A stretch of 64,000 nt of DNA from an uncultured Rivularia sp. (GCA_963665115.1 OY762007.1:6080001-6144000), one strand, 5' to 3'; counted from the stretch's first letter, positions 1 through 64,000 are shown. Notes: generated by a model not told the origin, from the sequence alone. Numbers and translations: made by a program.

Positions 1-2965
1 TACCGGACAACAACTTCTCAGCAGTATTACGAGGTGCAACAAAATTTTCTGCCAAATCAGGTCTGCTATCGGGTGCTGGCAATCCCTGACGATTTACTTT
101 GCCATTAGGTAAAAGTGGCAGAGTTTTTAGCCGAATGAAGGCAGACGGAACCATGTAGTGTGGTAGCCTTTCTAGTAAAAAATCTCGTAGGTCAGGTGTT
201 GTAAGGGTAGATTGTTTTTCAAGTACTACATATGCTACCAGAGACTTGTTTCCTGGTCGATCCTCACGAGCCAGTACCACAGTTTCTCGAACAGTAGGGT
301 GTTGTTTGAGTGCAGATTCAATTTCCCCTAGCTCAATGCGAAAGCCATGAATTTTGACTTGGTTATCAATCCGTCCGAGAAACTCAATATTGCCGTCTGG
401 TAAGTAGCGAGCTAAATCACCTGTTTTGTACAAGCGCTGTGTGAAACCAATCTCTTGTGTTTCTGCAAAGGGATTAAAAATAAATTTTTCATTTGTTAGC
501 TCCGGCCGGTTTAGATAGCATCTAGCTACTCCCGCACCCCCAAGGTATAATTCTCCGGGTACGCCAATAGGCACTGGTTGTAGCAAAGAATCCAAGATAT
601 AAATTTGAGTGTTAGCAATTGGACGGCCGAGAGGAATATTCTCAGAATAATCAATAGTTTGCTCAAGCTTGATTGGATAAGTTAATATGCCAACAGTGGC
701 TTCTGTTGGCCCGTAGTGGTTAAAAATAAAGCATTCGGGAGCCAATTGCTGTATTTGTTTAATCAATTTACCTGTGAGAGCTTCACCACCAATAATCAAT
801 CGCTTTTTAGGTAAAATTCGTTCAGGGTGAGAAGATGTTAGTAAAGCACTCAGATGAGAAGGAACAATCTTTAGGCAGTCTATGGAATGACGATGAAAAT
901 AGTTTGCTAAAGTCTCAGGATTGGAAGCATATTCTGATGGCACTACATATAGGCATCCACCAGTACATAAGGCAGGAAAGATAACAGTGTTGCCCAAGTC
1001 AGCAGCAAATGTAGAAACGGTAGCAAATCTACTGCATACCGAAAGATTTAGTCTGTCTTGAATTGCATTTATATAGTTGACAAGTTGTTGATGCTCAACA
1101 GCAACTCCTTTAGGTTTGCCTGTTGAACCGGAAGTGAAGAGTACGTAGACTAAATCTTTAGTTGTTACAAAGTTGTTCGGCTTGCTAGTTCTCTCTTGAG
1201 CAATCACTTCCCAGTTTGTATCTAAGGATACTATCTGAGTTTTTAAATCTGGATTTTTTTTAACTAATGCCCCTTGTGTCAAAATTACAGGTACCCGAGC
1301 ATCTTGCAATCGGTACGCTAAACCCTCTGGAGGTAGTTCTGGATCGAGAGGAAGATAGGCTCCACCAGCTTTGAGGATAGCCAGTAGAGCGATAACTATT
1401 TCAAGCGATCGCTCTAAATAAACTCCTACTAAAACTTCTGGTTTAACTCCTTGGCTTTGTAGATAGTTAGCTAATTGATTGGCGCGTGCGTTTAACTCGT
1501 AGTAAGTTAGTTGTTGTTCTTCAAACACAACAGCAATTTTATCCGGTGTCTGTTCTGCTTGTTCCTCAAATATCTGGTGAATACACTTGTCTTGTTGGTA
1601 TTGTTTTTGGGTATTATTGAATTCAACTAACAGTTGTTGTCTTTGGCGCGCGCCAAGAATATTTAGCCTCGCAATAGAACTTTCTGGATTTTGAATTACA
1701 CTTGTTAATAAGTTTTGAAACTGTTCTGATAATGTTTTGATATCTTGCAGATTATATAAGTTTGAATCGAAATAAAACTGGGCAATTAAATTATCAGACT
1801 GAAGAAGGCAAGTTAATTTAATCTTAAATTTATCAATACAAGAGTACTGCTTGTATAAAGAAAACAACAGATTCTCAGCAGATAATTCCGGATATTCTTC
1901 AAATTCAAAACTAAATGGACAAAAAGACTGTGAGTTTACAGTTTCTTGCCAGGTAAAATATTCTTGTGATTCGTAGGCACTATTTACCAGTTTATTTATT
2001 TTTTTTAGTATTTCGCTAAATTGAAATTCTGCTTCTAAATTATAAGAAAGCGGTAAATGTTTGGATAACAGTCCTAAAGCTTGATTTAATTCTTCGTATT
2101 TTCTACCATCGCCAGTAACACCAATAAATATATCCGACTGTCTAGTAATTTTCCAAATTAATATCAACCAACAAGCTAGCAGAAAATCAGATTTATTAAC
2201 CTTATATGTGTTAGTTATTGATTCTATCTGTTTGATTAAATCATTACTGATATTTAAAGAAATATATTCAGGCTGAAATTGTGAAATTGTAGTTTGTTTA
2301 TTTTCAAACCAAAGTTTTACATTATTAATCAAACTCACATCTTGCTTACGCCAATATTCTTTGCCTAATTCTGACTCATTTGACTCTAAAAGTTCATTTT
2401 GCCATTGTGCAATATCCGCATATTGCATTGGTTCATCAAGAATATGTTTCTCTCCTGAGCAAGCTGCATATGAACTACTAATTTTGTTAAGTAAAATTTT
2501 GAGAGTAAAGCTATCCGCAATTAATGCAGATAAACTTAACATTAATATATATTTTGTCGGAGATAAAGTAATGATATATATCTGTAAAGGTAAATCCTTT
2601 TCTAACTGAAAAGGTCTTCCTTTTAATTCAGTAAATAGAGACTCAATTTTATTTTCTTGTTCTTTTTGAGGCAAACCAATAAAATTAAATTCGTTGATAT
2701 ATTTATTAATACAAATATCAGAAGTGTCAGCTATCACTTGTAATGGTACTGTCATCCCAGGAAGGCAATGAAAATTAGTCCGAAGAATCTCATAGCGATT
2801 GACAACATTCTGCAATGCAGTTTTTAAAACCTCAATATTTAAATTACCTGTGATTATAACTGCACGTTGAACACGTAATGGTAATTGGCTATCACTTTGT
2901 TGTAAAAGCCACAAATGCTTTTGCTGGGGAGATAATTCAAATCCTTCTAGTTGTTCTTTTTGCAT
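1..2965 (-). CDS. NRPS, partial (interface-type C domain - A[Asp] - start of PCP); absent from the ORF track because it runs off the window
   Basis: ATG at 2965 gives MQKEQLEGFELSPQQKHLW; degenerate C motif SALIADS in place of HHxxxDG; A core FTSGSTGKPKG, FAADLGNT, NHYGPTEATVG; same frame reaches FVAPRNTAEKLLSG at position 2. Confidence 0.93.
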   Translation of the reverse strand, partial: MQKEQLEGFELSPQQKHLWLLQQSDSQLPLRVQRAVIITGNLNIEVLKTALQNVVNRYEILRTNFHCLPGMTVPLQVIADTSDICINKYINEFNFIGLPQKEQENKIESLFTELKGRPFQLEKDLPLQIYIITLSPTKYILMLSLSALIADSFTLKILLNKISSSYAACSGEKHILDEPMQYADIAQWQNELLESNESELGKEYWRKQDVSLINNVKLWFENKQTTISQFQPEYISLNISNDLIKQIESITNTYKVNKSDFLLACWLILIWKITRQSDIFIGVTGDGRKYEELNQALGLLSKHLPLSYNLEAEFQFSEILKKINKLVNSAYESQEYFTWQETVNSQSFCPFSFEFEEYPELSAENLLFSLYKQYSCIDKFKIKLTCLLQSDNLIAQFYFDSNLYNLQDIKTLSEQFQNLLTSVIQNPESSIARLNILGARQRQQLLVEFNNTQKQYQQDKCIHQIFEEQAEQTPDKIAVVFEEQQLTYYELNARANQLANYLQSQGVKPEVLVGVYLERSLEIVIALLAILKAGGAYLPLDPELPPEGLAYRLQDARVPVILTQGALVKKNPDLKTQIVSLDTNWEVIAQERTSKPNNFVTTKDLVYVLFTSGSTGKPKGVAVEHQQLVNYINAIQDRLNLSVCSRFATVSTFAADLGNTVIFPALCTGGCLYVVPSEYASNPETLANYFHRHSIDCLKIVPSHLSALLTSSHPERILPKKRLIIGGEALTGKLIKQIQQLAPECFIFNHYGPTEATVGILTYPIKLEQTIDYSENIPLGRPIANTQIYILDSLLQPVPIGVPGELYLGGAGVARCYLNRPELTNEKFIFNPFAETQEIGFTQRLYKTGDLARYLPDGNIEFLGRIDNQVKIHGFRIELGEIESALKQHPTVRETVVLAREDRPGNKSLVAYVVLEKQSTLTTPDLRDFLLERLPHYMVPSAFIRLKTLPLLPNGKVNRQGLPAPDSRPDLAENFVAPRNTAEKLLSG

Positions 2966-3010
2966 ATTAATACCACCATTATATTAACAATAAACTTCTT
3001 GGTCACTATT

Positions 3011-4048
3011 TTATTCAGCCATTGCCACTACAACCTTACGCGAACCCTGAAATGGCATTCTTCCATGTGCATAAAGCATATTATCTAGTAATAATACATC
3101 TCCTTCCTGCCAAGGAAATATAATTGATTCTTGCTGATAAATTTCCCTGATTTCTTCTAATATAGAAGTTTCAATAGCAGAACCATCACCGTAATAAACA
3201 TTGCGGGGTAAATCTTCTTCTTTGAAATTAGTTAAAAGCTGTGCGCGAACAGTCGGTTCTATATTTGAAATATGAAATAGGTGAGCTTGATTAAACCAAA
3301 CTATTTCTGATGTTTTAGGATGCTTGGCAATAACTTGACAAATTTGACGAGTTTTTAAGTCAATACCAGAAGTATTGCTATCTCGCCACTCTAATTCAAT
3401 TCCTTCCTGATGACAATATGTTTCTACTTCTAACTTGTTATTAGTATTAAATACATTTTGCCAGGTTAAATCTAATCCTACTCCATAGTTTCGTACATAC
3501 ATGACCTGTTTTTGCAGAAATTTTTCTTTAATTTTTGCGTCTATACGAGCAAAAATTTTGCGACTATCAGCAATCGGTGTCTCTCCTCCTTGTAAAGCCT
3601 TATTAATACAACAAAACGCAATTTTCATCGGCCATTTTCGAGAGTAAGACATTTCATTATGGAGCGGAATAAAATGAGTTGCAGGGTATTCAGTAGAAGT
3701 ATAAATATTTCCCGTGACATGACTGCGTGGTGTGGAACGGTAAGAATATTCCAGCAAGTTCTCAGAAATAGTTTGTATAAATTTTTGAAATTCAGTTACA
3801 TTATTTAACTGAAAACCACGAAAAAGTATACCTCCTTGTTTCAATAATTGATTTTCAATCCAAGTCCGATTATGTTGAGTCCAAACTGCCAAATTTAAGT
3901 TATCCACATTTGGTTGAACAATTAAGGGAAGAGAATTATCTGATTGTAAATAAGATGTTTTAATTAATTCATCTTGGGACACACTAATAGATTTACGACT
4001 GATAGTTCCCAATTTTTTTAGATTTTTCTTAAAGCCTGTATTATTCAT
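3011..4048 (-). CDS. Stand-alone TauD/TfdA-family Fe(II)/2-oxoglutarate dioxygenase (SyrP-like amino-acyl beta-hydroxylase)
   Basis: IPLHNEMSY (HxE), GGETPIAD, WFNQAHLFH, LDNMLYAHGR; sits between an NRPS ending in a C domain and an I-A(Asp) NRPS. Confidence 0.92.
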   Translation of the reverse strand: MNNTGFKKNLKKLGTISRKSISVSQDELIKTSYLQSDNSLPLIVQPNVDNLNLAVWTQHNRTWIENQLLKQGGILFRGFQLNNVTEFQKFIQTISENLLEYSYRSTPRSHVTGNIYTSTEYPATHFIPLHNEMSYSRKWPMKIAFCCINKALQGGETPIADSRKIFARIDAKIKEKFLQKQVMYVRNYGVGLDLTWQNVFNTNNKLEVETYCHQEGIELEWRDSNTSGIDLKTRQICQVIAKHPKTSEIVWFNQAHLFHISNIEPTVRAQLLTNFKEEDLPRNVYYGDGSAIETSILEEIREIYQQESIIFPWQEGDVLLLDNMLYAHGRMPFQGSRKVVVAMAE

Positions 4049-4064
4049 TGTTGATTGTTCCTGA

Positions 4065-7000
4065 TTAATTCCGAATTATTTTTCGCTTAGTCATTTTTAA
4101 TTTTTGCTGTTCTGTAACTTGAAGTTCTTGTTTTTGTATTTTCTGTTGTTCTTCATCGCTTTGAGTCAATATTGTCGCAATTTCATCTAATGTTGTATCT
4201 GGCTGCGCGACAACATGATTTATTACTGTTTTAAAATGTTCAATTAACCGAGAAATAGTAGCTTCGTCAAACAAGTCTGTTTTATACTCAAATTTACCAT
4301 TAAGCCCTTCTGAACTTTCCCCAATTGATAAAAGCAAATCATGTCGCACGGTATCCCTTTCAATCTCTAAGGTAGTGAGGCTTAAACCGGGTAATTCCAA
4401 CTGTGGCATTGGAGCATTCTGGAGGACAAACCATGCTTGGTATAGTGGATTCTGATTTAAATTTCTTTCTGGCTGTAGTTCTTCTACCAGTTTTTCAAAA
4501 GGCAAATCTTGGTGAGCATAGGCTTCTAATGTAACCTGACGCGATCGCGCTAATAATTCCCGGAAACTGGGATTGCCAGATAAGTCGATACGTAGCACCA
4601 AGGTATTAATAAAAAATCCAATCAGTTTCTCTATTTCAACTCGATTGCGGTTGGCAATTGGTGAGCCAACTCGGATGTCTTGAGTACCGCTAAAGCAATG
4701 AAGCAACACTTGGAAAACTGCCAGCAGCGTCATGAATAAAGTTGCCCCTTGTTGACGACTAAGCAAATTGATTGCTTCGGTTAAAACTTTAGACAATGTA
4801 AATGATTGCTTTGCACCCTGACTATTTTCAACCCTTGAGCGCTTTGGTGATTTGGGCAATGCTAGCCGAGGATGAGTATTACCTAGTTTTTGTTTCCAAT
4901 AATCGAGCTGGTTTTGCAATACCTTTCCTTGTAACCATTGGCGTTGCCAAATAGCAAAATCTGTATACTGGATACTCAGTTCGGAAAGAGGAGAAGGCTT
5001 TCCGGCACAAAAAGCTGGATATAGGGCTGCTATTTCCTCTATTAATACTCCTATTGACCAAGCATCAGAGACGATGTGGTGCATTGTCAATAGTACTATG
5101 TGTTCTTGCTCCCCAAGACGTAATAGTTTTACTCTGAGTAAATGGTCGCTGTTAAGATCGAAGGGTTGTTGAGCTTCTTGATAAGCCTGTTGTTTAATTT
5201 CGGCTTGTTGTTGAAAAGCACTTAAGGAACTAATATCTATTATTGGTAATGTTAAAGTTTTGACTTTAGAGATGATAGCTACTGCTCGTCCTTCTAAGGT
5301 TTGAAAATTGGTTCTAAGCACTTCATGACGGCGGACAATTTCGTTGAAGCTTTGTTTTAATGCATTGTGATTTAATTCTCCTTCTAATCGGACAGCCGTA
5401 GGAATATTGTAGGAGGAACTGTTAGGCTCTAGCTGGCTTAGGAACCATAACCTCTGCTGGGCAAATGATAGTGGTAATTCTGTAGCTCTTTTGTTGATTC
5501 GCTCAAGGGGTGGTATTTCCAATCTATAGCCAGCTTGGCTAGCTTTATCAATTTCTTTTGCTAACCCAGCTATCGTTGGTTTTTCAAATAAATAACGTAA
5601 AGGAAGCTCTACTTGGAATATTTGCCGGATTTGAGACATTACACGAGTAGCGATTAAGGAATGTCCTCCTAATTCAAAGAAATTATTATCAATACCTACT
5701 TCTTCTATACCAAGCACTTCTGCCCAAATACCCGCTAATAAATTCTCAATTGGTGTGGAAGCAGGGACTATATTAGATGATGATACTTGTGTTAATTCAG
5801 GTACAGGTAATGCTTTGCGGTCAACTTTGCCATTAGGTGTTAATGGTAATGCCTCTAATAAAAGTAAAGCATTTGGAATCATGTAGTTTGGTAACTTTGA
5901 TTCTAAAAAGCTACGTAGCTCAGGAATTGTCAGTGTTTGTTCAAGATGAGCAACTACATAAGCGACTATTTGTTGAGAATCTATTGAATCTTTCCTGACT
6001 ACAACTACAGTTTCTCGTACTGCTGGGTGTTGGCTAATTACTGTTTCAATTTCTCCGAGTTCAATACGGAAACCACGTATTTTTACTTGGTTGTCAATCC
6101 GTCCTAAATATTCAATATCTCCACTCGGTAGATAACGTGCTAAGTCCCCAGTTTTATACAGACGTGTTGTTTCTGTACTAAAGGGGTTAGGGATAAATTT
6201 CTCTGCACTTAAATCGGGACGGTTGAAGTAACCCCGTGCAAGCCCTTCGCCACCAATACACAACTCACCCGCTATACCCACAGGAACTAGTTGACTGTAT
6301 TGGTCTAGGATATAAAGTTGTGTATTCGCAATCGGATTACTAATCGGTATTATCTGACTATCAGTCTTAATCTGGGATGCTGCCGACCAAATAGTGGTTT
6401 CTGTCGGACCGTACATATTCCATAAAGAGTTACATCTCTCAAGTAACTTATTTGCCAAATGTCCTGGTAAAGCTTCTCCACCACAAAGAATTTTTAATTG
6501 AGGATTACCATCCCAACCTGCTAACACAAGTAACTGCCATGTTGCTGGTGTCGCTTGCATGACTGTAGCTTTTGAATCTATCAATTTTGCTAATAACTGA
6601 GTTCCATCTAAGGTCATTTCCCGACTTGCGACTACCAAGCGAGCGCCTACGATGATTGGCAAGAAAAGTTCTAATGCGGCAATATCAAAGGAATAGGTAG
6701 TTACTGCTAGTAATATGTCATCAGATGTTAATCCTGGCTCTTGCTTCATCGAGTACAAAAAGTTACTCAAGGCACTGTGGGGAATTTGTACGCCTTTAGG
6801 TTTACCTGTGGAACCAGAAGTATAGATGATATAAGCGAGATTATCAGTAGTAGTTAGCGCACATAAATTTTCTTGGCTTTGTTGTGCGATCATCTCGTAA
6901 TCATGATCTAAACAAATGACTTGAGCTTCGTGTTGCGGTATCGCTTCTAGAATTGAGGCTTGAGCTAGTAATACTGGTGCTTGAGTATCTTCTAGTATAA

Positions 7001-10000
7001 ATTTTAATCTTTCTTTTGGATAGCTAGGGTCAAGGGGTATGTATGCACCACCGGCTTTGAGGATGGCTAATAATCCGATAACCATATCAAGGGAGCGCTC
7101 TATACAAATTCCCACTAGAACTTCTGGTTTTACTCCCAGTAAGCGCAAATGATGTGCCAGTTGATTTGCTTTAGCGTTTAGTTCGCAGTAAGTTAATTTT
7201 TGGTCTTCAAAAACTACAGCCACCGTATTTGGTGTTCTTTCTACCTGAACTTCAAATAGTTGATGTAAAAATAGTTCCGGTTGCTCAATAGTTTTACCCT
7301 TGCTCCATTTTAATAACTGCTGTTCTTCAGTAGTGGTCAACAAAGGTAATTCCCCGAGGTGCTGCTGAGGATTAGCCACAATTTCTGTTAGTAAAACCTC
7401 AAAATTTGTAGCTAAACGTGAAATCGTTATTTCATCAAATAAATCAGTATTGTATTCAAAATTAGCAATCAATCCCTGCTCTACATATTCTATAACTAAA
7501 GTCAGGTCAAACTTCGCTGTTATGCCGTTGTTTTCTAAAGACTCTACCTTTAATCCAGGCAACTCTAATTTTCTCATTGCTGCATTTTGCAACACAAACA
7601 TTACCTGAAACAAAGGATTATGGCTCAAATTACGTTCCGGCTGTATTTCTTCTACTAATTTCTCGAAGGGCAAATCTTGATGAGCATAAGCTCCTAGTGC
7701 TACGGAACGTACTTGTTTTAGCAAATCGCAAAAACTAGGATTACCAGCTAAGTTACTTCGCAATACCAAAGTATTAACAAAAAAGCCAATTAAATTTTCA
7801 ATTTCTGTTCTGTTTCTATTAGCAATAGGCGAACCAACTAGAATATCAGTTTGACCCGTGTAGCGATACAATAAAATTTTAAATGCTGCCAACAATGTCA
7901 TAAACAAAGTGACATCTTGTTGTTTTGACAGAGTTTTTAATTCTTCTGCTAAGCTTTTTGGGAGAACAAATGATAAAGTTTTTCCCGCATAAGTCCGAAC
8001 TGTAGGACGAGGGTGGTCAGTAGGAAGTTGTAATATAGGCAATTCACCTGATAATTGTTTCTGCCAATAAGTTAGTTGATTTTGAAACCTTTCTTTCTCT
8101 AACCATTGTCTCTGCCAAACCGCAAAGTCTGCATATTGTATAGGTAACTGTGGTAAGTAGGAAGGTCTACCAGAATAAATATCTGTATACAGTGTCGCTA
8201 CTTCCCGAATTAATATATCGTTTGACCAACCGTCAGAAATAATATGATGTAGCGTCAATAAAATTACATATTCTTCTACATCTAATTGCAGCAATTTCGC
8301 TCGTAATAATGGCGCTTGAGTAAGGTCAAATCCCGTTTGTGCTTCTTCTTTGGCAAGGTTATATAGTTCTGCTTCTCGTCGTTGAGATGGAAGCTTTTGT
8401 AAATCTATAATTGGTAATTTTAAGTTTATAAAATCAGAAATTTTTTGGATTGGTTGACCATCTGCGATGCCAATACTTGTTCGCAACATTTCATGTCGCC
8501 TAATAATTTCGTTAAGGCTTGCCCGGAGTGCATTTATATTTAGTTTCCCTTGTAAGCGCAATGCTCTAGGCAAATTATATGAGGAGCTACCCGGTTCAAA
8601 CTGGTCAAAAAACCAAAGTCTTTGTTGAGCAAAAGATAGGGGGAGATTCTTATCTCTAGAAACAGGAGTAATGGTTACAATTTCGTGGTGTTCTCCCACG
8701 GGTGCTTCAATTTGCGCTGCTAGTGCTGCTAAATTTGGCGATTCAAATAGTTGCGGTAAAGAAATCTCTGCGCCAAAGCTAGTACGGATGCGAGAAATAA
8801 CCTGAGTCGCTAATAGAGAATGTCCGCCCAATTCAAAGAAATTATCGTTAATACTTACCTGGGGTACACCTAACAATTGCGTCCAAATACCCGCTAATAC
8901 TTCTTCGACAGGAGTACGAGGAGCAATAAAGCTAGTTTTTCTGCTGGCTACTTCTTCTGGCGCAGGTAAAGCATTACGGTCTAATTTACCATTCGCTGTC
9001 AGAGGTAAAGCTTTGAGGAAGATAAAGGATACGGGTATCATATACTCTGGCAACTTAATTTTTAGAAAGTCGCGGAAGTTAATATCCGATGATGTCCCAG
9101 ATTGAGGAATTACATAGGCAACTAGGCGCTTTTCTCCTAATAAGTCATCTTTAATAATGACCGCACTTTCTCGTACTTCTGGATGTTCGTTGAGGGCTGT
9201 TGATACCTCACCTAGTTCAATGCGGTAGCCTCTTATTTTTACTTGATCGTCGAAACGACCAAGAAATTCTAAGTTACCATCCGATAGATAACGAGCGCGA
9301 TCACCTGTTTTGTACAATCGCTGTTGAGTATCACTGAAGGGATTATTAATAAACTTTTCATTAGTCAACTCAACATGATTTAAATAACCCCGTGCTAAGG
9401 ATTCACCGCTAATATATAGCTCTCCTGCTACCCCTAAAGAAACTGGTATTAGGTGTTTATCTAATACATAAACCTGGGTGTTAGCAATAGGTTTACCGAT
9501 AGGAACCGTTACAGCTTCCTGAATTTTCCTACTGATTGGGTAAGTAAGTACCCCAACTGTAGTTTCTGTAGGTCCGTAGTGATTAAGAATTCTACAATGA
9601 GGTGCATTTTTCTCTATTTTCTCAATCAAATTCCAATCAGCTGCTTCACCACCGAGAATAAGTAGCTGATGGGGTAAAATTTCCATACACTCGGAACTTA
9701 ATAAAGCTGCTAAGTGGGAGGGAACTATTTTCAAACAGTCGATAGGATGACGACGAAAGTAGTCTGAAGCAGCAATTGGATCGGATGCTCGTTGCCAAGT
9801 TACAATATGTAAACATCCACCACTACACAAACAAGGGAAAATTACGGTATTACCTAAATCTGCGGCGAAGGTAGAAACAGTTGCATAACTAGCATTATCA
9901 GGAAGTTGCAGTTTTGGCAAAATTCCGTATAAATAATTAAGTAAATGTTGATGCTCAATAGCAACACCTTTGGGTTTACCTGTGGAACCGGAAGTGTAGA

Positions 10001-11801
10001 TTACATAAGCTAAATTTTCCGTTTTGACATTATTAACGGGGTTTTGCGTACTCTCCTGGGAAATCAATTGCAAATCTGTATCTAAGCAAATCTGTGCGAT
10101 ATTGAAATTGCTATCTTCTTGTCCCAAATCCTTAATTAATACTGACGCTTGAGCATCTTGTAAGCGGAATTGTAGAGCCTCTTGTGGAAGGGTAGAATCG
10201 AGTGGGAGATAAGCACCACCAGCTTTGAGAACAGCTAATAAAGATATTATAAATTTGGGCGATCGCTCTACACAAATTCCTACTACTACTTCTGGTTTAA
10301 CTCCCTTCTTAAGTAAGTAGTGAGCTAACTGATTAGCTTTAAAATTTAATTGTGCATAGGTTAGCTCTTCATTTTCAAATACAACAGCAATTTGATTGGG
10401 TGTTTTTTCTACCTGTTCTTCAAATAACTGATGAATACCTTTTTCTCGCTGGTAATCGCTCTGGGTTTGGTTAAACTCAATTAATAATTTTTGTCGTTCG
10501 TTGTTACTGAGTATTTCTAGCTGACTGATAACTATTTCAGGATTATTGATAACATTGATTAATAATGCTTGGTAATTTTGAGCTAATCTTTGAATTGTTT
10601 CTTTATCAAAGTAGTTAATATCATAGAAAAACTCTGTGAGTAAACTGTTATTTCGCTGTAAACAAGCGAGTTTTATTTTAAAAGGTTCAATAAAGCTACA
10701 GATTTCTTGTAAGGTAAATGAGACTTCTTCATCATAATTATTTCTATAAATATTTTCAAACTCAAAACCTATAGGAAAAGCAATAAATTTGTCTTCTTCA
10801 GTGTCAGAGACAAAATAATCTTGCCATTCAGCAGCATTTTCTAAAGTTTGCGATACTACTGTTAATACTTCTAAAAAATTTAAATTAGGTGTAAATTTAG
10901 TTTTAATTGGTAGCCAAGTGGCTAATAAGCCAAATACGTCATAGAGTTCTTCATAATCACGGCGCTCGCTTGCTGTACCGATAACAATTTCTGATTCTTC
11001 TGTTAGTCGGCAAACTAATATTTTCCAACAAGCTAGTAAAATTAAATCAGCTGTTTTATCGTACTTTTGAGCAAAATCGTAAATTTTATCAAGTAATTCT
11101 TGATTAATAACTAATTTATAACTATCAGTGACAAATTCATCATTCTTTCCTTGTCGTTCTAATGGTAATTTTAATGCTGATAAAGAGCTAATTTTCTGTT
11201 GCTGCCAATATTCTTCAGATGCAGGAGCATCTTCATCATCAAGTAATTGATTTTGCCATTCAGAAAATTGTACATATTGTACATATTCTTTGCTAAATGC
11301 CTTACCTTGACTACATTGAGCGTAAGCTTGACTAATTTGATTAACTAAATTTTTGATTGTTCTAGTATCAGCACATAATGCAGGTAAGGAAATAATTAAA
11401 ATATGCTGAGTATCTGATAGCTTAATTAGATATAAACGAAGTAGTACTTGAGATAGAGTTTGATATTCTTGTCTTTCTTGCCAGAGTAATTCTTTAGCTT
11501 TACTAGAAATATCTTTCTCAGAAAAAGCACTTAAATCTAAATATTCCCAGTTAAACGAATTTCTATCTTCAATTACCATCACTGGAGTTCTTACTCCAGG
11601 TGGACGATAAAAATTAGTTTTGAGTATGTCGTGATGATTAACAACTTGTTCAGTAGCTGTTCGTACTATTTCCGGCTGAAGATTTCCCTCAATCAAAATA
11701 CTTGATTGCGAACAAAAAGCAGAACCATTTTTTTTATGTAAATGCCACAGTCTTTTTTGCTGAGGTGCAAGTTGAAAACCGCTAATTGCTTGAGTTTTCA
11801 T
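4065..11801 (-). CDS. NRPS: interface(I)-A[Asp]-T-C-A[Gly]-T-C
   Basis: N-terminal C-like domain has LPALCADT instead of HHxxxDG. A1 FAADLGNT/LKIVPSHL/NHYGPTETTVG (DLTK..HVGK, Asp code). A2 FDIAALEL/MQATP/NMYGPTETTIW (DILQLGMIWK, Gly code). Two GGHSL PCPs; terminal C domain HHIVSDAW. Confidence 0.95.
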   Translation of the reverse strand: MKTQAISGFQLAPQQKRLWHLHKKNGSAFCSQSSILIEGNLQPEIVRTATEQVVNHHDILKTNFYRPPGVRTPVMVIEDRNSFNWEYLDLSAFSEKDISSKAKELLWQERQEYQTLSQVLLRLYLIKLSDTQHILIISLPALCADTRTIKNLVNQISQAYAQCSQGKAFSKEYVQYVQFSEWQNQLLDDEDAPASEEYWQQQKISSLSALKLPLERQGKNDEFVTDSYKLVINQELLDKIYDFAQKYDKTADLILLACWKILVCRLTEESEIVIGTASERRDYEELYDVFGLLATWLPIKTKFTPNLNFLEVLTVVSQTLENAAEWQDYFVSDTEEDKFIAFPIGFEFENIYRNNYDEEVSFTLQEICSFIEPFKIKLACLQRNNSLLTEFFYDINYFDKETIQRLAQNYQALLINVINNPEIVISQLEILSNNERQKLLIEFNQTQSDYQREKGIHQLFEEQVEKTPNQIAVVFENEELTYAQLNFKANQLAHYLLKKGVKPEVVVGICVERSPKFIISLLAVLKAGGAYLPLDSTLPQEALQFRLQDAQASVLIKDLGQEDSNFNIAQICLDTDLQLISQESTQNPVNNVKTENLAYVIYTSGSTGKPKGVAIEHQHLLNYLYGILPKLQLPDNASYATVSTFAADLGNTVIFPCLCSGGCLHIVTWQRASDPIAASDYFRRHPIDCLKIVPSHLAALLSSECMEILPHQLLILGGEAADWNLIEKIEKNAPHCRILNHYGPTETTVGVLTYPISRKIQEAVTVPIGKPIANTQVYVLDKHLIPVSLGVAGELYISGESLARGYLNHVELTNEKFINNPFSDTQQRLYKTGDRARYLSDGNLEFLGRFDDQVKIRGYRIELGEVSTALNEHPEVRESAVIIKDDLLGEKRLVAYVIPQSGTSSDINFRDFLKIKLPEYMIPVSFIFLKALPLTANGKLDRNALPAPEEVASRKTSFIAPRTPVEEVLAGIWTQLLGVPQVSINDNFFELGGHSLLATQVISRIRTSFGAEISLPQLFESPNLAALAAQIEAPVGEHHEIVTITPVSRDKNLPLSFAQQRLWFFDQFEPGSSSYNLPRALRLQGKLNINALRASLNEIIRRHEMLRTSIGIADGQPIQKISDFINLKLPIIDLQKLPSQRREAELYNLAKEEAQTGFDLTQAPLLRAKLLQLDVEEYVILLTLHHIISDGWSNDILIREVATLYTDIYSGRPSYLPQLPIQYADFAVWQRQWLEKERFQNQLTYWQKQLSGELPILQLPTDHPRPTVRTYAGKTLSFVLPKSLAEELKTLSKQQDVTLFMTLLAAFKILLYRYTGQTDILVGSPIANRNRTEIENLIGFFVNTLVLRSNLAGNPSFCDLLKQVRSVALGAYAHQDLPFEKLVEEIQPERNLSHNPLFQVMFVLQNAAMRKLELPGLKVESLENNGITAKFDLTLVIEYVEQGLIANFEYNTDLFDEITISRLATNFEVLLTEIVANPQQHLGELPLLTTTEEQQLLKWSKGKTIEQPELFLHQLFEVQVERTPNTVAVVFEDQKLTYCELNAKANQLAHHLRLLGVKPEVLVGICIERSLDMVIGLLAILKAGGAYIPLDPSYPKERLKFILEDTQAPVLLAQASILEAIPQHEAQVICLDHDYEMIAQQSQENLCALTTTDNLAYIIYTSGSTGKPKGVQIPHSALSNFLYSMKQEPGLTSDDILLAVTTYSFDIAALELFLPIIVGARLVVASREMTLDGTQLLAKLIDSKATVMQATPATWQLLVLAGWDGNPQLKILCGGEALPGHLANKLLERCNSLWNMYGPTETTIWSAASQIKTDSQIIPISNPIANTQLYILDQYSQLVPVGIAGELCIGGEGLARGYFNRPDLSAEKFIPNPFSTETTRLYKTGDLARYLPSGDIEYLGRIDNQVKIRGFRIELGEIETVISQHPAVRETVVVVRKDSIDSQQIVAYVVAHLEQTLTIPELRSFLESKLPNYMIPNALLLLEALPLTPNGKVDRKALPVPELTQVSSSNIVPASTPIENLLAGIWAEVLGIEEVGIDNNFFELGGHSLIATRVMSQIRQIFQVELPLRYLFEKPTIAGLAKEIDKASQAGYRLEIPPLERINKRATELPLSFAQQRLWFLSQLEPNSSSYNIPTAVRLEGELNHNALKQSFNEIVRRHEVLRTNFQTLEGRAVAIISKVKTLTLPIIDISSLSAFQQQAEIKQQAYQEAQQPFDLNSDHLLRVKLLRLGEQEHIVLLTMHHIVSDAWSIGVLIEEIAALYPAFCAGKPSPLSELSIQYTDFAIWQRQWLQGKVLQNQLDYWKQKLGNTHPRLALPKSPKRSRVENSQGAKQSFTLSKVLTEAINLLSRQQGATLFMTLLAVFQVLLHCFSGTQDIRVGSPIANRNRVEIEKLIGFFINTLVLRIDLSGNPSFRELLARSRQVTLEAYAHQDLPFEKLVEELQPERNLNQNPLYQAWFVLQNAPMPQLELPGLSLTTLEIERDTVRHDLLLSIGESSEGLNGKFEYKTDLFDEATISRLIEHFKTVINHVVAQPDTTLDEIATILTQSDEEQQKIQKQELQVTEQQKLKMTKRKIIRN

Positions 11802-11865
11802 ATTTATTAAGGATTATTGTACGCAGAGTATATTTTTTCGGGATTTGCTAACAAAGTTGGTACGT

Positions 11866-14800
11866 TTAGCAAATATTAATATTTTTACTATTTATTATTT
11901 CTCCCATTGAGACAACTATTTTACGTTGTCCTGTATAGGGGTTTCTGCCGTGAGCAGCCAGCATATTATCTAACATAATTACATCATTCTGCTGCCAAGA
12001 AAAGCTAGTTTTTGATTGCTGATATACTGTATTGATTTCGGTAATTTCTTCTTCTGCAATTACTGTACCATCTCCAAAGTAAACATTACGAGGTAGCTTT
12101 GACTCTCCAAATATAGATAAAAGCGATTCTTGTACTTCTGTATCTAAATAGGAGATATGGTGTAATTGAATTTGGTTGAAAAAGACAGATTCGCTAGTTC
12201 TAGGATGTACTGCTAAGGCTGGACGAATTTGTCGAGTAACTAATCCATCATTACTATACCATTCAAATTCAATTCCTGCTTGGCGACAGTAATTTTCTAC
12301 TTCGCTTTTATCTGTAGTTTGAAAGAAATTTTGCCAACTAACATCTAATTTTTCAGCGTAGTTTCTCACGTACATTAGCTGTTTGGTAGCTAGTTTTTCT
12401 CGTAATTGAGGGCTTAGTAGTTGATAAGCTTTTCGACAGTCTATAATTGGAGTTTCTCCACCTAACATAGCAGGTTGAACGCAGTAAAACCAAATTTTTA
12501 AAGGAAAACAATGTAAATGGGAACTTTCATTATGGAAAAGTATAGTTTTATCTGCTGGATAAGGTGTAGAGCCATATACTTTGCCACCTTCACCTATGCG
12601 AGGTAAGTCGCCATATTCGGCAAATAAATCGGGACAAATAGCTTGGGCGAAATTTTCAAATTCTGATACTGATTTTATGTTAAAACCTCTAAATAAAATC
12701 GCTCCATGTTTTAATAATTGTTTTTCAAGATATTCTCGGTTATTCTCAGACCAAGAGATTGAATCAAATTCTACACTATTAGGTTGAATTACGAGAGGAA
12801 ATTTTTGCTCATCTGTTAGATAATTTGTTTTAATCAATTTATCTAATGACAAATTAACAGCTTTAGGAGCAATACTCATAAATTTTTGTCTTTTAGCTGC
12901 TTTACGTTTCTGTTGTTGCATAATTTGTTGCGCTTTTTCTGCTTCCGTAAACATTTCCAATGTATTGATATGGCTTTGAGGTTGGCTAACAATGCTATTG
13001 ATTAATGTTTTCCAGTGATTAGTTAAGCGAGTGATAGTATCAGCAGCAAATAAATCGGCGTTATATTGCCATTCACCTTCTATACCTTGCTCGGTTTCTT
13101 TAATAAATAGAGCTAAATCAAATCTGGCTATTTTGCTTTCTACTTCTATTGGTTCTAAAATAAGTCCTGGTAATTCTAGCGCTGAAGTTGGTGTATTTTG
13201 CAAGACAAATAACACCTGAAATAATGGAGCCTTGTTGCTTAAGTGACGCTCGGGTTTTAATTCTCTAACTAACTCGTCAAAGGGTAAATCTTGATGAGCA
13301 TAAGCTGATAATGTCTGAGTACGAACTCTTTCTAATAACTCTGGGAAGGTAGGATTTCCGCTTAAGTCAGTGCGTAAAACTAACAAGTTAACAAAGAATC
13401 CGATTAATTGTTCAATTTCTGCTTGATTCCGGTTCGCAACATCTGTTCCAACAACAATATCATCTTGATAACTATAGCGCTGTAATAAAATTTTGAAACT
13501 CGCTAGCAGTGTCATGAATAAAGTTACACCTGCTTGTTGGGAAAGCGATCGCAATTCCTGCATCACCTCATTAGGTATCAAAAATGTGTGACTAGCACCC
13601 CGGTTCGTTTTTACTTCTGCACGGGGACAAGTTGTAGGTAGCTGCAATACAGGTAGATTTGCTAATTGCTGCTTCCAGTAAGTAAGTAAACTTTCTAATC
13701 TTTCACCTTGCAAATGTTGACGTTGCCAAACTGCAAAGTCTGCATACTGGATAGATAATTCTGAGAGTGGAGAAGCTTTCTGGGCAGAAAAGGCTTTATA
13801 TAATGCTGCTAACTCCTTTATTAATACACCGATTGACCAACCATCAAAAACTATATGGTGGATAGTAAACAGTAAAATATGTTCTTGTTCACCCAGTTTC
13901 CAAGAGAGTGCATCTGAGTAAGGGAGCTTGGTTAAAATCAAAGGGACGTTGAAATTCTTTTGCACTCAAACTGTTAATTTCCGCTTCTCGTTCGACTTCC
14001 GTCAAATTCCCTAAATTAACTACAGGTATTTTTAGCTGCACGTTGGGAATTATTACCTGTACAGGTTGCCCATCAACTAAAACAAAAGTAGTACGTAAAG
14101 CCTCGTGACGATGAATAATTTGGTTAATGCTTTCTTTTAAAACTTTTATATTTAAATTACCCGTAAGGCGAACCATTGCGGGCATATTGTAAATATAGCT
14201 ACCAGGGTTTAGCTGTTCTAGTAACCATAATCTAGCTTGAGCAAAAGATAGAGGTAAATTGCCATCACCAGGGACAGGCATAATTGCAGAAATACTCTTG
14301 GTGCTTACTTGCTCAATCTCTTTAGCGAGTTCTGCTATTTTTGGGAATTTAAATAGATGCTGAAGAGGTATATCCACCTCCAAGGTTTTGCGAATACGCG
14401 AAATAACTTGAGTTGCTAATAAAGAATGTCCCCCTAGTTCAAAGAAGTTATCGTAAATACCAACTTGGGAAATGTCCAGAACTTGAGTCCAAATTCCGGC
14501 TAGTACTTCTTCTACTGGATTACGGGGAGCAACAAAAGTGCTTTCTAATTCTCTGTTAGCATCTTTTAATAGAGGTAGTGCTTTACGGTCAACCTTACCA
14601 TTGGGTGTAAGTGGCAGTGCCTCTAGGGTGATAAAAGCTGTTGGCACCATGTAGTTTGGTAGCTTTGACTCAGAGAAACTACGTAGTTCATGAGTTACCA
14701 GTGTTTGTTCTTTTTCAGAAACTACATAGGCGACTATTTGTTGAGAATCAACCTCATCTTCCCTGACTACAACTACTGTTTCTCGTACTGCGGGGTATTG

Positions 14801-17800
14801 GCTAATTACTGATTCAATTTCTCCAAGTTCAATGCGGAAACCACGTACCTTAACCTGGTTATCAATCCGACCAATGTACTCTATATCTCCACTCGGCAGA
14901 TAACGTGCTAAATCCCCGGTTTTATACAGACGTGTTGCTTCTGTACTAAAGGGATTAGGGATAAATTTCTCCGCACTTAAATCGGGACGTTTGAAGTAGT
15001 CTCTTGCAAGTCCTTCCCCACCAATACACAACTCACCCGTTACACCTACAGGAACTAATTGACTGTACTGGTCTAGAATATAAAGTTGCGTGTTCGCAAT
15101 CGGATTACTAATCGGTATTGTCTTACTATCAGTTTTAATCTCAGATGCTGCCGACCAAATAGTGGTTTCCGTCGGACCATACATATTCCACAGACAATCA
15201 CACCTTTGTAATAATTGACTGGCTAAGTTAGCAGGTAAAGCTTCGCCACCACAGAGAATTTTTAATTGAGGATTACCATCCCAACTAGCTGCCAAAAGTA
15301 GCTGCCATGTTGCTGGCGTGGCTTGCATGACTGTAGCTTTTGAGTCTATAAGTAAGGCTGATAACTGCATTCCATCGGAGACAATTCCCTGACTTGCGAC
15401 TACCAAGCGAGCGCCTACAATGATTGGTAAGAAAAGCTCTAATGCGGCAATATCAAACGAATAAGTAGTTACTGCTAGTAATGTGTCCTCCGATGTTAAC
15501 CCTGGGGCTTGCTTGATCGAGTACAAAAAGTTATTTAAAGCACTGTGGGGAATTTGTACACCTTTTGGCTTACCTGTAGAACCGGAAGTATAGATGGTAT
15601 AAGCTAGGTTATCAGTAGTTAGTTCAGAAGGCAAATTTTCCTGGCTTTGTTGTGCAATTGCCTCGTAATCATCATCTAAATAAATGACTTGAGCTTTATG
15701 TTGCGGTATTGTTTCTATAAACGAGGCTTGAGTTAGTAATACTGGCGCTTGAGTATCTTCTAGTATAAAACTTATGCGTTCTTGAGGATAGTTTGGGTCT
15801 AACGGTACATATGCACCACCTGCTTTGAGGATGGCTAATAATCCGATGACCATATCAAGGGAGCGCTCTACACAAATCCCCACCAATACCTCTGGTTTTA
15901 CTCCCATTGAGCGCAGATGATGCGCTAGTTGATTGGCTTTGGCGTTTAATTCGCAGTAGGTTAATTGTTGGTCTTCAAATACTACTGCTACCGATAGGGG
16001 AGTTTTTTCTACCTGTACTTCAAATAATTCGTGGATACATTTATCTTGAGGATAGTCAACTAAAGTATCATTCCACTCCCGCAGCAATTGATGCTGCTCA
16101 GATTCTACTAACAATGGTAACTCTGACAAACGTTGTTTTGGATTAGCAACAATCCCTTTGAGCAACGTTTGCAAATGAGCAGCCATTCTTTGTATAGAAC
16201 TTTCTTCAAATAAATCAATATTGTATTCTAAGCTTCCAACCAAACCCGACTCGGTTTCTGTCATATATAGGGTTAAATCAAACTTAGAAGTATCACTATC
16301 ATCTTCCAAGGGAGTTAAAGTCAAACCAGGTAACTCTAAAGCCGATATCGGCGTATTCTGAAGTACAAACATCACTTGAAATAGTGGTGCATGACTTAAA
16401 TCTCGTTGTGGTTGTAGTCGCTCAACTAACAACTCAAAAGGTAAATCTTGATGTGCATAAGCTCCTAGTGTAACCTCTCGCACCCGCAAGAGGAACTCTT
16501 CAAAACTTGGATTTCCTCCTAAGTTAGTTCGCAACACCAAGGTATTGACAAAAAATCCAATTAACCCCTCAATTTCTGCTCGATTACGATTAGCAATCGG
16601 TGAGCCAACTACAATATCTTCAACGGCTGTATAACGCCATAGCAGTGTTTGGAATCCTGCTAACAGGGTCATAAATAATGTAGTTCCCTGCTGCTGGCTT
16701 AACTTATTTAAAGCTGCGGATAATTCTTTTGATAATTCAAATGAATAATTCGCACCACGGTAAGTTTGAATTGCTGATCTTGGGTGGTCTGTGGGTAATT
16801 CTAATACTTTTGGTGCGTTTTCTAACTGTTTGAGCCAATAAGATATCTGAGTTTCGAGTACTTCTCCTTGCAGCCATTGTCGTTGCCAAGCTGCAAAGTC
16901 TACATACTGTACTGGTAGTTCTGCTTTTGAAGTGGGTTCTTCATTACAGAAGTTAGAATAAAGTGAAGAAAATTCTTGTATTAATACACTTATTGACCAA
17001 CCGTCAGAGACGATATGGTGCATGGTTAGTAGTACTATGTGTTCTTGCTCACCAAGATGTAAGATTTTTATTCTCAGTAGATGGTCGCTACTGATGTCAA
17101 AAGGTTGTTGTGCTTCTTGTGTAGCTTGTTGTTTTACTTCGGCTTGTTGTTGAAAGGCTGACAAGGAGCTAATATCTAGTATTGATAATAATGTTAAAGG
17201 CTTTTCTTCGGAGATAACAGCTACTGCTTGCCCTTCTATTGAAAGGAAATTGGTTCTAAGCGCTTCATGACGGCGTACAATTTCGTTGAAGCTTTGTTGT
17301 AGTGCTTCTATATTTAATTTTCCTTCTAAACGAACAGCAGCAGGAATGTTGTAGAATGCGCTGTCTGGTTCTAATTGAGCTAAAAACCACAGTCGCTGTT
17401 GAGCAAATGATAGTGGTAATTGTTGGGTTCGTGGAATCCGCTCAATACCCGTCGCTTCAACTGGTGAATCTAACTTAATCACTTTATCAATTTCTTTTGC
17501 TAACCCAGCTATCGTTGGTTTTTCAAATAAACAACGTAAAGGCAAGTCTATTTGAAATACTTGCCGGATTTGAGAAATTACACGAGTTGCAATTAAGGAA
17601 TGTCCTCCTAATTCAAAGAAGTTATTATCAATACCTACTTCTTCTATACTAAGTATTTCTGCCCAAATACCCGCTAATAAATTCTCGATTGGTGTGGAAG
17701 CAGGGACTATATTAGATGATGCTATTTGTGTTAATTCAGGTACAGGTAATGCTTTGCGATCAACCTTACCATTAGGTGTTAATGGTAGTGCCTCTAATGT

Positions 17801-20800
17801 CACAAAAGCTGTTGGTACCATGTAGTTTGGTAGCTTTGACTCTAAAAAACTACGTAGTTTAGCAATTGCCAGTGTTTGCTCTTGTTGAGCAACTACATAA
17901 GCAACAATTTGTTGAGAATCTACTGAATCTTCCCTTACTACAACTACCGTTTCTCGTACTGCTGGGTGTTGGCTAACAATTGCTTCAATTTCTCCGAGTT
18001 CGATACGAAAACCACGTATCTTGACCTGGTTATCAATCCGACCAATGTAATCTATATCTCCACTGGGCAGATAACGTGCTAAATCCCCGGTTTTATATAG
18101 ACGCGCCGTTGATTCATTACTAAAGGGATTAGGGATAAATTTCTCTGCACTTAAATCGGGACGGTTGAAGTAGCCTCTTGCAAGTCCTTCGCCACCGATA
18201 CACAACTCACCCGCTACACCCACAGGAACTAGTTGACTGTATTGGTCCAAGATATAAAGTTGGGTATTGGCAATCGGATTACTAATCGGTATTATCTTAC
18301 TATCAGTTTTAATCTGGGATGCTGCCGACCAAATAGTGGTTTCTGTCGGACCGTACATATTCCATAAAGAGTTACATCTCTCAAGTAACTGAAAAGCCAA
18401 ATGTCTTGGTAAAGCTTCGCCACCGCAGAGAATTTTTAATTGAGGATTACCATCCCAACCTGCTAACACAAGTAACTGCCATGTTGCTGGTGTGGCTTGC
18501 ATGACTGTAGCTTTTGAATCTATAAGTAAGGCTGATAACTGAGTTCCATCTGAGGCAATTTCCCGACTTGCAACTACTAAGCGAGCGCCGACAATGATTG
18601 GTAAGAATAGTTCTAATGCGGCAATATCAAAGGAATAGGTAGTTACTGCTAGTAATATGTCATCAGATGTTAATCCTGGCTCTTGCTTCATCGAGTACAA
18701 AAAGTTACTCAAGGCACTGTGGGGAATTTGTACGCCTTTAGGTTTACCTGTGGAACCAGAAGTATAGATGATATAAGCGAGATTATCAGTAGTAGCTAGC
18801 GCACATAAATTTTCTTGGCTTTGTTGGGCTATCAGATGCCAATCACTATCTAAACAAACTACTTGAGCTTTGTGTTGCGGTATTCCCTCCAGAAGCGACG
18901 CTTTAGTCAGCAATACCTGCGCTTGAGTATCTTCTAGTATAAATTGTAATCTTTCCTTGGGATAGCTAGGGTCTAGAGGTATATATGCACCACTTGCTTT
19001 GAGTATAGCTAATAGTCCGATGACCATTTCGAGCGAGCGCTCTATACAAATCCCTACCAGTACTTCTGGTTTTACTCCGTGCGATCGCAAGTGATGTGCT
19101 AATTGATTTGCTCTTTTGTTTAGTTCGCAGTAGGTTAATTGTTGGTCTTCAAATACTACAGCCACCGTATTTGGTGTTCTTTCTACCTGAGCTTCAAATA
19201 ATTCATGGATACATTTATCTTTGGGATGATCAACTTTTGTATCATTCCACTCTCGTAGCAATTTATGCTGCTCAGATTCGGTTAAAAATGGTAACTCTGA
19301 CAAACGCTGTTGTGGATTAGCAACAATTCCTTCAAGCAACGTTTGCAAATGACTCACCATTCTTTGTATCGTATTTACCTCAAATAAATCGGTATTGTAT
19401 TCTAAGTTTCCAACCAACCCCTCCAATGTTTCTGTCATATATAAGGTTAAATCAAACTTAGAAGTATCACTATCGCCTTCCAAGGGAGTTAAAGTCAAAC
19501 CAGGCAACTCTAAAGCGGAGATTGGAGCATTCTGAAGCACAAACATCACTTGAAATAGTGGCGCATGACTTAAAGAACGCTGTGGTTGTAATCGCTCAAC
19601 TAACAACTCAAAAGGCAAATCCTGATGTGCATAAGCTCCTAATGCTACCTCTCGCACCCGTTTTAATAGCTCTTCAAAACTGGGATTTCCTCCTAAGTTA
19701 GTTCTCAACACTAGGGTATTGACAAAAAATCCAATTAACCCTTCAAGTTCTGCTCGATTACGGTTAGCGATCGGTGAACCAACTACAATATCTTCTTGGG
19801 CTGTATAACGCCATAGCAGTGTTTGGAATCCTGCTAATAGGGTCATAAATAATGTACTTCCCTGCTGCTGACTTAATTTATTTAAAGCTGTGGATAATTC
19901 TTTTGATAACTTAAATGAATAGGTCGCACCCCGGTAAGTTTGAATTGCTGGTCTTGGGTGGTCTGTAGGTAATTCTAATACTTTTGGTGCCCCTTCTAAC
20001 TGCTTGAGCCAATATGATACCTGAGTTTTTAATACAACTCCAAGCAGCCATTGTCGTTGCCAAGCTGCAAAATCTACATACTGTATTGGTAGTTCTGCTG
20101 AGGTAAGGGGTTCTCTATTACAGAGTTGAGAATAAAATGTTGCTAATTCTTCTACTAATACACCTACTGACCAACCGTCAGAGACTATGTGGTGCATGGT
20201 TAGTAGTACTATGTGTTCTTGTGTGCCAAGACGTAATAATTTTACTCTTAGTAGATTGTCACTTTTGATGTCAAAGGGTTCTTGTGCTTCTTGTGCAACT
20301 TGTTGTTTTACTTGGGCTTCTTGTTGCCAAGCACTCAATGAGCTGATATCTAGGATTGATAATGTTAAAGGTTTTTCTTCGGAGATGGAAGCTACTGCTT
20401 GCCCTTCTATTGTTTGAAAATTAGTTCTGAGCGCTTCATGACGGCGTACAATTTCATTGAAGCTTTGTTGTAATGCTTCTACATTTAATTCTCCTTGTAA
20501 CCGGACAGCCCCAGGAATATTGTAGAACGGGCTATCTGGTTCTAATTGAGCTAAAAACCACAGTCGTTGTTGGGCAAATGACAGTGGTAATTGTCGCGAA
20601 CGTGGAATCCGCTCAATACTCGTTGCTTCAACTGGTGAATCTAACTTACTCGCTTTTTCTATTTCTTTTGCTAGTCCTGCAATTGTTGGTTTTTCAAATA
20701 AATAGCGTAAAGGAAATTCTATTTGAAATACTTTTCGGATTTGAGAAATCACACGAGTTGCAATTAAGGAATGTCCTCCTAATTCAAAGAAGTTGTTATC

Positions 20801-23800
20801 TATACCTACTTTTTCTATACCAAGTACTTCTGTCCAAATACCCACTAATAAATTCTCAATTGGCGTGGAAGCAGGGACTATATTAGATGATGATGCTTGT
20901 GTTAATTCAGGTACAGGTAGTGCTTTGCGGTCAACTTTACCATTAGGTGTTAGGGGTAATTCCTCTAATGTGACGAAAGCTGTTGGCACCATGTAGTTTG
21001 GTAACTTTGATTCTAAAAATTCCCGTAGTTCGGTAATTGCCAGTGTTTGTTCAAGATGAGCAACTACATAAGCGACTATTTGTTGAGAATCTACCTTATC
21101 TTTCCTTACTACAACTACAGTTTCTCGTACTGCTGGGTATTGGCTTATTACTGCCTCAATTTCTCCCAATTCAATGCGGAAACCGCGTATTTTTACTTGA
21201 TTATCAATACGACCAATGTAATCTATATCTCCACTGGGCAGATAGCGTGCTAAGTCCCCAGTTTTATACAGACGTGTTGCTTGTGTACTAAAGGGATTGG
21301 GGATAAATTTCTCCGCACTCAAGTCAGGACGGTTTAAGTAACCCCTAGCTACTCCTACACCACCAATATAAACTTCACCCGCTACACCCATCGGAACAGG
21401 TTTAAGATATTTATCAAGTATGTAAATTTGAATATTGGCAATTGGTTGACCAATGGGAACTGTATTTTGGTCACTAAGATTATCTTTTTTACACTGCCAA
21501 TAAGTGACATCTACAGCAGCTTCTGTCGGACCGTAAAGATTATGTAGTTGAGCATTAAGTCGATTGAAAAACCGTTCTTGCAGTTGGGCTGGTAAAGCCT
21601 CACCACTTGCAATTACTCGCACTAGAGATTGGCATTTTTCTAAACCTTCTACCTCCAGAAATACTTGCAACATTGACGGCACAAAATGTAAAGTCGTAAT
21701 TCGCTGCTTTCTAATTAAATTAACTAGGTAGCTGGGGTCTCGATGACCTTCTGGTTGAGCTACTACTAAACGCGCACCCGTAATTAACGTCCAGAAAAAC
21801 TCCCACACTGATACGTCAAAACTGAAGGGAGTTTTCTGTAAAACAGCATCTGCTGACGTTAATTGGTAAGTATCTTGCATCCACAATAAGCGATTACAAA
21901 TACCATTATGGCTATTCATCGCACCTTTGGGCTTACCTGTGGAACCGGAAGTGTAAATTACGTAAGCAAGGCTATCAATTGTGGTATTGGATACAGGATT
22001 TTCTGTGCTTTCCGAAGCGATTTGTTCCCAGTCACTATCAATGCAAATTACTTGAGCTTGATGAGAAGGTAGGCTTTCTAATAAGTATTGTTGTGTTAGT
22101 AATACGCTTGGTTGCGAGTCTTCTAACATATAAGCCAAGCGTTCTTGAGGATAGTTAGGGTCTAGGGGTACATATGCACCACCTGCTTTGGGGATGGCTA
22201 ATAGTCCAATGACCATATCAAGGGAGCGCTCTACACAGATCCCCACTAATACCTCTGGTTTTACTCCCAGTAAGCGCAAATGATGTGCTAGTTGATTGGC
22301 TTTAGCGTTTAATTCGCGGTAGGTTAATTGTTGGTCTTCAAAAACTACTGCGATTGCATTACTGATTTTCTCTACCTGCGCTTCAAATAATTCATGTATA
22401 CATTTATCTTGGCAGCAATCAGTAGTTGTATTATTCCAATTAACTAAAAGAGTTTGACGCTCAGCTTCTGTTAATAGCGGCAATTCCGATAAACGCTTCT
22501 TTGGTTGGGAAACAATACCCTCAAGCAAATTAGTAAAATGCCCTACCATTCTCTCAATGGTTGAGGCATCAAACAAATCTGTGTTGTACTCCCACCATCC
22601 CCAAAGTTCTGGCTTTGAATCCACCAAATTTAACGTTAAATCAAATTTTGCTGTTCCATTGTGGTTCTCAAGCCACTTTAGAGTTAGATCGGGTAGTACT
22701 AAATCTTTTTTAGTATCTTCTTGCAAAGCAAAAGTTACTTGAAACAATGGGGTATGACTGAGATTTCGTTCAGGGTGTAGTTCTGCCACCAATCGTTCAA
22801 AAGGTAGCTCTGCATGGGCATAAGCTTCTACACATACTTCGCGCACTCTACTCAGTAATTCTAAAAAGCTTGGGTTTCCAGAAAGGTCAGTACGAAGCGC
22901 AAGGGTGTTTACAAAAAAACCGATTAACCCTTCAATATCACCGTGGTTCCGATTAGCAATTGGAGAACCAATACAGATGTCTTCTTGACTTGTATAGCGG
23001 TACAATTGTACTTTAAATGCTGTTAACAAGGTCATAAATAAACTAACACCTTGTTGGTTGCTCAAAGTCCTCAGTTGATCGCTCAAGTGTGATGATAGCT
23101 TAAAAAATTTAGCTGCTCCTTTAAAACTTTGTACTGGAGGTCGCTGATGGTCTATTGGCAAAGATAAAGTGGTTGGAGGATCTGCAAGTTGTTGCTTCCA
23201 ATATGAAAGTTGAGTTTTTTCTCGTTCCCCTTGTAACCATTGACGCTGCCAAATCGAATAGTCTGCATATTGAATGGATAGCTCTGCAAGTGGAGAAGAT
23301 GTTTCAGCCGAAAAAGCTTCGTATATCGCTGCTAATTCTTTATTTAGCACTTGTATTGACCATCCGTCGCAAATAATGTGGTGGAGGACTAACAAAAGTA
23401 TATATTTATGTTCGCCAGTATGTAATAACTTCACCCGCAGCAAAGGAGTGGATGTTAAGTCGAAAGACTTGTGAGCAATTTCAGCAGTTAAGCGCTCAAT
23501 TTCAGCATCTTGCAATGCTTGTGGTAAGTCACTCAAGTTCACCACTGGCAATCTTATACTTAACGTGGGATGAATTACTTGAACTGGTTGCTCGTCTAAA
23601 GTTTCAAAAGAAGTACGTAGAGATTCATGACGTTTTACAATTTCATTAAAACTCTTCTCTAATGCTGCAAAATTCAGAATACCTTTTAGCTGTATACAAG
23701 CAAATTCGTTGTAGACAGAACTTTGAGGTTCTAATTGTTGAAGAAACCATAGTCGCTGCTGGGGTGCGGACAAAGGAACTGGACTTTGCTGAGTACGACG

Positions 23801-23929
23801 AGGAATTACTATTTGTTTAGTATCGGACTGATGCTCACCACGTAAGCGCTTTTCTAAAATTGCTCGTTTAGCAGGTGAGAGATTAGAACGTCGTTTAATA
23901 ATTTCATCTGTTTTACTTTGCATAATCAT
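11866..23929 (-). CDS. NRPS: C-A[Ser]-T-C-A[Gly]-T-C-A[Gly]-T-C-TauD; the two track ORFs are joined across a +1 frameshift at about 13900
   Basis: Removing one base at 13900-13901 gives APLLRCTLLKLGEQEHILLFTIHHIVFDG, an intact C domain. Ser code (FDVSVWEFF, TLHFVPSML), two Gly codes, C-terminal TauD (LFHNESSH...LDNMLAAHGR). Confidence 0.93.
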
Positions 23930-24247
23930 ATTTCTATAAATTTATCAACCTTTGTTACAAATAACTAAATCAATTACCTTAAAATTTACATATAATAATG
24001 GTGCAGCTTGAATTCGAGTTAAATCATTTTCAAAAATAACTGAACTACAATTCTTCTCAGTTTCCTTGAAATCAGCTAATTTAGAAGAACTACACATTAT
24101 TTTACTACGATTATTTAATACTATCTCTGCCAAAAAATGAATCTTACTTCTTTACGCTAGACTCCTTAACATATTGAAAATAAATTATTTCTACTAATAT
24201 CATATTGTTCTCATCCTTATCTTTGAAACAAAGTTTTATATTATATC

Positions 24248-27200
24248 TTAGTTTAATTCCTCCAATTCTCTTAAGATATTATCCTCAATAGCTAAGGCTA
24301 ATTCGGATATAGTTGGTGCTTCAAAGACAACACTTAATGATAGTTCTACTTGATAATATTTACGAAGTTGCGAAATCATCTGAGTCGCCATTAATGAATT
24401 TCCACCTAAATCTAAAAAATTATCATTAATACCAACTTTTTCAAATCCTAATAATTCCTTCCAAACATTTGCAATTTTTTGCTCAACTTCATTGCGAGGA
24501 GCGACATAAGTACTCTCTTGAAGATTTCGTGAATGTCTTATATGAAATGATTGATTATGATTATCCGATTTTGAATTCGGATGATTTAAAGAAATATTAT
24601 TCTTGTCAATCAGTAATTGTAGATTTCGAGTTGAAACTATAACTTGAGAAAGAGAAATGCCTAAAATTCGGTCAAACGCATCAATTGCTTCTGTAGATAG
24701 CATACCATTCTCAATAGTTTCTCTTCTTAATTTTTTGAATTCATCAGAGATATCAGATTTAACCGCCATGCCAACTTCTTTCCATGCATCCCAGTTAATA
24801 GCTACTGTAAATTGATGATTTTGACGAGTGTTAAAGTGAGCAAATGTATCTAAAAAGTTATTAGCTGCACAATAATCGACATCACCCAATCCACCTAAAA
24901 CCGAACTGAGACTTGAGATGAGTACCCAAAAGTCTAAGTTTATATTCTTGAGAAGATTGTGAAGTACTAGAGTTCCTTTTATTTTGGGGTCAGCAATATT
25001 TCTTCGTTTACTTAATGACTTGTTTTGGATTAATTCAATATCAATATCGGTAAATGCTGCTGCATGAATGACCCCATTAATTTCACCAAATCTTTCTATA
25101 CTTTGGTAAATAACCTGTTGCATCTGCTCATAATTAGTCACATCAGCAGATAATACGAAAACTTCTGCTCCTAATGTTTCTAATTCCTGTATTTGTTTAA
25201 TTTTTATGCTAGTAGCATCGGAAATATCATTGCTAGCTAACCATTGATTCCAATCCTCTCTTAATGGTAATTCCGAGCGTCCAATAAGAATTAGTTTAGC
25301 TTGTATTTTCTGAGCAAGGTATTTACTAAGTTCTAATCCTACTCCTCCCAGACCACCCGTAATTAAATATACACCTTGTTGACGTAATTGTGTTTTATTG
25401 TTGGTAGAAGATTTTTCTAAGTATATAGGTTCAAAGACTTGTACCCAACGATGATTATTTCGATAAGCAATAATTAATTCCTCTGAATTTAATCCAAATT
25501 CTGCAATTAATTCCTTAACTAAATTTTCAACTTTTAAATCAGATATTACTACATCAATTTGACTGCATTTAATGCCAGGATATTCTTGCGGTATAACCTT
25601 ACAAGGAGCTAAAATTGTAGCTTTTATTGGTGATAACTTTTCATTACCAGTCACATCATAAAGATTATTAGTGATAACTGAAATTTGAATATTTTTACTA
25701 ATATCTTGTTTTTCTAAAGCTTGCACTAAATAAATTAAACTCCAAAAACCGTTATTTTGAATTGTTTCTATTGGTTGGTTTAATGAATTACTGACACTCC
25801 ATAAATGAGTTATAACTTTTGGTATTTTTCCTTGTTTATAAATAGTCTGGAGCAAAATATTATAGTCATCCTGGTTCTTTGGATTAATAGTATAAGTGTT
25901 GCAATCAATTTGCTTAAATTCATCGCTAATTAATACTGCAATGGCATCTTGTTGTTTTTGTCGCAATTGTTGGACTATTTCAGAACCGATTCCGCATTCA
26001 TCAACAAAAACTAAGTAACAACCCGATACTATTTGCCCAGTTTTTAACAAAGGAACTCGTTTCCAAGAAGGAACATAAAACCAGTCAGCAATATTTGAAT
26101 TTTTAGTCAGATTTTTTTCGTGCTTAGTTAATAATGGGATTCGTTGTTCGGGTTCAATCCAGTAACGTTGTCGTTCAAAAGGATATGTTGGTAAAGGAAC
26201 GCGATGACGACGCTCGCGCTGATAAAATTCCGACCAATTGATGGGAACACCTTTCAACCAAAGCTGCCCTAAAGTATTAAGTATAAACGCTACGTCTGAG
26301 TTTTGCTCTTTAGGATGCCGTAAAGAAGGTAATACAACTTCTCCCATTGCTTCCTGAGAATGCTGTTTAACCAGAGTACATAATGTACGTCCCCGGTCCG
26401 ATTTCTAACAGAATACGATTTGGCTCTTCCAATAATGTAGATACACCACCACAAAACTGTACTGTTTGCCGTAAATGCTGCGCCCAATAATTTGCATCTG
26501 CTGCTTGTTCTGCTGTAATCCAGGTTCCCGTAACATTAGAAATAAAGGGAATTTTGGGATAATTCAGTTTAATTTTTTTAACTGCCTTGATGAATAGTTC
26601 TAATGCAGGTTCCATCATTTGAGAATGAAAAGCATGAGATGTATGTAAACACCGACACTCTACACCTTTAGCAGTTAATTGTTCGTGTAAGGTCTTTATA
26701 GCATCGTGAGTTCCTGAAACTACGCATAGTGAAGGTGCATTACTGGTAGCTAATGATAACTGTTCGTTTAATAAGCTTTTAACTTCAGCTTCTGGTAAGG
26801 GAACGGACAGCATAATACCCGGTGACATTTGCTGCATTAATTTTCCCCGATTAGCAACTAAAAGTAGAGCATCTTCAACTGACATCACACCAGCTATACA
26901 AGCAGCGACATACTCACCAATGCTGTGTCCTATCATGGCTTGAGGAGTTATACCCCAAGACATCCACAATCGAGCTAAAGCATACTCAATTACGAATAAT
27001 GCTGGTTGCGCGAAGTTAGTTTGCTTCAGTTTTTCTGCTGCTATTTCCCGCTTTGAGTCTTCCGGATAGATGAGCGATCGCAAATCTAATTCCAATGGTT
27101 TCATTAAAATTGAACAGCAATTATCTACTATCTCGCTGAATGTTGTTTCAGTTTGATAAAGTTCCCAAGCCATATTTATATACTGGGAACCTTGTCCGGA

Positions 27201-28799
27201 GAACATAAAAGTAATAGGATGCTCGCTAGTTTCCTCAAAGTGAGTAAAAACTTTTTTCGGCTCTAGTGGTTCTAATGCATTAATAGCATCCTCGTTGTTC
27301 TGACACACCAAAACTCTACGGTGATTGAACTCAGCACGTCCTATTTGTAATGTGTAGGCTACATCAGCTAGTTTTAACTCAGGATGTTGTCTAAGTTGTT
27401 TTACTAAATTTTCTGTAGCTGTTTGCAATGCTGATTCAGTTTTCGCTGAAAGTAATAACAACTGCCAAGGACGAGAATTAGTAGACTCTTCAAGGGCTGG
27501 AGCTTCTTCTAAAATTAGGTGAGCATTTGTACCCCCTATACCCAAAGAACTTACACCAGCACGACGAGGAGTACCGTTTTTCTCCCACTGGGAAAGTTGA
27601 GTATTAACAAAGAAGGGACTGTTATCAAAATCAATCTGAGGATTTGGCTGCTCAAAATGTAAGCTGGGTGGTATTTGCTTATGTTTGAGAGCCAAAGCAG
27701 TTTTGATTAAACTCGTAACCCCTGCTGCTGCATCTAAATGACCGATATTCGTTTTGACTGAACCAATTGCACAAAATTGCTTTTTATCGGTGCTTTCGCG
27801 AAAAACATTTGTTAAAGCAGAAATTTCAATGGGATCTCCTAAAACGGTTCCTGTTCCATGAGCTTCAATATAGCTAATGGTTTCAGGTTCCACATCTGCT
27901 AAACCTAGTGCTTCTGCAATCACTTGAGATTGTCCGTTAACACTCGGTGCAGTGTAACCAACTTTACCCGAACCATCATTATTGATAGCGCTACCTTTAA
28001 TGACAGCATAGATATTGTCACCCGAAGCGATCGCCTCAGCTAAACGCTTTAAAACCACTACTCCAGCACCATTACCAATAATCGTTCCTCTTGCTTTAGC
28101 ATCAAAAGCGCGACAGTGACCGTCAGGAGATAAAATTCCTCCTTCTTGATGCAAATACCCTGTTTTTTCGGGAATGCGAATAGATACTCCACCTGCTAAA
28201 GCCATATCGCATTGGTAATTCAATAGACTTTGACAAGCAAGGGTTGTTGCCACTAAGGAAGTAGAACAAGCAGTTTGTACCGTCAAACTTGGACCAGTAA
28301 GGTTTAATTTATAGGAAACGCGAGTAGCAAGAAAATCTTTATCGTTACCTATCATTTTCTGGAAACTGTTAGCTGACCCAATTTGGTCGCGGTTTAAGTT
28401 AAATGATTGATAATTATTTAAACTAGCACCAGCATAAACACCAATTCTATTGTCACTATTTTGGGAACTATAGCCAGCATTTTCCAATGCTTCCCAGGCA
28501 CATTCCAAAAACAAACGATGTTGGGGATCTGTTACTTCTGCTTCTTTTGGGTTAAAACCAAAAAATGAAGCATCAAATAAATCAATATCTTCTAATGTTG
28601 TTCCAACTTTTAAATAGTCAGGATGATTAAGAAATTCCCCAGAAACTCCAGATGCAATTAATTCTTCATCTGTAAACGTATAAATTGACTCAACTCCATC
28701 ACATAAATTCTGCCAAAAGCTGGAAACATTTTTCGCACCGGGAAAACGCCCAGAAATACCAATAATAGCAATACCTTCGAGAAAATTAGAGTTACCCAT
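24248..28799 (-). CDS. Type I PKS module KS-AT-KR-ACP; the two track ORFs are joined across a +1 frameshift at about 26391
   Basis: KS TACSTSL/HGTGT/NIGH; AT GHSIG and HAFH (malonyl type); removing one G gives EIGPGRTLCTLVKQH; KR GGLGGVG and YCAAN; ACP GGNSL. Confidence 0.93.
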
Positions 28800-28802
28800 A
28801 AT

Positions 28803-31800
28803 TTAATTCTTTTTACCCTGCTTACTTAATAAGCGCTTCTGGCGATTGATAGCTTCAATTTGCTTTTGAGCGCGACTACGTGTTCCTTTAAAAGAAAGCT
28901 GTTGTTTTTGATTTAAATATTCTGCTAATGAGTAAATAGTAGGATTTTGAAACATCGTTACTACTGATATATCTCGCTGCAAAATTGCACTCAGTTTATT
29001 ATTTACTTGCAGCATCAGTAATGAATTACCACCTAAATCGAAAAAGTTATCATTAATACCTATTTTGTCTAGATGCAGCACTTCTTGCCAAAGCTTGGCA
29101 ATCTGCTGTTCCGTTTCAGACTGGGGTGGCTTAAAAGTGGCTGTTAACTCTGGACGCTGATTATCAGGTACGGGTAAAGCACGACGGTCTATTTTGCCAT
29201 TAGGTGTCAAAGGTAAAGCATCTAGGATTACAAAGCTAGAAGGAAGCATATATTCGGGGAGTTTTTGTTTGAGAAAGCCTCGTAATTCATCTACAGAAGG
29301 CTTAGTATTCTCATGAGTAACCAGATATGCAATTAAACGACAGTCATTTGGTGTATCTTCCCTAGCTACTACTACCGTTTCCCTTACCTGGGGATGCTGC
29401 TGTAATAAAGCTTCAATTTCTCCTAGCTCAATGCGATTTCCACGAATTTTGACTTGATAATCTATTCTGCCTAAAAATTCAATGTTTCCATCTTCGCGAT
29501 AGCGTGCTAAATCTCCCGTTTTGTAAAGCCGTGCGTTTAAACTGAGATTTTGACTAGAAGAATTCCTATCTAATTGTAAACCATTAAATGGATTAGGGAT
29601 AAATTTTTCTTCAGTTAATTCTGGTCTATTCAAATAACCTCGTGCTAATCCCACTCCACCGATATGTAACTCGCCGGGAACCCCTATAGGAACAGGCTTT
29701 AAGCGTTTATCTAAGATAAATAGCTGTGTATTCGCAATTGGACGACCAATAGGAACAATATTTTCATTTTGAGCAGATTTACAGCACCACGCACTCACAT
29801 CAATAGACGCTTCCGTTGGTCCGTATAAGTTATGTAATTCAGCTTCAAAACTCTCGAAAAACCTTTGCTGTAATTCAGAAGATAAAGCTTCACCACTACA
29901 AATTACACGCTTGATACTTTTACAGTTTTGATGTTGTGGTTCCTCTAGAAAAACTTGCAGCATAGAAGGAACAAAGTGAAGTGTAGTTATTTTTTGTTGT
30001 GATATGAGTTCCGCTATATACCCCGCATCTTGATGACCTCCTGGTTTCGCTATAACTAAAGATGCACCCGTTAATAATGTCCAGAAAAATTCCCATACCG
30101 ATACATCGAAACTAAAAGGAGTTTTTTGTAATACTCGGTCTGATGATGTTAATTGATAAGCATCTTGCATCCACAGTAAGCGATTACACGCACCTTGATG
30201 AGTATTCATTACTCCCTTGGGTTTACCTGTAGAACCAGATGTATAAATTACATAGACTAAATTTTCTGGCTTTACATCGCTGGCTGGATTTTGAGAACTG
30301 TAATTTGTATTTGTATATATTGAACCTTCAGTATCTATACATACTAATTGGGCTTGATGTGGTGGGATTTCATTTTCCAAATGCGGTTGAGTTAACAATA
30401 CTGATACCTGAGCATCTGCCAGCATGAATTCCAGTCGTTCTTTGGGATATGCTGGGTCTAACGGTAAATATGCTCCTCCAGCTTTCAAAATAGCTATTAA
30501 ACCTACCACCATTTCAATAGAGCGTTCCATACAAATACCAACAACTGTGTCTGATTTCACACCCTGTTGCTGCAAGTAATGGGCTATTTGATTGGCTCGG
30601 CTGTTCAACTCCTGATAGGTTAATTGTTGCTGTCCAAAGATGACAGCAATATCAGATGGTGTTTTCTCTACTTGTTTCTCAAATAACTGATGAATACACT
30701 TATCTTGAGGATAATCTGTCTTAGTATCATTCCACTCAACTAATAACTGCTGTACTTCAGGTGGTGTTAATAATGGTAATTCTGAAATACATTGTTGGGA
30801 ATCGGTAACTATACTTGACAGCAAAGTTTGGAAATTTCCCAGCATTCGGGTAATAGTATTTGCATTAAATAAATCCGTATTGTACTCGCAAGTTGCAACT
30901 AATCCTTCCTGAGAGTCCTCCATAAACAATGTCAAATCAAACTTGGATGTACCGTTATGAACTTCCTCATAACTAACTGATACATCAGGTAAATCTAAAC
31001 TCGGCATTGGAACATTTTGCAAAACGAACATCGCCTGAAACAGTGGATTGTAGCTCAGGTCTCTATTTGGCTGTAGTTCTTCTACTAATTTTTCAAAAAG
31101 TAAGTCCTGGTGAACGTAAGCTTCTAAAGCTGTTGATTTCACTTGCGCTAATAACTCTTGAAAACTAAGCTTGTCAGATAATTCTGTACGCAGTACTAAA
31201 ACGTTGACGAAAAATCCGATTAGTTGCTCAATTTCTGCTTTGTTACGATTAGCAATCGGCGAACCCACAATAATATCAGTCTGGCCTGTATAGCGATACA
31301 GCAAAATTTTGAAGGCAGTAAGCAAGGTCATAAACAAAGTTACTCCCTGGTGACGGCTCAAATCCTTCAGTTCTTGTCTCAGAGTTTGGGGAAGAACTAA
31401 TTTTGCGATTGCACCTTTAAAAGTTTGAACTGGGGGTCGCGGACGGTCAGTTGGTAAATTCAGTACGCTTAGTTCACCCTCTAATTTTTGTTTCCAATAA
31501 GTCAGTAGTGGTTGAGTACGTTCCGAATCAATTGATTTGCGTTGCCAATTAAGAAAATCTCTATATTGGATAGGTAATTCCGGAAGTTTGGGAAGTTCGT
31601 TTTTAGAATATGCATCATATAGCCCAACTAGTTCTTTGATAAAAATGCCTATAGACCAACCATCTGCAATTATATGATGCAGAACAATAATTAAATGATA
31701 ATTTTTGTCACTTATTTGTACAAATTTTGCACGAATTAGCGATTTAGAAGATAAATCAAAAGGCTGTTGTGCTAACTCTGTAGTTAAACGCTGTGCTACG

Positions 31801-34187
31801 CTATTGCGTTCGTTTTCTGGCAATGAGCGTAAATCTTCAAAGAATAAATTTAAGGGTTCAGCTTGATTAATAACTTGAACGGGCTGTCCATCATTCAACG
31901 TAAAGCTTGTACGCAATACTTCGTGTCGTCTGACAATTTCGTTTAAACATTCTTGTAAGATTGCTTGATTAACAGAACCTTTTAAATTAATAACTACAGG
32001 AATATTATATGTAGCTGTATCGGGATTTAGCTGATGTATAAACCATAATCCCTGTTGGGCTAAAGATAAAGGAAAATCAGATGTATTTGTATTTTTTTCT
32101 TGCTGGGTAAGAGATAGTAATGGTAGTCCATCTGTAGTCATCTGAGCCAGTATCTTAGTGACGAGCGACCGGGTACTCATTCCTTCAAAAAAGTCTGCTA
32201 CCGATACCTCTACTTCCAAGTCAACCTCAACCCGGTTTTTCAACTCAAATACTTTCAGAGAATCAAGTCCAAGAGTAGTTAAGGGTTCTTCGGGATTAAT
32301 ATCATCTGGTACGACATTTAAAACTCTCGCTTCCTGTTCTATCAAATATGTCTCTAAAACTGCTTGACATTGCCTTGGAGGAAGCTTTAAAAGTTGAGAA
32401 CGCTTTATAATAGTTTCTTTTCTAGCAATATCGCTACTTTCGAGAATATTGCTTCCTACTACAGACAAGGTACCTTTTTCAAATCGAGCGCGAGTTTCAC
32501 GTCTTTGAATTTTACCGCTAGAAGTTTTGGGGATACTACCTGGTTTAATTAATACAACTGCATATACTTGTACTTCATGTTCTTCGCTAACCGCTTGACG
32601 AATTGCATTCGCTACTTCTGTCTTATCTGGTTTAGCACGAAACTCTAATTCTTGTACAACTACCAGCTTGTCTTCGTTATTATCTAAAACCGTAAATGCT
32701 GCACTAGCACCCACACGCAATGAAGGATGACTGCGCTCTGCCGTTAATTCTATATCCTGCGGGTAAAGATTGCGACCTCGAATTATAATTAAATCTTTGG
32801 CTCTACCTGTAATGAACAGCTCTCCAGACTGTAAAAAGCCTAAATCCCCAGTCCGCAGAAACGGTCCTTCTCCTGTATCTGATAAATAAGCATGGAAAGT
32901 CTCCTGCGTATCTTGCTCCCGATTCCAATACCCTTGACCAACACTCAACCCCGAAGACCAAATTTCCCCAATCTCCGAGGTTTGACAGCTTTTGAGTGTT
33001 TCTGGATTGGCAACTACTACCTTCTGTCCTGGTATGACTCGACCACAACTAACAAAGTTATATACATCCTCATCGTCAATAGACGATTCAACAACTCGAC
33101 TAGATTCTAATGCAGATTTCTGTAATGCTTTTATCGTTGGAGATGTAGCTTTATCTACACCGGAAACCATTAGGGTAGTTTCAGCCATTCCGTAACAAGG
33201 GTAAAAAGCCTCTATACGGAAACCACACTCTGCAAAAGCCTCTGCAAACCGCTTTAAAGTTTCATCCCTAATGGGTTCAGCACCATTAAATGCTACATCC
33301 CAACTACTCAAATCAAGATTCGCTTTTTGTTCTGGAGTGATTTTTTGCACACATAGGTCATAGGCAAAATTTGGTCCTCCACTCGTTGTTCCTTTATACT
33401 TGGAGATAGCCTGCAACCAACGATAAGGACGCTGAAGAAACGACGTTGGAGGCATAATAATACACTGGAAACCTCCATACAGAGGCTGCAATATACCGCC
33501 AATTAGACCCATATCATGGTACATTGGCAGCCACGTCACAAATTTACTTTCTGGTGAATGCCCCATAAACTGATAAGTTGTTTGAGCATTGTGCAATAAA
33601 TTTCCATGACTAATCATTACACCCTTCGGTGTGCCGGTGGAACCCGAAGTATATTGTAGAAAAGCTAAAGTATCTTTATTAATAGAAGGTTCTTTCCAAC
33701 TATCTTCTATTCCTGGTGCAAGATTATCCGTAGTCAGCCACTGCAAAGATTTAACGTCAGTCTTTTCTGTCATTAAAGACTGCACTGTAGATAATTTTTC
33801 TGTTGTCGTCAGAGCTATGGTTGCTTGTGCATCATTAGAAATTGCTTTGATTCTCGGTGTATTGCGCTTATTTCGCGGAGGATATGCAGTTACAGCCACA
33901 ACTCCTGCATACAAACAACCGAAAAAAGCAATTAAAAAATCTAGCCCCGCAGGATAAAGCAGTAAAGCGCGTTCCCTAGTCAAACCTTGTGCTTGTAATT
34001 GAGCCGCGATTCGACGCGCACGTCTATCTAATTCAAGATATGTTAATCTTGTTTCCTCGGTTTCACCATCTAATAAAAAGGTGAAAGCATTTCCATTTGG
34101 TTGCTTAGAGCTTCTAAGACGCAGTAGTTCAACTACTGTAGAGCAGTTGCGAGCGTCTTCAGAAAAGCTGGAAGAGTGTTTATTCAT
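28803..34187 (-). CDS. Starter synthetase: fatty acyl-AMP ligase (FAAL)-ACP-C-A[Ser]-T
   Basis: FAAL LQYTSGSTGTPKG, WLPMYHDMGLIG, PCYGMAE, IPKTSSGKIQR; ACP LGLDSL; C HHIIADG; Ser-type A; PCP GGNSL. Confidence 0.95.
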   Translation of the reverse strand: MNKHSSSFSEDARNCSTVVELLRLRSSKQPNGNAFTFLLDGETEETRLTYLELDRRARRIAAQLQAQGLTRERALLLYPAGLDFLIAFFGCLYAGVVAVTAYPPRNKRNTPRIKAISNDAQATIALTTTEKLSTVQSLMTEKTDVKSLQWLTTDNLAPGIEDSWKEPSINKDTLAFLQYTSGSTGTPKGVMISHGNLLHNAQTTYQFMGHSPESKFVTWLPMYHDMGLIGGILQPLYGGFQCIIMPPTSFLQRPYRWLQAISKYKGTTSGGPNFAYDLCVQKITPEQKANLDLSSWDVAFNGAEPIRDETLKRFAEAFAECGFRIEAFYPCYGMAETTLMVSGVDKATSPTIKALQKSALESSRVVESSIDDEDVYNFVSCGRVIPGQKVVVANPETLKSCQTSEIGEIWSSGLSVGQGYWNREQDTQETFHAYLSDTGEGPFLRTGDLGFLQSGELFITGRAKDLIIIRGRNLYPQDIELTAERSHPSLRVGASAAFTVLDNNEDKLVVVQELEFRAKPDKTEVANAIRQAVSEEHEVQVYAVVLIKPGSIPKTSSGKIQRRETRARFEKGTLSVVGSNILESSDIARKETIIKRSQLLKLPPRQCQAVLETYLIEQEARVLNVVPDDINPEEPLTTLGLDSLKVFELKNRVEVDLEVEVSVADFFEGMSTRSLVTKILAQMTTDGLPLLSLTQQEKNTNTSDFPLSLAQQGLWFIHQLNPDTATYNIPVVINLKGSVNQAILQECLNEIVRRHEVLRTSFTLNDGQPVQVINQAEPLNLFFEDLRSLPENERNSVAQRLTTELAQQPFDLSSKSLIRAKFVQISDKNYHLIIVLHHIIADGWSIGIFIKELVGLYDAYSKNELPKLPELPIQYRDFLNWQRKSIDSERTQPLLTYWKQKLEGELSVLNLPTDRPRPPVQTFKGAIAKLVLPQTLRQELKDLSRHQGVTLFMTLLTAFKILLYRYTGQTDIIVGSPIANRNKAEIEQLIGFFVNVLVLRTELSDKLSFQELLAQVKSTALEAYVHQDLLFEKLVEELQPNRDLSYNPLFQAMFVLQNVPMPSLDLPDVSVSYEEVHNGTSKFDLTLFMEDSQEGLVATCEYNTDLFNANTITRMLGNFQTLLSSIVTDSQQCISELPLLTPPEVQQLLVEWNDTKTDYPQDKCIHQLFEKQVEKTPSDIAVIFGQQQLTYQELNSRANQIAHYLQQQGVKSDTVVGICMERSIEMVVGLIAILKAGGAYLPLDPAYPKERLEFMLADAQVSVLLTQPHLENEIPPHQAQLVCIDTEGSIYTNTNYSSQNPASDVKPENLVYVIYTSGSTGKPKGVMNTHQGACNRLLWMQDAYQLTSSDRVLQKTPFSFDVSVWEFFWTLLTGASLVIAKPGGHQDAGYIAELISQQKITTLHFVPSMLQVFLEEPQHQNCKSIKRVICSGEALSSELQQRFFESFEAELHNLYGPTEASIDVSAWCCKSAQNENIVPIGRPIANTQLFILDKRLKPVPIGVPGELHIGGVGLARGYLNRPELTEEKFIPNPFNGLQLDRNSSSQNLSLNARLYKTGDLARYREDGNIEFLGRIDYQVKIRGNRIELGEIEALLQQHPQVRETVVVAREDTPNDCRLIAYLVTHENTKPSVDELRGFLKQKLPEYMLPSSFVILDALPLTPNGKIDRRALPVPDNQRPELTATFKPPQSETEQQIAKLWQEVLHLDKIGINDNFFDLGGNSLLMLQVNNKLSAILQRDISVVTMFQNPTIYSLAEYLNQKQQLSFKGTRSRAQKQIEAINRQKRLLSKQGKKN

Positions 34188-34324
34188 TTGTTTGATAGAT
34201 ACACCTCATTAAAAGCTCCACCGCTGGCAATTTGATGGAGATTTAAACTGTTGACCCAATAAAGTTTGTTGCAAGATGCTTTAACAAAATGTTGCAAATT
34301 GCATCAAACCTTAGTATATTTATA

Positions 34325-34345
34325 AATACTTAAATCTCAAGTATT
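34325..34345. promoter_or_regulatory. Palindromic site upstream of the cluster, possible Fur/iron-responsive operator
   Basis: AATACTT-aaatctc-AAGTATT inverted repeat about 140 bp upstream of the FAAL start, containing a TTGAGA half-site on the minus strand. Confidence 0.4.
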
Positions 34346-35326
34346 ATTTAATTATTACCAATACATACTTAAGGGAATTTGAACAACTATCCTATAATCA
34401 AGAAAAATCTAGCAGAAGAATACTGTAGCCAAAATCGTTATAACTGGATGCAGTCATACCTAATCATCCCCTAAATCTAAGGTTTTACGACATTACTTAT
34501 AGGGCAAACTTATCTAAAAATTTAAAACGCAATAACAATAGTCAGCGGAAAGCAAGTAGGTATAGTCGAGTTTAAAACATATAAGTTTCCTTATTATTAA
34601 CTCCGACCGTTAAGTTTCAGTCCCGCCAAGTCTAAGTAAATCTTCGATAACAGTACTCAAAACCCACTTCTGTGAATTCATTTCCATACTGTTGCGGCTC
34701 AACTTAAATTCTTTAGCCTCTATTACACTAACGAAAATAAGTAGCATTAGCAACAGGCAAAGCATCAATAAATATTATTCTTCCACTCAGATTTATTAAT
34801 GTTGTCTATTACTACATTTTGTCTTTCTTCTGGTAGATGAAATATTTATGCTTTTCCTTTGTCTACCAAATCGTATAGGGTAGAAGCCTTTTATAAATGA
34901 TTTTTCGGGAATATTTAAAAATGTTTATGTGTAGCGTTATGGTAGTGAATTTAATTAGTATCATAGGGTCTAAGTGTATGTCAAGTAAAGACCTGGTTTG
35001 GGAATTAACGTTGATTGGCGTATAGTAGTTAGAACATTCTTACTAGCTCTAATTGTGTATTGAAATACTTGGCAGAAGTTGGTAATTCGGCGTTTTTTAT
35101 TAAGTAGTACTTAATTAACACGTAGATGCCAGGTTAGTGTACGCTTCTGGAGTGGAGGGATTAGGGGGAGCAGTCTTCATGAAAAATAACAAGGTACCAC
35201 CAATTATCCAGTGTAGAATTTTTCTCCCTTCACTCCTTCCGCTTCCCCATGCCCAACTTCACATTTTCTTCATAAAAAACACGTTTTCAAACTGAAATTT
35301 ATAGTAAAATTCACGTAAATAAGAAC

Positions 35327-35343
35327 TTGAGACTTATTTGCAA
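35327..35343. promoter_or_regulatory. Fur-box-like site upstream of the secreted protein gene
   Basis: TTGAGACTTATTTGCAA resembles AT-rich cyanobacterial Fur boxes and overlaps an AAATAAG...CTTATTT inverted repeat. Confidence 0.45.
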
Positions 35344-35692
35344 TAACAGTGAATATACGTTAATCTCAGTTCATAATGTTTGCAATTTAAAATAACTTAT
35401 TCCAGCGATTTATCGTCAAAATTATCACTGAAAATGCTTGCGTGTTTAATCAAAATGCGCTGGCTTAATTTTGGTTGCAAACATATGAAGGGCAGTATTG
35501 TTGCAGGCACAGAACTATCTAGAAGGTTCTTTCTCGGCAGTGGTATCCCTTAAATCAATGTAGAGGTCGTAAGCAAGGAAGTATTTTTTATGCACTTTTT
35601 TCCGGAAAAAATATTATCTACTGCCGAATGCCACGGGTTAAGAGCCGACTGCCGACTGCCTTTTTCGGTAAACAATTATAAGGGTTTTATTC

Positions 35693-38600
35693 ATGGCGAT
35701 TAGTATAAGTTCAAGCCCAAACGTTTTGATTGAAGAAGAGGGAACTCTTCTAACGCTTACTATAAGTTCGGATGAACCAATTCCCGAAGGTGGTTTGATT
35801 TTGACGGTTAGTAGCGAGACAGTAAACGCTTTGGGACAATTCGATGTCCTAGCGACTCAATCCGAGAACGTTCAAATACTCGGCGTAAATGATGACACCA
35901 GCGGGTTTCGGGTTCGTTTGAACGAGCAAACCGGAACGATTACTTTACCTGTGTTTGACGACAGCGATGAAGATAGTCCGTTGGATTTGACGTTTAGTGT
36001 GGAACCTGGGGAAGGGTATACGGTTGATGAAAATGCGGGTTCGGTAACGCTGAGTATTGAAGATGCTGAAGGTGGAATGACTACACCACCGGATGAAACA
36101 CCGGATGAGACACCGGGAGCTGGTTCGGGTTTACCGTTGGTTAGTTTAAATACGGGACCGGATTATTTGGTGGAAGCGGATGGTACTGTTTCTGCTCATG
36201 TTTTTAATGTCACTGGAGCAACAATACCTGAAGGTGGAATAGTTGTTGGAGTTGATGCACCCAACTTGAGTAGCTTCCGTTTAGATGCAATTGAAGTGGG
36301 AGATGGTGGGGAAATTGTCAACGTCCGAGAGGATGGTTTTGATATTCGACTCACGGATTTTACGACTTTAATTAATCTTCCTGTTGCTGCTGATGGGGAA
36401 GCTGAGGGGTTAGAAACGGCTAGCTTTAGTTTGGAAGCGGGTGATGGGTATGAGGTGAATGATGATTTTAGTAGTGGTGAGTTCACTATTACCGATACTG
36501 CCGAAGAAGTTCCTGATAATATCAGCGAGCCTAACGATATTATTCCTTTAGCTAGCGATATTGGACTCAGTGCTGATAATTCAGTAGTTACGATTGTTGA
36601 AACCTTTGATTTTGATATTGGCAATCGCTACCAAAATGAAGATGGCAGCTTTACTTATGTTGATGCGGTAGAAAACGTAAACCTCTACAGATTTGACCTT
36701 AAAGCAGGAGACGTTATTTCTTCTGACATCGATTCTCGTGCTACAGATGGAGCAGCTTTTCCAAACGTTGAATTCGATACGGTTAATAGCATTGTAGGCA
36801 TACAACGCATATTTGACGCAGACGGTAACGAACTTACTGGAAGAGGTCTCAGTCCAGGGATAGGTGAAATTTTCAGATCGAGTGGAGATTCATACCTTGA
36901 ATTTGAAGCACCAGAAGATGGAACTTACTATCTAGGTCTTAGCTCTTTTTCCAACGGCGCGCCTCAAAGATTTGGTGCGCCCGATACTTGGGGTGGTCTG
37001 ACATACAACCCCTTCATTCCAGCTAGTGGAGATGGGTTTAATGCTTCCGAAGATTCTCTTAATATTGGTGAGTATGAACTAACAATTGCTCTTAATCCAG
37101 AAGAGCGAGCGTTTTTAGTGGAACAGCAAAATCGTAGTAATAACACACTTCCCCAAACAATCGATTTAGCTCAAGATGGTGAGCCAACGGTTTCTTTGAA
37201 CTTTAACAGTGCTACTTATGCTCAGTTTTCAGATCCCCGCGTTATTTCTGGGGAGCTTGGTTTAGACACCGTACTTTCAAACAATTTAATCGAAGGACTT
37301 GACCTAGAGGGTTCACTTTTAAACCTGGTATTAGAAACTGAAGGAGAAATTCCTGAAGAAGGTATTTTAGTTAATGTAAATAGCGACAGCTATCTAAGAG
37401 ACTACTTTTCAGTACGCTCTCTAATTCTTCCTCCTTTTACGCCTGGAGCAGAATTAGTAGATGTTCTAACCGATAACACTGGACGAGAAACGGGTTTTCA
37501 ACTTAGAATATTTGAGCCGGTTACTTTTGTCGGATTGAATGCAAGAACTCCTTATTGGGGTCAGCTATTAGAACCTGAAACTGATGGTCCAGAAGAAATA
37601 ACATTCTTTTTGGAAGGCGGTGAAGGCTACGGGGTATCTGAAACCGAAAATCGAGTCACACCGACGTTCTACGACAGTGAAGAGCAAGCTCGAGAACCTA
37701 ACGTTATTCCTGAAGTTAGCCTCACAATTACCGAAACCGAACTAATTGAATCCGAAGGAGACCGAACGACGCTTAACTTTAGCCTCAGTGAAGCTCCGTC
37801 AGAAGAAGGTGTGCTAGTTTTTGTCAAGGGTGATGCAGTAGGCATCCTACCTCAATTTGATATTCTCAATGCTGATGTTAGCGGAGGTGTTTATCCAACT
37901 CCTAATGGAGAATTTAACGGTTTCTTTTTCAAAATTACTGAACAAGAAGCATCTATTAGTTTATCTGCTTTTGAAGACCCCTTTGAAGAAGGTTTACAAA
38001 GCTTTAACCTTGCGCTTCAAGAAGGACCTCTGTATACGATTGATGAGAATGCAGGTGAAGTCAATTTCACTATTGCTGATAATCCAGATTCTGTCTTAGA
38101 AGTTAGCTTAAGGAGCGACGCTGTTGCGGTTGAGTCAGATAATACAGCAGGCGAGCTTACCTTTAATCTGACTGCATTTCCCACTGAATCAGGTGTTGAC
38201 GTAACAGTCAGTGCTGATGATTTATCGAAGTTTGATACCGAAGCATTCACCGTAACAGGAGGAGAAATAACAGAAGTTACAGACACGGGTTTCTCACTTA
38301 ATATTACCGATGCTACTGCTATCGTTGAGCTACCACCAATATCAGATGGTGAAGATGAGGGAGTAGAAACAACTACTTTCTCTTTGGTTGAAACTACAGA
38401 TTACCTAATCGACCCCGATGCACCCGAAGCCACAATTACGGTGGTAGATATTCCAGAACAAGTTCCTGCTCCAACCTCCGAATTTGATTCTAATGACACG
38501 ATTTCTGAAGCGGTCGATCTTAATATCAATCCCTTCAATCCTACTGCAACATTTACCGCTGCTCTGAGTAGTCGCGAACCAGGTGAATCCGCAAGAGTAG

Positions 38601-39520
38601 ATTCTAGCGTGGGTGAAATCGTAGAGGCTTCAGAAGATGTTGACTTCTACAGTTTCACTTTGGAAGCAGGAGATACGATTAAGCTTGATGTTGATTCTAT
38701 TCCCTTTGAGTCAGCAAAAGTTGAAGGAGTCGAACAACGTTTAGACTCCCAATTGCGCTTGTTTGATGCTTCGGGTAACGAGTTAGCCAGCGTTAATAAC
38801 GGTGCAGCCCCCGACGAAGAATTCAGCCGCGACCCCTATCTAGAATTTACAGCCTCAGAAGCAGGTACTTACTACGTCGGTGTTAGCCAGCTAGGTCACA
38901 ACAATTATAATCCCCTTGTAGAAGATAACCTAACCAGAGGTAGCGGTTGGATTTTCCCCGAAATCGGCGTTCTCTTCGGCGAATACGAACTCAACGTCGA
39001 ATTAGCATCCGATGGTGATGGTTTATTACCCACTACTGAATCAGTATTCGGCTCCCTTGAAGGAGATATTATTGAAGTCACCGGAACTAGTCAAATTATT
39101 TTCGGTGGAGATGAAAGCGATTTAATTGATGCTTCTATTGCTAGCGAAGGTGGAAACCGTATTTACGCGGGTAGCGGTGACGATACTTTGATTTTGGGAA
39201 GTGGCGATCGCCTTGTCGGTGGTGACGGCGCTGATAAGTTCTTCACAACTTCTGGTGGTGATAATATTCTTACCGGAGGTGCAGGTGCTGACCAATTCTG
39301 GATTGCTACAGCAGAAATTTCGGATTCAGCAAATATTATTACCGACTTTACCAGTGGTGAAGATGTTTTAGGTATCGCTGGTTTGGGTATCGGCTTTGAA
39401 GATTTGAGCATCACTCAGCAGAATGATAACACTTTGATTGCTGCGAATAGCTCGGATTTAGCGATATTGCGAGGAATTGGTGCTGATAGCTTGATTGCGG
39501 ATAACTTTGCTTTCGCTTAA
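35693..39520 (+). CDS. Large acidic extracellular protein (Calx-beta-like repeats, two pre-peptidase C-terminal (PPC)-like domains, RTX-like Gly/Asp C-terminus)
   Basis: 1275 aa, D/E-rich; repeated EG.GY.VD..AG modules; D.YLEF.A...GTYY.G.S twice; GGDGADKF/GGAGADQF nonapeptide-like motifs, ITDFTSGEDVLG, ending NFAFA as in type I secreted proteins. Confidence 0.8.
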   Translation: MAISISSSPNVLIEEEGTLLTLTISSDEPIPEGGLILTVSSETVNALGQFDVLATQSENVQILGVNDDTSGFRVRLNEQTGTITLPVFDDSDEDSPLDLTFSVEPGEGYTVDENAGSVTLSIEDAEGGMTTPPDETPDETPGAGSGLPLVSLNTGPDYLVEADGTVSAHVFNVTGATIPEGGIVVGVDAPNLSSFRLDAIEVGDGGEIVNVREDGFDIRLTDFTTLINLPVAADGEAEGLETASFSLEAGDGYEVNDDFSSGEFTITDTAEEVPDNISEPNDIIPLASDIGLSADNSVVTIVETFDFDIGNRYQNEDGSFTYVDAVENVNLYRFDLKAGDVISSDIDSRATDGAAFPNVEFDTVNSIVGIQRIFDADGNELTGRGLSPGIGEIFRSSGDSYLEFEAPEDGTYYLGLSSFSNGAPQRFGAPDTWGGLTYNPFIPASGDGFNASEDSLNIGEYELTIALNPEERAFLVEQQNRSNNTLPQTIDLAQDGEPTVSLNFNSATYAQFSDPRVISGELGLDTVLSNNLIEGLDLEGSLLNLVLETEGEIPEEGILVNVNSDSYLRDYFSVRSLILPPFTPGAELVDVLTDNTGRETGFQLRIFEPVTFVGLNARTPYWGQLLEPETDGPEEITFFLEGGEGYGVSETENRVTPTFYDSEEQAREPNVIPEVSLTITETELIESEGDRTTLNFSLSEAPSEEGVLVFVKGDAVGILPQFDILNADVSGGVYPTPNGEFNGFFFKITEQEASISLSAFEDPFEEGLQSFNLALQEGPLYTIDENAGEVNFTIADNPDSVLEVSLRSDAVAVESDNTAGELTFNLTAFPTESGVDVTVSADDLSKFDTEAFTVTGGEITEVTDTGFSLNITDATAIVELPPISDGEDEGVETTTFSLVETTDYLIDPDAPEATITVVDIPEQVPAPTSEFDSNDTISEAVDLNINPFNPTATFTAALSSREPGESARVDSSVGEIVEASEDVDFYSFTLEAGDTIKLDVDSIPFESAKVEGVEQRLDSQLRLFDASGNELASVNNGAAPDEEFSRDPYLEFTASEAGTYYVGVSQLGHNNYNPLVEDNLTRGSGWIFPEIGVLFGEYELNVELASDGDGLLPTTESVFGSLEGDIIEVTGTSQIIFGGDESDLIDASIASEGGNRIYAGSGDDTLILGSGDRLVGGDGADKFFTTSGGDNILTGGAGADQFWIATAEISDSANIITDFTSGEDVLGIAGLGIGFEDLSITQQNDNTLIAANSSDLAILRGIGADSLIADNFAFA

Positions 39521-39578
39521 GTTTCTAGCTATACATTATCATTCCAATTAGTTAAGGTTTGTAGAATTTAAAGATTGT

Positions 39579-39607
39579 AAGGATGGCGTAATGCCATCCT
39601 TTTTTTA
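39579..39607 (+). terminator. Rho-independent terminator
   Basis: AAGGATGGC-gtaat-GCCATCCTT followed by a T tract, about 60 bp after the stop at 39520. Confidence 0.8.
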
Positions 39608-39849
39608 TGATATTCAAGATGCAAAATTTGTACAGAGCGTAAGTATAATTCGGGTGGATGTCGCCTCCGGATCACCCTGCGGAGAGATCTTGCAAGGGTT
39701 TCAATGTATTTCCTTACGGTTTGAATCGCAGAAAACGCAATTCTTACTCTAGCATGATGATTCGTGGACGAGAAGATGCAATTTAAGCAATTAATTTTAA
39801 TAATTTGCTGATAGCCTTTTAAGCCTGCCCATTTTTTGAGGCTCCATCT

Positions 39850-40272
39850 CGGGGCTAACATGGGGGGGTAATGCGGTAATAATGTCGATTCCTGCCTTTT
39901 GAATTCGGAGGGTCGCGCACATCCTTGTAGATTGGTACACCGGGGAAACGTTTTTACAAAACGAGTCGATTTCACAGAGTCCGCATAATTGGACTTTTCC
40001 GGTGATAATTCCACAGAGGGGGAAACCGGCTCCAATTCCGCTGCACAAGTCAAAGCAATTCGCAATTACCAATGAGCAATTCGCAATTACAATCAGTGGT
40101 GGATTCAAGCCCCCACTGATTGCAGACCACTGAACTTCGTTTCAGTGGGGGCTTGTAACCCAAAATGGCGGCAAATATTCAATTCGTTTAATAAAGATAA
40201 GTATCAATTGCGAATTGCTCATTGCGAATTGACAATTATTTGGTCAAGCACTCGGAGTTTTCCTTTTCCCAT
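39850..40272 (-). pseudogene. C5-cytosine DNA methyltransferase remnant
   Basis: Across several frames: MGKGKLRVLD | LCSGIGAGF (motif I), CEIDSFC, FPGVPIYKDV, IDIITA.PPC*P (motif IV with stop). Interrupted by an insertion, frameshifted and truncated. Confidence 0.8.
40056..40230. repeat. Small inverted-repeat (MITE/STRR-like) insertion with an internal REP-like hairpin
   Basis: Left CAATGAGCAATTCGCAATT and right AATTGCGAATTGCTCATTG are reverse complements; internal CAAGCCCCCACTGA...TCAGTGGGGGCTTG palindrome. Confidence 0.75.
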
Positions 40273-40675
40273 TTCTCCCATGCCTCCTCGAATTCAGCTA
40301 AGGTGTCATAGTCATCTGGTTCTGGTGGTTCAATACTGTCATCCCAGAAAATTATTAATTAGGAGTGTGTCGCTTGAACACTTAGAAAAGTTAGGTTGAT
40401 ATCATAGTTTAAAACTTGAATTTATTCAGTGGGTGCAATAGTATTTAAGATTTTATCCTTTAAACAATTAAAAAAAAATCAATAGAGGATTTAGCATATA
40501 AGTATTTTTAACAACTCCAGAATAGAGGCGTTGCTGTTTTACCGTATCGATTATCTATACTAAATCGATACGTAATTGGTTGAAAAAATTTAATCCACTG
40601 AGTCATCAGCGGGCTTTTCCTTAAGAAGTTTTAATAGTTTCTGATGAGTTCGCCTGAGAGCTTCATTCTCCTCTC

Positions 40676-40939
40676 TCAGGCTGATAATTCCCCCAAGCAT
40701 TGCTGGTAATGGTTAATAATTTGTGAATGTTTATCAAGAGTTTGTTGCATTTCCTCAATCTTCTGCTGCAAGCTAATCACATTATTTTCTTGAGCTTCTG
40801 AAGTTGGTGTATTTAGATATTCGTTGACCATGCTTGAAATAACATCGGTAACGGTTTTTCCCTCCATGCCAGCTTTACGCTTCAAAGCTTCTTTTATTTC
40901 CTGTGTTGTTTCAACTGATATAAAGGTTCTTTTAGGCAT
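40676..40939 (-). CDS. Ribbon-helix-helix (CopG-like) regulator with coiled-coil tail
   Basis: RTFISVETTQEIKEALKRKAGMEGKTVTDVISSMVNEYL; paralogous to 43590 and 46120. Confidence 0.75.
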   Translation of the reverse strand: MPKRTFISVETTQEIKEALKRKAGMEGKTVTDVISSMVNEYLNTPTSEAQENNVISLQQKIEEMQQTLDKHSQIINHYQQCLGELSA

Positions 40940-41005
40940 ATCCTTCGATTATTCTATATCTCTAACTTAACTACATTTGAATTGTATTTACAACTGCATT
41001 GATTT

Positions 41006-41039
41006 TTGTATTGACTTATTTCCTATCAATCAATACAAT
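41006..41039 (+). promoter_or_regulatory. Sigma70-type promoter overlapped by an inverted-repeat operator
   Basis: TTGACT (41011)-N17-TACAAT (41034); TTGTATTGA (41006-14) and TCAATACAA (41030-38) are a perfect inverted pair. Confidence 0.65.
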
Positions 41040-41086
41040 AGATACAGAAACCACATTTGTGCGATCGCTATATGGCTAATTAATTT

Positions 41087-41263
41087 TTACTTACTTTCCC
41101 TTGTTTTTTGTGGATTTATTTCCCCACTTTCTTTGGCTTGCCTTATGGAAGTCTCTATCAAGAAAGCAGCAAGGTTAGCAGTTGGTCTTCCTTGAGAATC
41201 AGCCCACTGCTCTAGTTCTTCAAAAACTGAATCAGGCAAAGTTACAAAAACCCTTTTACTCAC
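41087..41263 (-). CDS. 58-aa CopG-like ribbon-helix-helix protein, below the ORF track cutoff
   Basis: GTG start: MSKRVFVTLPDSVFEELEQWADSQGRPTANLAAFLIETSIRQAKESGEINPQKTRESK*. Confidence 0.8.
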   Translation of the reverse strand: MSKRVFVTLPDSVFEELEQWADSQGRPTANLAAFLIETSIRQAKESGEINPQKTRESK

Positions 41264-41543
41264 GGTGTTTTACATCAAGTCTCGTTTTCCCTCCCATAGT
41301 ACAGTCAAGCTTCACTAATTGAGCCATTTACTACGATTAAGTAGCGATAAGTTATAAATTAGTTACTAATAGTTAGCTTTTTTGGTAGAATAAGATTATC
41401 ATACTAAAAACAAGCACCACAATTTTTTAATCTTGCAGCGCTTGATACGACTATTTAATTTAAAAGCCAAAACCCCCCGCCCAGACTACCAATCAGTTCG
41501 GAGGGTATGGTTTCCCAATTACATCAAAGGGATACTTTATATT

Positions 41544-42984
41544 ATGCATAAGATAGCTTTAGACGACAATACCCAAAACGTCTACCCACCATTTGTATTC
41601 GCCACAAACTTTGATTATTCTCAATTCGAGAATCGAGAACTTCAAAGCAAAGCTAAAACCACGCTCAATCAATTTATCGGCTTTGTTCGGCAAACCTTCG
41701 ACGGCTTACTAGAAAACGGACAAGCATTAAATTCAATCTATCAAGACTGCATTGCTCATTGCCCAAAAGGTAAAAAAGTATTTGACAATTGGCTAGCATC
41801 CGATGACTTCGGAGCATCACGATACATAGCTAAAGCTGCAATTGAAATTTACAATTGGTTTTCAAAACTGCCGAAGCGTTTGCAGCGTCTAGTACGCGCT
41901 AATGTCCAAAAATGGAGCGTGTCAGCACTAAGACAACTAACTAAAGTCAGCCACGATTTAGTAAAGGAATTAGTGCGATCGTCAAAGAAAACAGCGGCAG
42001 AAATTAAGAAAGAGCGAGAGAAAGAGGAGCGGGAAAGGGGTAGAGAGGGAGGGAAGGAACAATCCCTCACTCCCACTTCCCTCACTCCCTCCCTCCTAAA
42101 GCCCGGAAACGCGAATCATAGTTACAAAATGTGACAGAGGTTGGGCTGGTTCTGCTGGAATCATTATGTCCGAGTGGAAGGGTGATTTTTGGGTATTACT
42201 TGACCACGTAGTTACTCAAGGAATGGAAACTAAGCAGCTGTTCAAACCTCATCAAATTCAGCCAGAATCCCAAAAAACAGCCATAAAACCAACTTCCTCA
42301 AAGCATATGTTTAGTGCTGCCGAAGTTGAAAAGAAAATCACTGAAGCTTTAGCACAGCGAGAGAAAGAGAAAACCGAAGAAGAACTAGGAAAATTTGTTG
42401 AAATTCGAGATGCAGCCCTCGAAGCAGCTAAAGAAGAGATAAGTGCTGCCAAAAAACACGCGGCTCAGATGGAACAAGCGAAACAAAAGTTAATCGAGCA
42501 ATTAATAGCCAAAGATAACGAATTAGACCATGTTCGTGGCTTATTAGAAGAAAATCAACGACTCGAACAAAGAATCCAAGATTTAGAAAAATCTCTCGAA
42601 GATTCCAATAGAGATAGCTGGGGTAATACATTTAACAAGCAAGCCGCGAAGGTAGTTAACAAGAATTTAGAAAAAACTATTGAGCCATTGATGTCAGAAG
42701 TTGAGCGTCTAAATAACGTACTTTCTGAAAAAGAGCAGGAATTAACTGAACTTCAAGATACGAGCAGGAAACAGCAGGAAGAATTGCAGCAAAAAATAAA
42801 TTCAAATTCGATTATTAATGAGTTTGGCGAGATTGGAGAGTACCTGGGATGGAATGGTTGGAGTAGTAAAGGGTATAGAGCGAAAAACGGGATGTTGTAT
42901 GGAGGGATTCACGCTCTAACTGCTTTTATTTGTGACTTGAAAGTTTCGCATCCGAATTATCAAGAACAGGAAATTCCGTTTTAA
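41544..42984 (+). CDS. Hypothetical protein (helical N-terminus, KOW/SH3-like middle, long coiled coil); joined across a +1 frameshift at about 42107
   Basis: Removing one A in GGAAA gives LKPGTRIIVTKCDRGWAGSAGIIMSEW, continuous with ORF 42166. Confidence 0.7.
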
Positions 42985-43082
42985 ACTGCGAACAAATTCT
43001 ATTTCCGTAAAACCTTGCTTTTAACTAAAAATTAATGGCACTTAGTTTGACATGACAAAATAACCTTTCACAAATAAGTAAT

Positions 43083-43439
43083 ATGCAATTATTAAAACAG
43101 CCGCAAGCTAATACTAAGAAAATTCCTCGGTGGTTCGCTAAATTTGTCTTGTATCAAACACAAAATGGTGCCAATCAACAAATATTGTTGAAACTGTTAG
43201 AACCGATGTCACCAGAAGAATGGTGCATAATTTGGATACCTATTCTTTATCCAGGAATAGAAGTACCAACTCCTGGAAAGCGAAGCCCTCGCGGTTATAT
43301 GAAAGCTTGTAATGCTACTCTTTCTTACTTAACTGGCTATAATGGAAGAGCTATCGAAGGCTGGTTTTATAGCAGGTCTTATCATTATTCGGTGGGGATT
43401 TTATTGCGGTGTTTTGATTTAATCTTGCAAATGAAATAA
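43083..43439 (+). CDS. Hypothetical HTH-like protein, related to 48506-49108
   Basis: GYMKACNATLSYLTGYNGRAIEGW resembles YGTKCINLLSKLLGFRKQTIRSW. Confidence 0.6.
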   Translation: MQLLKQPQANTKKIPRWFAKFVLYQTQNGANQQILLKLLEPMSPEEWCIIWIPILYPGIEVPTPGKRSPRGYMKACNATLSYLTGYNGRAIEGWFYSRSYHYSVGILLRCFDLILQMK

Positions 43440-43589
43440 TATCAAATACAGTCAATTGCCTGCATACTATAAGAATAATATATTAAAATCTTGGTAAATC
43501 CAATATTGCAGCCTTTTTTAAATACTAACGTTCTTCAATCATATGTTTCCCATCGCGCCATTTATCAGTCTCTTAGACAGGAATTTGGC

Positions 43590-43823
43590 TTAAAATCTTG
43601 CTAATTCTGCCAAGATTTTTTCAACTTTTAGTAATCTTTTTTCTAGCTCTTCAATCTTCTGGGATTCACCCTTGTGAGGAGTCGCTAGATACTGCTTTAT
43701 GTACTTGATTAATAGTTCTGTTGCTGAAGTGTTATTTTTCCTCGATTTCTTAATAAAAGCGGAATTTAACTCGTCATCGATTCGGATGTTTAATTGACCC
43801 ATAGCATTTCTCATGCTTGACAT
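43590..43823 (-). CDS. Ribbon-helix-helix regulator with coiled-coil tail
   Basis: QLNIRIDDELNSAFIKKSRKNNTSATELLIKYIKQYL...LEKRLLKVEKIL. Confidence 0.75.
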   Translation of the reverse strand: MSSMRNAMGQLNIRIDDELNSAFIKKSRKNNTSATELLIKYIKQYLATPHKGESQKIEELEKRLLKVEKILAELARF

Positions 43824-44080
43824 ATTATATACGGAATATAGTGTATTTTTTTATTTTGTATATTCGATGCGATTGCTTTGCAGATGCCCGCTCGCCGCAC
43901 CTACGGTGAAAGGTCAAATCGCAACCTTTATTACCTAATTTTATAGATAACTGAACTATTTAATTGAGAATACTTACCCGTGTTCACCTTCCGGAGCGTT
44001 GCTCCCCTAAAACTTTTGACAAAATTCTCAACCAACTTACCGAAGTGAAAATTTTGCCCTTCGGTGGAGAAAAGGGAGTA

Positions 44081-45046
44081 TTACTCATGAAGTGGACATC
44101 GCTGCATCATCTCCTCAATCCTCACTACTTCACCTTCGGGCGTATAAACCACCCCTTCAGACATTGCAATTACTATTCTTTCCTTCCTCGCCCATTCAAA
44201 CCAAACACTCACATCGGAAGCTACAGTATTTTTGGGTTTTTCACCGCTTTTACAACTGTTGATAAATAAACCCGTGGGATTATCGCACCATCCTTCATGA
44301 ATTGCTTCTTTGACACGGGCGATCGCACTACTTACATTATCCCAATACTTCTTAATTACCCCCAAACAAGGGTCTGGATTAATTCGCAATCGCTTCAACT
44401 CAGCATAAACTTCTTTTATCTCTAACTTTACAGACTTCTCTGAAGTTGTAAGTACTTCGACTTGCGGCTGAGTAATTTTATCAACACTAGTATCTGGGTT
44501 TTGAGTCGAGTTAACTGGTTCTAATTGTTCATCGTAGCGGGGTATTTGGGTTTCTTGTTCTGCTTCATCAACTTTATCTTCCTCAGTAGCAGTATTGTTG
44601 TTTTCAGAAAACTTAATTGTAGTTTTATATGTTGGCGGATTATTTGCATATTCACCTGAAATATCTGGCGCATTTGTGTCAATATTTTCGCATTGACTAA
44701 ACTCTATAGTTTCCATGATATTTTCCAGGTTGAGTCTATATTCAGAAGCAGTATCTTTAGGGAATCGATGAGATGGTTTATCTTCTACCAATCCGTCAAA
44801 CACCAATTCCCTCATATGCTTACTAATTGTTTCTCGACAGTAGCCAAGAATATCAGCCAGATTCTCAAAAGTGATTCTAACCCAAGAGTTACCGTAATAA
44901 TGCTTTCCATCTAACCAAGACAGTATGGCTGCTTTGCACTTTTGGCGACGGTTGAATGTGGCAAGAAACTCTTTAAGGATGTTGATTGGGGGATTGATTT
45001 GTCCCAATGATGCGGAAGTGAAACTAGTCATTATCTCCTCCTTCAT
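44081..45046 (-). CDS. Putative replication initiator / replisome organiser (N-terminal winged HTH)
   Basis: ITFENLADILGYCRETISKHMRELVFDGLV HTH, low-complexity linker, C-terminal DNPTGLFINSCKSG of the type seen in phage/plasmid initiators. Confidence 0.55.
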   Translation of the reverse strand: MKEEIMTSFTSASLGQINPPINILKEFLATFNRRQKCKAAILSWLDGKHYYGNSWVRITFENLADILGYCRETISKHMRELVFDGLVEDKPSHRFPKDTASEYRLNLENIMETIEFSQCENIDTNAPDISGEYANNPPTYKTTIKFSENNNTATEEDKVDEAEQETQIPRYDEQLEPVNSTQNPDTSVDKITQPQVEVLTTSEKSVKLEIKEVYAELKRLRINPDPCLGVIKKYWDNVSSAIARVKEAIHEGWCDNPTGLFINSCKSGEKPKNTVASDVSVWFEWARKERIVIAMSEGVVYTPEGEVVRIEEMMQRCPLHE

Positions 45047-45816
45047 TAAATTGTTTCAATGCCTCACGCTTTGCCACTTCGAGCCTTGCCTGTTCTTCCG
45101 GTGATACTTCTCCAACAACAGTTTTTAGTTCCGAATGCTGTTTTTGTTTAACTTGTTGTGTAAGTGCTTCTATAGGAACTGAATCTTCAGTTTTATAGCT
45201 AGGTTTAAACCCACGACGACGATATAAAAAACGAAAGTGCCGTTTGTCTTGTGGTGGTAATTCTTCCCATACTTCGGCATCCCATCCAGGCGGTATGTAG
45301 TTTGCTTTTGAAGCTGGTAGTAAATTTTGTATTTGGGATTGGAGCAATTGTATTTCTTCTCCTTGTTTCTCAATTATTTGATTCTGCTGCTTAAGTTTTT
45401 CAAGGATATTTGAAAGCAGTTTCTTGGTTTTGCAATCCGAGTTCTGCCTCACGAGTAAGGAGCGCAAAATAGGTTTGTGCTTCTGCTATTTCTGGCTTAC
45501 GTGGGTCGCCATTCATTGCAGTAATATAACAAGCATATCGAGATAGCTTATAATTTTTCAGCACTTCTCTAAATGCCTGAGAGTCCCCTATTCGCGCCAT
45601 TTGGACGACGTTGGTAAAATGGTCAGATACGTTTGCCCCGGAATTGCGAGCGCTAACTTTTGCTCTTTCTACAGTATCTTTAATTCTCTTCCAAGTTCTA
45701 TATCCCATCGACGCTAATAAATCTGTCGCCAACCAGTATTCGGTTCCTAATTCATCAATTTGTTTGATTTTGTCAAATGGACTGGTATCGCTTTTACTTA
45801 AATTAATCGAATCCAT
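45024..45816 (-). CDS. Bro-N/DinD-like antirepressor-type protein; joined across a +1 frameshift at about 45420
   Basis: EYWLATDLLASMGYRTW, YKLSRYACYITAMNGDPRKPEIAEAQTYFA (DinD/Bro signature); removing one A gives QELLSNILEKLKQQ. Confidence 0.8.
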
Positions 45817-46034
45817 AATTCCTCCGTTGCAAATGCATGAGAAAATAGAGCGACGCTGCTACTACAACTCGCCACTGAGTAAAATTAATTTCTTTCATCG
45901 CCAAGATTGAGAACTATCAAGTATTAAGCAGCTACAGAGATGCAACTGTTTAATACTTAATAGAAGAAAATTACTTGTTATCCCAAATAGTAACACATAG
46001 TTATCACAATAGATATTGAAGAATAAAAAGCAGT

Positions 46035-46060
46035 AAACCCGCCTAATGTTTAGCGGGTTT
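46035..46060. terminator. Hairpin terminator downstream of the RHH gene
   Basis: AAACCCGC-ctaatgttta-GCGGGTTT. Confidence 0.55.
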
Positions 46061-46119
46061 ATCTTTAAGCATCTGCTTTAACTGTTCAAGCAATTGCCTG
46101 AGAGAATTATTTTCTTCTC

Positions 46120-46332
46120 TCAGGCGGCGGTTTCCCCCAGCAATACCTCTTCAAGTTTTTCAACTCGTTGTCTTAATTCTAAAATATCGCCACTTTCAGC
46201 ACTTACTCCAAGATACTGATCGATTAAATCTATAAGAACATCAGTGGCATTTTTACCTTCTGCCTTCACTTTATGGTAGAAAGCATCTTTTTTATCAGGT
46301 GAAATTCTAATATTTAGCCTTGACTCAGCCAT
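46120..46332 (-). CDS. Ribbon-helix-helix regulator with coiled-coil tail
   Basis: SRLNIRISPDKKDAFYHKVKAEGKNATDVLIDLIDQYL...LRQRVEKLEEVLLGETAA. Confidence 0.8.
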   Translation of the reverse strand: MAESRLNIRISPDKKDAFYHKVKAEGKNATDVLIDLIDQYLGVSAESGDILELRQRVEKLEEVLLGETAA

Positions 46333-46565
46333 AATAATTCCCTTTGCTAATTATTCTAGAGTTATTTCAAATTAGCAATTAAGCCACGGGATAACAAGTG
46401 TACATACGAATTACAGCTATTTGTTATCCCTCCGTGTTGACAAATGGGATAACAAACATTATTTTAGATAATAAGACAAATACAGCCATGCGTTCGCCTG
46501 TCCTGAGAAAACTAGTACGAACACATGGAGGTAAGCCAAACTCCTATAAAGTCAGGCATCTAATT

Positions 46566-47252
46566 ATGACGTATCTATGTACCAAGCAGCAAGCGCTTCA
46601 TAGTGATAAAAACCAACTAACTATTTCCACAGGCTCAAATGCAATCCCCCAAAGTGATATCACAACAGTAGAAATAAGTTTCTACGACCATGAAATTTAC
46701 GCTGGTGAAAAACTAATTGCTTGTATTGCTCATGACCATGATGATTTTGCGACTCAACGCTGGGTGGTGATGATAAATAGTGTTGAAGTCCACCGAGCAA
46801 ATACTTGGGCAAAATGCTACGACTACATCATATGGCATTACAAGCAAGGAACATTGCCTACACAACAGCAAGAAGAAATAGCTGCAACTTGTAATGAAGA
46901 AACAGCAGAAGTTACCCCAATATCCAAGTTTGAGTTTGACTTATGCAATGATGTTGCCAAACAGAACTTGGTGAAGCTCGACGAAATTGCTTGTAAATCC
47001 TGTAACCATTGGGTAGTGAGAGTCTACGCTCAAAACCAGTTAACACTAAGCTTTGATGGAATATGTCTAAAAGTTGAGTCTTTATGGTTAATAGAAATTT
47101 CTCCACTAGAAAGTAATCAAAGCACAAGTATAAGTGAGAGTTGTGAGGAATTATTAGATCAACCCTTCGATGAATTGATTAGCGAAGAATGGGAAAGATT
47201 AAAAAAGTACAAACCGATTGCTAAAAAGATTCAGACAGCAGCCTTGTACTAA
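46566..47252 (+). CDS. Hypothetical protein (start moved downstream of the promoter)
   Basis: Long ORF; the track start at 46398 lies inside the operator/promoter region, so ATG 46566 (or 46488) is more plausible. Confidence 0.6.
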   Translation: MTYLCTKQQALHSDKNQLTISTGSNAIPQSDITTVEISFYDHEIYAGEKLIACIAHDHDDFATQRWVVMINSVEVHRANTWAKCYDYIIWHYKQGTLPTQQQEEIAATCNEETAEVTPISKFEFDLCNDVAKQNLVKLDEIACKSCNHWVVRVYAQNQLTLSFDGICLKVESLWLIEISPLESNQSTSISESCEELLDQPFDELISEEWERLKKYKPIAKKIQTAALY

Positions 47253-47348
47253 AACCTATAGAACTAACAGTCATGCTTTTCTGCGGATTCTATAGAACGA
47301 ATTTCCATTCCATGAAATTAACAATCAACATATCGAAGGTTAATCAAA

Positions 47349-48393
47349 ATGTTCAAGAAAGCCACAAAATCCAACTTGAAAATAAGGCTTGCCTTAAGCG
47401 GAGCATCCGGTTCTGGCAAAACATACTCAGCACTTTCAATCGCTTCTAACCTTGGTAATCGCATTGCTCTGATTGACACCGAAAGAGGTAGTGCTTCTAA
47501 ATACGCTGATTTATTCAATTTTGACACCTGTGAACTTACGAACCATCACCCAGCGAAATACATAGAAGCAATTCGCCAAGCAGAGGATATGGGGTATGAC
47601 ATCATAATTATCGATTCGTTAACTCATGCATGGTTCAGTGAACTAGAGTTAGCAGGTGGTAGATTTGATGGATGGGCAAAAGTCCGCCCTTTGGAGCGTA
47701 AATTAATCGATGCGATGATTGGATCAAAATGCCATATAATTGCGACGATGCGAAGCAAAACTGAATGGCTGATTGAAGAAAATCAAAAGAAGGGTAAATC
47801 CTCTTATAGTCCCAAGAAAATAGGCACATCACCAATACAGGCAAGCGGAGTAGAATACGAGTTTGATGTCGCCGGAGAGCTTGATTATACGCACATTTTA
47901 ACCATTAGTAAGAGCCGTTGCCCTGCTGTTACGGATAAAACTTTTCTCAATCCTGGTAAGGAATTGGCGTTTGAATTAAAGTCCTGGTTAGCAACAGAAG
48001 AATCACAACCACAAACTATAGAATCTCCTCAAAAATTAGAATCAGCTTGGGTTGCAGATACTCAAGATTTGCGAGTCAAGCAAATTCGTACCTTGCTTGA
48101 TTATCCCATTGAATTAATTAAAGAATGGCTGCAATCCAATATTGTTCAGCGTCCCCAGTCAACTTGATAGTCACAAAGTTGATGAATTAGTAAAAACGAT
48201 GTGTCTTGCTTGGGCTTCCCCTCTGTCTGCTCATCCTAAGTACACTGCTGATTCCTACGATAAGAACGTAGTCAGAGCAGTGATTGAAGGTTATTCGGAA
48301 TTGGAGGCAATTCAAAATTGGATGAAGCAGGTTCAGCAATTTAAGAAGCAAGAGCAGAAGCAAGAAGCTGGAATTTTTTCATCCTTTAGTTGA
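47349..48393 (+). CDS. Phage-type P-loop ATPase (AAA_24 / Sak4-like); joined across a +1 frameshift at about 48153
   Basis: Walker A GASGSGKT, LIDTERGS, Walker B IIIIDSL, HIIATMRSK, EYEFD; removing one C gives RPSQLDSHKVDELVK. Confidence 0.8.
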
Positions 48394-48505
48394 AAACCTG
48401 AAAAATAAGTAAATATTGCTAGACTCTTCCTTCAAAACTTACTTTATGCGAATGCAACATTGATTGTTGCATTCGTAACATTGATTTGTATTTTTTCTAA
48501 TCGCG

Positions 48506-49108
48506 TTGCAAATGTATCCAAATCAAATTATTCAGTTATTGCAATCAACACCTTTGGAAGCAAGACAGTTTCTCCGCTACAGTTTTGGCATAGATAAGTT
48601 ATCTCCCGAAGAGATTTTAGAAGAAGAATTAAATTTTAGCTATGGCACTAAATGCATTAATTTACTTTCAAAACTTTTAGGATTTAGAAAACAAACTATA
48701 CGAAGTTGGGGCGATAATCCTAACTTTTGGAATATGCCAAAACATTCACAAATTGCTTGTAGTTACGCGCAAATAGCTTTATCTCAACAAGAATTAAAGA
48801 GAGTGAGTAATGAAAAATATATTGCCCCAAGAACAACAGCACTGGAATTTATCGAAGAAACTCTTTTAAATGCTTCGTCACCATCACAAAGAATAAAGAT
48901 ATTAACCTCTACTAACTTTCGAGGAAGTTGTCTTAAATTGTTATCGGAAACTTTAGCTATATCAGAGCGGACAGTTTATGAATGGGGACGGGATATTGAG
49001 TTCAGTAATATGTCTAAATATCATCAACATACCCTTGCTTATGCGCTTGCTGCATATTGCAAAAGACAAAAATTCAATTTGAATAATAATTTTGTTTTGT
49101 ATTCTTAG
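48506..49108 (+). CDS. Hypothetical protein with two internal HTH-like repeats
   Basis: CINLLSKLLGFRKQTIRSWG..F.NM.K.....SYA versus CLKLLSETLAISERTVYEWG..F.NM.K.....AYA. Confidence 0.7.
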   Translation: MQMYPNQIIQLLQSTPLEARQFLRYSFGIDKLSPEEILEEELNFSYGTKCINLLSKLLGFRKQTIRSWGDNPNFWNMPKHSQIACSYAQIALSQQELKRVSNEKYIAPRTTALEFIEETLLNASSPSQRIKILTSTNFRGSCLKLLSETLAISERTVYEWGRDIEFSNMSKYHQHTLAYALAAYCKRQKFNLNNNFVLYS

Positions 49109-49619
49109 TTTATTTTATTGTCTTTGCGAGTGTTTTAGTAACTGAGGGAAGATTTGACGAAAACGGCAGAATATAAGATACGGATAATCACTATTTTCTA
49201 CATTCATAAATAGTTTTATAAACTCATACCTGTTACCTTCAAATCAGGGTAGCGGCTTTTTAATGAAGGTGCAATCGTAAGTAGTTAGTCGGCAGTCGTA
49301 ACCCCGTAAATTAATTTAGGGTTTTGGTAATGCTGTTTTTATCTACATAAAAATAACTGACAAAAAAGTTTACACAATTGTTTGGGAAAATTACTATTTA
49401 ACGAAAACCAGAAAGTTTGATTATATTTTGAAATTTAACTTGTAACGCTTCTGATTCTATGTCTATATAGACTGTGTAAAGAACAGCGACTTAAGCTCAA
49501 CTTTAATTTATCTCAAGTTGAATTGAAACGACAAGGCTTGTTAAGAAAAATCTACTTTACAAGCACTATCGTCAAACAATAACTGAATAAATATTTGTTT
49601 CAAGTAGTAATTAAACTGG

Positions 49620-50024
49620 ATGATGGTATGTGATGACAATGTTATATATACCCAGAAAAGCCTTGCCCAAAGATATGGAATAACTATCTCAGCTTTGCAA
49701 CAGTGGTATCCCTATGCCGGGATAGTAAAACCCAAGAAGCGAGGAGGATACTTTGATTTAGATGCTGTTCAAACTGCCGACTTTTTTTACGTAGCCACTA
49801 AGATAAGACGATTAACCAGAGACGAATATCTAGAAAGAGTAATTCCTTCTGGTGGTTTAGATGAATTTATGCGTCAAAATAACGGACTAAGCCTGTACGA
49901 TTTTTTGACGAAACATATTTCTGAAGATGAAAAACAAGACCCAATTGTTAAATCTGTTATTAGGAGGATTGAGAGATATGAAACACATCAACAAAGTAGC
50001 TCAAACTTTGCAAACTACACCTGA
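49620..50024 (+). CDS. MerR/excisionase-like HTH protein, first gene of the putative transfer operon
   Basis: YTQKSLAQRYGITISALQQWYPYAGIVKPKKRGGYF. Confidence 0.6.
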   Translation: MMVCDDNVIYTQKSLAQRYGITISALQQWYPYAGIVKPKKRGGYFDLDAVQTADFFYVATKIRRLTRDEYLERVIPSGGLDEFMRQNNGLSLYDFLTKHISEDEKQDPIVKSVIRRIERYETHQQSSSNFANYT

Positions 50025-50568
50025 AATAGTAATTAAGGTATGTAAAAAACTAAGCTTAGTTGTAAATAAAGATAGTACTATCAAGCCGGAAGTAGAGCGA
50101 CAATTAGTTCAATTAAAAGAAGTAGCTGCTGCTGAAAATATGTCATTAGAAGAAGCCGCTAACCATTTATTGGAAATGCGCCAAGAACGCTCCAGTTCTA
50201 ATAACGAACACACATTTGATGAAAACCAATATATCCAACAAAGATTTGGCGTAAATCCCGAAGAATCTGAATCTAATAGCTTCGTTAAAGTGTTGCATTC
50301 GGATGTTAAAAGAGGAAAGCAACTGGCAACATTACGACATAAAGTAGTTCTCGAAACTTCTACTTTGATGTTAGAAGATATGTTATTTAACGGTGTCCAA
50401 TAACCAACAACAGAATTAGAAGAAGTACAAGGTCGAGTTTACAAGCGTATCGACGATGATTTTTTCGGCAAAGTCAATTGGGGAGAGGAGCCGCATCCGT
50501 CGTTGGAAATGCAGCCTCAACAATTGAAATCAGTGTCGAAGACAAAATCCTTGCCCGAGAAGTCATAA
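49978..50568 (+). pseudogene. Hypothetical protein with an in-frame premature stop (TAA 50401-50403)
   Basis: MKHINKVAQTL...; the same frame stays open after the TAA (PTTELEEVQGRVYKRIDDDFFG...EKS*) up to the next gene. Confidence 0.55.
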
Positions 50569-50828
50569 CCTTGATGATGCCGTCAATAGAATCTTACCTT
50601 GGCGAGCAATCCCGACAACTTAGGATTGTAGCGATGCAGGGTATGGGAATTGTATTTTTGGGTAGCTTTTCGGGGATGGTAACGGGATTGGTCTTATCTC
50701 CTCCACAGCAGACGAACATACCAAAGGTAATTTACGGTTCTTTATTTGGTGGCTTAGTTGGAATTTCTGTTGCACTTACTTTGATTTTGAAGATAACCAG
50801 GGAGTTTAGTATTCATGAGAGCGATTAA
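50478..50828 (+). CDS. Small two-TM membrane protein
   Basis: Two Gly-rich hydrophobic helices; overlaps the next start. Confidence 0.65.
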   Translation: MGRGAASVVGNAASTIEISVEDKILAREVITLMMPSIESYLGEQSRQLRIVAMQGMGIVFLGSFSGMVTGLVLSPPQQTNIPKVIYGSLFGGLVGISVALTLILKITREFSIHESD

Positions 50829-51042
50829 AGATTTTTTCATTAATATCGGTGGTGGAATATTGACCGGATGCGGTATTAGCGGATTTATCGGTCACGCAAT
50901 GGGAGTCGGTGCAGCCCTTGCAATTAATCCTTTGCTATTGCTCATGGGCGCGGTTTTTGGCGGCGCATGGGTGTGTATACTGCGTTCGACTTTTGTAAGT
51001 TATTCAAGGGAACCTTTGTACGTGATAGTTGATAACAGTTAA
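50815..51042 (+). CDS. Small Gly-rich two-TM membrane protein
   Basis: GGGILTGCGISGFIGHAMGVGAAL...LLLMGAVFGGAW. Confidence 0.65.
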   Translation: MRAIKDFFINIGGGILTGCGISGFIGHAMGVGAALAINPLLLLMGAVFGGAWVCILRSTFVSYSREPLYVIVDNS

Positions 51043-51047
51043 TAGCC

Positions 51048-51884
51048 ATGCAGTTACTTCCTAAAAGGGATAAATTTAATTCGAGTAATACGAGTGCGAA
51101 TGATATACCCAAACTCAAAAAGCGCAGTCGAAAAATCGACATAGTGTTGTGGGTTTGTTGTGCAACGGTTGGATTGGGTTCGGTGTTGGCAGCCGCTGCA
51201 ATTATCATAGGTAGACGAGGTGAAGTACCATCCACTGTTTCTGCTATTACTCGCGCTAAAGAAATAACAGATTCCCGACGGCGTATTTATATCGAGAAGT
51301 TGACTCGCACCGACTTCAATCCCGACGAGTTACAAAACTTCAGTGTTGATGGAAGTGTTACTCTAACGGGTTGGCGGCAACTAGCTGCGGCACAATGGTC
51401 GGGAGAAATAGTGCAAAATATTAACAACCAGCAGAGTAATGAAAATTCACCCTTCTTTAGGCTGCATCATATAGCAGCATTAGCGATCACAAAACTTGAT
51501 ACGATGGATGCTTTGATTGAAGTAGCAGCCGGAAACAATAGTTTTACCTACAGCTATATCAAGACAGATGGTACTAAAGTTGAGCAAAAGTTAAGTACGG
51601 GTGGTGCTGCGGTATTGCTTTTAGGTAAGTTAGAGGCTATTGACTATGCCGAGAATTTACAGAATCGTCCGATAGTGGATTTGAATCAAATGGTAACGCA
51701 AATCCAGACGGTACAAGAGCCATACGCTCTATCCCAAGCGAACTATTTGCGGGTTCAGGGCTATAAAGACCCCGTGCGGCAGTTATCAGAAGTACCAATA
51801 ATACGTCAGAGTATAGCTGAATCATTGCGTAAGAGAAAGCTGAAACTAGAGCAGTTGAAAAAATCCAAACAAGGAGTTGATTAA
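51048..51884 (+). CDS. Single-TM membrane-anchored protein
   Basis: Basic N-terminus, hydrophobic IVLWVCCATVGLGSVLAAAAIII, then a soluble domain. Confidence 0.75.
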   Translation: MQLLPKRDKFNSSNTSANDIPKLKKRSRKIDIVLWVCCATVGLGSVLAAAAIIIGRRGEVPSTVSAITRAKEITDSRRRIYIEKLTRTDFNPDELQNFSVDGSVTLTGWRQLAAAQWSGEIVQNINNQQSNENSPFFRLHHIAALAITKLDTMDALIEVAAGNNSFTYSYIKTDGTKVEQKLSTGGAAVLLLGKLEAIDYAENLQNRPIVDLNQMVTQIQTVQEPYALSQANYLRVQGYKDPVRQLSEVPIIRQSIAESLRKRKLKLEQLKKSKQGVD

Positions 51885-54526
51885 TGTGTATGTCAAATTT
51901 ATTGGCGCGGGTGTATGCTTTTTGCTCTCATTATTTAACGTATTGGGAGCGGTGCGGCAGATTCCGGTGAAGACTACTAATGGTAATTCTTCGCGTCCTA
52001 CTGTCACTCAGATGAAACCTCCGGGAACTAGCTTGCATTGGTTGTCGGGTGGAGTCTTTTTTGCAGCAAGTATCAGTTTAATTGCCTGGGCTATTTGGGA
52101 ATATAACTCCAATATCGACCTCGGTGTTGATTCCACTGAGGCTCCTGCACCTGTTGTGCCACCGATGCCCGACACCGATACCCAAATGCCCCAATTTTTA
52201 GATGAAGGTGCAATCCAATCACAGCAATTTGAGGGTGTTAAACCCGAATTTCAAAACTTAGTTCCGTTTCGTCGCCCTACTGCCGATGGTAGCGTGCCGA
52301 TAACCCCCGAACAATTCAAAAATGCGTGCGACTTGTTAGAACTAGGAGCCAAGCGGTCGGCAGATTACCGACGCAAGCCGGGGTATGAGTTCTGGAGTAT
52401 GCGGGGTAAAATCCTCAAAATACTTTAACTGTTTCAAAGATGTGGGTGAAAGTCCCACCCGTCCGGGATGACGTGACTCCCTATCTGACCACACCGAGCG
52501 GCAACGACCGTAACCGTAGAGTGAAGCTGGTGACAGGGCACAATCAGAAGTAAAGCAGGTAACTACACTGGTGCTAATGGGGATGAAATATGGGTAAACA
52601 GGTTCTAGAAAAGTGTCTTATGAATAAGCCATAACCTGGTCAACAAATATGGACTTCAACATCGTTTATTCCCGCAATCTTATTGCATTTGAGAATTGCA
52701 ATCCTGGGAAGATGTTAGGCAAAATGAACCGCCCTAAGTTTCATAAAAGCTTTCAAATGAAGGTATCTTTGTTACGGAACAAGAAAAAACACTATACAGG
52801 TCTAGGGAAAGGTCGAACCCCTGGTAAGCTAGGTTGAACTTAATTCCTGATAGTGGGTAGGATGTTAGCGGAAACTGCTAACGGGTATTCAGAAAATATT
52901 CAAAGGAAGAGAGCATGGTTAGACATACCCCCCTGGGAAATGAACTTTGGAAAGGGTTACCTTGGAAGAAATTTCGTAAAAACCTATTCCGCCTACAACG
53001 GAGAATATTTAAAGCTGTTAGAGAAGGTGACATGGCGAAAGTCCGAAATCTTCAGAAGCTAATCTTGAAATCCACGTCAGCAAAGCTGTTAGCAATTAGA
53101 CAAATAACGCAATTAAATAAAGGCAAGAGAACTGCCGGAGTGGATGGGAGAAAAACACTGAATTTCATCCAAAGGTTCCAAACACTTTTTCAATTAGGAA
53201 ACATAAATAAATGGATACCACAGGAATTAAGGAGGATTCCTATACGGAAAAAGAATGGAAAAGTTAGAATTTTAAGTGTTCCAACTATAACCGATAGAAT
53301 CTGGCAATGCTTAATAAAATTCGCCTTGGAACCCGCCCACGAAGCAACCTTTCATGCCAATAGTTATGGGTTCAGAACAGGTAGAAGCGCCCACGATGCC
53401 CAGAAGATGGTCTTCCAAAGATTAAATTCGAGAGTCAAGGGATATGATAAGAGAATAATTGAACTCGATATCAAAAAATGCTTCGACCGCACAAGTCATG
53501 AAACAATCATGACTCAACTAATTGCCACATCCGGAATAAAACAGGGAATATTCAGATCACTTAAAGCCGGAACATTCCCGGAATTCCCTGAGCAAGGATG
53601 CCCGCAAGGAGGAGTTTTTAGCCCATTACTTGCTAACATTGCTTTAAACGGTACACAATAGCATACGATATGCGGATGACATGGTGTTGTTTCTTAAGCC
53701 AAATGAGGACGCAGGAAAAATACTTCAAAAAGTTAAGACATTCTTGGCCCAAAGAGGTATGCAAATTAGTGAAGAAAAGACAAAGATAAGGCCATCGACA
53801 ACAGGATTCAACTTTCTAGGTTGGAACTTTAAAGTCCAGAAAAACGGTAAGTTTAGAAGCACTCCATCGAAGGAGAACTTTGAAGCTATGCGTGAGAAAG
53901 TAAAATTCATAGTCAACAACTCTAATTATGGGGCTGAAGTAAAAGCACAAAAGCTGGCACCTATTATACGAGGATGGAGAAACTACCACCGCTTCTGCAA
54001 CATGAATAACGTGAGAGATTCCTTATGGTTCATAGCCAAAAGAACTTTTCGAGTATTCAACAAGCAGAAAAAGCTTAACCGATATCAAGCCGAATCGCTA
54101 GTAAAGAAAGCTTTCCCATCGGTTAAATGGGCAGAAAGTAAATTTGTCAATGTAAAAGGTGAGAAATCGCCTTACGACGGAGACATAGTTTATTGGAGTC
54201 AACGGGAATCCAAACTGTATGACGGAATTTCAGCCAAGCTTCTCAAGAAGCAAAACCATACATGTGCTAGATGTGGGATGAAGTTTCTCCCAGGAGAAGA
54301 TGTTCACCTACATCACATAGATGGAAACCACGATAACTGGAAACCAAAGAACTTAGAAATGGTTCACCAGTCGTGTCACCAGTATACGCACATGAGCAAA
54401 GCGAAAGCTCAGAATATCTAGGAGCCGGATGCGGCTAAAGTCGCACGTCCGGATCTGAAGGAGAGGTGCGGAGCGTAATAGCTCTCATCGACTCTAACTT
54501 TAGAAGACGATGTTTGGTCTGATTAA
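51877..54526 (+). CDS. Two-TM, Pro-rich membrane protein split by group II intron 1; exons 51877-52325 and 54499-54526
   Basis: Splicing gives ...PEQFKNA|LEDDVWSD* (158 aa), followed by RBS AGAGG and the next ATG at 54538. Confidence 0.85.
52326..54498 (+). mobile_element. Group II intron 1 (IIB, chloroplast-like class)
   Basis: 5' GTGCGACTTGTT; domain V GAGCCGGATGCGGCTAAAGTCGCACGTCCGGATC; domain VI ending CTCTAAC; EBS1 GCATTT (52685-90) pairs with IBS1 AAATGC; EBS2 TGAAT (52621-25) pairs with ATTCA. Confidence 0.95.
52915..54421 (+). pseudogene. Intron-encoded RT/maturase/HNH protein, frameshifted just before YADD
   Basis: Relative to intron 2 (NGIEDIHSSVRYADD), about 11 nt are missing near 53651; PQGG, RYADD and HNH motifs remain in two frames. 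Confidence 0.9.
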
Positions 54527-54537
54527 AGAGGTAAATT

Positions 54538-55035
54538 ATGGCAAATAATAGACGTAGAGATTTTGGTGTTGACTATTCTCAACCCGGTCAATTAGCGACA
54601 CAACAACAATTAGCGCAAATGTTACATAACGCTCAACAACAGCAATATCCGACTCAACAACCAACTACTATTAACGTCGAGCCGACTTCAATACACCGCG
54701 AACAAGGTATTAGCGTACATCACGTAAATTCTCAGAATAAACCGGCGGTTAATCGAGTGCCAGAGATTTATGTCCCCGTAACAGATTATTGGAAAGCTCA
54801 TAGATTCCATCCTCACAACAATTTACGTTACTTTTGGTATATCTTCTATTGGCTCAAAGATGCGATTTCATCCCCCGTAGGTATTGCCATTGTGATGTTG
54901 TGGTTGGGCATTGGTGGAATTAATTTCTTGCTAAATGGTAATTATTCTGGTCCTGGTTACGTACAGAATAAAGAAATTAAACTAACACCGGAAAATGTAC
55001 CTAATTTAACTCCGGTTGTCGATTTGGTGGATTGA
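54538..55035 (+). CDS. Gln-rich membrane protein
   Basis: RBS, Q-rich N-terminus, TM IAIVMLWLGIGGINFLL. Confidence 0.7.
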   Translation: MANNRRRDFGVDYSQPGQLATQQQLAQMLHNAQQQQYPTQQPTTINVEPTSIHREQGISVHHVNSQNKPAVNRVPEIYVPVTDYWKAHRFHPHNNLRYFWYIFYWLKDAISSPVGIAIVMLWLGIGGINFLLNGNYSGPGYVQNKEIKLTPENVPNLTPVVDLVD

Positions 55036-55286
55036 TGTTTGTCCGCATAACCTTTTGGTTGGTGCTATGTTTGTTCGTAGCAGATATAGCCCAACCTGGA
55101 TACTTAAAGTTTTGGCAACCTAAGATTACCTTGACCAATATCGATATCAGGTTGCCAAGACTAAATAATAAAGAAACTAGTCCAACAGTATCCCCTCCGC
55201 AACCTTCTTCTTGCCCCCTGCCTGATAATGACTTAGAAGTAGTTATTCGAGCTAGATTTGGCTGCCACAATGCGACTTCTAATTGA
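55032..55286 (+). CDS. Small exported protein
   Basis: Hydrophobic N-terminus, Pro-rich linker, Cys pair; start overlaps the upstream stop. Confidence 0.6.
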   Translation: MMFVRITFWLVLCLFVADIAQPGYLKFWQPKITLTNIDIRLPRLNNKETSPTVSPPQPSSCPLPDNDLEVVIRARFGCHNATSN

Positions 55287-55884
55287 TTTTAGTACTACCG
55301 AAACGAATAAAAGAGATGCATCAATAGTAAAACCAATTTCTCCTAATTGGAAATATGGTTTTTCTACGTTGGTTCTATGTACGGCGATCGCACTTCCTCA
55401 ATTTTCTGGATGGGTTGAGTCCCAACTCCCAATTCGATTACTCCAACGACTCGCAAAAACTACGAACAACGTGACCAAATCACAAAGTACAGCTTTTCCC
55501 ACAATAAAAGGTTCACCTATGACCAGTGGTTTTGGTTGGAGAATTCATCCCCTTACTGGAAAACGTCAATTTCATTCTGGTCTTGATTTTGGTGCTTCCA
55601 AAGGTTCTCCAATTTATGCTTTTGAAGCAGGTAAGGTCGAGTTTGCTGGCTCCAAAGGTGGTTATGGTAAAGCTGTTATTATCAATCACGGTGCCCGAAA
55701 GTCAACCCTTTACGGTCATGCGAAGGCGCTTTCTGTAAGAAAAGGAGAAAGAGTTGCAACAGGACAAATGATTGGGGAGGTCGGAAGTACGGGATTTTCC
55801 ACCGGACCGCATTTACATTTTGAGGTGAGGCTAAATAATAAGCCAGTAAACCCGCGTCCCTATCTACAGCAACGCGGGAGATAA
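55258..55884 (+). CDS. M23-family peptidoglycan endopeptidase, membrane anchored
   Basis: TSGFGWRIHP, HSGLD (HxxxD), GGYG, LYGH, STGPHLHFE (HxH). Confidence 0.95.
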   Translation: MAATMRLLIDFSTTETNKRDASIVKPISPNWKYGFSTLVLCTAIALPQFSGWVESQLPIRLLQRLAKTTNNVTKSQSTAFPTIKGSPMTSGFGWRIHPLTGKRQFHSGLDFGASKGSPIYAFEAGKVEFAGSKGGYGKAVIINHGARKSTLYGHAKALSVRKGERVATGQMIGEVGSTGFSTGPHLHFEVRLNNKPVNPRPYLQQRGR

Positions 55885-55887
55885 AAA

Positions 55888-56598
55888 ATGATTCGCCCCT
55901 ATCACCTCACAATCTTGTCTTTACTAATTCTATCTTCCCCTTTATTTGGATTATCAATCAATCAAGGTTTCAGCTACATAGATAGGAATAATGCTGAAAA
56001 ACTGTTTGCTAATATTGAAAGTCCCGGTAATCTTGCTATCTGCCGCGCTGAAGGAAATTGTGACAAAAATGGTCAATTTACCTCATTATATTATGGTCAC
56101 ATTGACCCATCAAAAATAGGAGGTAAGCGAGTATTAAATCAAGGATTTTGTAGCGACTACGGTAAAAGTAAAGCGGGTGATATTGATGGTGCAAATCGCG
56201 GCTGTTTGCGTCGAATAAAATCTCGTTTACCGCGATTAACTAAATTATTTCAACAGCATAATATTGATGTAAATGAACATACTGCTGCCTATATTAATGC
56301 CGTAGATTTATGGAATCAAGCTGCACCTAAAGTTAGCGATAATTTTCCTCAAATTTATGCAAATAATATATCTTTTGGATTATCTATTGATGATGCTATT
56401 CGTCGCTCCCGAATTGATGCATTCAATTTAAGCGCGTCCGGCTTGTTTAATATTTGTAGCAGAGAACCATATTACATCTCAAGACTTGCTGCTTATCGTC
56501 AAAATTCAACACAATGGAAGCGTGGATGCATTGACATTGACCAAAACCGCAGACGATTGGCAATCAATGAAATATTAACTCATCGGGGAGTAATTTAG
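55888..56598 (+). CDS. Secreted Cys-rich protein, possibly lysozyme-like
   Basis: Signal peptide; AICRAEG...YYGHIDP...NQGFCS resembles muramidase-like catalytic Glu regions; next to the M23 gene. Confidence 0.5.
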   Translation: MIRPYHLTILSLLILSSPLFGLSINQGFSYIDRNNAEKLFANIESPGNLAICRAEGNCDKNGQFTSLYYGHIDPSKIGGKRVLNQGFCSDYGKSKAGDIDGANRGCLRRIKSRLPRLTKLFQQHNIDVNEHTAAYINAVDLWNQAAPKVSDNFPQIYANNISFGLSIDDAIRRSRIDAFNLSASGLFNICSREPYYISRLAAYRQNSTQWKRGCIDIDQNRRRLAINEILTHRGVI

Positions 56599-56600
56599 TA

Positions 56601-57983
56601 ATGGAACTCGATAATTTTATATATAAAGCTATTGTTCATGCTCGTGATGGGGGAATGGGTAAAGATGAAATATTAGAAACAACTAAAGAAAATTTACCTG
56701 ATAGTTTACACGACAATGCGATTGCTATTGTTAATAATTTAGATTTTGATGTTAAGCAATGAGAGCCTTATTTTTCCCATTTGTCGGAATTATTCAACTA
56801 TATCTTTTATTTAGTAAATCAAAATAAGAAGGATGAAGCAATATTAAATCAATTATCAAATAGCTGCAACTTGGAGCAATTCGAGTTTGTTAAATACGCA
56901 CTGCGTTATATCAATATCAATCGCATTCCTTCTGCATGGGAACTAGATAACGTACATAGCGAACTAGTCGAGCTTGATGTTGATGAACTAATAAAAAGAT
57001 GCGAAACTCTTAAAAACTTTGCATATAAGGAAGTTGCATATCGGATAATACTGCAACATCTTTACACGGCATTTTGTGAGAATAAACCGATTAAGTGGTT
57101 CATTGATATTGCCCGCTCAACTACTGATGAAACGATTATAAAATATTGCGATCGCGCAGCTGTAATGATATCTAAAGCTCAAGGTGTGGAGCCAATTAAC
57201 GCATTGGAATCAGCGAAAACAGATATTGAACAAACAAGCATATCAACAACTGAGTCCGGAAAGCTGATTATAGATACCCTAGCTGAATTTAAGATAGCAG
57301 CAGAATATATTGACGCACAATGCGGTCCCACATTTAACCGCATCAAAATCAAACTTGGTAAAGGAGTTTCATTTAAGAAAATCCAAGATTTTGGTAACGA
57401 CTTTGTGCAGCAGCTCGGAGACACTTTAAATATGGATACTGCACCAATGGTGTCCGTTGTTCCTGGTGGTGCTGCTATTGATGTCCCTCGCAGCGATAGA
57501 GAAATTGTTTATTTCAAAAATTATGCTGATTTTTCATTACCTATAGATATACATAATGTTGTGATTCCCGGTGGTGTTGGTGTTGATGGAAAATACGTGG
57601 ATATTCCCCTCTCAGATGAAAACGTGACTCATATCCTTGGTGGTGGAAGAACTCGTGGGGGTAAGTCGCAATTTGAGAAAGCAGCAATACTTTATCTGGC
57701 GCGTCGTTATCCCCCGTCAGTAGTCAAGCTAGCTTTATCCGATGTTAAACGAGTGACTTTTAGCAAATTTTCTAAGTTACCCCATCTAATTGCACCCGTA
57801 GCAAAGGATGCAGCTTCGAGTGCAGAATTATTTAGTTTGTTAGTACAGCAAATGGAAGCCCGGTATCGGGAGTTTGAGAAAGTCGGTTGTGAGACGATAG
57901 CCGAATTTAACCGCAAGCATTACCCCGAATTGATTATGCCTCGGATAGCAAGTTTTACAGACGAATGTACCACACAAAGATGA
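56601..57983 (+). pseudogene. FtsK/SpoIIIE-family DNA translocase with an in-frame stop and C-terminal truncation
   Basis: ATG 56601 in frame, TGA at 56760; alpha domain GPTFNRIKIKLGKGV...IDVPR; HILGGGRTRGGKS (Walker A), LSDVKRV, QMEARY; ends four codons after Walker B ..DEC. Confidence 0.85.
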
Positions 57984-58326
57984 AATATGCTGTAAAGCAT
58001 TATGCTAATACTACAAATTGGGGAATCATATCCAGCTATGGTCACAAAAAAACTAATAGATGGGTAGGAGAAGGGGAAGGAGTAGAACTCGCTTCTATAT
58101 GCTTTAAGGAAAATAGAATTAATTTTAAACAATGAATAGGCAATTCTGGTGATAAGAGCAAGTTCGATTCTTACTATTGCTATTGGAAGTTTTTATATGC
58201 CGAATTCGAACTAATTGCTATTTAAAATCTTGCATTTTTAGTAGATAGTAGGTTTAACAAAAAGCTTTCAATATCCTGCGTTGTGCGGGGCTAAGTAATT
58301 AGTTTAAACACAATGTATGGAGGTTT

Positions 58327-61300
58327 ATGATGTTACGAAGAAGATTATCGAAGTTAACAAGTGTTCTATCAGATGTTAACTGTGTAATTGGGGGGTTATC
58401 TTTTCTTGCTGTATTTACTGGTTCGTTAGCTGCCATAATTGGTGTTGGAGGATATTCTTTAGAAAAGCTTGGCGTTCTTAAAGAAGAAGATACTTGGGAA
58501 CAAGCTTGGGCTTTTGCTATTGTTTCTTCCACTGTCGGTTTAGCAGGTACTAGCGTTGCAGCTACAACGGGAGCATTTTTAAGTCGCCGGAACATACAAG
58601 CAGAAGATAATAAATGTACAGAAGCATCTAATAATCTTGATTCATCTACAAGCTTCAAGTTAGGTGCGGCTCGTTCTAACTAAGAGCTTCTAGAAACTAG
58701 AAGGGTAAGAGTTAGGTAGATTCGCGGGGAACACCCCAAAATCTATAATCGTTTCAAAGATGTGAGTGAAAAACTCACCCGTCAGGGATGACGTGACTCC
58801 CTATCTGCCCACACCGAGTAGTGACAACCATCCTACAGAGTGAAGCTGGGAACAGGGCGCAATCAGTTGTAAAACAAGCAGGTAACAACACTGGCGCTAA
58901 TGGGGGGAGAATATGAGTAAAAAGATTCTAGAAAAGTGTCTCAGAAGCAAGCCATAACCTGAATAAAAGAATATGGACTTCAGTATCGTAACTCCCGCAT
59001 CATTATCTAACTGATAGATGCAATTCCCTGGGAAGATACTAGGCAAAGTGAATCGCTCTAAGTTCTCATAATATCTTTGTTACGGAACGAGTAAAAACGC
59101 TGTCTAAGGTCTGAAGCGTAGTCGAAACTTCAGTAAGCCAGGTTGGGACGAATCCCTTACAGCGGGTAGGATGACAGCGGAAACTGCTGTCGGGTATTCG
59201 GAAAATATTCAATGGAGCAGAGCATGATTAGACACAGTGGCAACGCTAGTGAATCTTGGAAAAAGTTACCTTGGAAGAAATTCCGTAAGAACTTATTCCG
59301 CCTACAAAAGAGAATATTCAAAGCTATTAGAGTTGGCAACATAGCTCAAGCCAAGTCACTTCAAAAGCTAGTTCTGAAATCGACATCGGCTAAGTTGTTA
59401 GCAATCCGGCAGGTTACGCAACTAAATAAAGGACGTAAAACTGCGGGTATTGACGGTAAGAAGTCCTTAAACTTCAAAGAAAGATTTGAACTTTATAGAC
59501 TACTTTCACAGGTTAACAATTGGAAACACCAAGGACTAAGGGAAGTACCGATTCCCAAAAAGAACGGAAAAACCAGAATACTTAAGGTACCAACAATTCA
59601 AGATCGAGCATGGCAATGTTTAATTAAATACGCTCTAGAACCTGCCCATGAAGCTACTTTCCACGCGAGAAGCTACGGCTTCAGAACAGGACGCTCGGCT
59701 CATGACGCACAAAAGATTATTTTTCTCAATCTTAAATCTGACCGAGATGGGAAGAATAAAAAAGTAATCGAATTAGACATCAAAAAATGCTTTGATCGAA
59801 TTAGCCACAAGTCAATAATGGACGAGGTGATAATACCCAAAGGAGCAAAACTAGGAATATTCCGCTGCCTTAAAGCCGGAATAAACCCAGAATTTCCCGA
59901 ACAAGGAACTCCCCAAGGTGGAATCGTGAGTCCACTGCTAGCAAATATAGCATTAAACGGAATTGAGGATATACACTCCAGCGTTCGCTATGCCGACGAC
60001 ATGATTATATTCTTAAAACCGGGTGAAGATGAAGTAACAATACTAGAAAAAATATCTCAGTTCCTTAAAGAACGAGATATGGAACTAAGCCAAGAAAAAA
60101 CTAAAGTAACAGCTACGACAGATGGATTTGACTTTCTGGGCTGGAGATTTTCAGTACAGAAAAACGGAAAATTTAGAAGCACTCCCTCAGAGGATAACTT
60201 CAAAGCTTTCCGCGACAAAGTTAAATTCATAGTTAATAACTCTAATTATGGGGCTGAAACAAAGGTCACGAAACTAGCTCCCATCGTAAGAGGCTGGCGT
60301 AATTATCACAAATACTGTGACATGAATAACACCAGACACTCACTGTGGTTCATTAGCTACAGAACATTTAAAGTCTTTTTGAAACAAAAGAAAATTAGCA
60401 GATACAAGGCACAAGCACTAGTCAAGAAAGCTTTTCCTGCTGTTAAATTCACCCAGAATAAATTCGTCAACGTCAAAGGAACAAAATCCCCATACGACGG
60501 TGATGTGACTTACTGGAGTCAAAGAGAATCTAAACTTTATGACGGGAAATCAGCCAAGCTTCTCAAGAAGCAAAACCATACTTGTACTCATTGCGGTATG
60601 AAGTTCTTACCAGGTGAAGATATTCAACTCCACCATAAGGATGGAAACCACGATAACTGGAAAGACAACAATCTCGAAGTCATCCACCAATCGTGCCACC
60701 AATATAAGCACATGAGCAAAGAGCCTCAAATTATTGAATTGCAGAATAAAACCTGGTTTTTCAAGAAAGAGGACTCAAAGGATATCTAGGAGCCGAGTGC
60801 CGGGAAACTGGCACGCTCGGTTCTGAAGGAGAGGTGCCCCGGATAATACCGGGCATCGACTCTAACCAATGACTCGCGATATGTTTGTGATGTGTCGCGA
60901 TAATGATAAGGAGGAAGAAAATAAACCATTAGTTTACACATATTATTTTGTGGAAATCAAAGGTAATCCATCGATTAGCGGATTGATGGTATCAAGAATG
61001 CAATCAAATTCAATCGCTGTATGCGACTGCATTTCTCTAGAAGATGAAGAAAGACTAATGCTAATCCATGAAAATCCTGGGGAAAGTCCCAGGTTAATTG
61101 GAAAAACCTTTTCTAGCTATCAACCATTACCGACAGAAGCGTTACGCGAACACTTGGATATTTACAATCCATACCTATATGCACTTCAAAGCAAAGACTT
61201 TGAACCATGCAATTTAGAATCTTGCAAAGGCTGTCAGCATTTGCACGGCAAGGATAGGATAGTTTGTGGGATATATGCTTATGGATGGAATGGTATTGAC

Positions 61301-61816
61301 TGCCCAGATAAGGTTTGGGATAAAAGAAGTGCAATTCGTAGGTTTGAAGACGAAGCTGCTATCGCATCCTTGTCCGAAGGACTCAATGAATGGAAAATCT
61401 TTAAATATGACTATTTAATTAGTCTCTTTCATCCAAAAACATACCGCCAATTTAGCTTTGATTTTGATGGTAAGCTTCTTTCTTATTCCAAAACGCTAGA
61501 TGGGCTTGAAGAAGGCAATATTGTTGATTACGTCTACTTCTTACGTCGCTCTCGACAATTTCAGTATGATTATTCACATGCTGATTTTATCGAACAAGCA
61601 AGTTTCTTTCTTGACGAAGTAGATGCAATAATTAGTGTGGATGACTTTAAGATATTTGTAAAAGAGAAAGACTCAAATGTTGTCCATACTTTTTTACATA
61701 ATGGCGAACCATTTTTTGCCCTGAACCCTGCTTGTCCTCCAAAGCTTAAAGACAACTACAATTTATCTACGTTAATTGACTATTTATATAATGACGTGGA
61801 TGAATTGGATTCTTAG
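58327..61816 (+). CDS. 428-aa two-TM protein with a Cys4 motif, split by group II intron 2; exons 58327-58663 and 60867-61816
   Basis: Splicing joins TTA G|CA ATG, giving ...SFKLAMTRDMF... in frame; CKGCQHLHG...VCG..YGW...CPD motif. Confidence 0.88.
58664..60866 (+). mobile_element. Group II intron 2 (IIB, chloroplast-like class), apparently intact
   Basis: 5' GTGCGGCTCGTT; domain V GAGCCGAGTGCCGGGAAACTGGCACGCTCGGTTC; domain VI ending CTCTAAC; EBS1 CTAACT (59007-12) pairs with IBS1 AGTTAG; EBS2 GAAGC (58944-48) pairs with GCTTC. Confidence 0.95.
59212..60789 (+). CDS. Group II intron reverse transcriptase/maturase with HNH endonuclease (likely start 59224)
   Basis: TAGIDG, SYGFR.GRS, ELDIKKCFD, TPQGG, RYADD, FDFLG, domain X, CxxC...HHKDGNHDN...HQSCH. 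Confidence 0.95.
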   Translation: MEQSMIRHSGNASESWKKLPWKKFRKNLFRLQKRIFKAIRVGNIAQAKSLQKLVLKSTSAKLLAIRQVTQLNKGRKTAGIDGKKSLNFKERFELYRLLSQVNNWKHQGLREVPIPKKNGKTRILKVPTIQDRAWQCLIKYALEPAHEATFHARSYGFRTGRSAHDAQKIIFLNLKSDRDGKNKKVIELDIKKCFDRISHKSIMDEVIIPKGAKLGIFRCLKAGINPEFPEQGTPQGGIVSPLLANIALNGIEDIHSSVRYADDMIIFLKPGEDEVTILEKISQFLKERDMELSQEKTKVTATTDGFDFLGWRFSVQKNGKFRSTPSEDNFKAFRDKVKFIVNNSNYGAETKVTKLAPIVRGWRNYHKYCDMNNTRHSLWFISYRTFKVFLKQKKISRYKAQALVKKAFPAVKFTQNKFVNVKGTKSPYDGDVTYWSQRESKLYDGKSAKLLKKQNHTCTHCGMKFLPGEDIQLHHKDGNHDNWKDNNLEVIHQSCHQYKHMSKEPQIIELQNKTWFFKKEDSKDI

Positions 61817-61871
61817 CTTGAATTTTCTGATTGAATCTTTTAAAACCTCCACCTTTAATTTCTAATTATTA

Positions 61872-61940
61872 GTGGCGGTACGGAACTACTCAGTACGGGG
61901 GATTTTCCCCCACTACTGGGTAGTAATCGATAACCGCTAC
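61872..61940. other. Long imperfect GC-rich hairpin in an intergenic region
   Basis: GTGGCGGT/ACCGCTAC, ACTACTCAGTA/TACTGGGTAGT and GGGGA/TCCCC nested pairings. Confidence 0.6.
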
Positions 61941-61969
61941 CCAATTGTTATTAATTAAAGGAAATCGCA

Positions 61970-62389
61970 ATGTTTACAACCCAATTTGTTACAACTCCCG
62001 AAATTGTTTGTACTATCAACGATTTATTGTTTCCCCTCTTCTTGTTTTGTTTGATATTTGGGTTTTTATGCTATTTAACTTACGATTATGAACAACATCA
62101 TAAATCCTCCGAAATTGATAGCAAGTCCGATTGCGTTGAAGTGACTAAAATGCAATCTGAATCGAAAATAATTCAAGTAATAAAAGAAGAAGCAATGACA
62201 ATTGTGGAGAAGGATAAGCAAGCTAAGTTGTTAATTGATTTGGGTATCCGAAACCTACGCTTGTTTTGTAAGCAACAGCAAATTAAAGGTTATTCCACTG
62301 CTTATAAAAGAGGAAAGATGAAAGGTTTAGCTGAGTTTTTGCTTAGTCAAGGATACTTTTATTCGGATATTGCAATTGCGTTGAAATAA
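61970..62389 (+). CDS. Membrane-anchored protein with a C-terminal Rho-N/SAP-like helical motif
   Basis: TM LFPLFLFCLIFGFLCYL; LGIRNLRLFCKQQQIKGYS. Confidence 0.6.
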   Translation: MFTTQFVTTPEIVCTINDLLFPLFLFCLIFGFLCYLTYDYEQHHKSSEIDSKSDCVEVTKMQSESKIIQVIKEEAMTIVEKDKQAKLLIDLGIRNLRLFCKQQQIKGYSTAYKRGKMKGLAEFLLSQGYFYSDIAIALK

Positions 62390-62714
62390 ACGATTTTTAA
62401 ATTAGCCCCGTAAGACGAAGGATAAATTTAATGCATCAACTATTCAAATTTCCGATTATTCATTGGATTTCAATCAAGATGCCTTCATATTATACTGAAT
62501 ATAAAAAGCTAAGTGCCCAATATTATCGCTATAATGCTTACAGATAGAGCATTTCACCATATTATCTGAAATGATAATGTGGTAATACAACACTCATAAA
62601 ACCACTATTACTTACCTAGACAATTATGCTCGTGGCAGATAAAAAATTAAATGAAAATCAATACGGCAATTTGCCGTACATCATATTTAATTTTGCATTC
62701 ATTTTTACACTTCC

Positions 62715-63351
62715 CTAAGATGCTGTAATAATTCTTCCTAAATATTTGAGTATTTTTAAAACTTCGTTCAAATTATTTCGATACTGTGACCCTAGTTGAA
62801 AATAAATCAGAAACACCATACTGTTTACCTAAAGCTTTGACAAACAAATGACTGCTACCATTCGTTATCATTCCGTACAGGGGCTGTTCTGGTTTTGGAT
62901 GAGCCGCCATATAAGCTAGTGTCTGAGGAATTGCTAACTCCAAATCAAAGGTTGTCTTCTTTGATTCAATTAGTACAATCCACAATTTACCCTGTAAAAC
63001 TAAAGCATCAATACGTCCTCGTAAAATTTCTTCGTTATCTCCTAATGCTTCAATTTCCACAGATACTTCGGTTTTAAATCTGTAAGGTGACTGATAGAAA
63101 CCTGCAAGTTCTAGTAGCGGTGAAAGCACCACCATTTTAATAGTTTCTTCTAAAAGGCTTCCATCCGAAATTTGATAAAGATAATTTTGTCGAACTTGTT
63201 CTAATCTTATTTCTTCTGCTTCACTTAATTGAGGTAAATCTGCCATCCATTCATTAAAAAACTGGCTTTCATCGCTAAGTTTTAAACCCAGTTTCTCTTC
63301 AACTTGACGAAGAGTAGTAATTTTTTCTGCAATAGCTATATTAGTTGTCAT
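62715..63351 (-). CDS. HsdR N-terminal-like PD-(D/E)xK nuclease domain protein; C-terminus restored across a +1 frameshift at about 62790
   Basis: LSPLLELAGF, GRIDALV, IESK, QTLAY, ITNG; removing one G gives TRSQYRNNLNEVLKILKYLG...S*. Confidence 0.8.
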
Positions 63352-63411
63352 ATTTATGTTTCAACTGCTTATTATTTATTGAATTGAAATTTTTTACCGT
63401 CTTTGAATAAC

Positions 63412-64000
63412 TTAAAACTCCGGCACAAATAATTCCTTACTTGCTCCAGCATAATGCTCGTAAATCATCTTAGGACTCGTCCCAACTAACTTCGCTACAT
63501 CCTTTGCATCAAGCATCTTGGTTCTTCCATCTGGGGTAGGAATTGGTGTTTCTAAGGCTGCTGTAATAAAAGTATGCCTGGTTTGATAAAGTTTACGATA
63601 CTCTATGGTGCCATTTAATTCTTGAAGCACAGAACGCCATACTCTATTCGTAAGGTTATGGACATCAATCCATTTACCTTTGGGAGAAGGAAATACTTTA
63701 GTCTCACCAGTAGCACCTTCTGGTTTGATTGACTCTAGAAGTGCTGCGAGTTTCTTGTTTGCTGGAAACGAACGTTTTTTCTGAGTCTTCAATCCTTTTT
63801 TACATACCAGTCCGTTTTCTGCTTCAACTACCGCTTGTTCAAATCGTATTGTTCTGAAGTCATCTGAAATATGCTTCCATTGCAAAGCAACAGCTTCAGA
63901 TGGCGAGCAATTTTAGTATAATCCTTTGCCAAAGTACTCGGCGATAGGCTAGAACGCTTAAAATCAGTATATTTCTCCCACAACTTCACCAATGTTGGTT
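63412..64000 (-). pseudogene. Tyrosine recombinase/integrase with an internal deletion; 5' part lies beyond the window
   Basis: Core-binding helix LWEKYTDFKRSSLSPSTL joined out of frame to PSEAVALQWKH; KTQKKRSFP, YQTRHTF, VAKLVGTSPKMIYEHY. Confidence 0.85.

Follow-up and report, generated by a model that had tools for sequence, protein, structure and literature searches.

A decayed copy of a conserved FtsK-like operon from large conjugative elements of heterocyst-forming cyanobacteria

At the sporulation septum of Bacillus, double-stranded DNA is moved between sister cells by SpoIIIE, a membrane-anchored and chromosomally encoded pump of the FtsK family, which operates beside SpoIIIA and SpoIIQ, a catalytically degenerate protein of the M23/LytM fold. 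Background for the conjugation of double-stranded DNA comes from the TraB/Spd systems of Streptomyces and from AICEs such as pSAM2, SLP1 and pMEA300 (passages covered of PMC3548315 and PMC2440964). The MPF_C class of type IV secretion systems (T4SSs), whose model is pCC7120alpha, was defined from genes located no more than 20 genes from VirB4 (PMC4027160, in the part covered). All7666 (WP_010993994.1), encoded on pCC7120beta of Anabaena/Nostoc sp. PCC 7120 and known as its ‘putative FtsK’, has been treated as a divisome protein and tested in two-hybrid assays; the passages covered of the two papers concerned (PMC7766704, PMC9426583) do not discuss its operon or its mobile-element context.

All7666 belongs to the same operon family as the locus described here, which lies in a stretch of 64,000 nucleotides (the window) from an uncultured Rivularia sp. 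Our literature searches found no paper that characterises this operon, as an earlier note made from the window's sequence had also supposed; it is conserved but unstudied.

Organization and decay of the operon

ORF calling places 13 plus-strand genes in one operon (49620-62389). The earlier note had proposed such an operon at 49620..57983; its start stands, but its end does not, because genes M and N are syntenic in relatives and carry the operon on to 62389. Homologues were counted in 80 related loci.

49620..50024, plus strand: gene A, the operon's first gene, 134 aa with an HTH-like N-terminal part; homologues in 71/80 loci
49927..50403, plus strand: gene B, soluble product, shortened (in-frame stop, 50401-50403); homologues in 75/80 loci
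50478..50828, plus strand: gene C, small, with two predicted transmembrane (TM) segments (hydropathy)
50815..51042, plus strand: gene D, membrane protein of 75 aa (ORF, hydropathy)
51048..51884, plus strand: gene E, bitopic membrane protein of 278 aa and best-conserved operon marker; 80/80 loci (alignment A3)
51877..52325, plus strand: gene F, exon 1, two TM segments, followed by intron 1; homologues in 77/80 loci
52326..54498, plus strand: group II intron 1, inside gene F, 5' GTGCG, domains V/VI at 54420-54498 (Rfam RF00029, 53.3 bits)
54499..54526, plus strand: gene F, exon 2, completing the spliced product
54538..55035, plus strand: gene G, 165 aa, Q-rich N-terminus and C-terminal TM segment; homologues in 76/80 loci
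55032..55286, plus strand: gene H, 84 aa, N-terminal TM segment or signal anchor; homologues in 61/80 loci
55258..55884, plus strand: gene I, M23 metallo-endopeptidase (Pfam PF01551, 1.6e-35); homologues in 72/80 loci
55888..56598, plus strand: gene J, 236 aa, signal-peptide-like N-terminus; 12/80 loci, in the Rivularia/Calothrix clade only
56601..57983, plus strand: FtsK-like translocase pseudogene, in-frame stop at 56760-56762, breaking off shortly past Walker B (‘TDEC’)
57969..57992, plus strand: 24-nt scar standing for 689 bp of locus L008 (14752-15440)
58327..58663, plus strand: gene M, exon 1, membrane hairpin
58664..60866, plus strand: group II intron 2, inside gene M, 5' GTGCG, domains V/VI at 60788-60866 (Rfam RF00029, 59.1 bits)
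60867..61816, plus strand: gene M, exon 2; conserved Cys cluster in the spliced 428-aa product
61970..62389, plus strand: gene N, 139 aa, N-terminal TM segment; homologues in 44/80 loci

Small membrane or exported proteins, which the earlier note had already listed, are indeed prominent, with TM segments given by hydropathy for C, D, E, F, G, H, M and N and a signal-like N-terminus for J. Being short and divergent, gene C had tblastn matches in only 13/80 loci. Nine operon proteins fell into no recognisable family in our searches. Gene A, although its homologues align with a mean column identity of 70% (alignment A6), and gene J found no relative in Pfam, NCBIfam or the PDB, which leaves the labels ‘Xis/MerR-like’ and ‘lysozyme-like’ formerly attached to them unsupported; a single weak Atlas lead for J points to a VgrG3-like C-terminal domain (0.90, 154 shared features). 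Family and structure searches with M yielded no known relatives, and neither did searches of Pfam, NCBIfam, PHROG and the PDB with E, whose AlphaFold2 model is poor (pLDDT 46), as is a second structure model from the operon proteins (pLDDT 60). An annotation of E as a phage terminase, given by PGAP, is not supported by NCBIfam, Pfam or PHROGs. By contrast with these orphans, the M23 endopeptidase is readily recognised and keeps its catalytic motifs (HxxxD at residue 106, HxH at residue 185), with MepM/ShyA-like matches in NCBIfam and further matches to phage endolysin PHROGs.

The ATPase is of the FtsK/SpoIIIE kind, as the earlier note had it, with matches of the window's copy to PF01580 (2.5e-17) and FtsK_alpha (5e-8) in Pfam. 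Its intact homologues are soluble proteins of 645-737 aa in which, besides alpha and beta domains, a helical domain at the C-terminus is conserved, and their alignment shows no variation in Walker A, Walker B or TQRPD. Hydropathy gives no TM segment and Pfam no gamma domain, and neither the DNA adjoining the gene nor that upstream of A contains a clt- or KOPS-like repeat array. Against PDB sequences, the family profile scores 163 bits with the FtsK motor, 66 with TcpA (6o1z, the second-best solved relative) and about 49 with EccC/EssC; in NCBIfam, the scores are 105-117 bits for FtsK, 56 for EssC and 20 for plasmid_TraB, the cut-off for which is 800. By these sequence comparisons, the operon ATPase is nearest to true FtsK motors rather than to TraB, TcpA or EssC, and the earlier assignment to the TraB type has to be given up.

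Decay of this copy, stated already in the earlier note, goes further than was described there. The shortened gene B would reach to about 50567 in an undamaged frame, judging from homologues of 199-209 aa, and the ORFs at 56601-56762 and 56781-57983 are parts of a single FtsK-like gene parted by the in-frame stop. The 689-bp loss comprises the 3' third of this gene and about 60 nt downstream, with the same break at the scar in comparisons with L013, L016, L017, L018 and L019; the neighbouring integrase carries a 334-bp deletion at 63903/63904. Boundaries of the two group II introns, which the earlier note does not mention and which are 72% identical in nucleotide sequence, were set by comparison with intron-less homologues. 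Spliced F (158 aa) has the same junction as the intron-less L008 and L018 and matches to the stop codon, and spliced M gives an uninterrupted frame, collinear with the single ORFs (416-432 aa) of its relatives. Intron 2 retains an intact RT/maturase frame of 525 aa (59212-60789, Pfam), while that of intron 1 (RT/maturase/HNH; Pfam RVT_N, RVT_1, GIIM, HNH) is broken into 52915-53661 and 53681-54421. With a motor lacking everything past Walker B, a truncated B, and F and M dependent on splicing, the device cannot work in this genome. A second syntenic operon copy in the same genome also has a broken FtsK-like gene and, since such genes are broken in 8/68 copies elsewhere, loss of the motor is tolerated.

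Conservation and linkage to type IV secretion elements

The gene order A-B-E-F-G-H-M23-FtsK-M-N is kept in the 80 related loci, which are from Nostocales-type cyanobacteria throughout. An FtsK-like match is present in 68 of these loci, with an ORF of at least 645 aa in 55/68. Syntenic copies with an intact FtsK-like gene exist, and the proposal of a conserved, mobile-element operon in which an FtsK-family translocase is combined with membrane proteins and wall-active ones is borne out. The surroundings of the window's copy are as follows:

40490..49108, mixed strands: variable upstream module with RHH/Arc-like regulators and Rep-O, Bro-N, Sak4-like and HTH genes
44081-45046, minus strand: Rep-O/DnaD-like gene (PHROG, 4.4e-6)
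45400-45816, minus strand: Bro-N gene
47349-48167, plus strand: Sak4-like AAA_24 ATPase
48506-49108, plus strand: HTH protein
62773..63351, minus strand: HsdR_N-like nuclease-domain protein between operon and integrase (Pfam PF04313, 6.7e-7)
63412..64289, minus strand: tyrosine integrase pseudogene, running past the window's end at 64000

The Rep-like gene and the integrase of the earlier note are thus both present, the latter in fragments. Homology to relatives begins near 40490-40520, and the upstream module is common to only 2-3/80 loci. On the other side, an HsdR_N-like gene adjoins the integrase also in L012, L013, L018 and L019. The integrase pseudogene is adjoined by a 3' fragment of tRNA-Phe (about 64455-64500); L018 and L019 have an intact 403-aa integrase homologue beside a full tRNA-Phe.

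Within the window, profile searches agree with the earlier note: none of the ORFs of at least 70 aa between 39.5 and 64 kb has a match among the families of relaxases, VirB4, VirD4, capsid proteins or terminases (Pfam, PHROG), and VirB4, T4CP and Mob_Pre, searched for across the whole genome, were not matched there either. The nearest T4SS genes, however, lie 33-48 kb beyond the window's edge, where that note could not have seen them. All 23 E-positive genomes of the family also carry a VirB4 homologue and, wherever contiguity permitted checking, operon and VirB4 share one plasmid or tRNA-Phe island, at a distance of 45-174 kb. In the chromosomes G000, G021, G023, G024 and G025, VirB4 is found 64-174 kb from 10/10 evaluable operon copies, eight more same-contig cases have spacings of 45-158 kb, and overall the operon is 31-174 kb from a compact T4SS locus. 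Such co-occurrence is what the earlier note had named as refuting its reading, and the idea of a relaxase-free, VirB4-free, AICE-like element is therefore not supported.

The carriers of the operon are tRNA-Phe islands (130-200 kb) and megaplasmids (186-395 kb) of heterocyst-forming cyanobacteria, and these elements also encode VirB4, a T4CP and a relaxase; 11/14 of the plasmids with the operon are typed as conjugative. pCC7120beta, which MOB-suite types as conjugative and MOBP, keeps the family's gene order at 167-180 kb (A, B, E, F, G, H, M23, an FtsK of 725 aa, M, N) and also has a VirB4-like gene, VirB10 and T4CP. In G021, operon and VirB4 share a 201-kb island delimited by a pair of tRNA-Phe att cores and a single such integrase, and between operon and VirB4 there is neither an att core (up to two mismatches) nor an integrase of this type. 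Such elements are also common without the operon, which is thus an optional component: VirB4 occurs in 125/151 and E in 23/151 family genomes, 102 of the 125 VirB4-positive ones being without E; the source genome has five VirB4 loci versus two operon copies; and pCC7120alpha is not among the 14 operon-bearing plasmid matches. Outside the family, E was found in 0/355 genomes, but few of these genomes have the linked VirB4 type either (7/355), so that the restriction of the operon to one family does not discriminate.

Possible roles of the operon

An important question is what such an operon does on these elements. It is quite possible, although we put this forward tentatively, that the window's operon, here decayed, is a conserved accessory of large T4SS conjugative elements and that the intact device would pump the element's double-stranded DNA across septa. 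Speaking for this reading are the conserved gene order, the FtsK-like motor, the envelope proteins with intact M23 motifs, the linkage to T4SS elements, of which the operon is an optional part, and a source genome without a canonical FtsK. An intact operon is predicted to specify a membrane- and wall-associated device around a soluble FtsK-type motor, in which the membrane proteins C-H, M and N would anchor the motor, the M23 peptidase (plus J in one clade) would open septal peptidoglycan, and the motor's conserved C-terminal helical domain may read a site on the element. Its purpose would be to carry a large element across septa, either to spread it to neighbouring cells of the filament after entry via the T4SS or to spare it trapping or loss at division. 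DNA spreading in this manner must also cross the inner membrane of the neighbour, for which no operon part is known. The nine proteins without a recognisable family, the missing clt- or KOPS-like array and gamma domain, and the tolerated loss of the motor likewise speak against this reading.

Rather unlikely, but to be taken seriously, is a module for segregation or dimer resolution, in which an element-borne FtsK joins the divisome, clears the replicon from the closing septum and perhaps activates a recombinase, with the membrane proteins as mere tethers; large low-copy plasmids and integrative and conjugative elements would bring their own FtsK because their hosts lack a chromosomal one. The large size of the carriers fits this, and a PF01580 search of the source genome recovered the two operon copies, an exonuclease fusion and weak matches but no canonical FtsK (a Synechococcus control genome likewise gave no match). 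Moreover, a review names All7666 as the sole FtsK homologue in Anabaena and describes an interaction between ‘FtsK’ and ZipN (PMC7766704, in the passages covered). Yet an M23 peptidase with intact motifs and about nine envelope proteins are co-conserved, which is more than a tether requires, most similar T4SS elements manage without the operon, and no Xer-type partner is conserved beside it. That the operon belongs to conjugation proper with the MPF_C T4SS, serving donor wall opening or DNA handling, recipient uptake or establishment, or entry exclusion, we consider unlikely. Its linkage to VirB4-bearing elements in every checkable case and the reported lack of VirB1 wall hydrolase homologues in MPF_C (PMC4027160, in the part covered) speak for such a role, but operon and T4SS locus are far apart, most VirB4-positive genomes lack E, a separate VirD4-type T4CP is present, and the operon is missing from pCC7120alpha, cited as the one plasmid of cyanobacteria with demonstrated transfer (PMC8600333, in the part covered).

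The model of the earlier note has become improbable. Under it, about 24 kb of int, rep, FtsK/TraB and Spd-like genes would form an integrative element that needs no relaxase and transfers double-stranded DNA on its own in the manner of actinomycete AICEs, with T4SS elements as mere neighbours at a tRNA-Phe hot spot. T4SS and relaxase families are indeed lacking from 40.5-64.5 kb, where the integrase, the Rep-like gene and the operon lie together, tandem elements occur at tRNA-Phe in several genomes, and the whole rep-to-int stretch recurs in L013; however, neither an att core nor an integrase of this type parts operon from VirB4 in the G021 island, the rep module is hardly shared, the operon is far from any integrase on plasmids and in the second island of G025, and the VirB4 linkage, the non-TraB motor and the missing clt-like repeats all weaken the model. 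It is very improbable that the ATPase powers protein secretion or antagonism, i.e. a type VII-like export of wall-degrading M23 and J with the small membrane proteins as apparatus or immunity. Two exported, putatively wall-active proteins and the weaker EssC/EccC matches are in line with this, but the protein has just one ATPase domain, accompanied by an FtsK alpha domain, lacks both a TM segment and an FHA domain, and scores three times higher with the FtsK motor, while M23 and J carry N-terminal hydrophobic or signal segments of their own and thus need no dedicated exporter. Finally, the operon might be left over from a prophage or membrane-containing virus, its FtsK-type ATPase having packaged DNA and its enzymes having served lysis. 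Such an origin would accommodate the upstream Rep-O-like, Sak4-like, Bro-N and Arc-like genes, the endolysin matches of M23 and the label ‘phage terminase large subunit family protein’ that PGAP gives to homologues of E, but is extremely improbable, as 32 ORFs scanned gave no capsid, portal, terminase or tail match (PHROG, Pfam), the operon sits on plasmids of 186-395 kb and the ATPase bears the alpha domain of cellular FtsK.

Comparison with known systems

Within the operon family, the window's FtsK-like protein shares about 50% identity with those of the Nostoc clade, and the All7666 copy is intact and plasmid-borne, whereas the window's is broken. As in Streptomyces TraB/Spd and AICEs, a mobile element of a filamentous multicellular host has genes for an FtsK-family motor and, next to it, for small membrane proteins, and integration is at a tRNA gene, as far as the passages covered describe these systems. 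The cyanobacterial motor, however, scores far below the TraB cut-off, has no membrane segment and comes without detectable clt-like repeats; the carriers are of 130-395 kb and have VirB4, T4CP and relaxase genes; and the operon includes an M23 peptidase. The carriers bear a VirB4/VirB10/T4CP locus of the MPF_C kind, but the operon, in contrast to MPF_C genes, is 31-174 kb away from it and absent from pCC7120alpha and most VirB4-positive genomes. TcpA of Clostridium perfringens pCW3 (MPF_FA) is likewise an FtsK-family ATPase of a conjugative element; it stands in for VirD4 as the coupling protein, whereas the cyanobacterial elements have a VirD4-type T4CP as well, and the operon ATPase scores far higher with true FtsK than with TcpA. 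With the SpoIIIE system, the operon shares an FtsK-family motor accompanied by a protein of the M23 type, which here weakly matches the SpoIIQ model (4.8e-12, HMM), but this M23 protein keeps its catalytic motifs, the remaining parts are without homology, and the motor is soluble and borne by a mobile element.

Layout and decay of the operon

According to ORF calls, the densely packed plus-strand gene set spans window positions 49620–62389. The earlier note had described an operon combining an FtsK-like gene, an M23 peptidase gene and genes for membrane proteins; this operon is real, but the description was incomplete, since it lacked the extension to 62389, two introns and additional lesions.

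Genes of the operon (window 49620–62389, plus strand) and its surroundings
A: small, HTH-like
B: soluble
C, D, E, F, G, H: small, with predicted membrane segments (hydropathy)
I: M23 metallopeptidase (Pfam PF01551, 1.6e-35)
J: signal-like N-terminus (hydropathy)
FtsK-like gene: PF01580, 2.5e-17, and FtsK_alpha (PF17854), 5e-8 (Pfam)
M: membrane hairpin, then a Cys-rich domain
N: single membrane segment (hydropathy)
Upstream, 40.5–49.1 kb: RHH/Arc-like regulators, Rep-O/DnaD-like gene, Bro-N, Sak4-like ATPase
Downstream of the operon: HsdR_N-like gene, tyrosine-integrase fragments

In gene I, the PF01551 match covers positions 1–96 of 96, with HxxxD at residue 106 and HxH at residue 185. A, B, C, D, E, F, G, H, J, M and N have no family match in Pfam, NCBIfam or PHROG. 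Profile searches with E, M, A and J against PDB sequences yielded nothing under an E-value of 0.29, and the AlphaFold2 models of E (pLDDT 46, 12-sequence alignment) and M (pLDDT 60, 11-sequence alignment) are too poor for a fold to be read from them, with a structure search using the M model (VIA-align) retrieving generic helical hairpins only, over residues 1–99. In the ESM Atlas, J shows a weak resemblance (0.90, with 154 features in common) to the C-terminal domain of VgrG3-like proteins and E gives HEAT-like matches only (at most 0.85), both of which are leads at most.

Two group II intron domain V/VI elements (Rfam RF00029, 59.1 and 53.3 bits) are found in the window, each located 3' of an RT/maturase frame, with RVT_N, RVT_1, GIIM and HNH as the intron-encoded domains (Pfam). 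Intron-less homologues set the extents of these introns to 52326–54498 and 58664–60866, both with a 5' GTGCG, which replaces the starts at 52442 and 58762 derived from intron–intron similarity. Neither intron is intergenic, i.e. they reside within genes F and M, and joining the exons produces an F protein of 158 aa and an M protein of 428 aa that agree with their intron-less homologues up to the stop codon. The domain V/VI, the GUGYG 5' end, the RT/maturase ORF and the precise absence from intron-less homologues together identify both as group II introns; the 525-aa reading frame of the second is intact and that of the first is broken.

That this copy is decayed, as the earlier note had already recognized, is borne out by several lesions. 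Gene B contains an in-frame stop at 50401–50403, and another in-frame stop splits the FtsK-like gene into the segments 56601–56762 and 56781–57983, merged here as one gene. In comparison with intron-less homologues, 24 nucleotides at 57969–57992 stand for 689 bp of the 3' part of this gene, so that the motor protein of the window ends just past Walker B, and the integrase gene is missing 334 bp at 63903/63904. The window's own operon copy is dead. The genome contains the operon a second time (contig C1, approx. 1.652–1.660 Mb), in a syntenic copy that has no J and a frameshifted FtsK-like gene. The surroundings of this second copy (loci L005/L006, positions 1636001–1676000) code for a restriction enzyme of XamI type, accompanied by an Eco57I-like methylase, as well as for a DnaB-like helicase, several Uma2-family nucleases and a TnpB/Cas12f-like TNB fragment.

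Conservation and linkage to conjugative elements

Relatives of the operon were collected by scanning an alignment of two E proteins against one genome per species. The best 80 of 92 loci, which were kept, are all of Nostocales type (Rivularia, Calothrix, Nostoc, Scytonema, Tolypothrix and others), with several located on plasmids, and tblastn with the window's proteins revealed the same gene order in these relatives.

Loci with a match to each gene, out of 80 (tblastn); contig ends account for many of the misses
E 80, F 77, G 76, B 75, M23 72, A 71
FtsK 68, H 61, M 48, N 44, J 12

The intact syntenic copies that the earlier note had proposed to look for in cyanobacteria do exist: an FtsK-like ORF of at least 645 aa is present in 55 of the 68 loci with an FtsK match, the remaining 13 being either cut at contig ends (about five) or truncated (eight). 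Among genomes of the window's family, E was detected in 23 of 151 (18 of 68 genera), and a phylum-wide sample contained it in four of 401 genomes, all four from this same family, with none among the 355 genomes outside it. As a sign of a link to the filamentous lifestyle this restriction is uninformative, because the VirB4 type linked to the operon hardly occurs outside this family either.

Operons of other genomes carry insertions of their own, 1.3–2.9 kb in size, in the E/F, M23/J and M/N gaps (loci L012, L013 and L016 compared with the window); mobile DNA frequently inserts into this operon. In operons of the Nostoc clade, two additional genes separate the FtsK-like gene from M (L025, 15904–16881; L088, 16090–17055), one of them encoding a protein of 161 aa that matches AAA_22 weakly (6.6e-5), and a different membrane protein of 265–279 aa takes the place of J.

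On pCC7120beta of Nostoc/Anabaena sp. PCC 7120, a plasmid typed as conjugative and MOBP by MOB-suite, the operon is located at 167–180 kb and encodes a 725-aa ATPase (WP_010993994.1); a VirB4-like gene (24982–27810), TrbI/VirB10 and a VirD4-type coupling protein (34970–36736) lie on the same circle, approx. 31 kb from the operon. Among the 14 PLSDB plasmids with E, 11 are typed as conjugative, two as mobilizable and one as non-mobilizable. In the window's genome and in G021, G023, G024 and G025, a VirB4 homologue is found 64–174 kb from the operon in all 10 evaluable copies, a count that excludes one copy at a contig start in G022. VirB4 also occurs in each of the 23 E-positive genomes of the family sample, and in eight of them both genes are on one contig, 45–158 kb apart. 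Since VirB4 is frequent in this sample anyway (125 of 151) and relatives do not count as independent cases, it is the physical linkage rather than the genome-level count that carries weight. These data contradict the earlier description of the element as free of VirB4 and speak against its being relaxase-free, whereas the reading as an uncharacterized FtsK-based envelope operon on mobile DNA has held up, given the gene order in the 80 loci and their occurrence on plasmids and islands.

The window's genome itself contains five VirB4 loci (query: VirB4 protein of pCC7120beta), four of which are adjoined by coupling proteins (PF02534) and three by Mob_Pre relaxases; a profile search for the PF03432 relaxase found none in this genome. 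The T4SS genes nearest to the window operon, a broken VirB4 gene (contig C1, 6032011–6034748) and a coupling protein gene (6046499), are located 33–48 kb before the window and were thus invisible to a reader of the window alone. This VirB4, at 97 kb from the operon, is of a more distant type, and an intact VirB4 is first reached next to tRNA-Phe, at a distance of 239 kb; no Mob_Pre gene was found between 6.013 and 6.1445 Mb. The second operon copy has an intact VirB4 gene at a distance of 98 kb and a Mob_Pre relaxase gene at 76 kb.

VirB4 without the operon, on the other hand, is common: E is absent from 102 of the 125 VirB4-positive genomes, the operon is absent at three of the five VirB4 loci in the window's genome, and pCC7120alpha is not among the 14 PLSDB plasmid matches for E. 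The operon is therefore an optional module of T4SS-type elements, i.e. it does not form an element by itself, nor does it belong to the core of the T4SS. pCC7120alpha is cited in one paper as the sole cyanobacterial plasmid with demonstrated transfer (PMC8600333).

Several of these elements are islands at tRNA-Phe. The integrase end of the window's element adjoins a 3' fragment of tRNA-Phe, and at loci L018 and L019 an intact integrase gene is located next to the full tRNA gene. In five genomes, att cores recur 130–200 kb apart with the operon inside the interval; in G021, a stretch of 201 kb between two cores contains a single integrase of this type together with both the operon and VirB4. 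The layout of the window, i.e. VirB4, operon and then an inverted remnant of the tRNA-Phe-type integrase, is also seen in G023 and G024. No att core was found inside the window, and in its genome the integrase is broken and the att core beside it is inverted relative to tRNA-Phe. The corresponding hot spot (contig C1, 5882103–6144485) begins with a full tRNA and integrase at 5.882 Mb, has a direct att core and a second integrase at 6.013 Mb and ends with the inverted core by the broken integrase at 6.1445 Mb, which suggests a past inversion or the fusion of two islands.

The same tRNA-Phe-associated region contains, within about the first 35 kb of the window (3011–34187, minus strand), a large NRPS/PKS cluster with condensation, KS-AT and KR-ACP domains and two TauD-like dioxygenase domains, which may be cargo of the conjugative island. 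In the accessible part of one report, NRPS/PKS clusters are described on predicted conjugative cyanobacterial plasmids (PMC8600333), and as the window's cluster suggests, some operon-bearing elements may also carry natural-product gene clusters. Between cluster and operon, a plus-strand gene (35693–39520) encodes a 1275-aa protein with PPC and RTX-like repeats, the 3' kilobase of which has many paralogous copies clustered at 6.32–6.39 Mb of the same contig. A stretch of approx. 500 bp (39852–40355), located immediately to the left of the point from which the window is homologous to other elements with the operon, recurs with 80–96% identity elsewhere in the genome and in most relatives of the genus and looks like a small non-autonomous repeat element.

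The FtsK-like motor and the question of a host FtsK

The intact motor protein of locus L025 matches PF01580 with 2.7e-21 (Pfam), and Walker A, Walker B and a TQRPD motif are invariant across the family alignment. An FtsK alpha domain precedes the motor domain, with the profile aligning to the FtsK alpha–beta structure 2ius over positions 221–462, and the N-terminal approx. 200 aa and C-terminal approx. 60 aa form conserved helical parts. Placement of the motor rests on HMM scores against reference families. In profile comparison with the PDB, FtsK motor structures score 163 bits, TcpA 66 and EccC/EssC approx. 49; among NCBIfam models, FtsK reaches 105–117 bits, EssC 56 (cut-off 778) and plasmid_TraB (NF041214) 20 (E-value 1.5e-4, cut-off 800), which places the motor outside the plasmid TraB family. 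When the FtsK-like profile was used to look for homologues, 174 matches were obtained, of which the best 120 all belong to the same tight family, with no outgroup among them. By these scores the protein is classified as a true FtsK-type motor. Cellular FtsK, however, has an N-terminal membrane domain and a C-terminal gamma winged helix, and the operon motor has neither: hydropathy indicates no membrane segment, Pfam searches of the C-terminal 143–168 aa (E-values up to 1) detect no gamma domain, and in its place is a different, conserved helical domain.

The host has no FtsK of its own. In the window's genome, PF01580 finds the two operon copies, one exonuclease fusion near 744 kb and otherwise weak matches only, and a Synechococcus control genome gives no match. 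The gene near 744 kb (L003; contig C1, 744225–746500) was rejected as a host FtsK, as it fuses a 3'–5' exonuclease and a PD-(D/E)XK nuclease to the alpha and motor domains of an FtsK, with a TAG codon interrupting the motor part; this architecture looks more like that of a defence or repair gene than of a division protein.

These findings touch on the literature on All7666, the operon ATPase of pCC7120beta. In the accessible passages of a review, All7666 is presented as the Anabaena FtsK, with chromosomal candidates assigned to the HerA clade, and an interaction of ‘FtsK’ with ZipN is described (PMC7766704). According to excerpts of another paper, all7666 was cloned as ‘putative FtsK’ for two-hybrid tests (PMC9426583), and excerpts of further papers repeat the assignment; the operon is not mentioned in these portions of the texts. 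Since E is absent from 128 of 151 family genomes and the motor is broken in both copies of the window's genome, All7666 is an optional mobile-element gene, which argues against a role in the core divisome and changes how the divisome interaction data are to be read.

Possible functions and relation to known systems

Overall, sequence comparison indicates that an FtsK-type motor, a wall peptidase predicted to be active and about nine envelope proteins are co-inherited, and this set of motor and envelope proteins rides very large conjugative elements in filamentous hosts without FtsK. In a working model, the soluble motor would be attached to the septal membrane through the membrane proteins, the M23 enzyme would open the septal wall and the motor would move the dsDNA of the element through the septum, with the purpose of either spreading to neighbour cells after entry by the T4SS or sparing a large replicon entrapment or loss at division. 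That the intact operon belongs to this family of septal dsDNA-handling mechanisms is a tentative reading, to which we give somewhat less than an even chance. Its more specific version, i.e. a trans-septal dsDNA-spreading machine of multicellular cyanobacteria that pumps copies of a large ICE or plasmid into neighbour cells once a T4SS has brought it into one cell of a filament, seems rather unlikely. If it were true, TraB/Spd spreading of Streptomyces would have its first counterpart beyond the Actinobacteria, in a machine built on the sole FtsK-family protein of these organisms.

Other explanations have to be weighed against septal DNA handling. The autonomous AICE-like element envisaged in the earlier note would accommodate an FtsK-like motor encoded together with membrane and wall-active proteins, but the VirB4 linkage of the carriers speaks against it. 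An accessory of mating itself would be in keeping with precisely this linkage, and VirB4 loci without the operon speak against it. A plain segregation module could likewise use an FtsK-type motor on a very large replicon in a host without FtsK; the co-inherited wall peptidase and envelope proteins, more than such a module would need, speak against it. Protein secretion has its precedent in EssC/EccC, to which the motor scores well below FtsK. A prophage remnant might seem to be indicated by the PGAP/RefSeq name of E homologues, ‘phage terminase large subunit family protein’ (e.g. L088, NC_003240.1, 7799–8641); however, this name of a 278-aa bitopic membrane protein is unsupported by NCBIfam, Pfam and PHROGs and looks like an annotation error that spread.

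It is the intact members of the family that are of interest, in particular the pCC7120beta copy, the host of which, PCC 7120, is a genetically tractable model strain. A 13-gene operon on Nostocales plasmids and islands has no described function, and nine of its proteins belong to no known family; full-text searches of openly accessible articles, supplementary files aside, found no description of it. To our knowledge, conjugation in cyanobacteria is almost unstudied, and an FtsK module beside an MPF_C T4SS is a concrete candidate for keeping or spreading very large elements in filaments.

The operon motor has the P-loop motor domain of FtsK/SpoIIIE translocases, including their Walker A, Walker B and TQRP motifs. 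Type VII EssC/EccC proteins, in contrast, are membrane-anchored and have two or three FtsK-like domains, whereas the operon motor has one domain and no transmembrane segment. The motor is also outside the family of Streptomyces TraB. The clt locus of Streptomyces consists of repeated 8-bp motifs recognized by the motor; arrays of 8-mers resembling clt or KOPS were detected neither around the FtsK-like gene nor in front of A, and in 11–12 loci no 8-mer was consistently present at least three times in the FtsK–M spacer or upstream of A, a search that a dispersed or degenerate site would escape. In the part of the survey by Guglielmini et al. available to us, TraB homologues are reported only from Actinobacteria and TcpA homologues only from Firmicutes, and nothing is stated to be known experimentally about MPF_C (PMC3548315); the MPF_C profiles, as described in an accessible section of another paper, were built from genes at most 20 genes away from VirB4 (PMC4027160). 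Unlike AICEs, which are self-sufficient and have no T4SS, coupling protein or relaxase, the carriers of all evaluable chromosomal operon copies encode VirB4, and those that are plasmids are mostly typed as conjugative. It is ICEs and plasmids of the MPF_C-like type that the carriers resemble, with VirB4 and a VirD4-type coupling protein on the same element and, in the case of the ICEs, an integrase at a tRNA att site and a repeated core at the far end.
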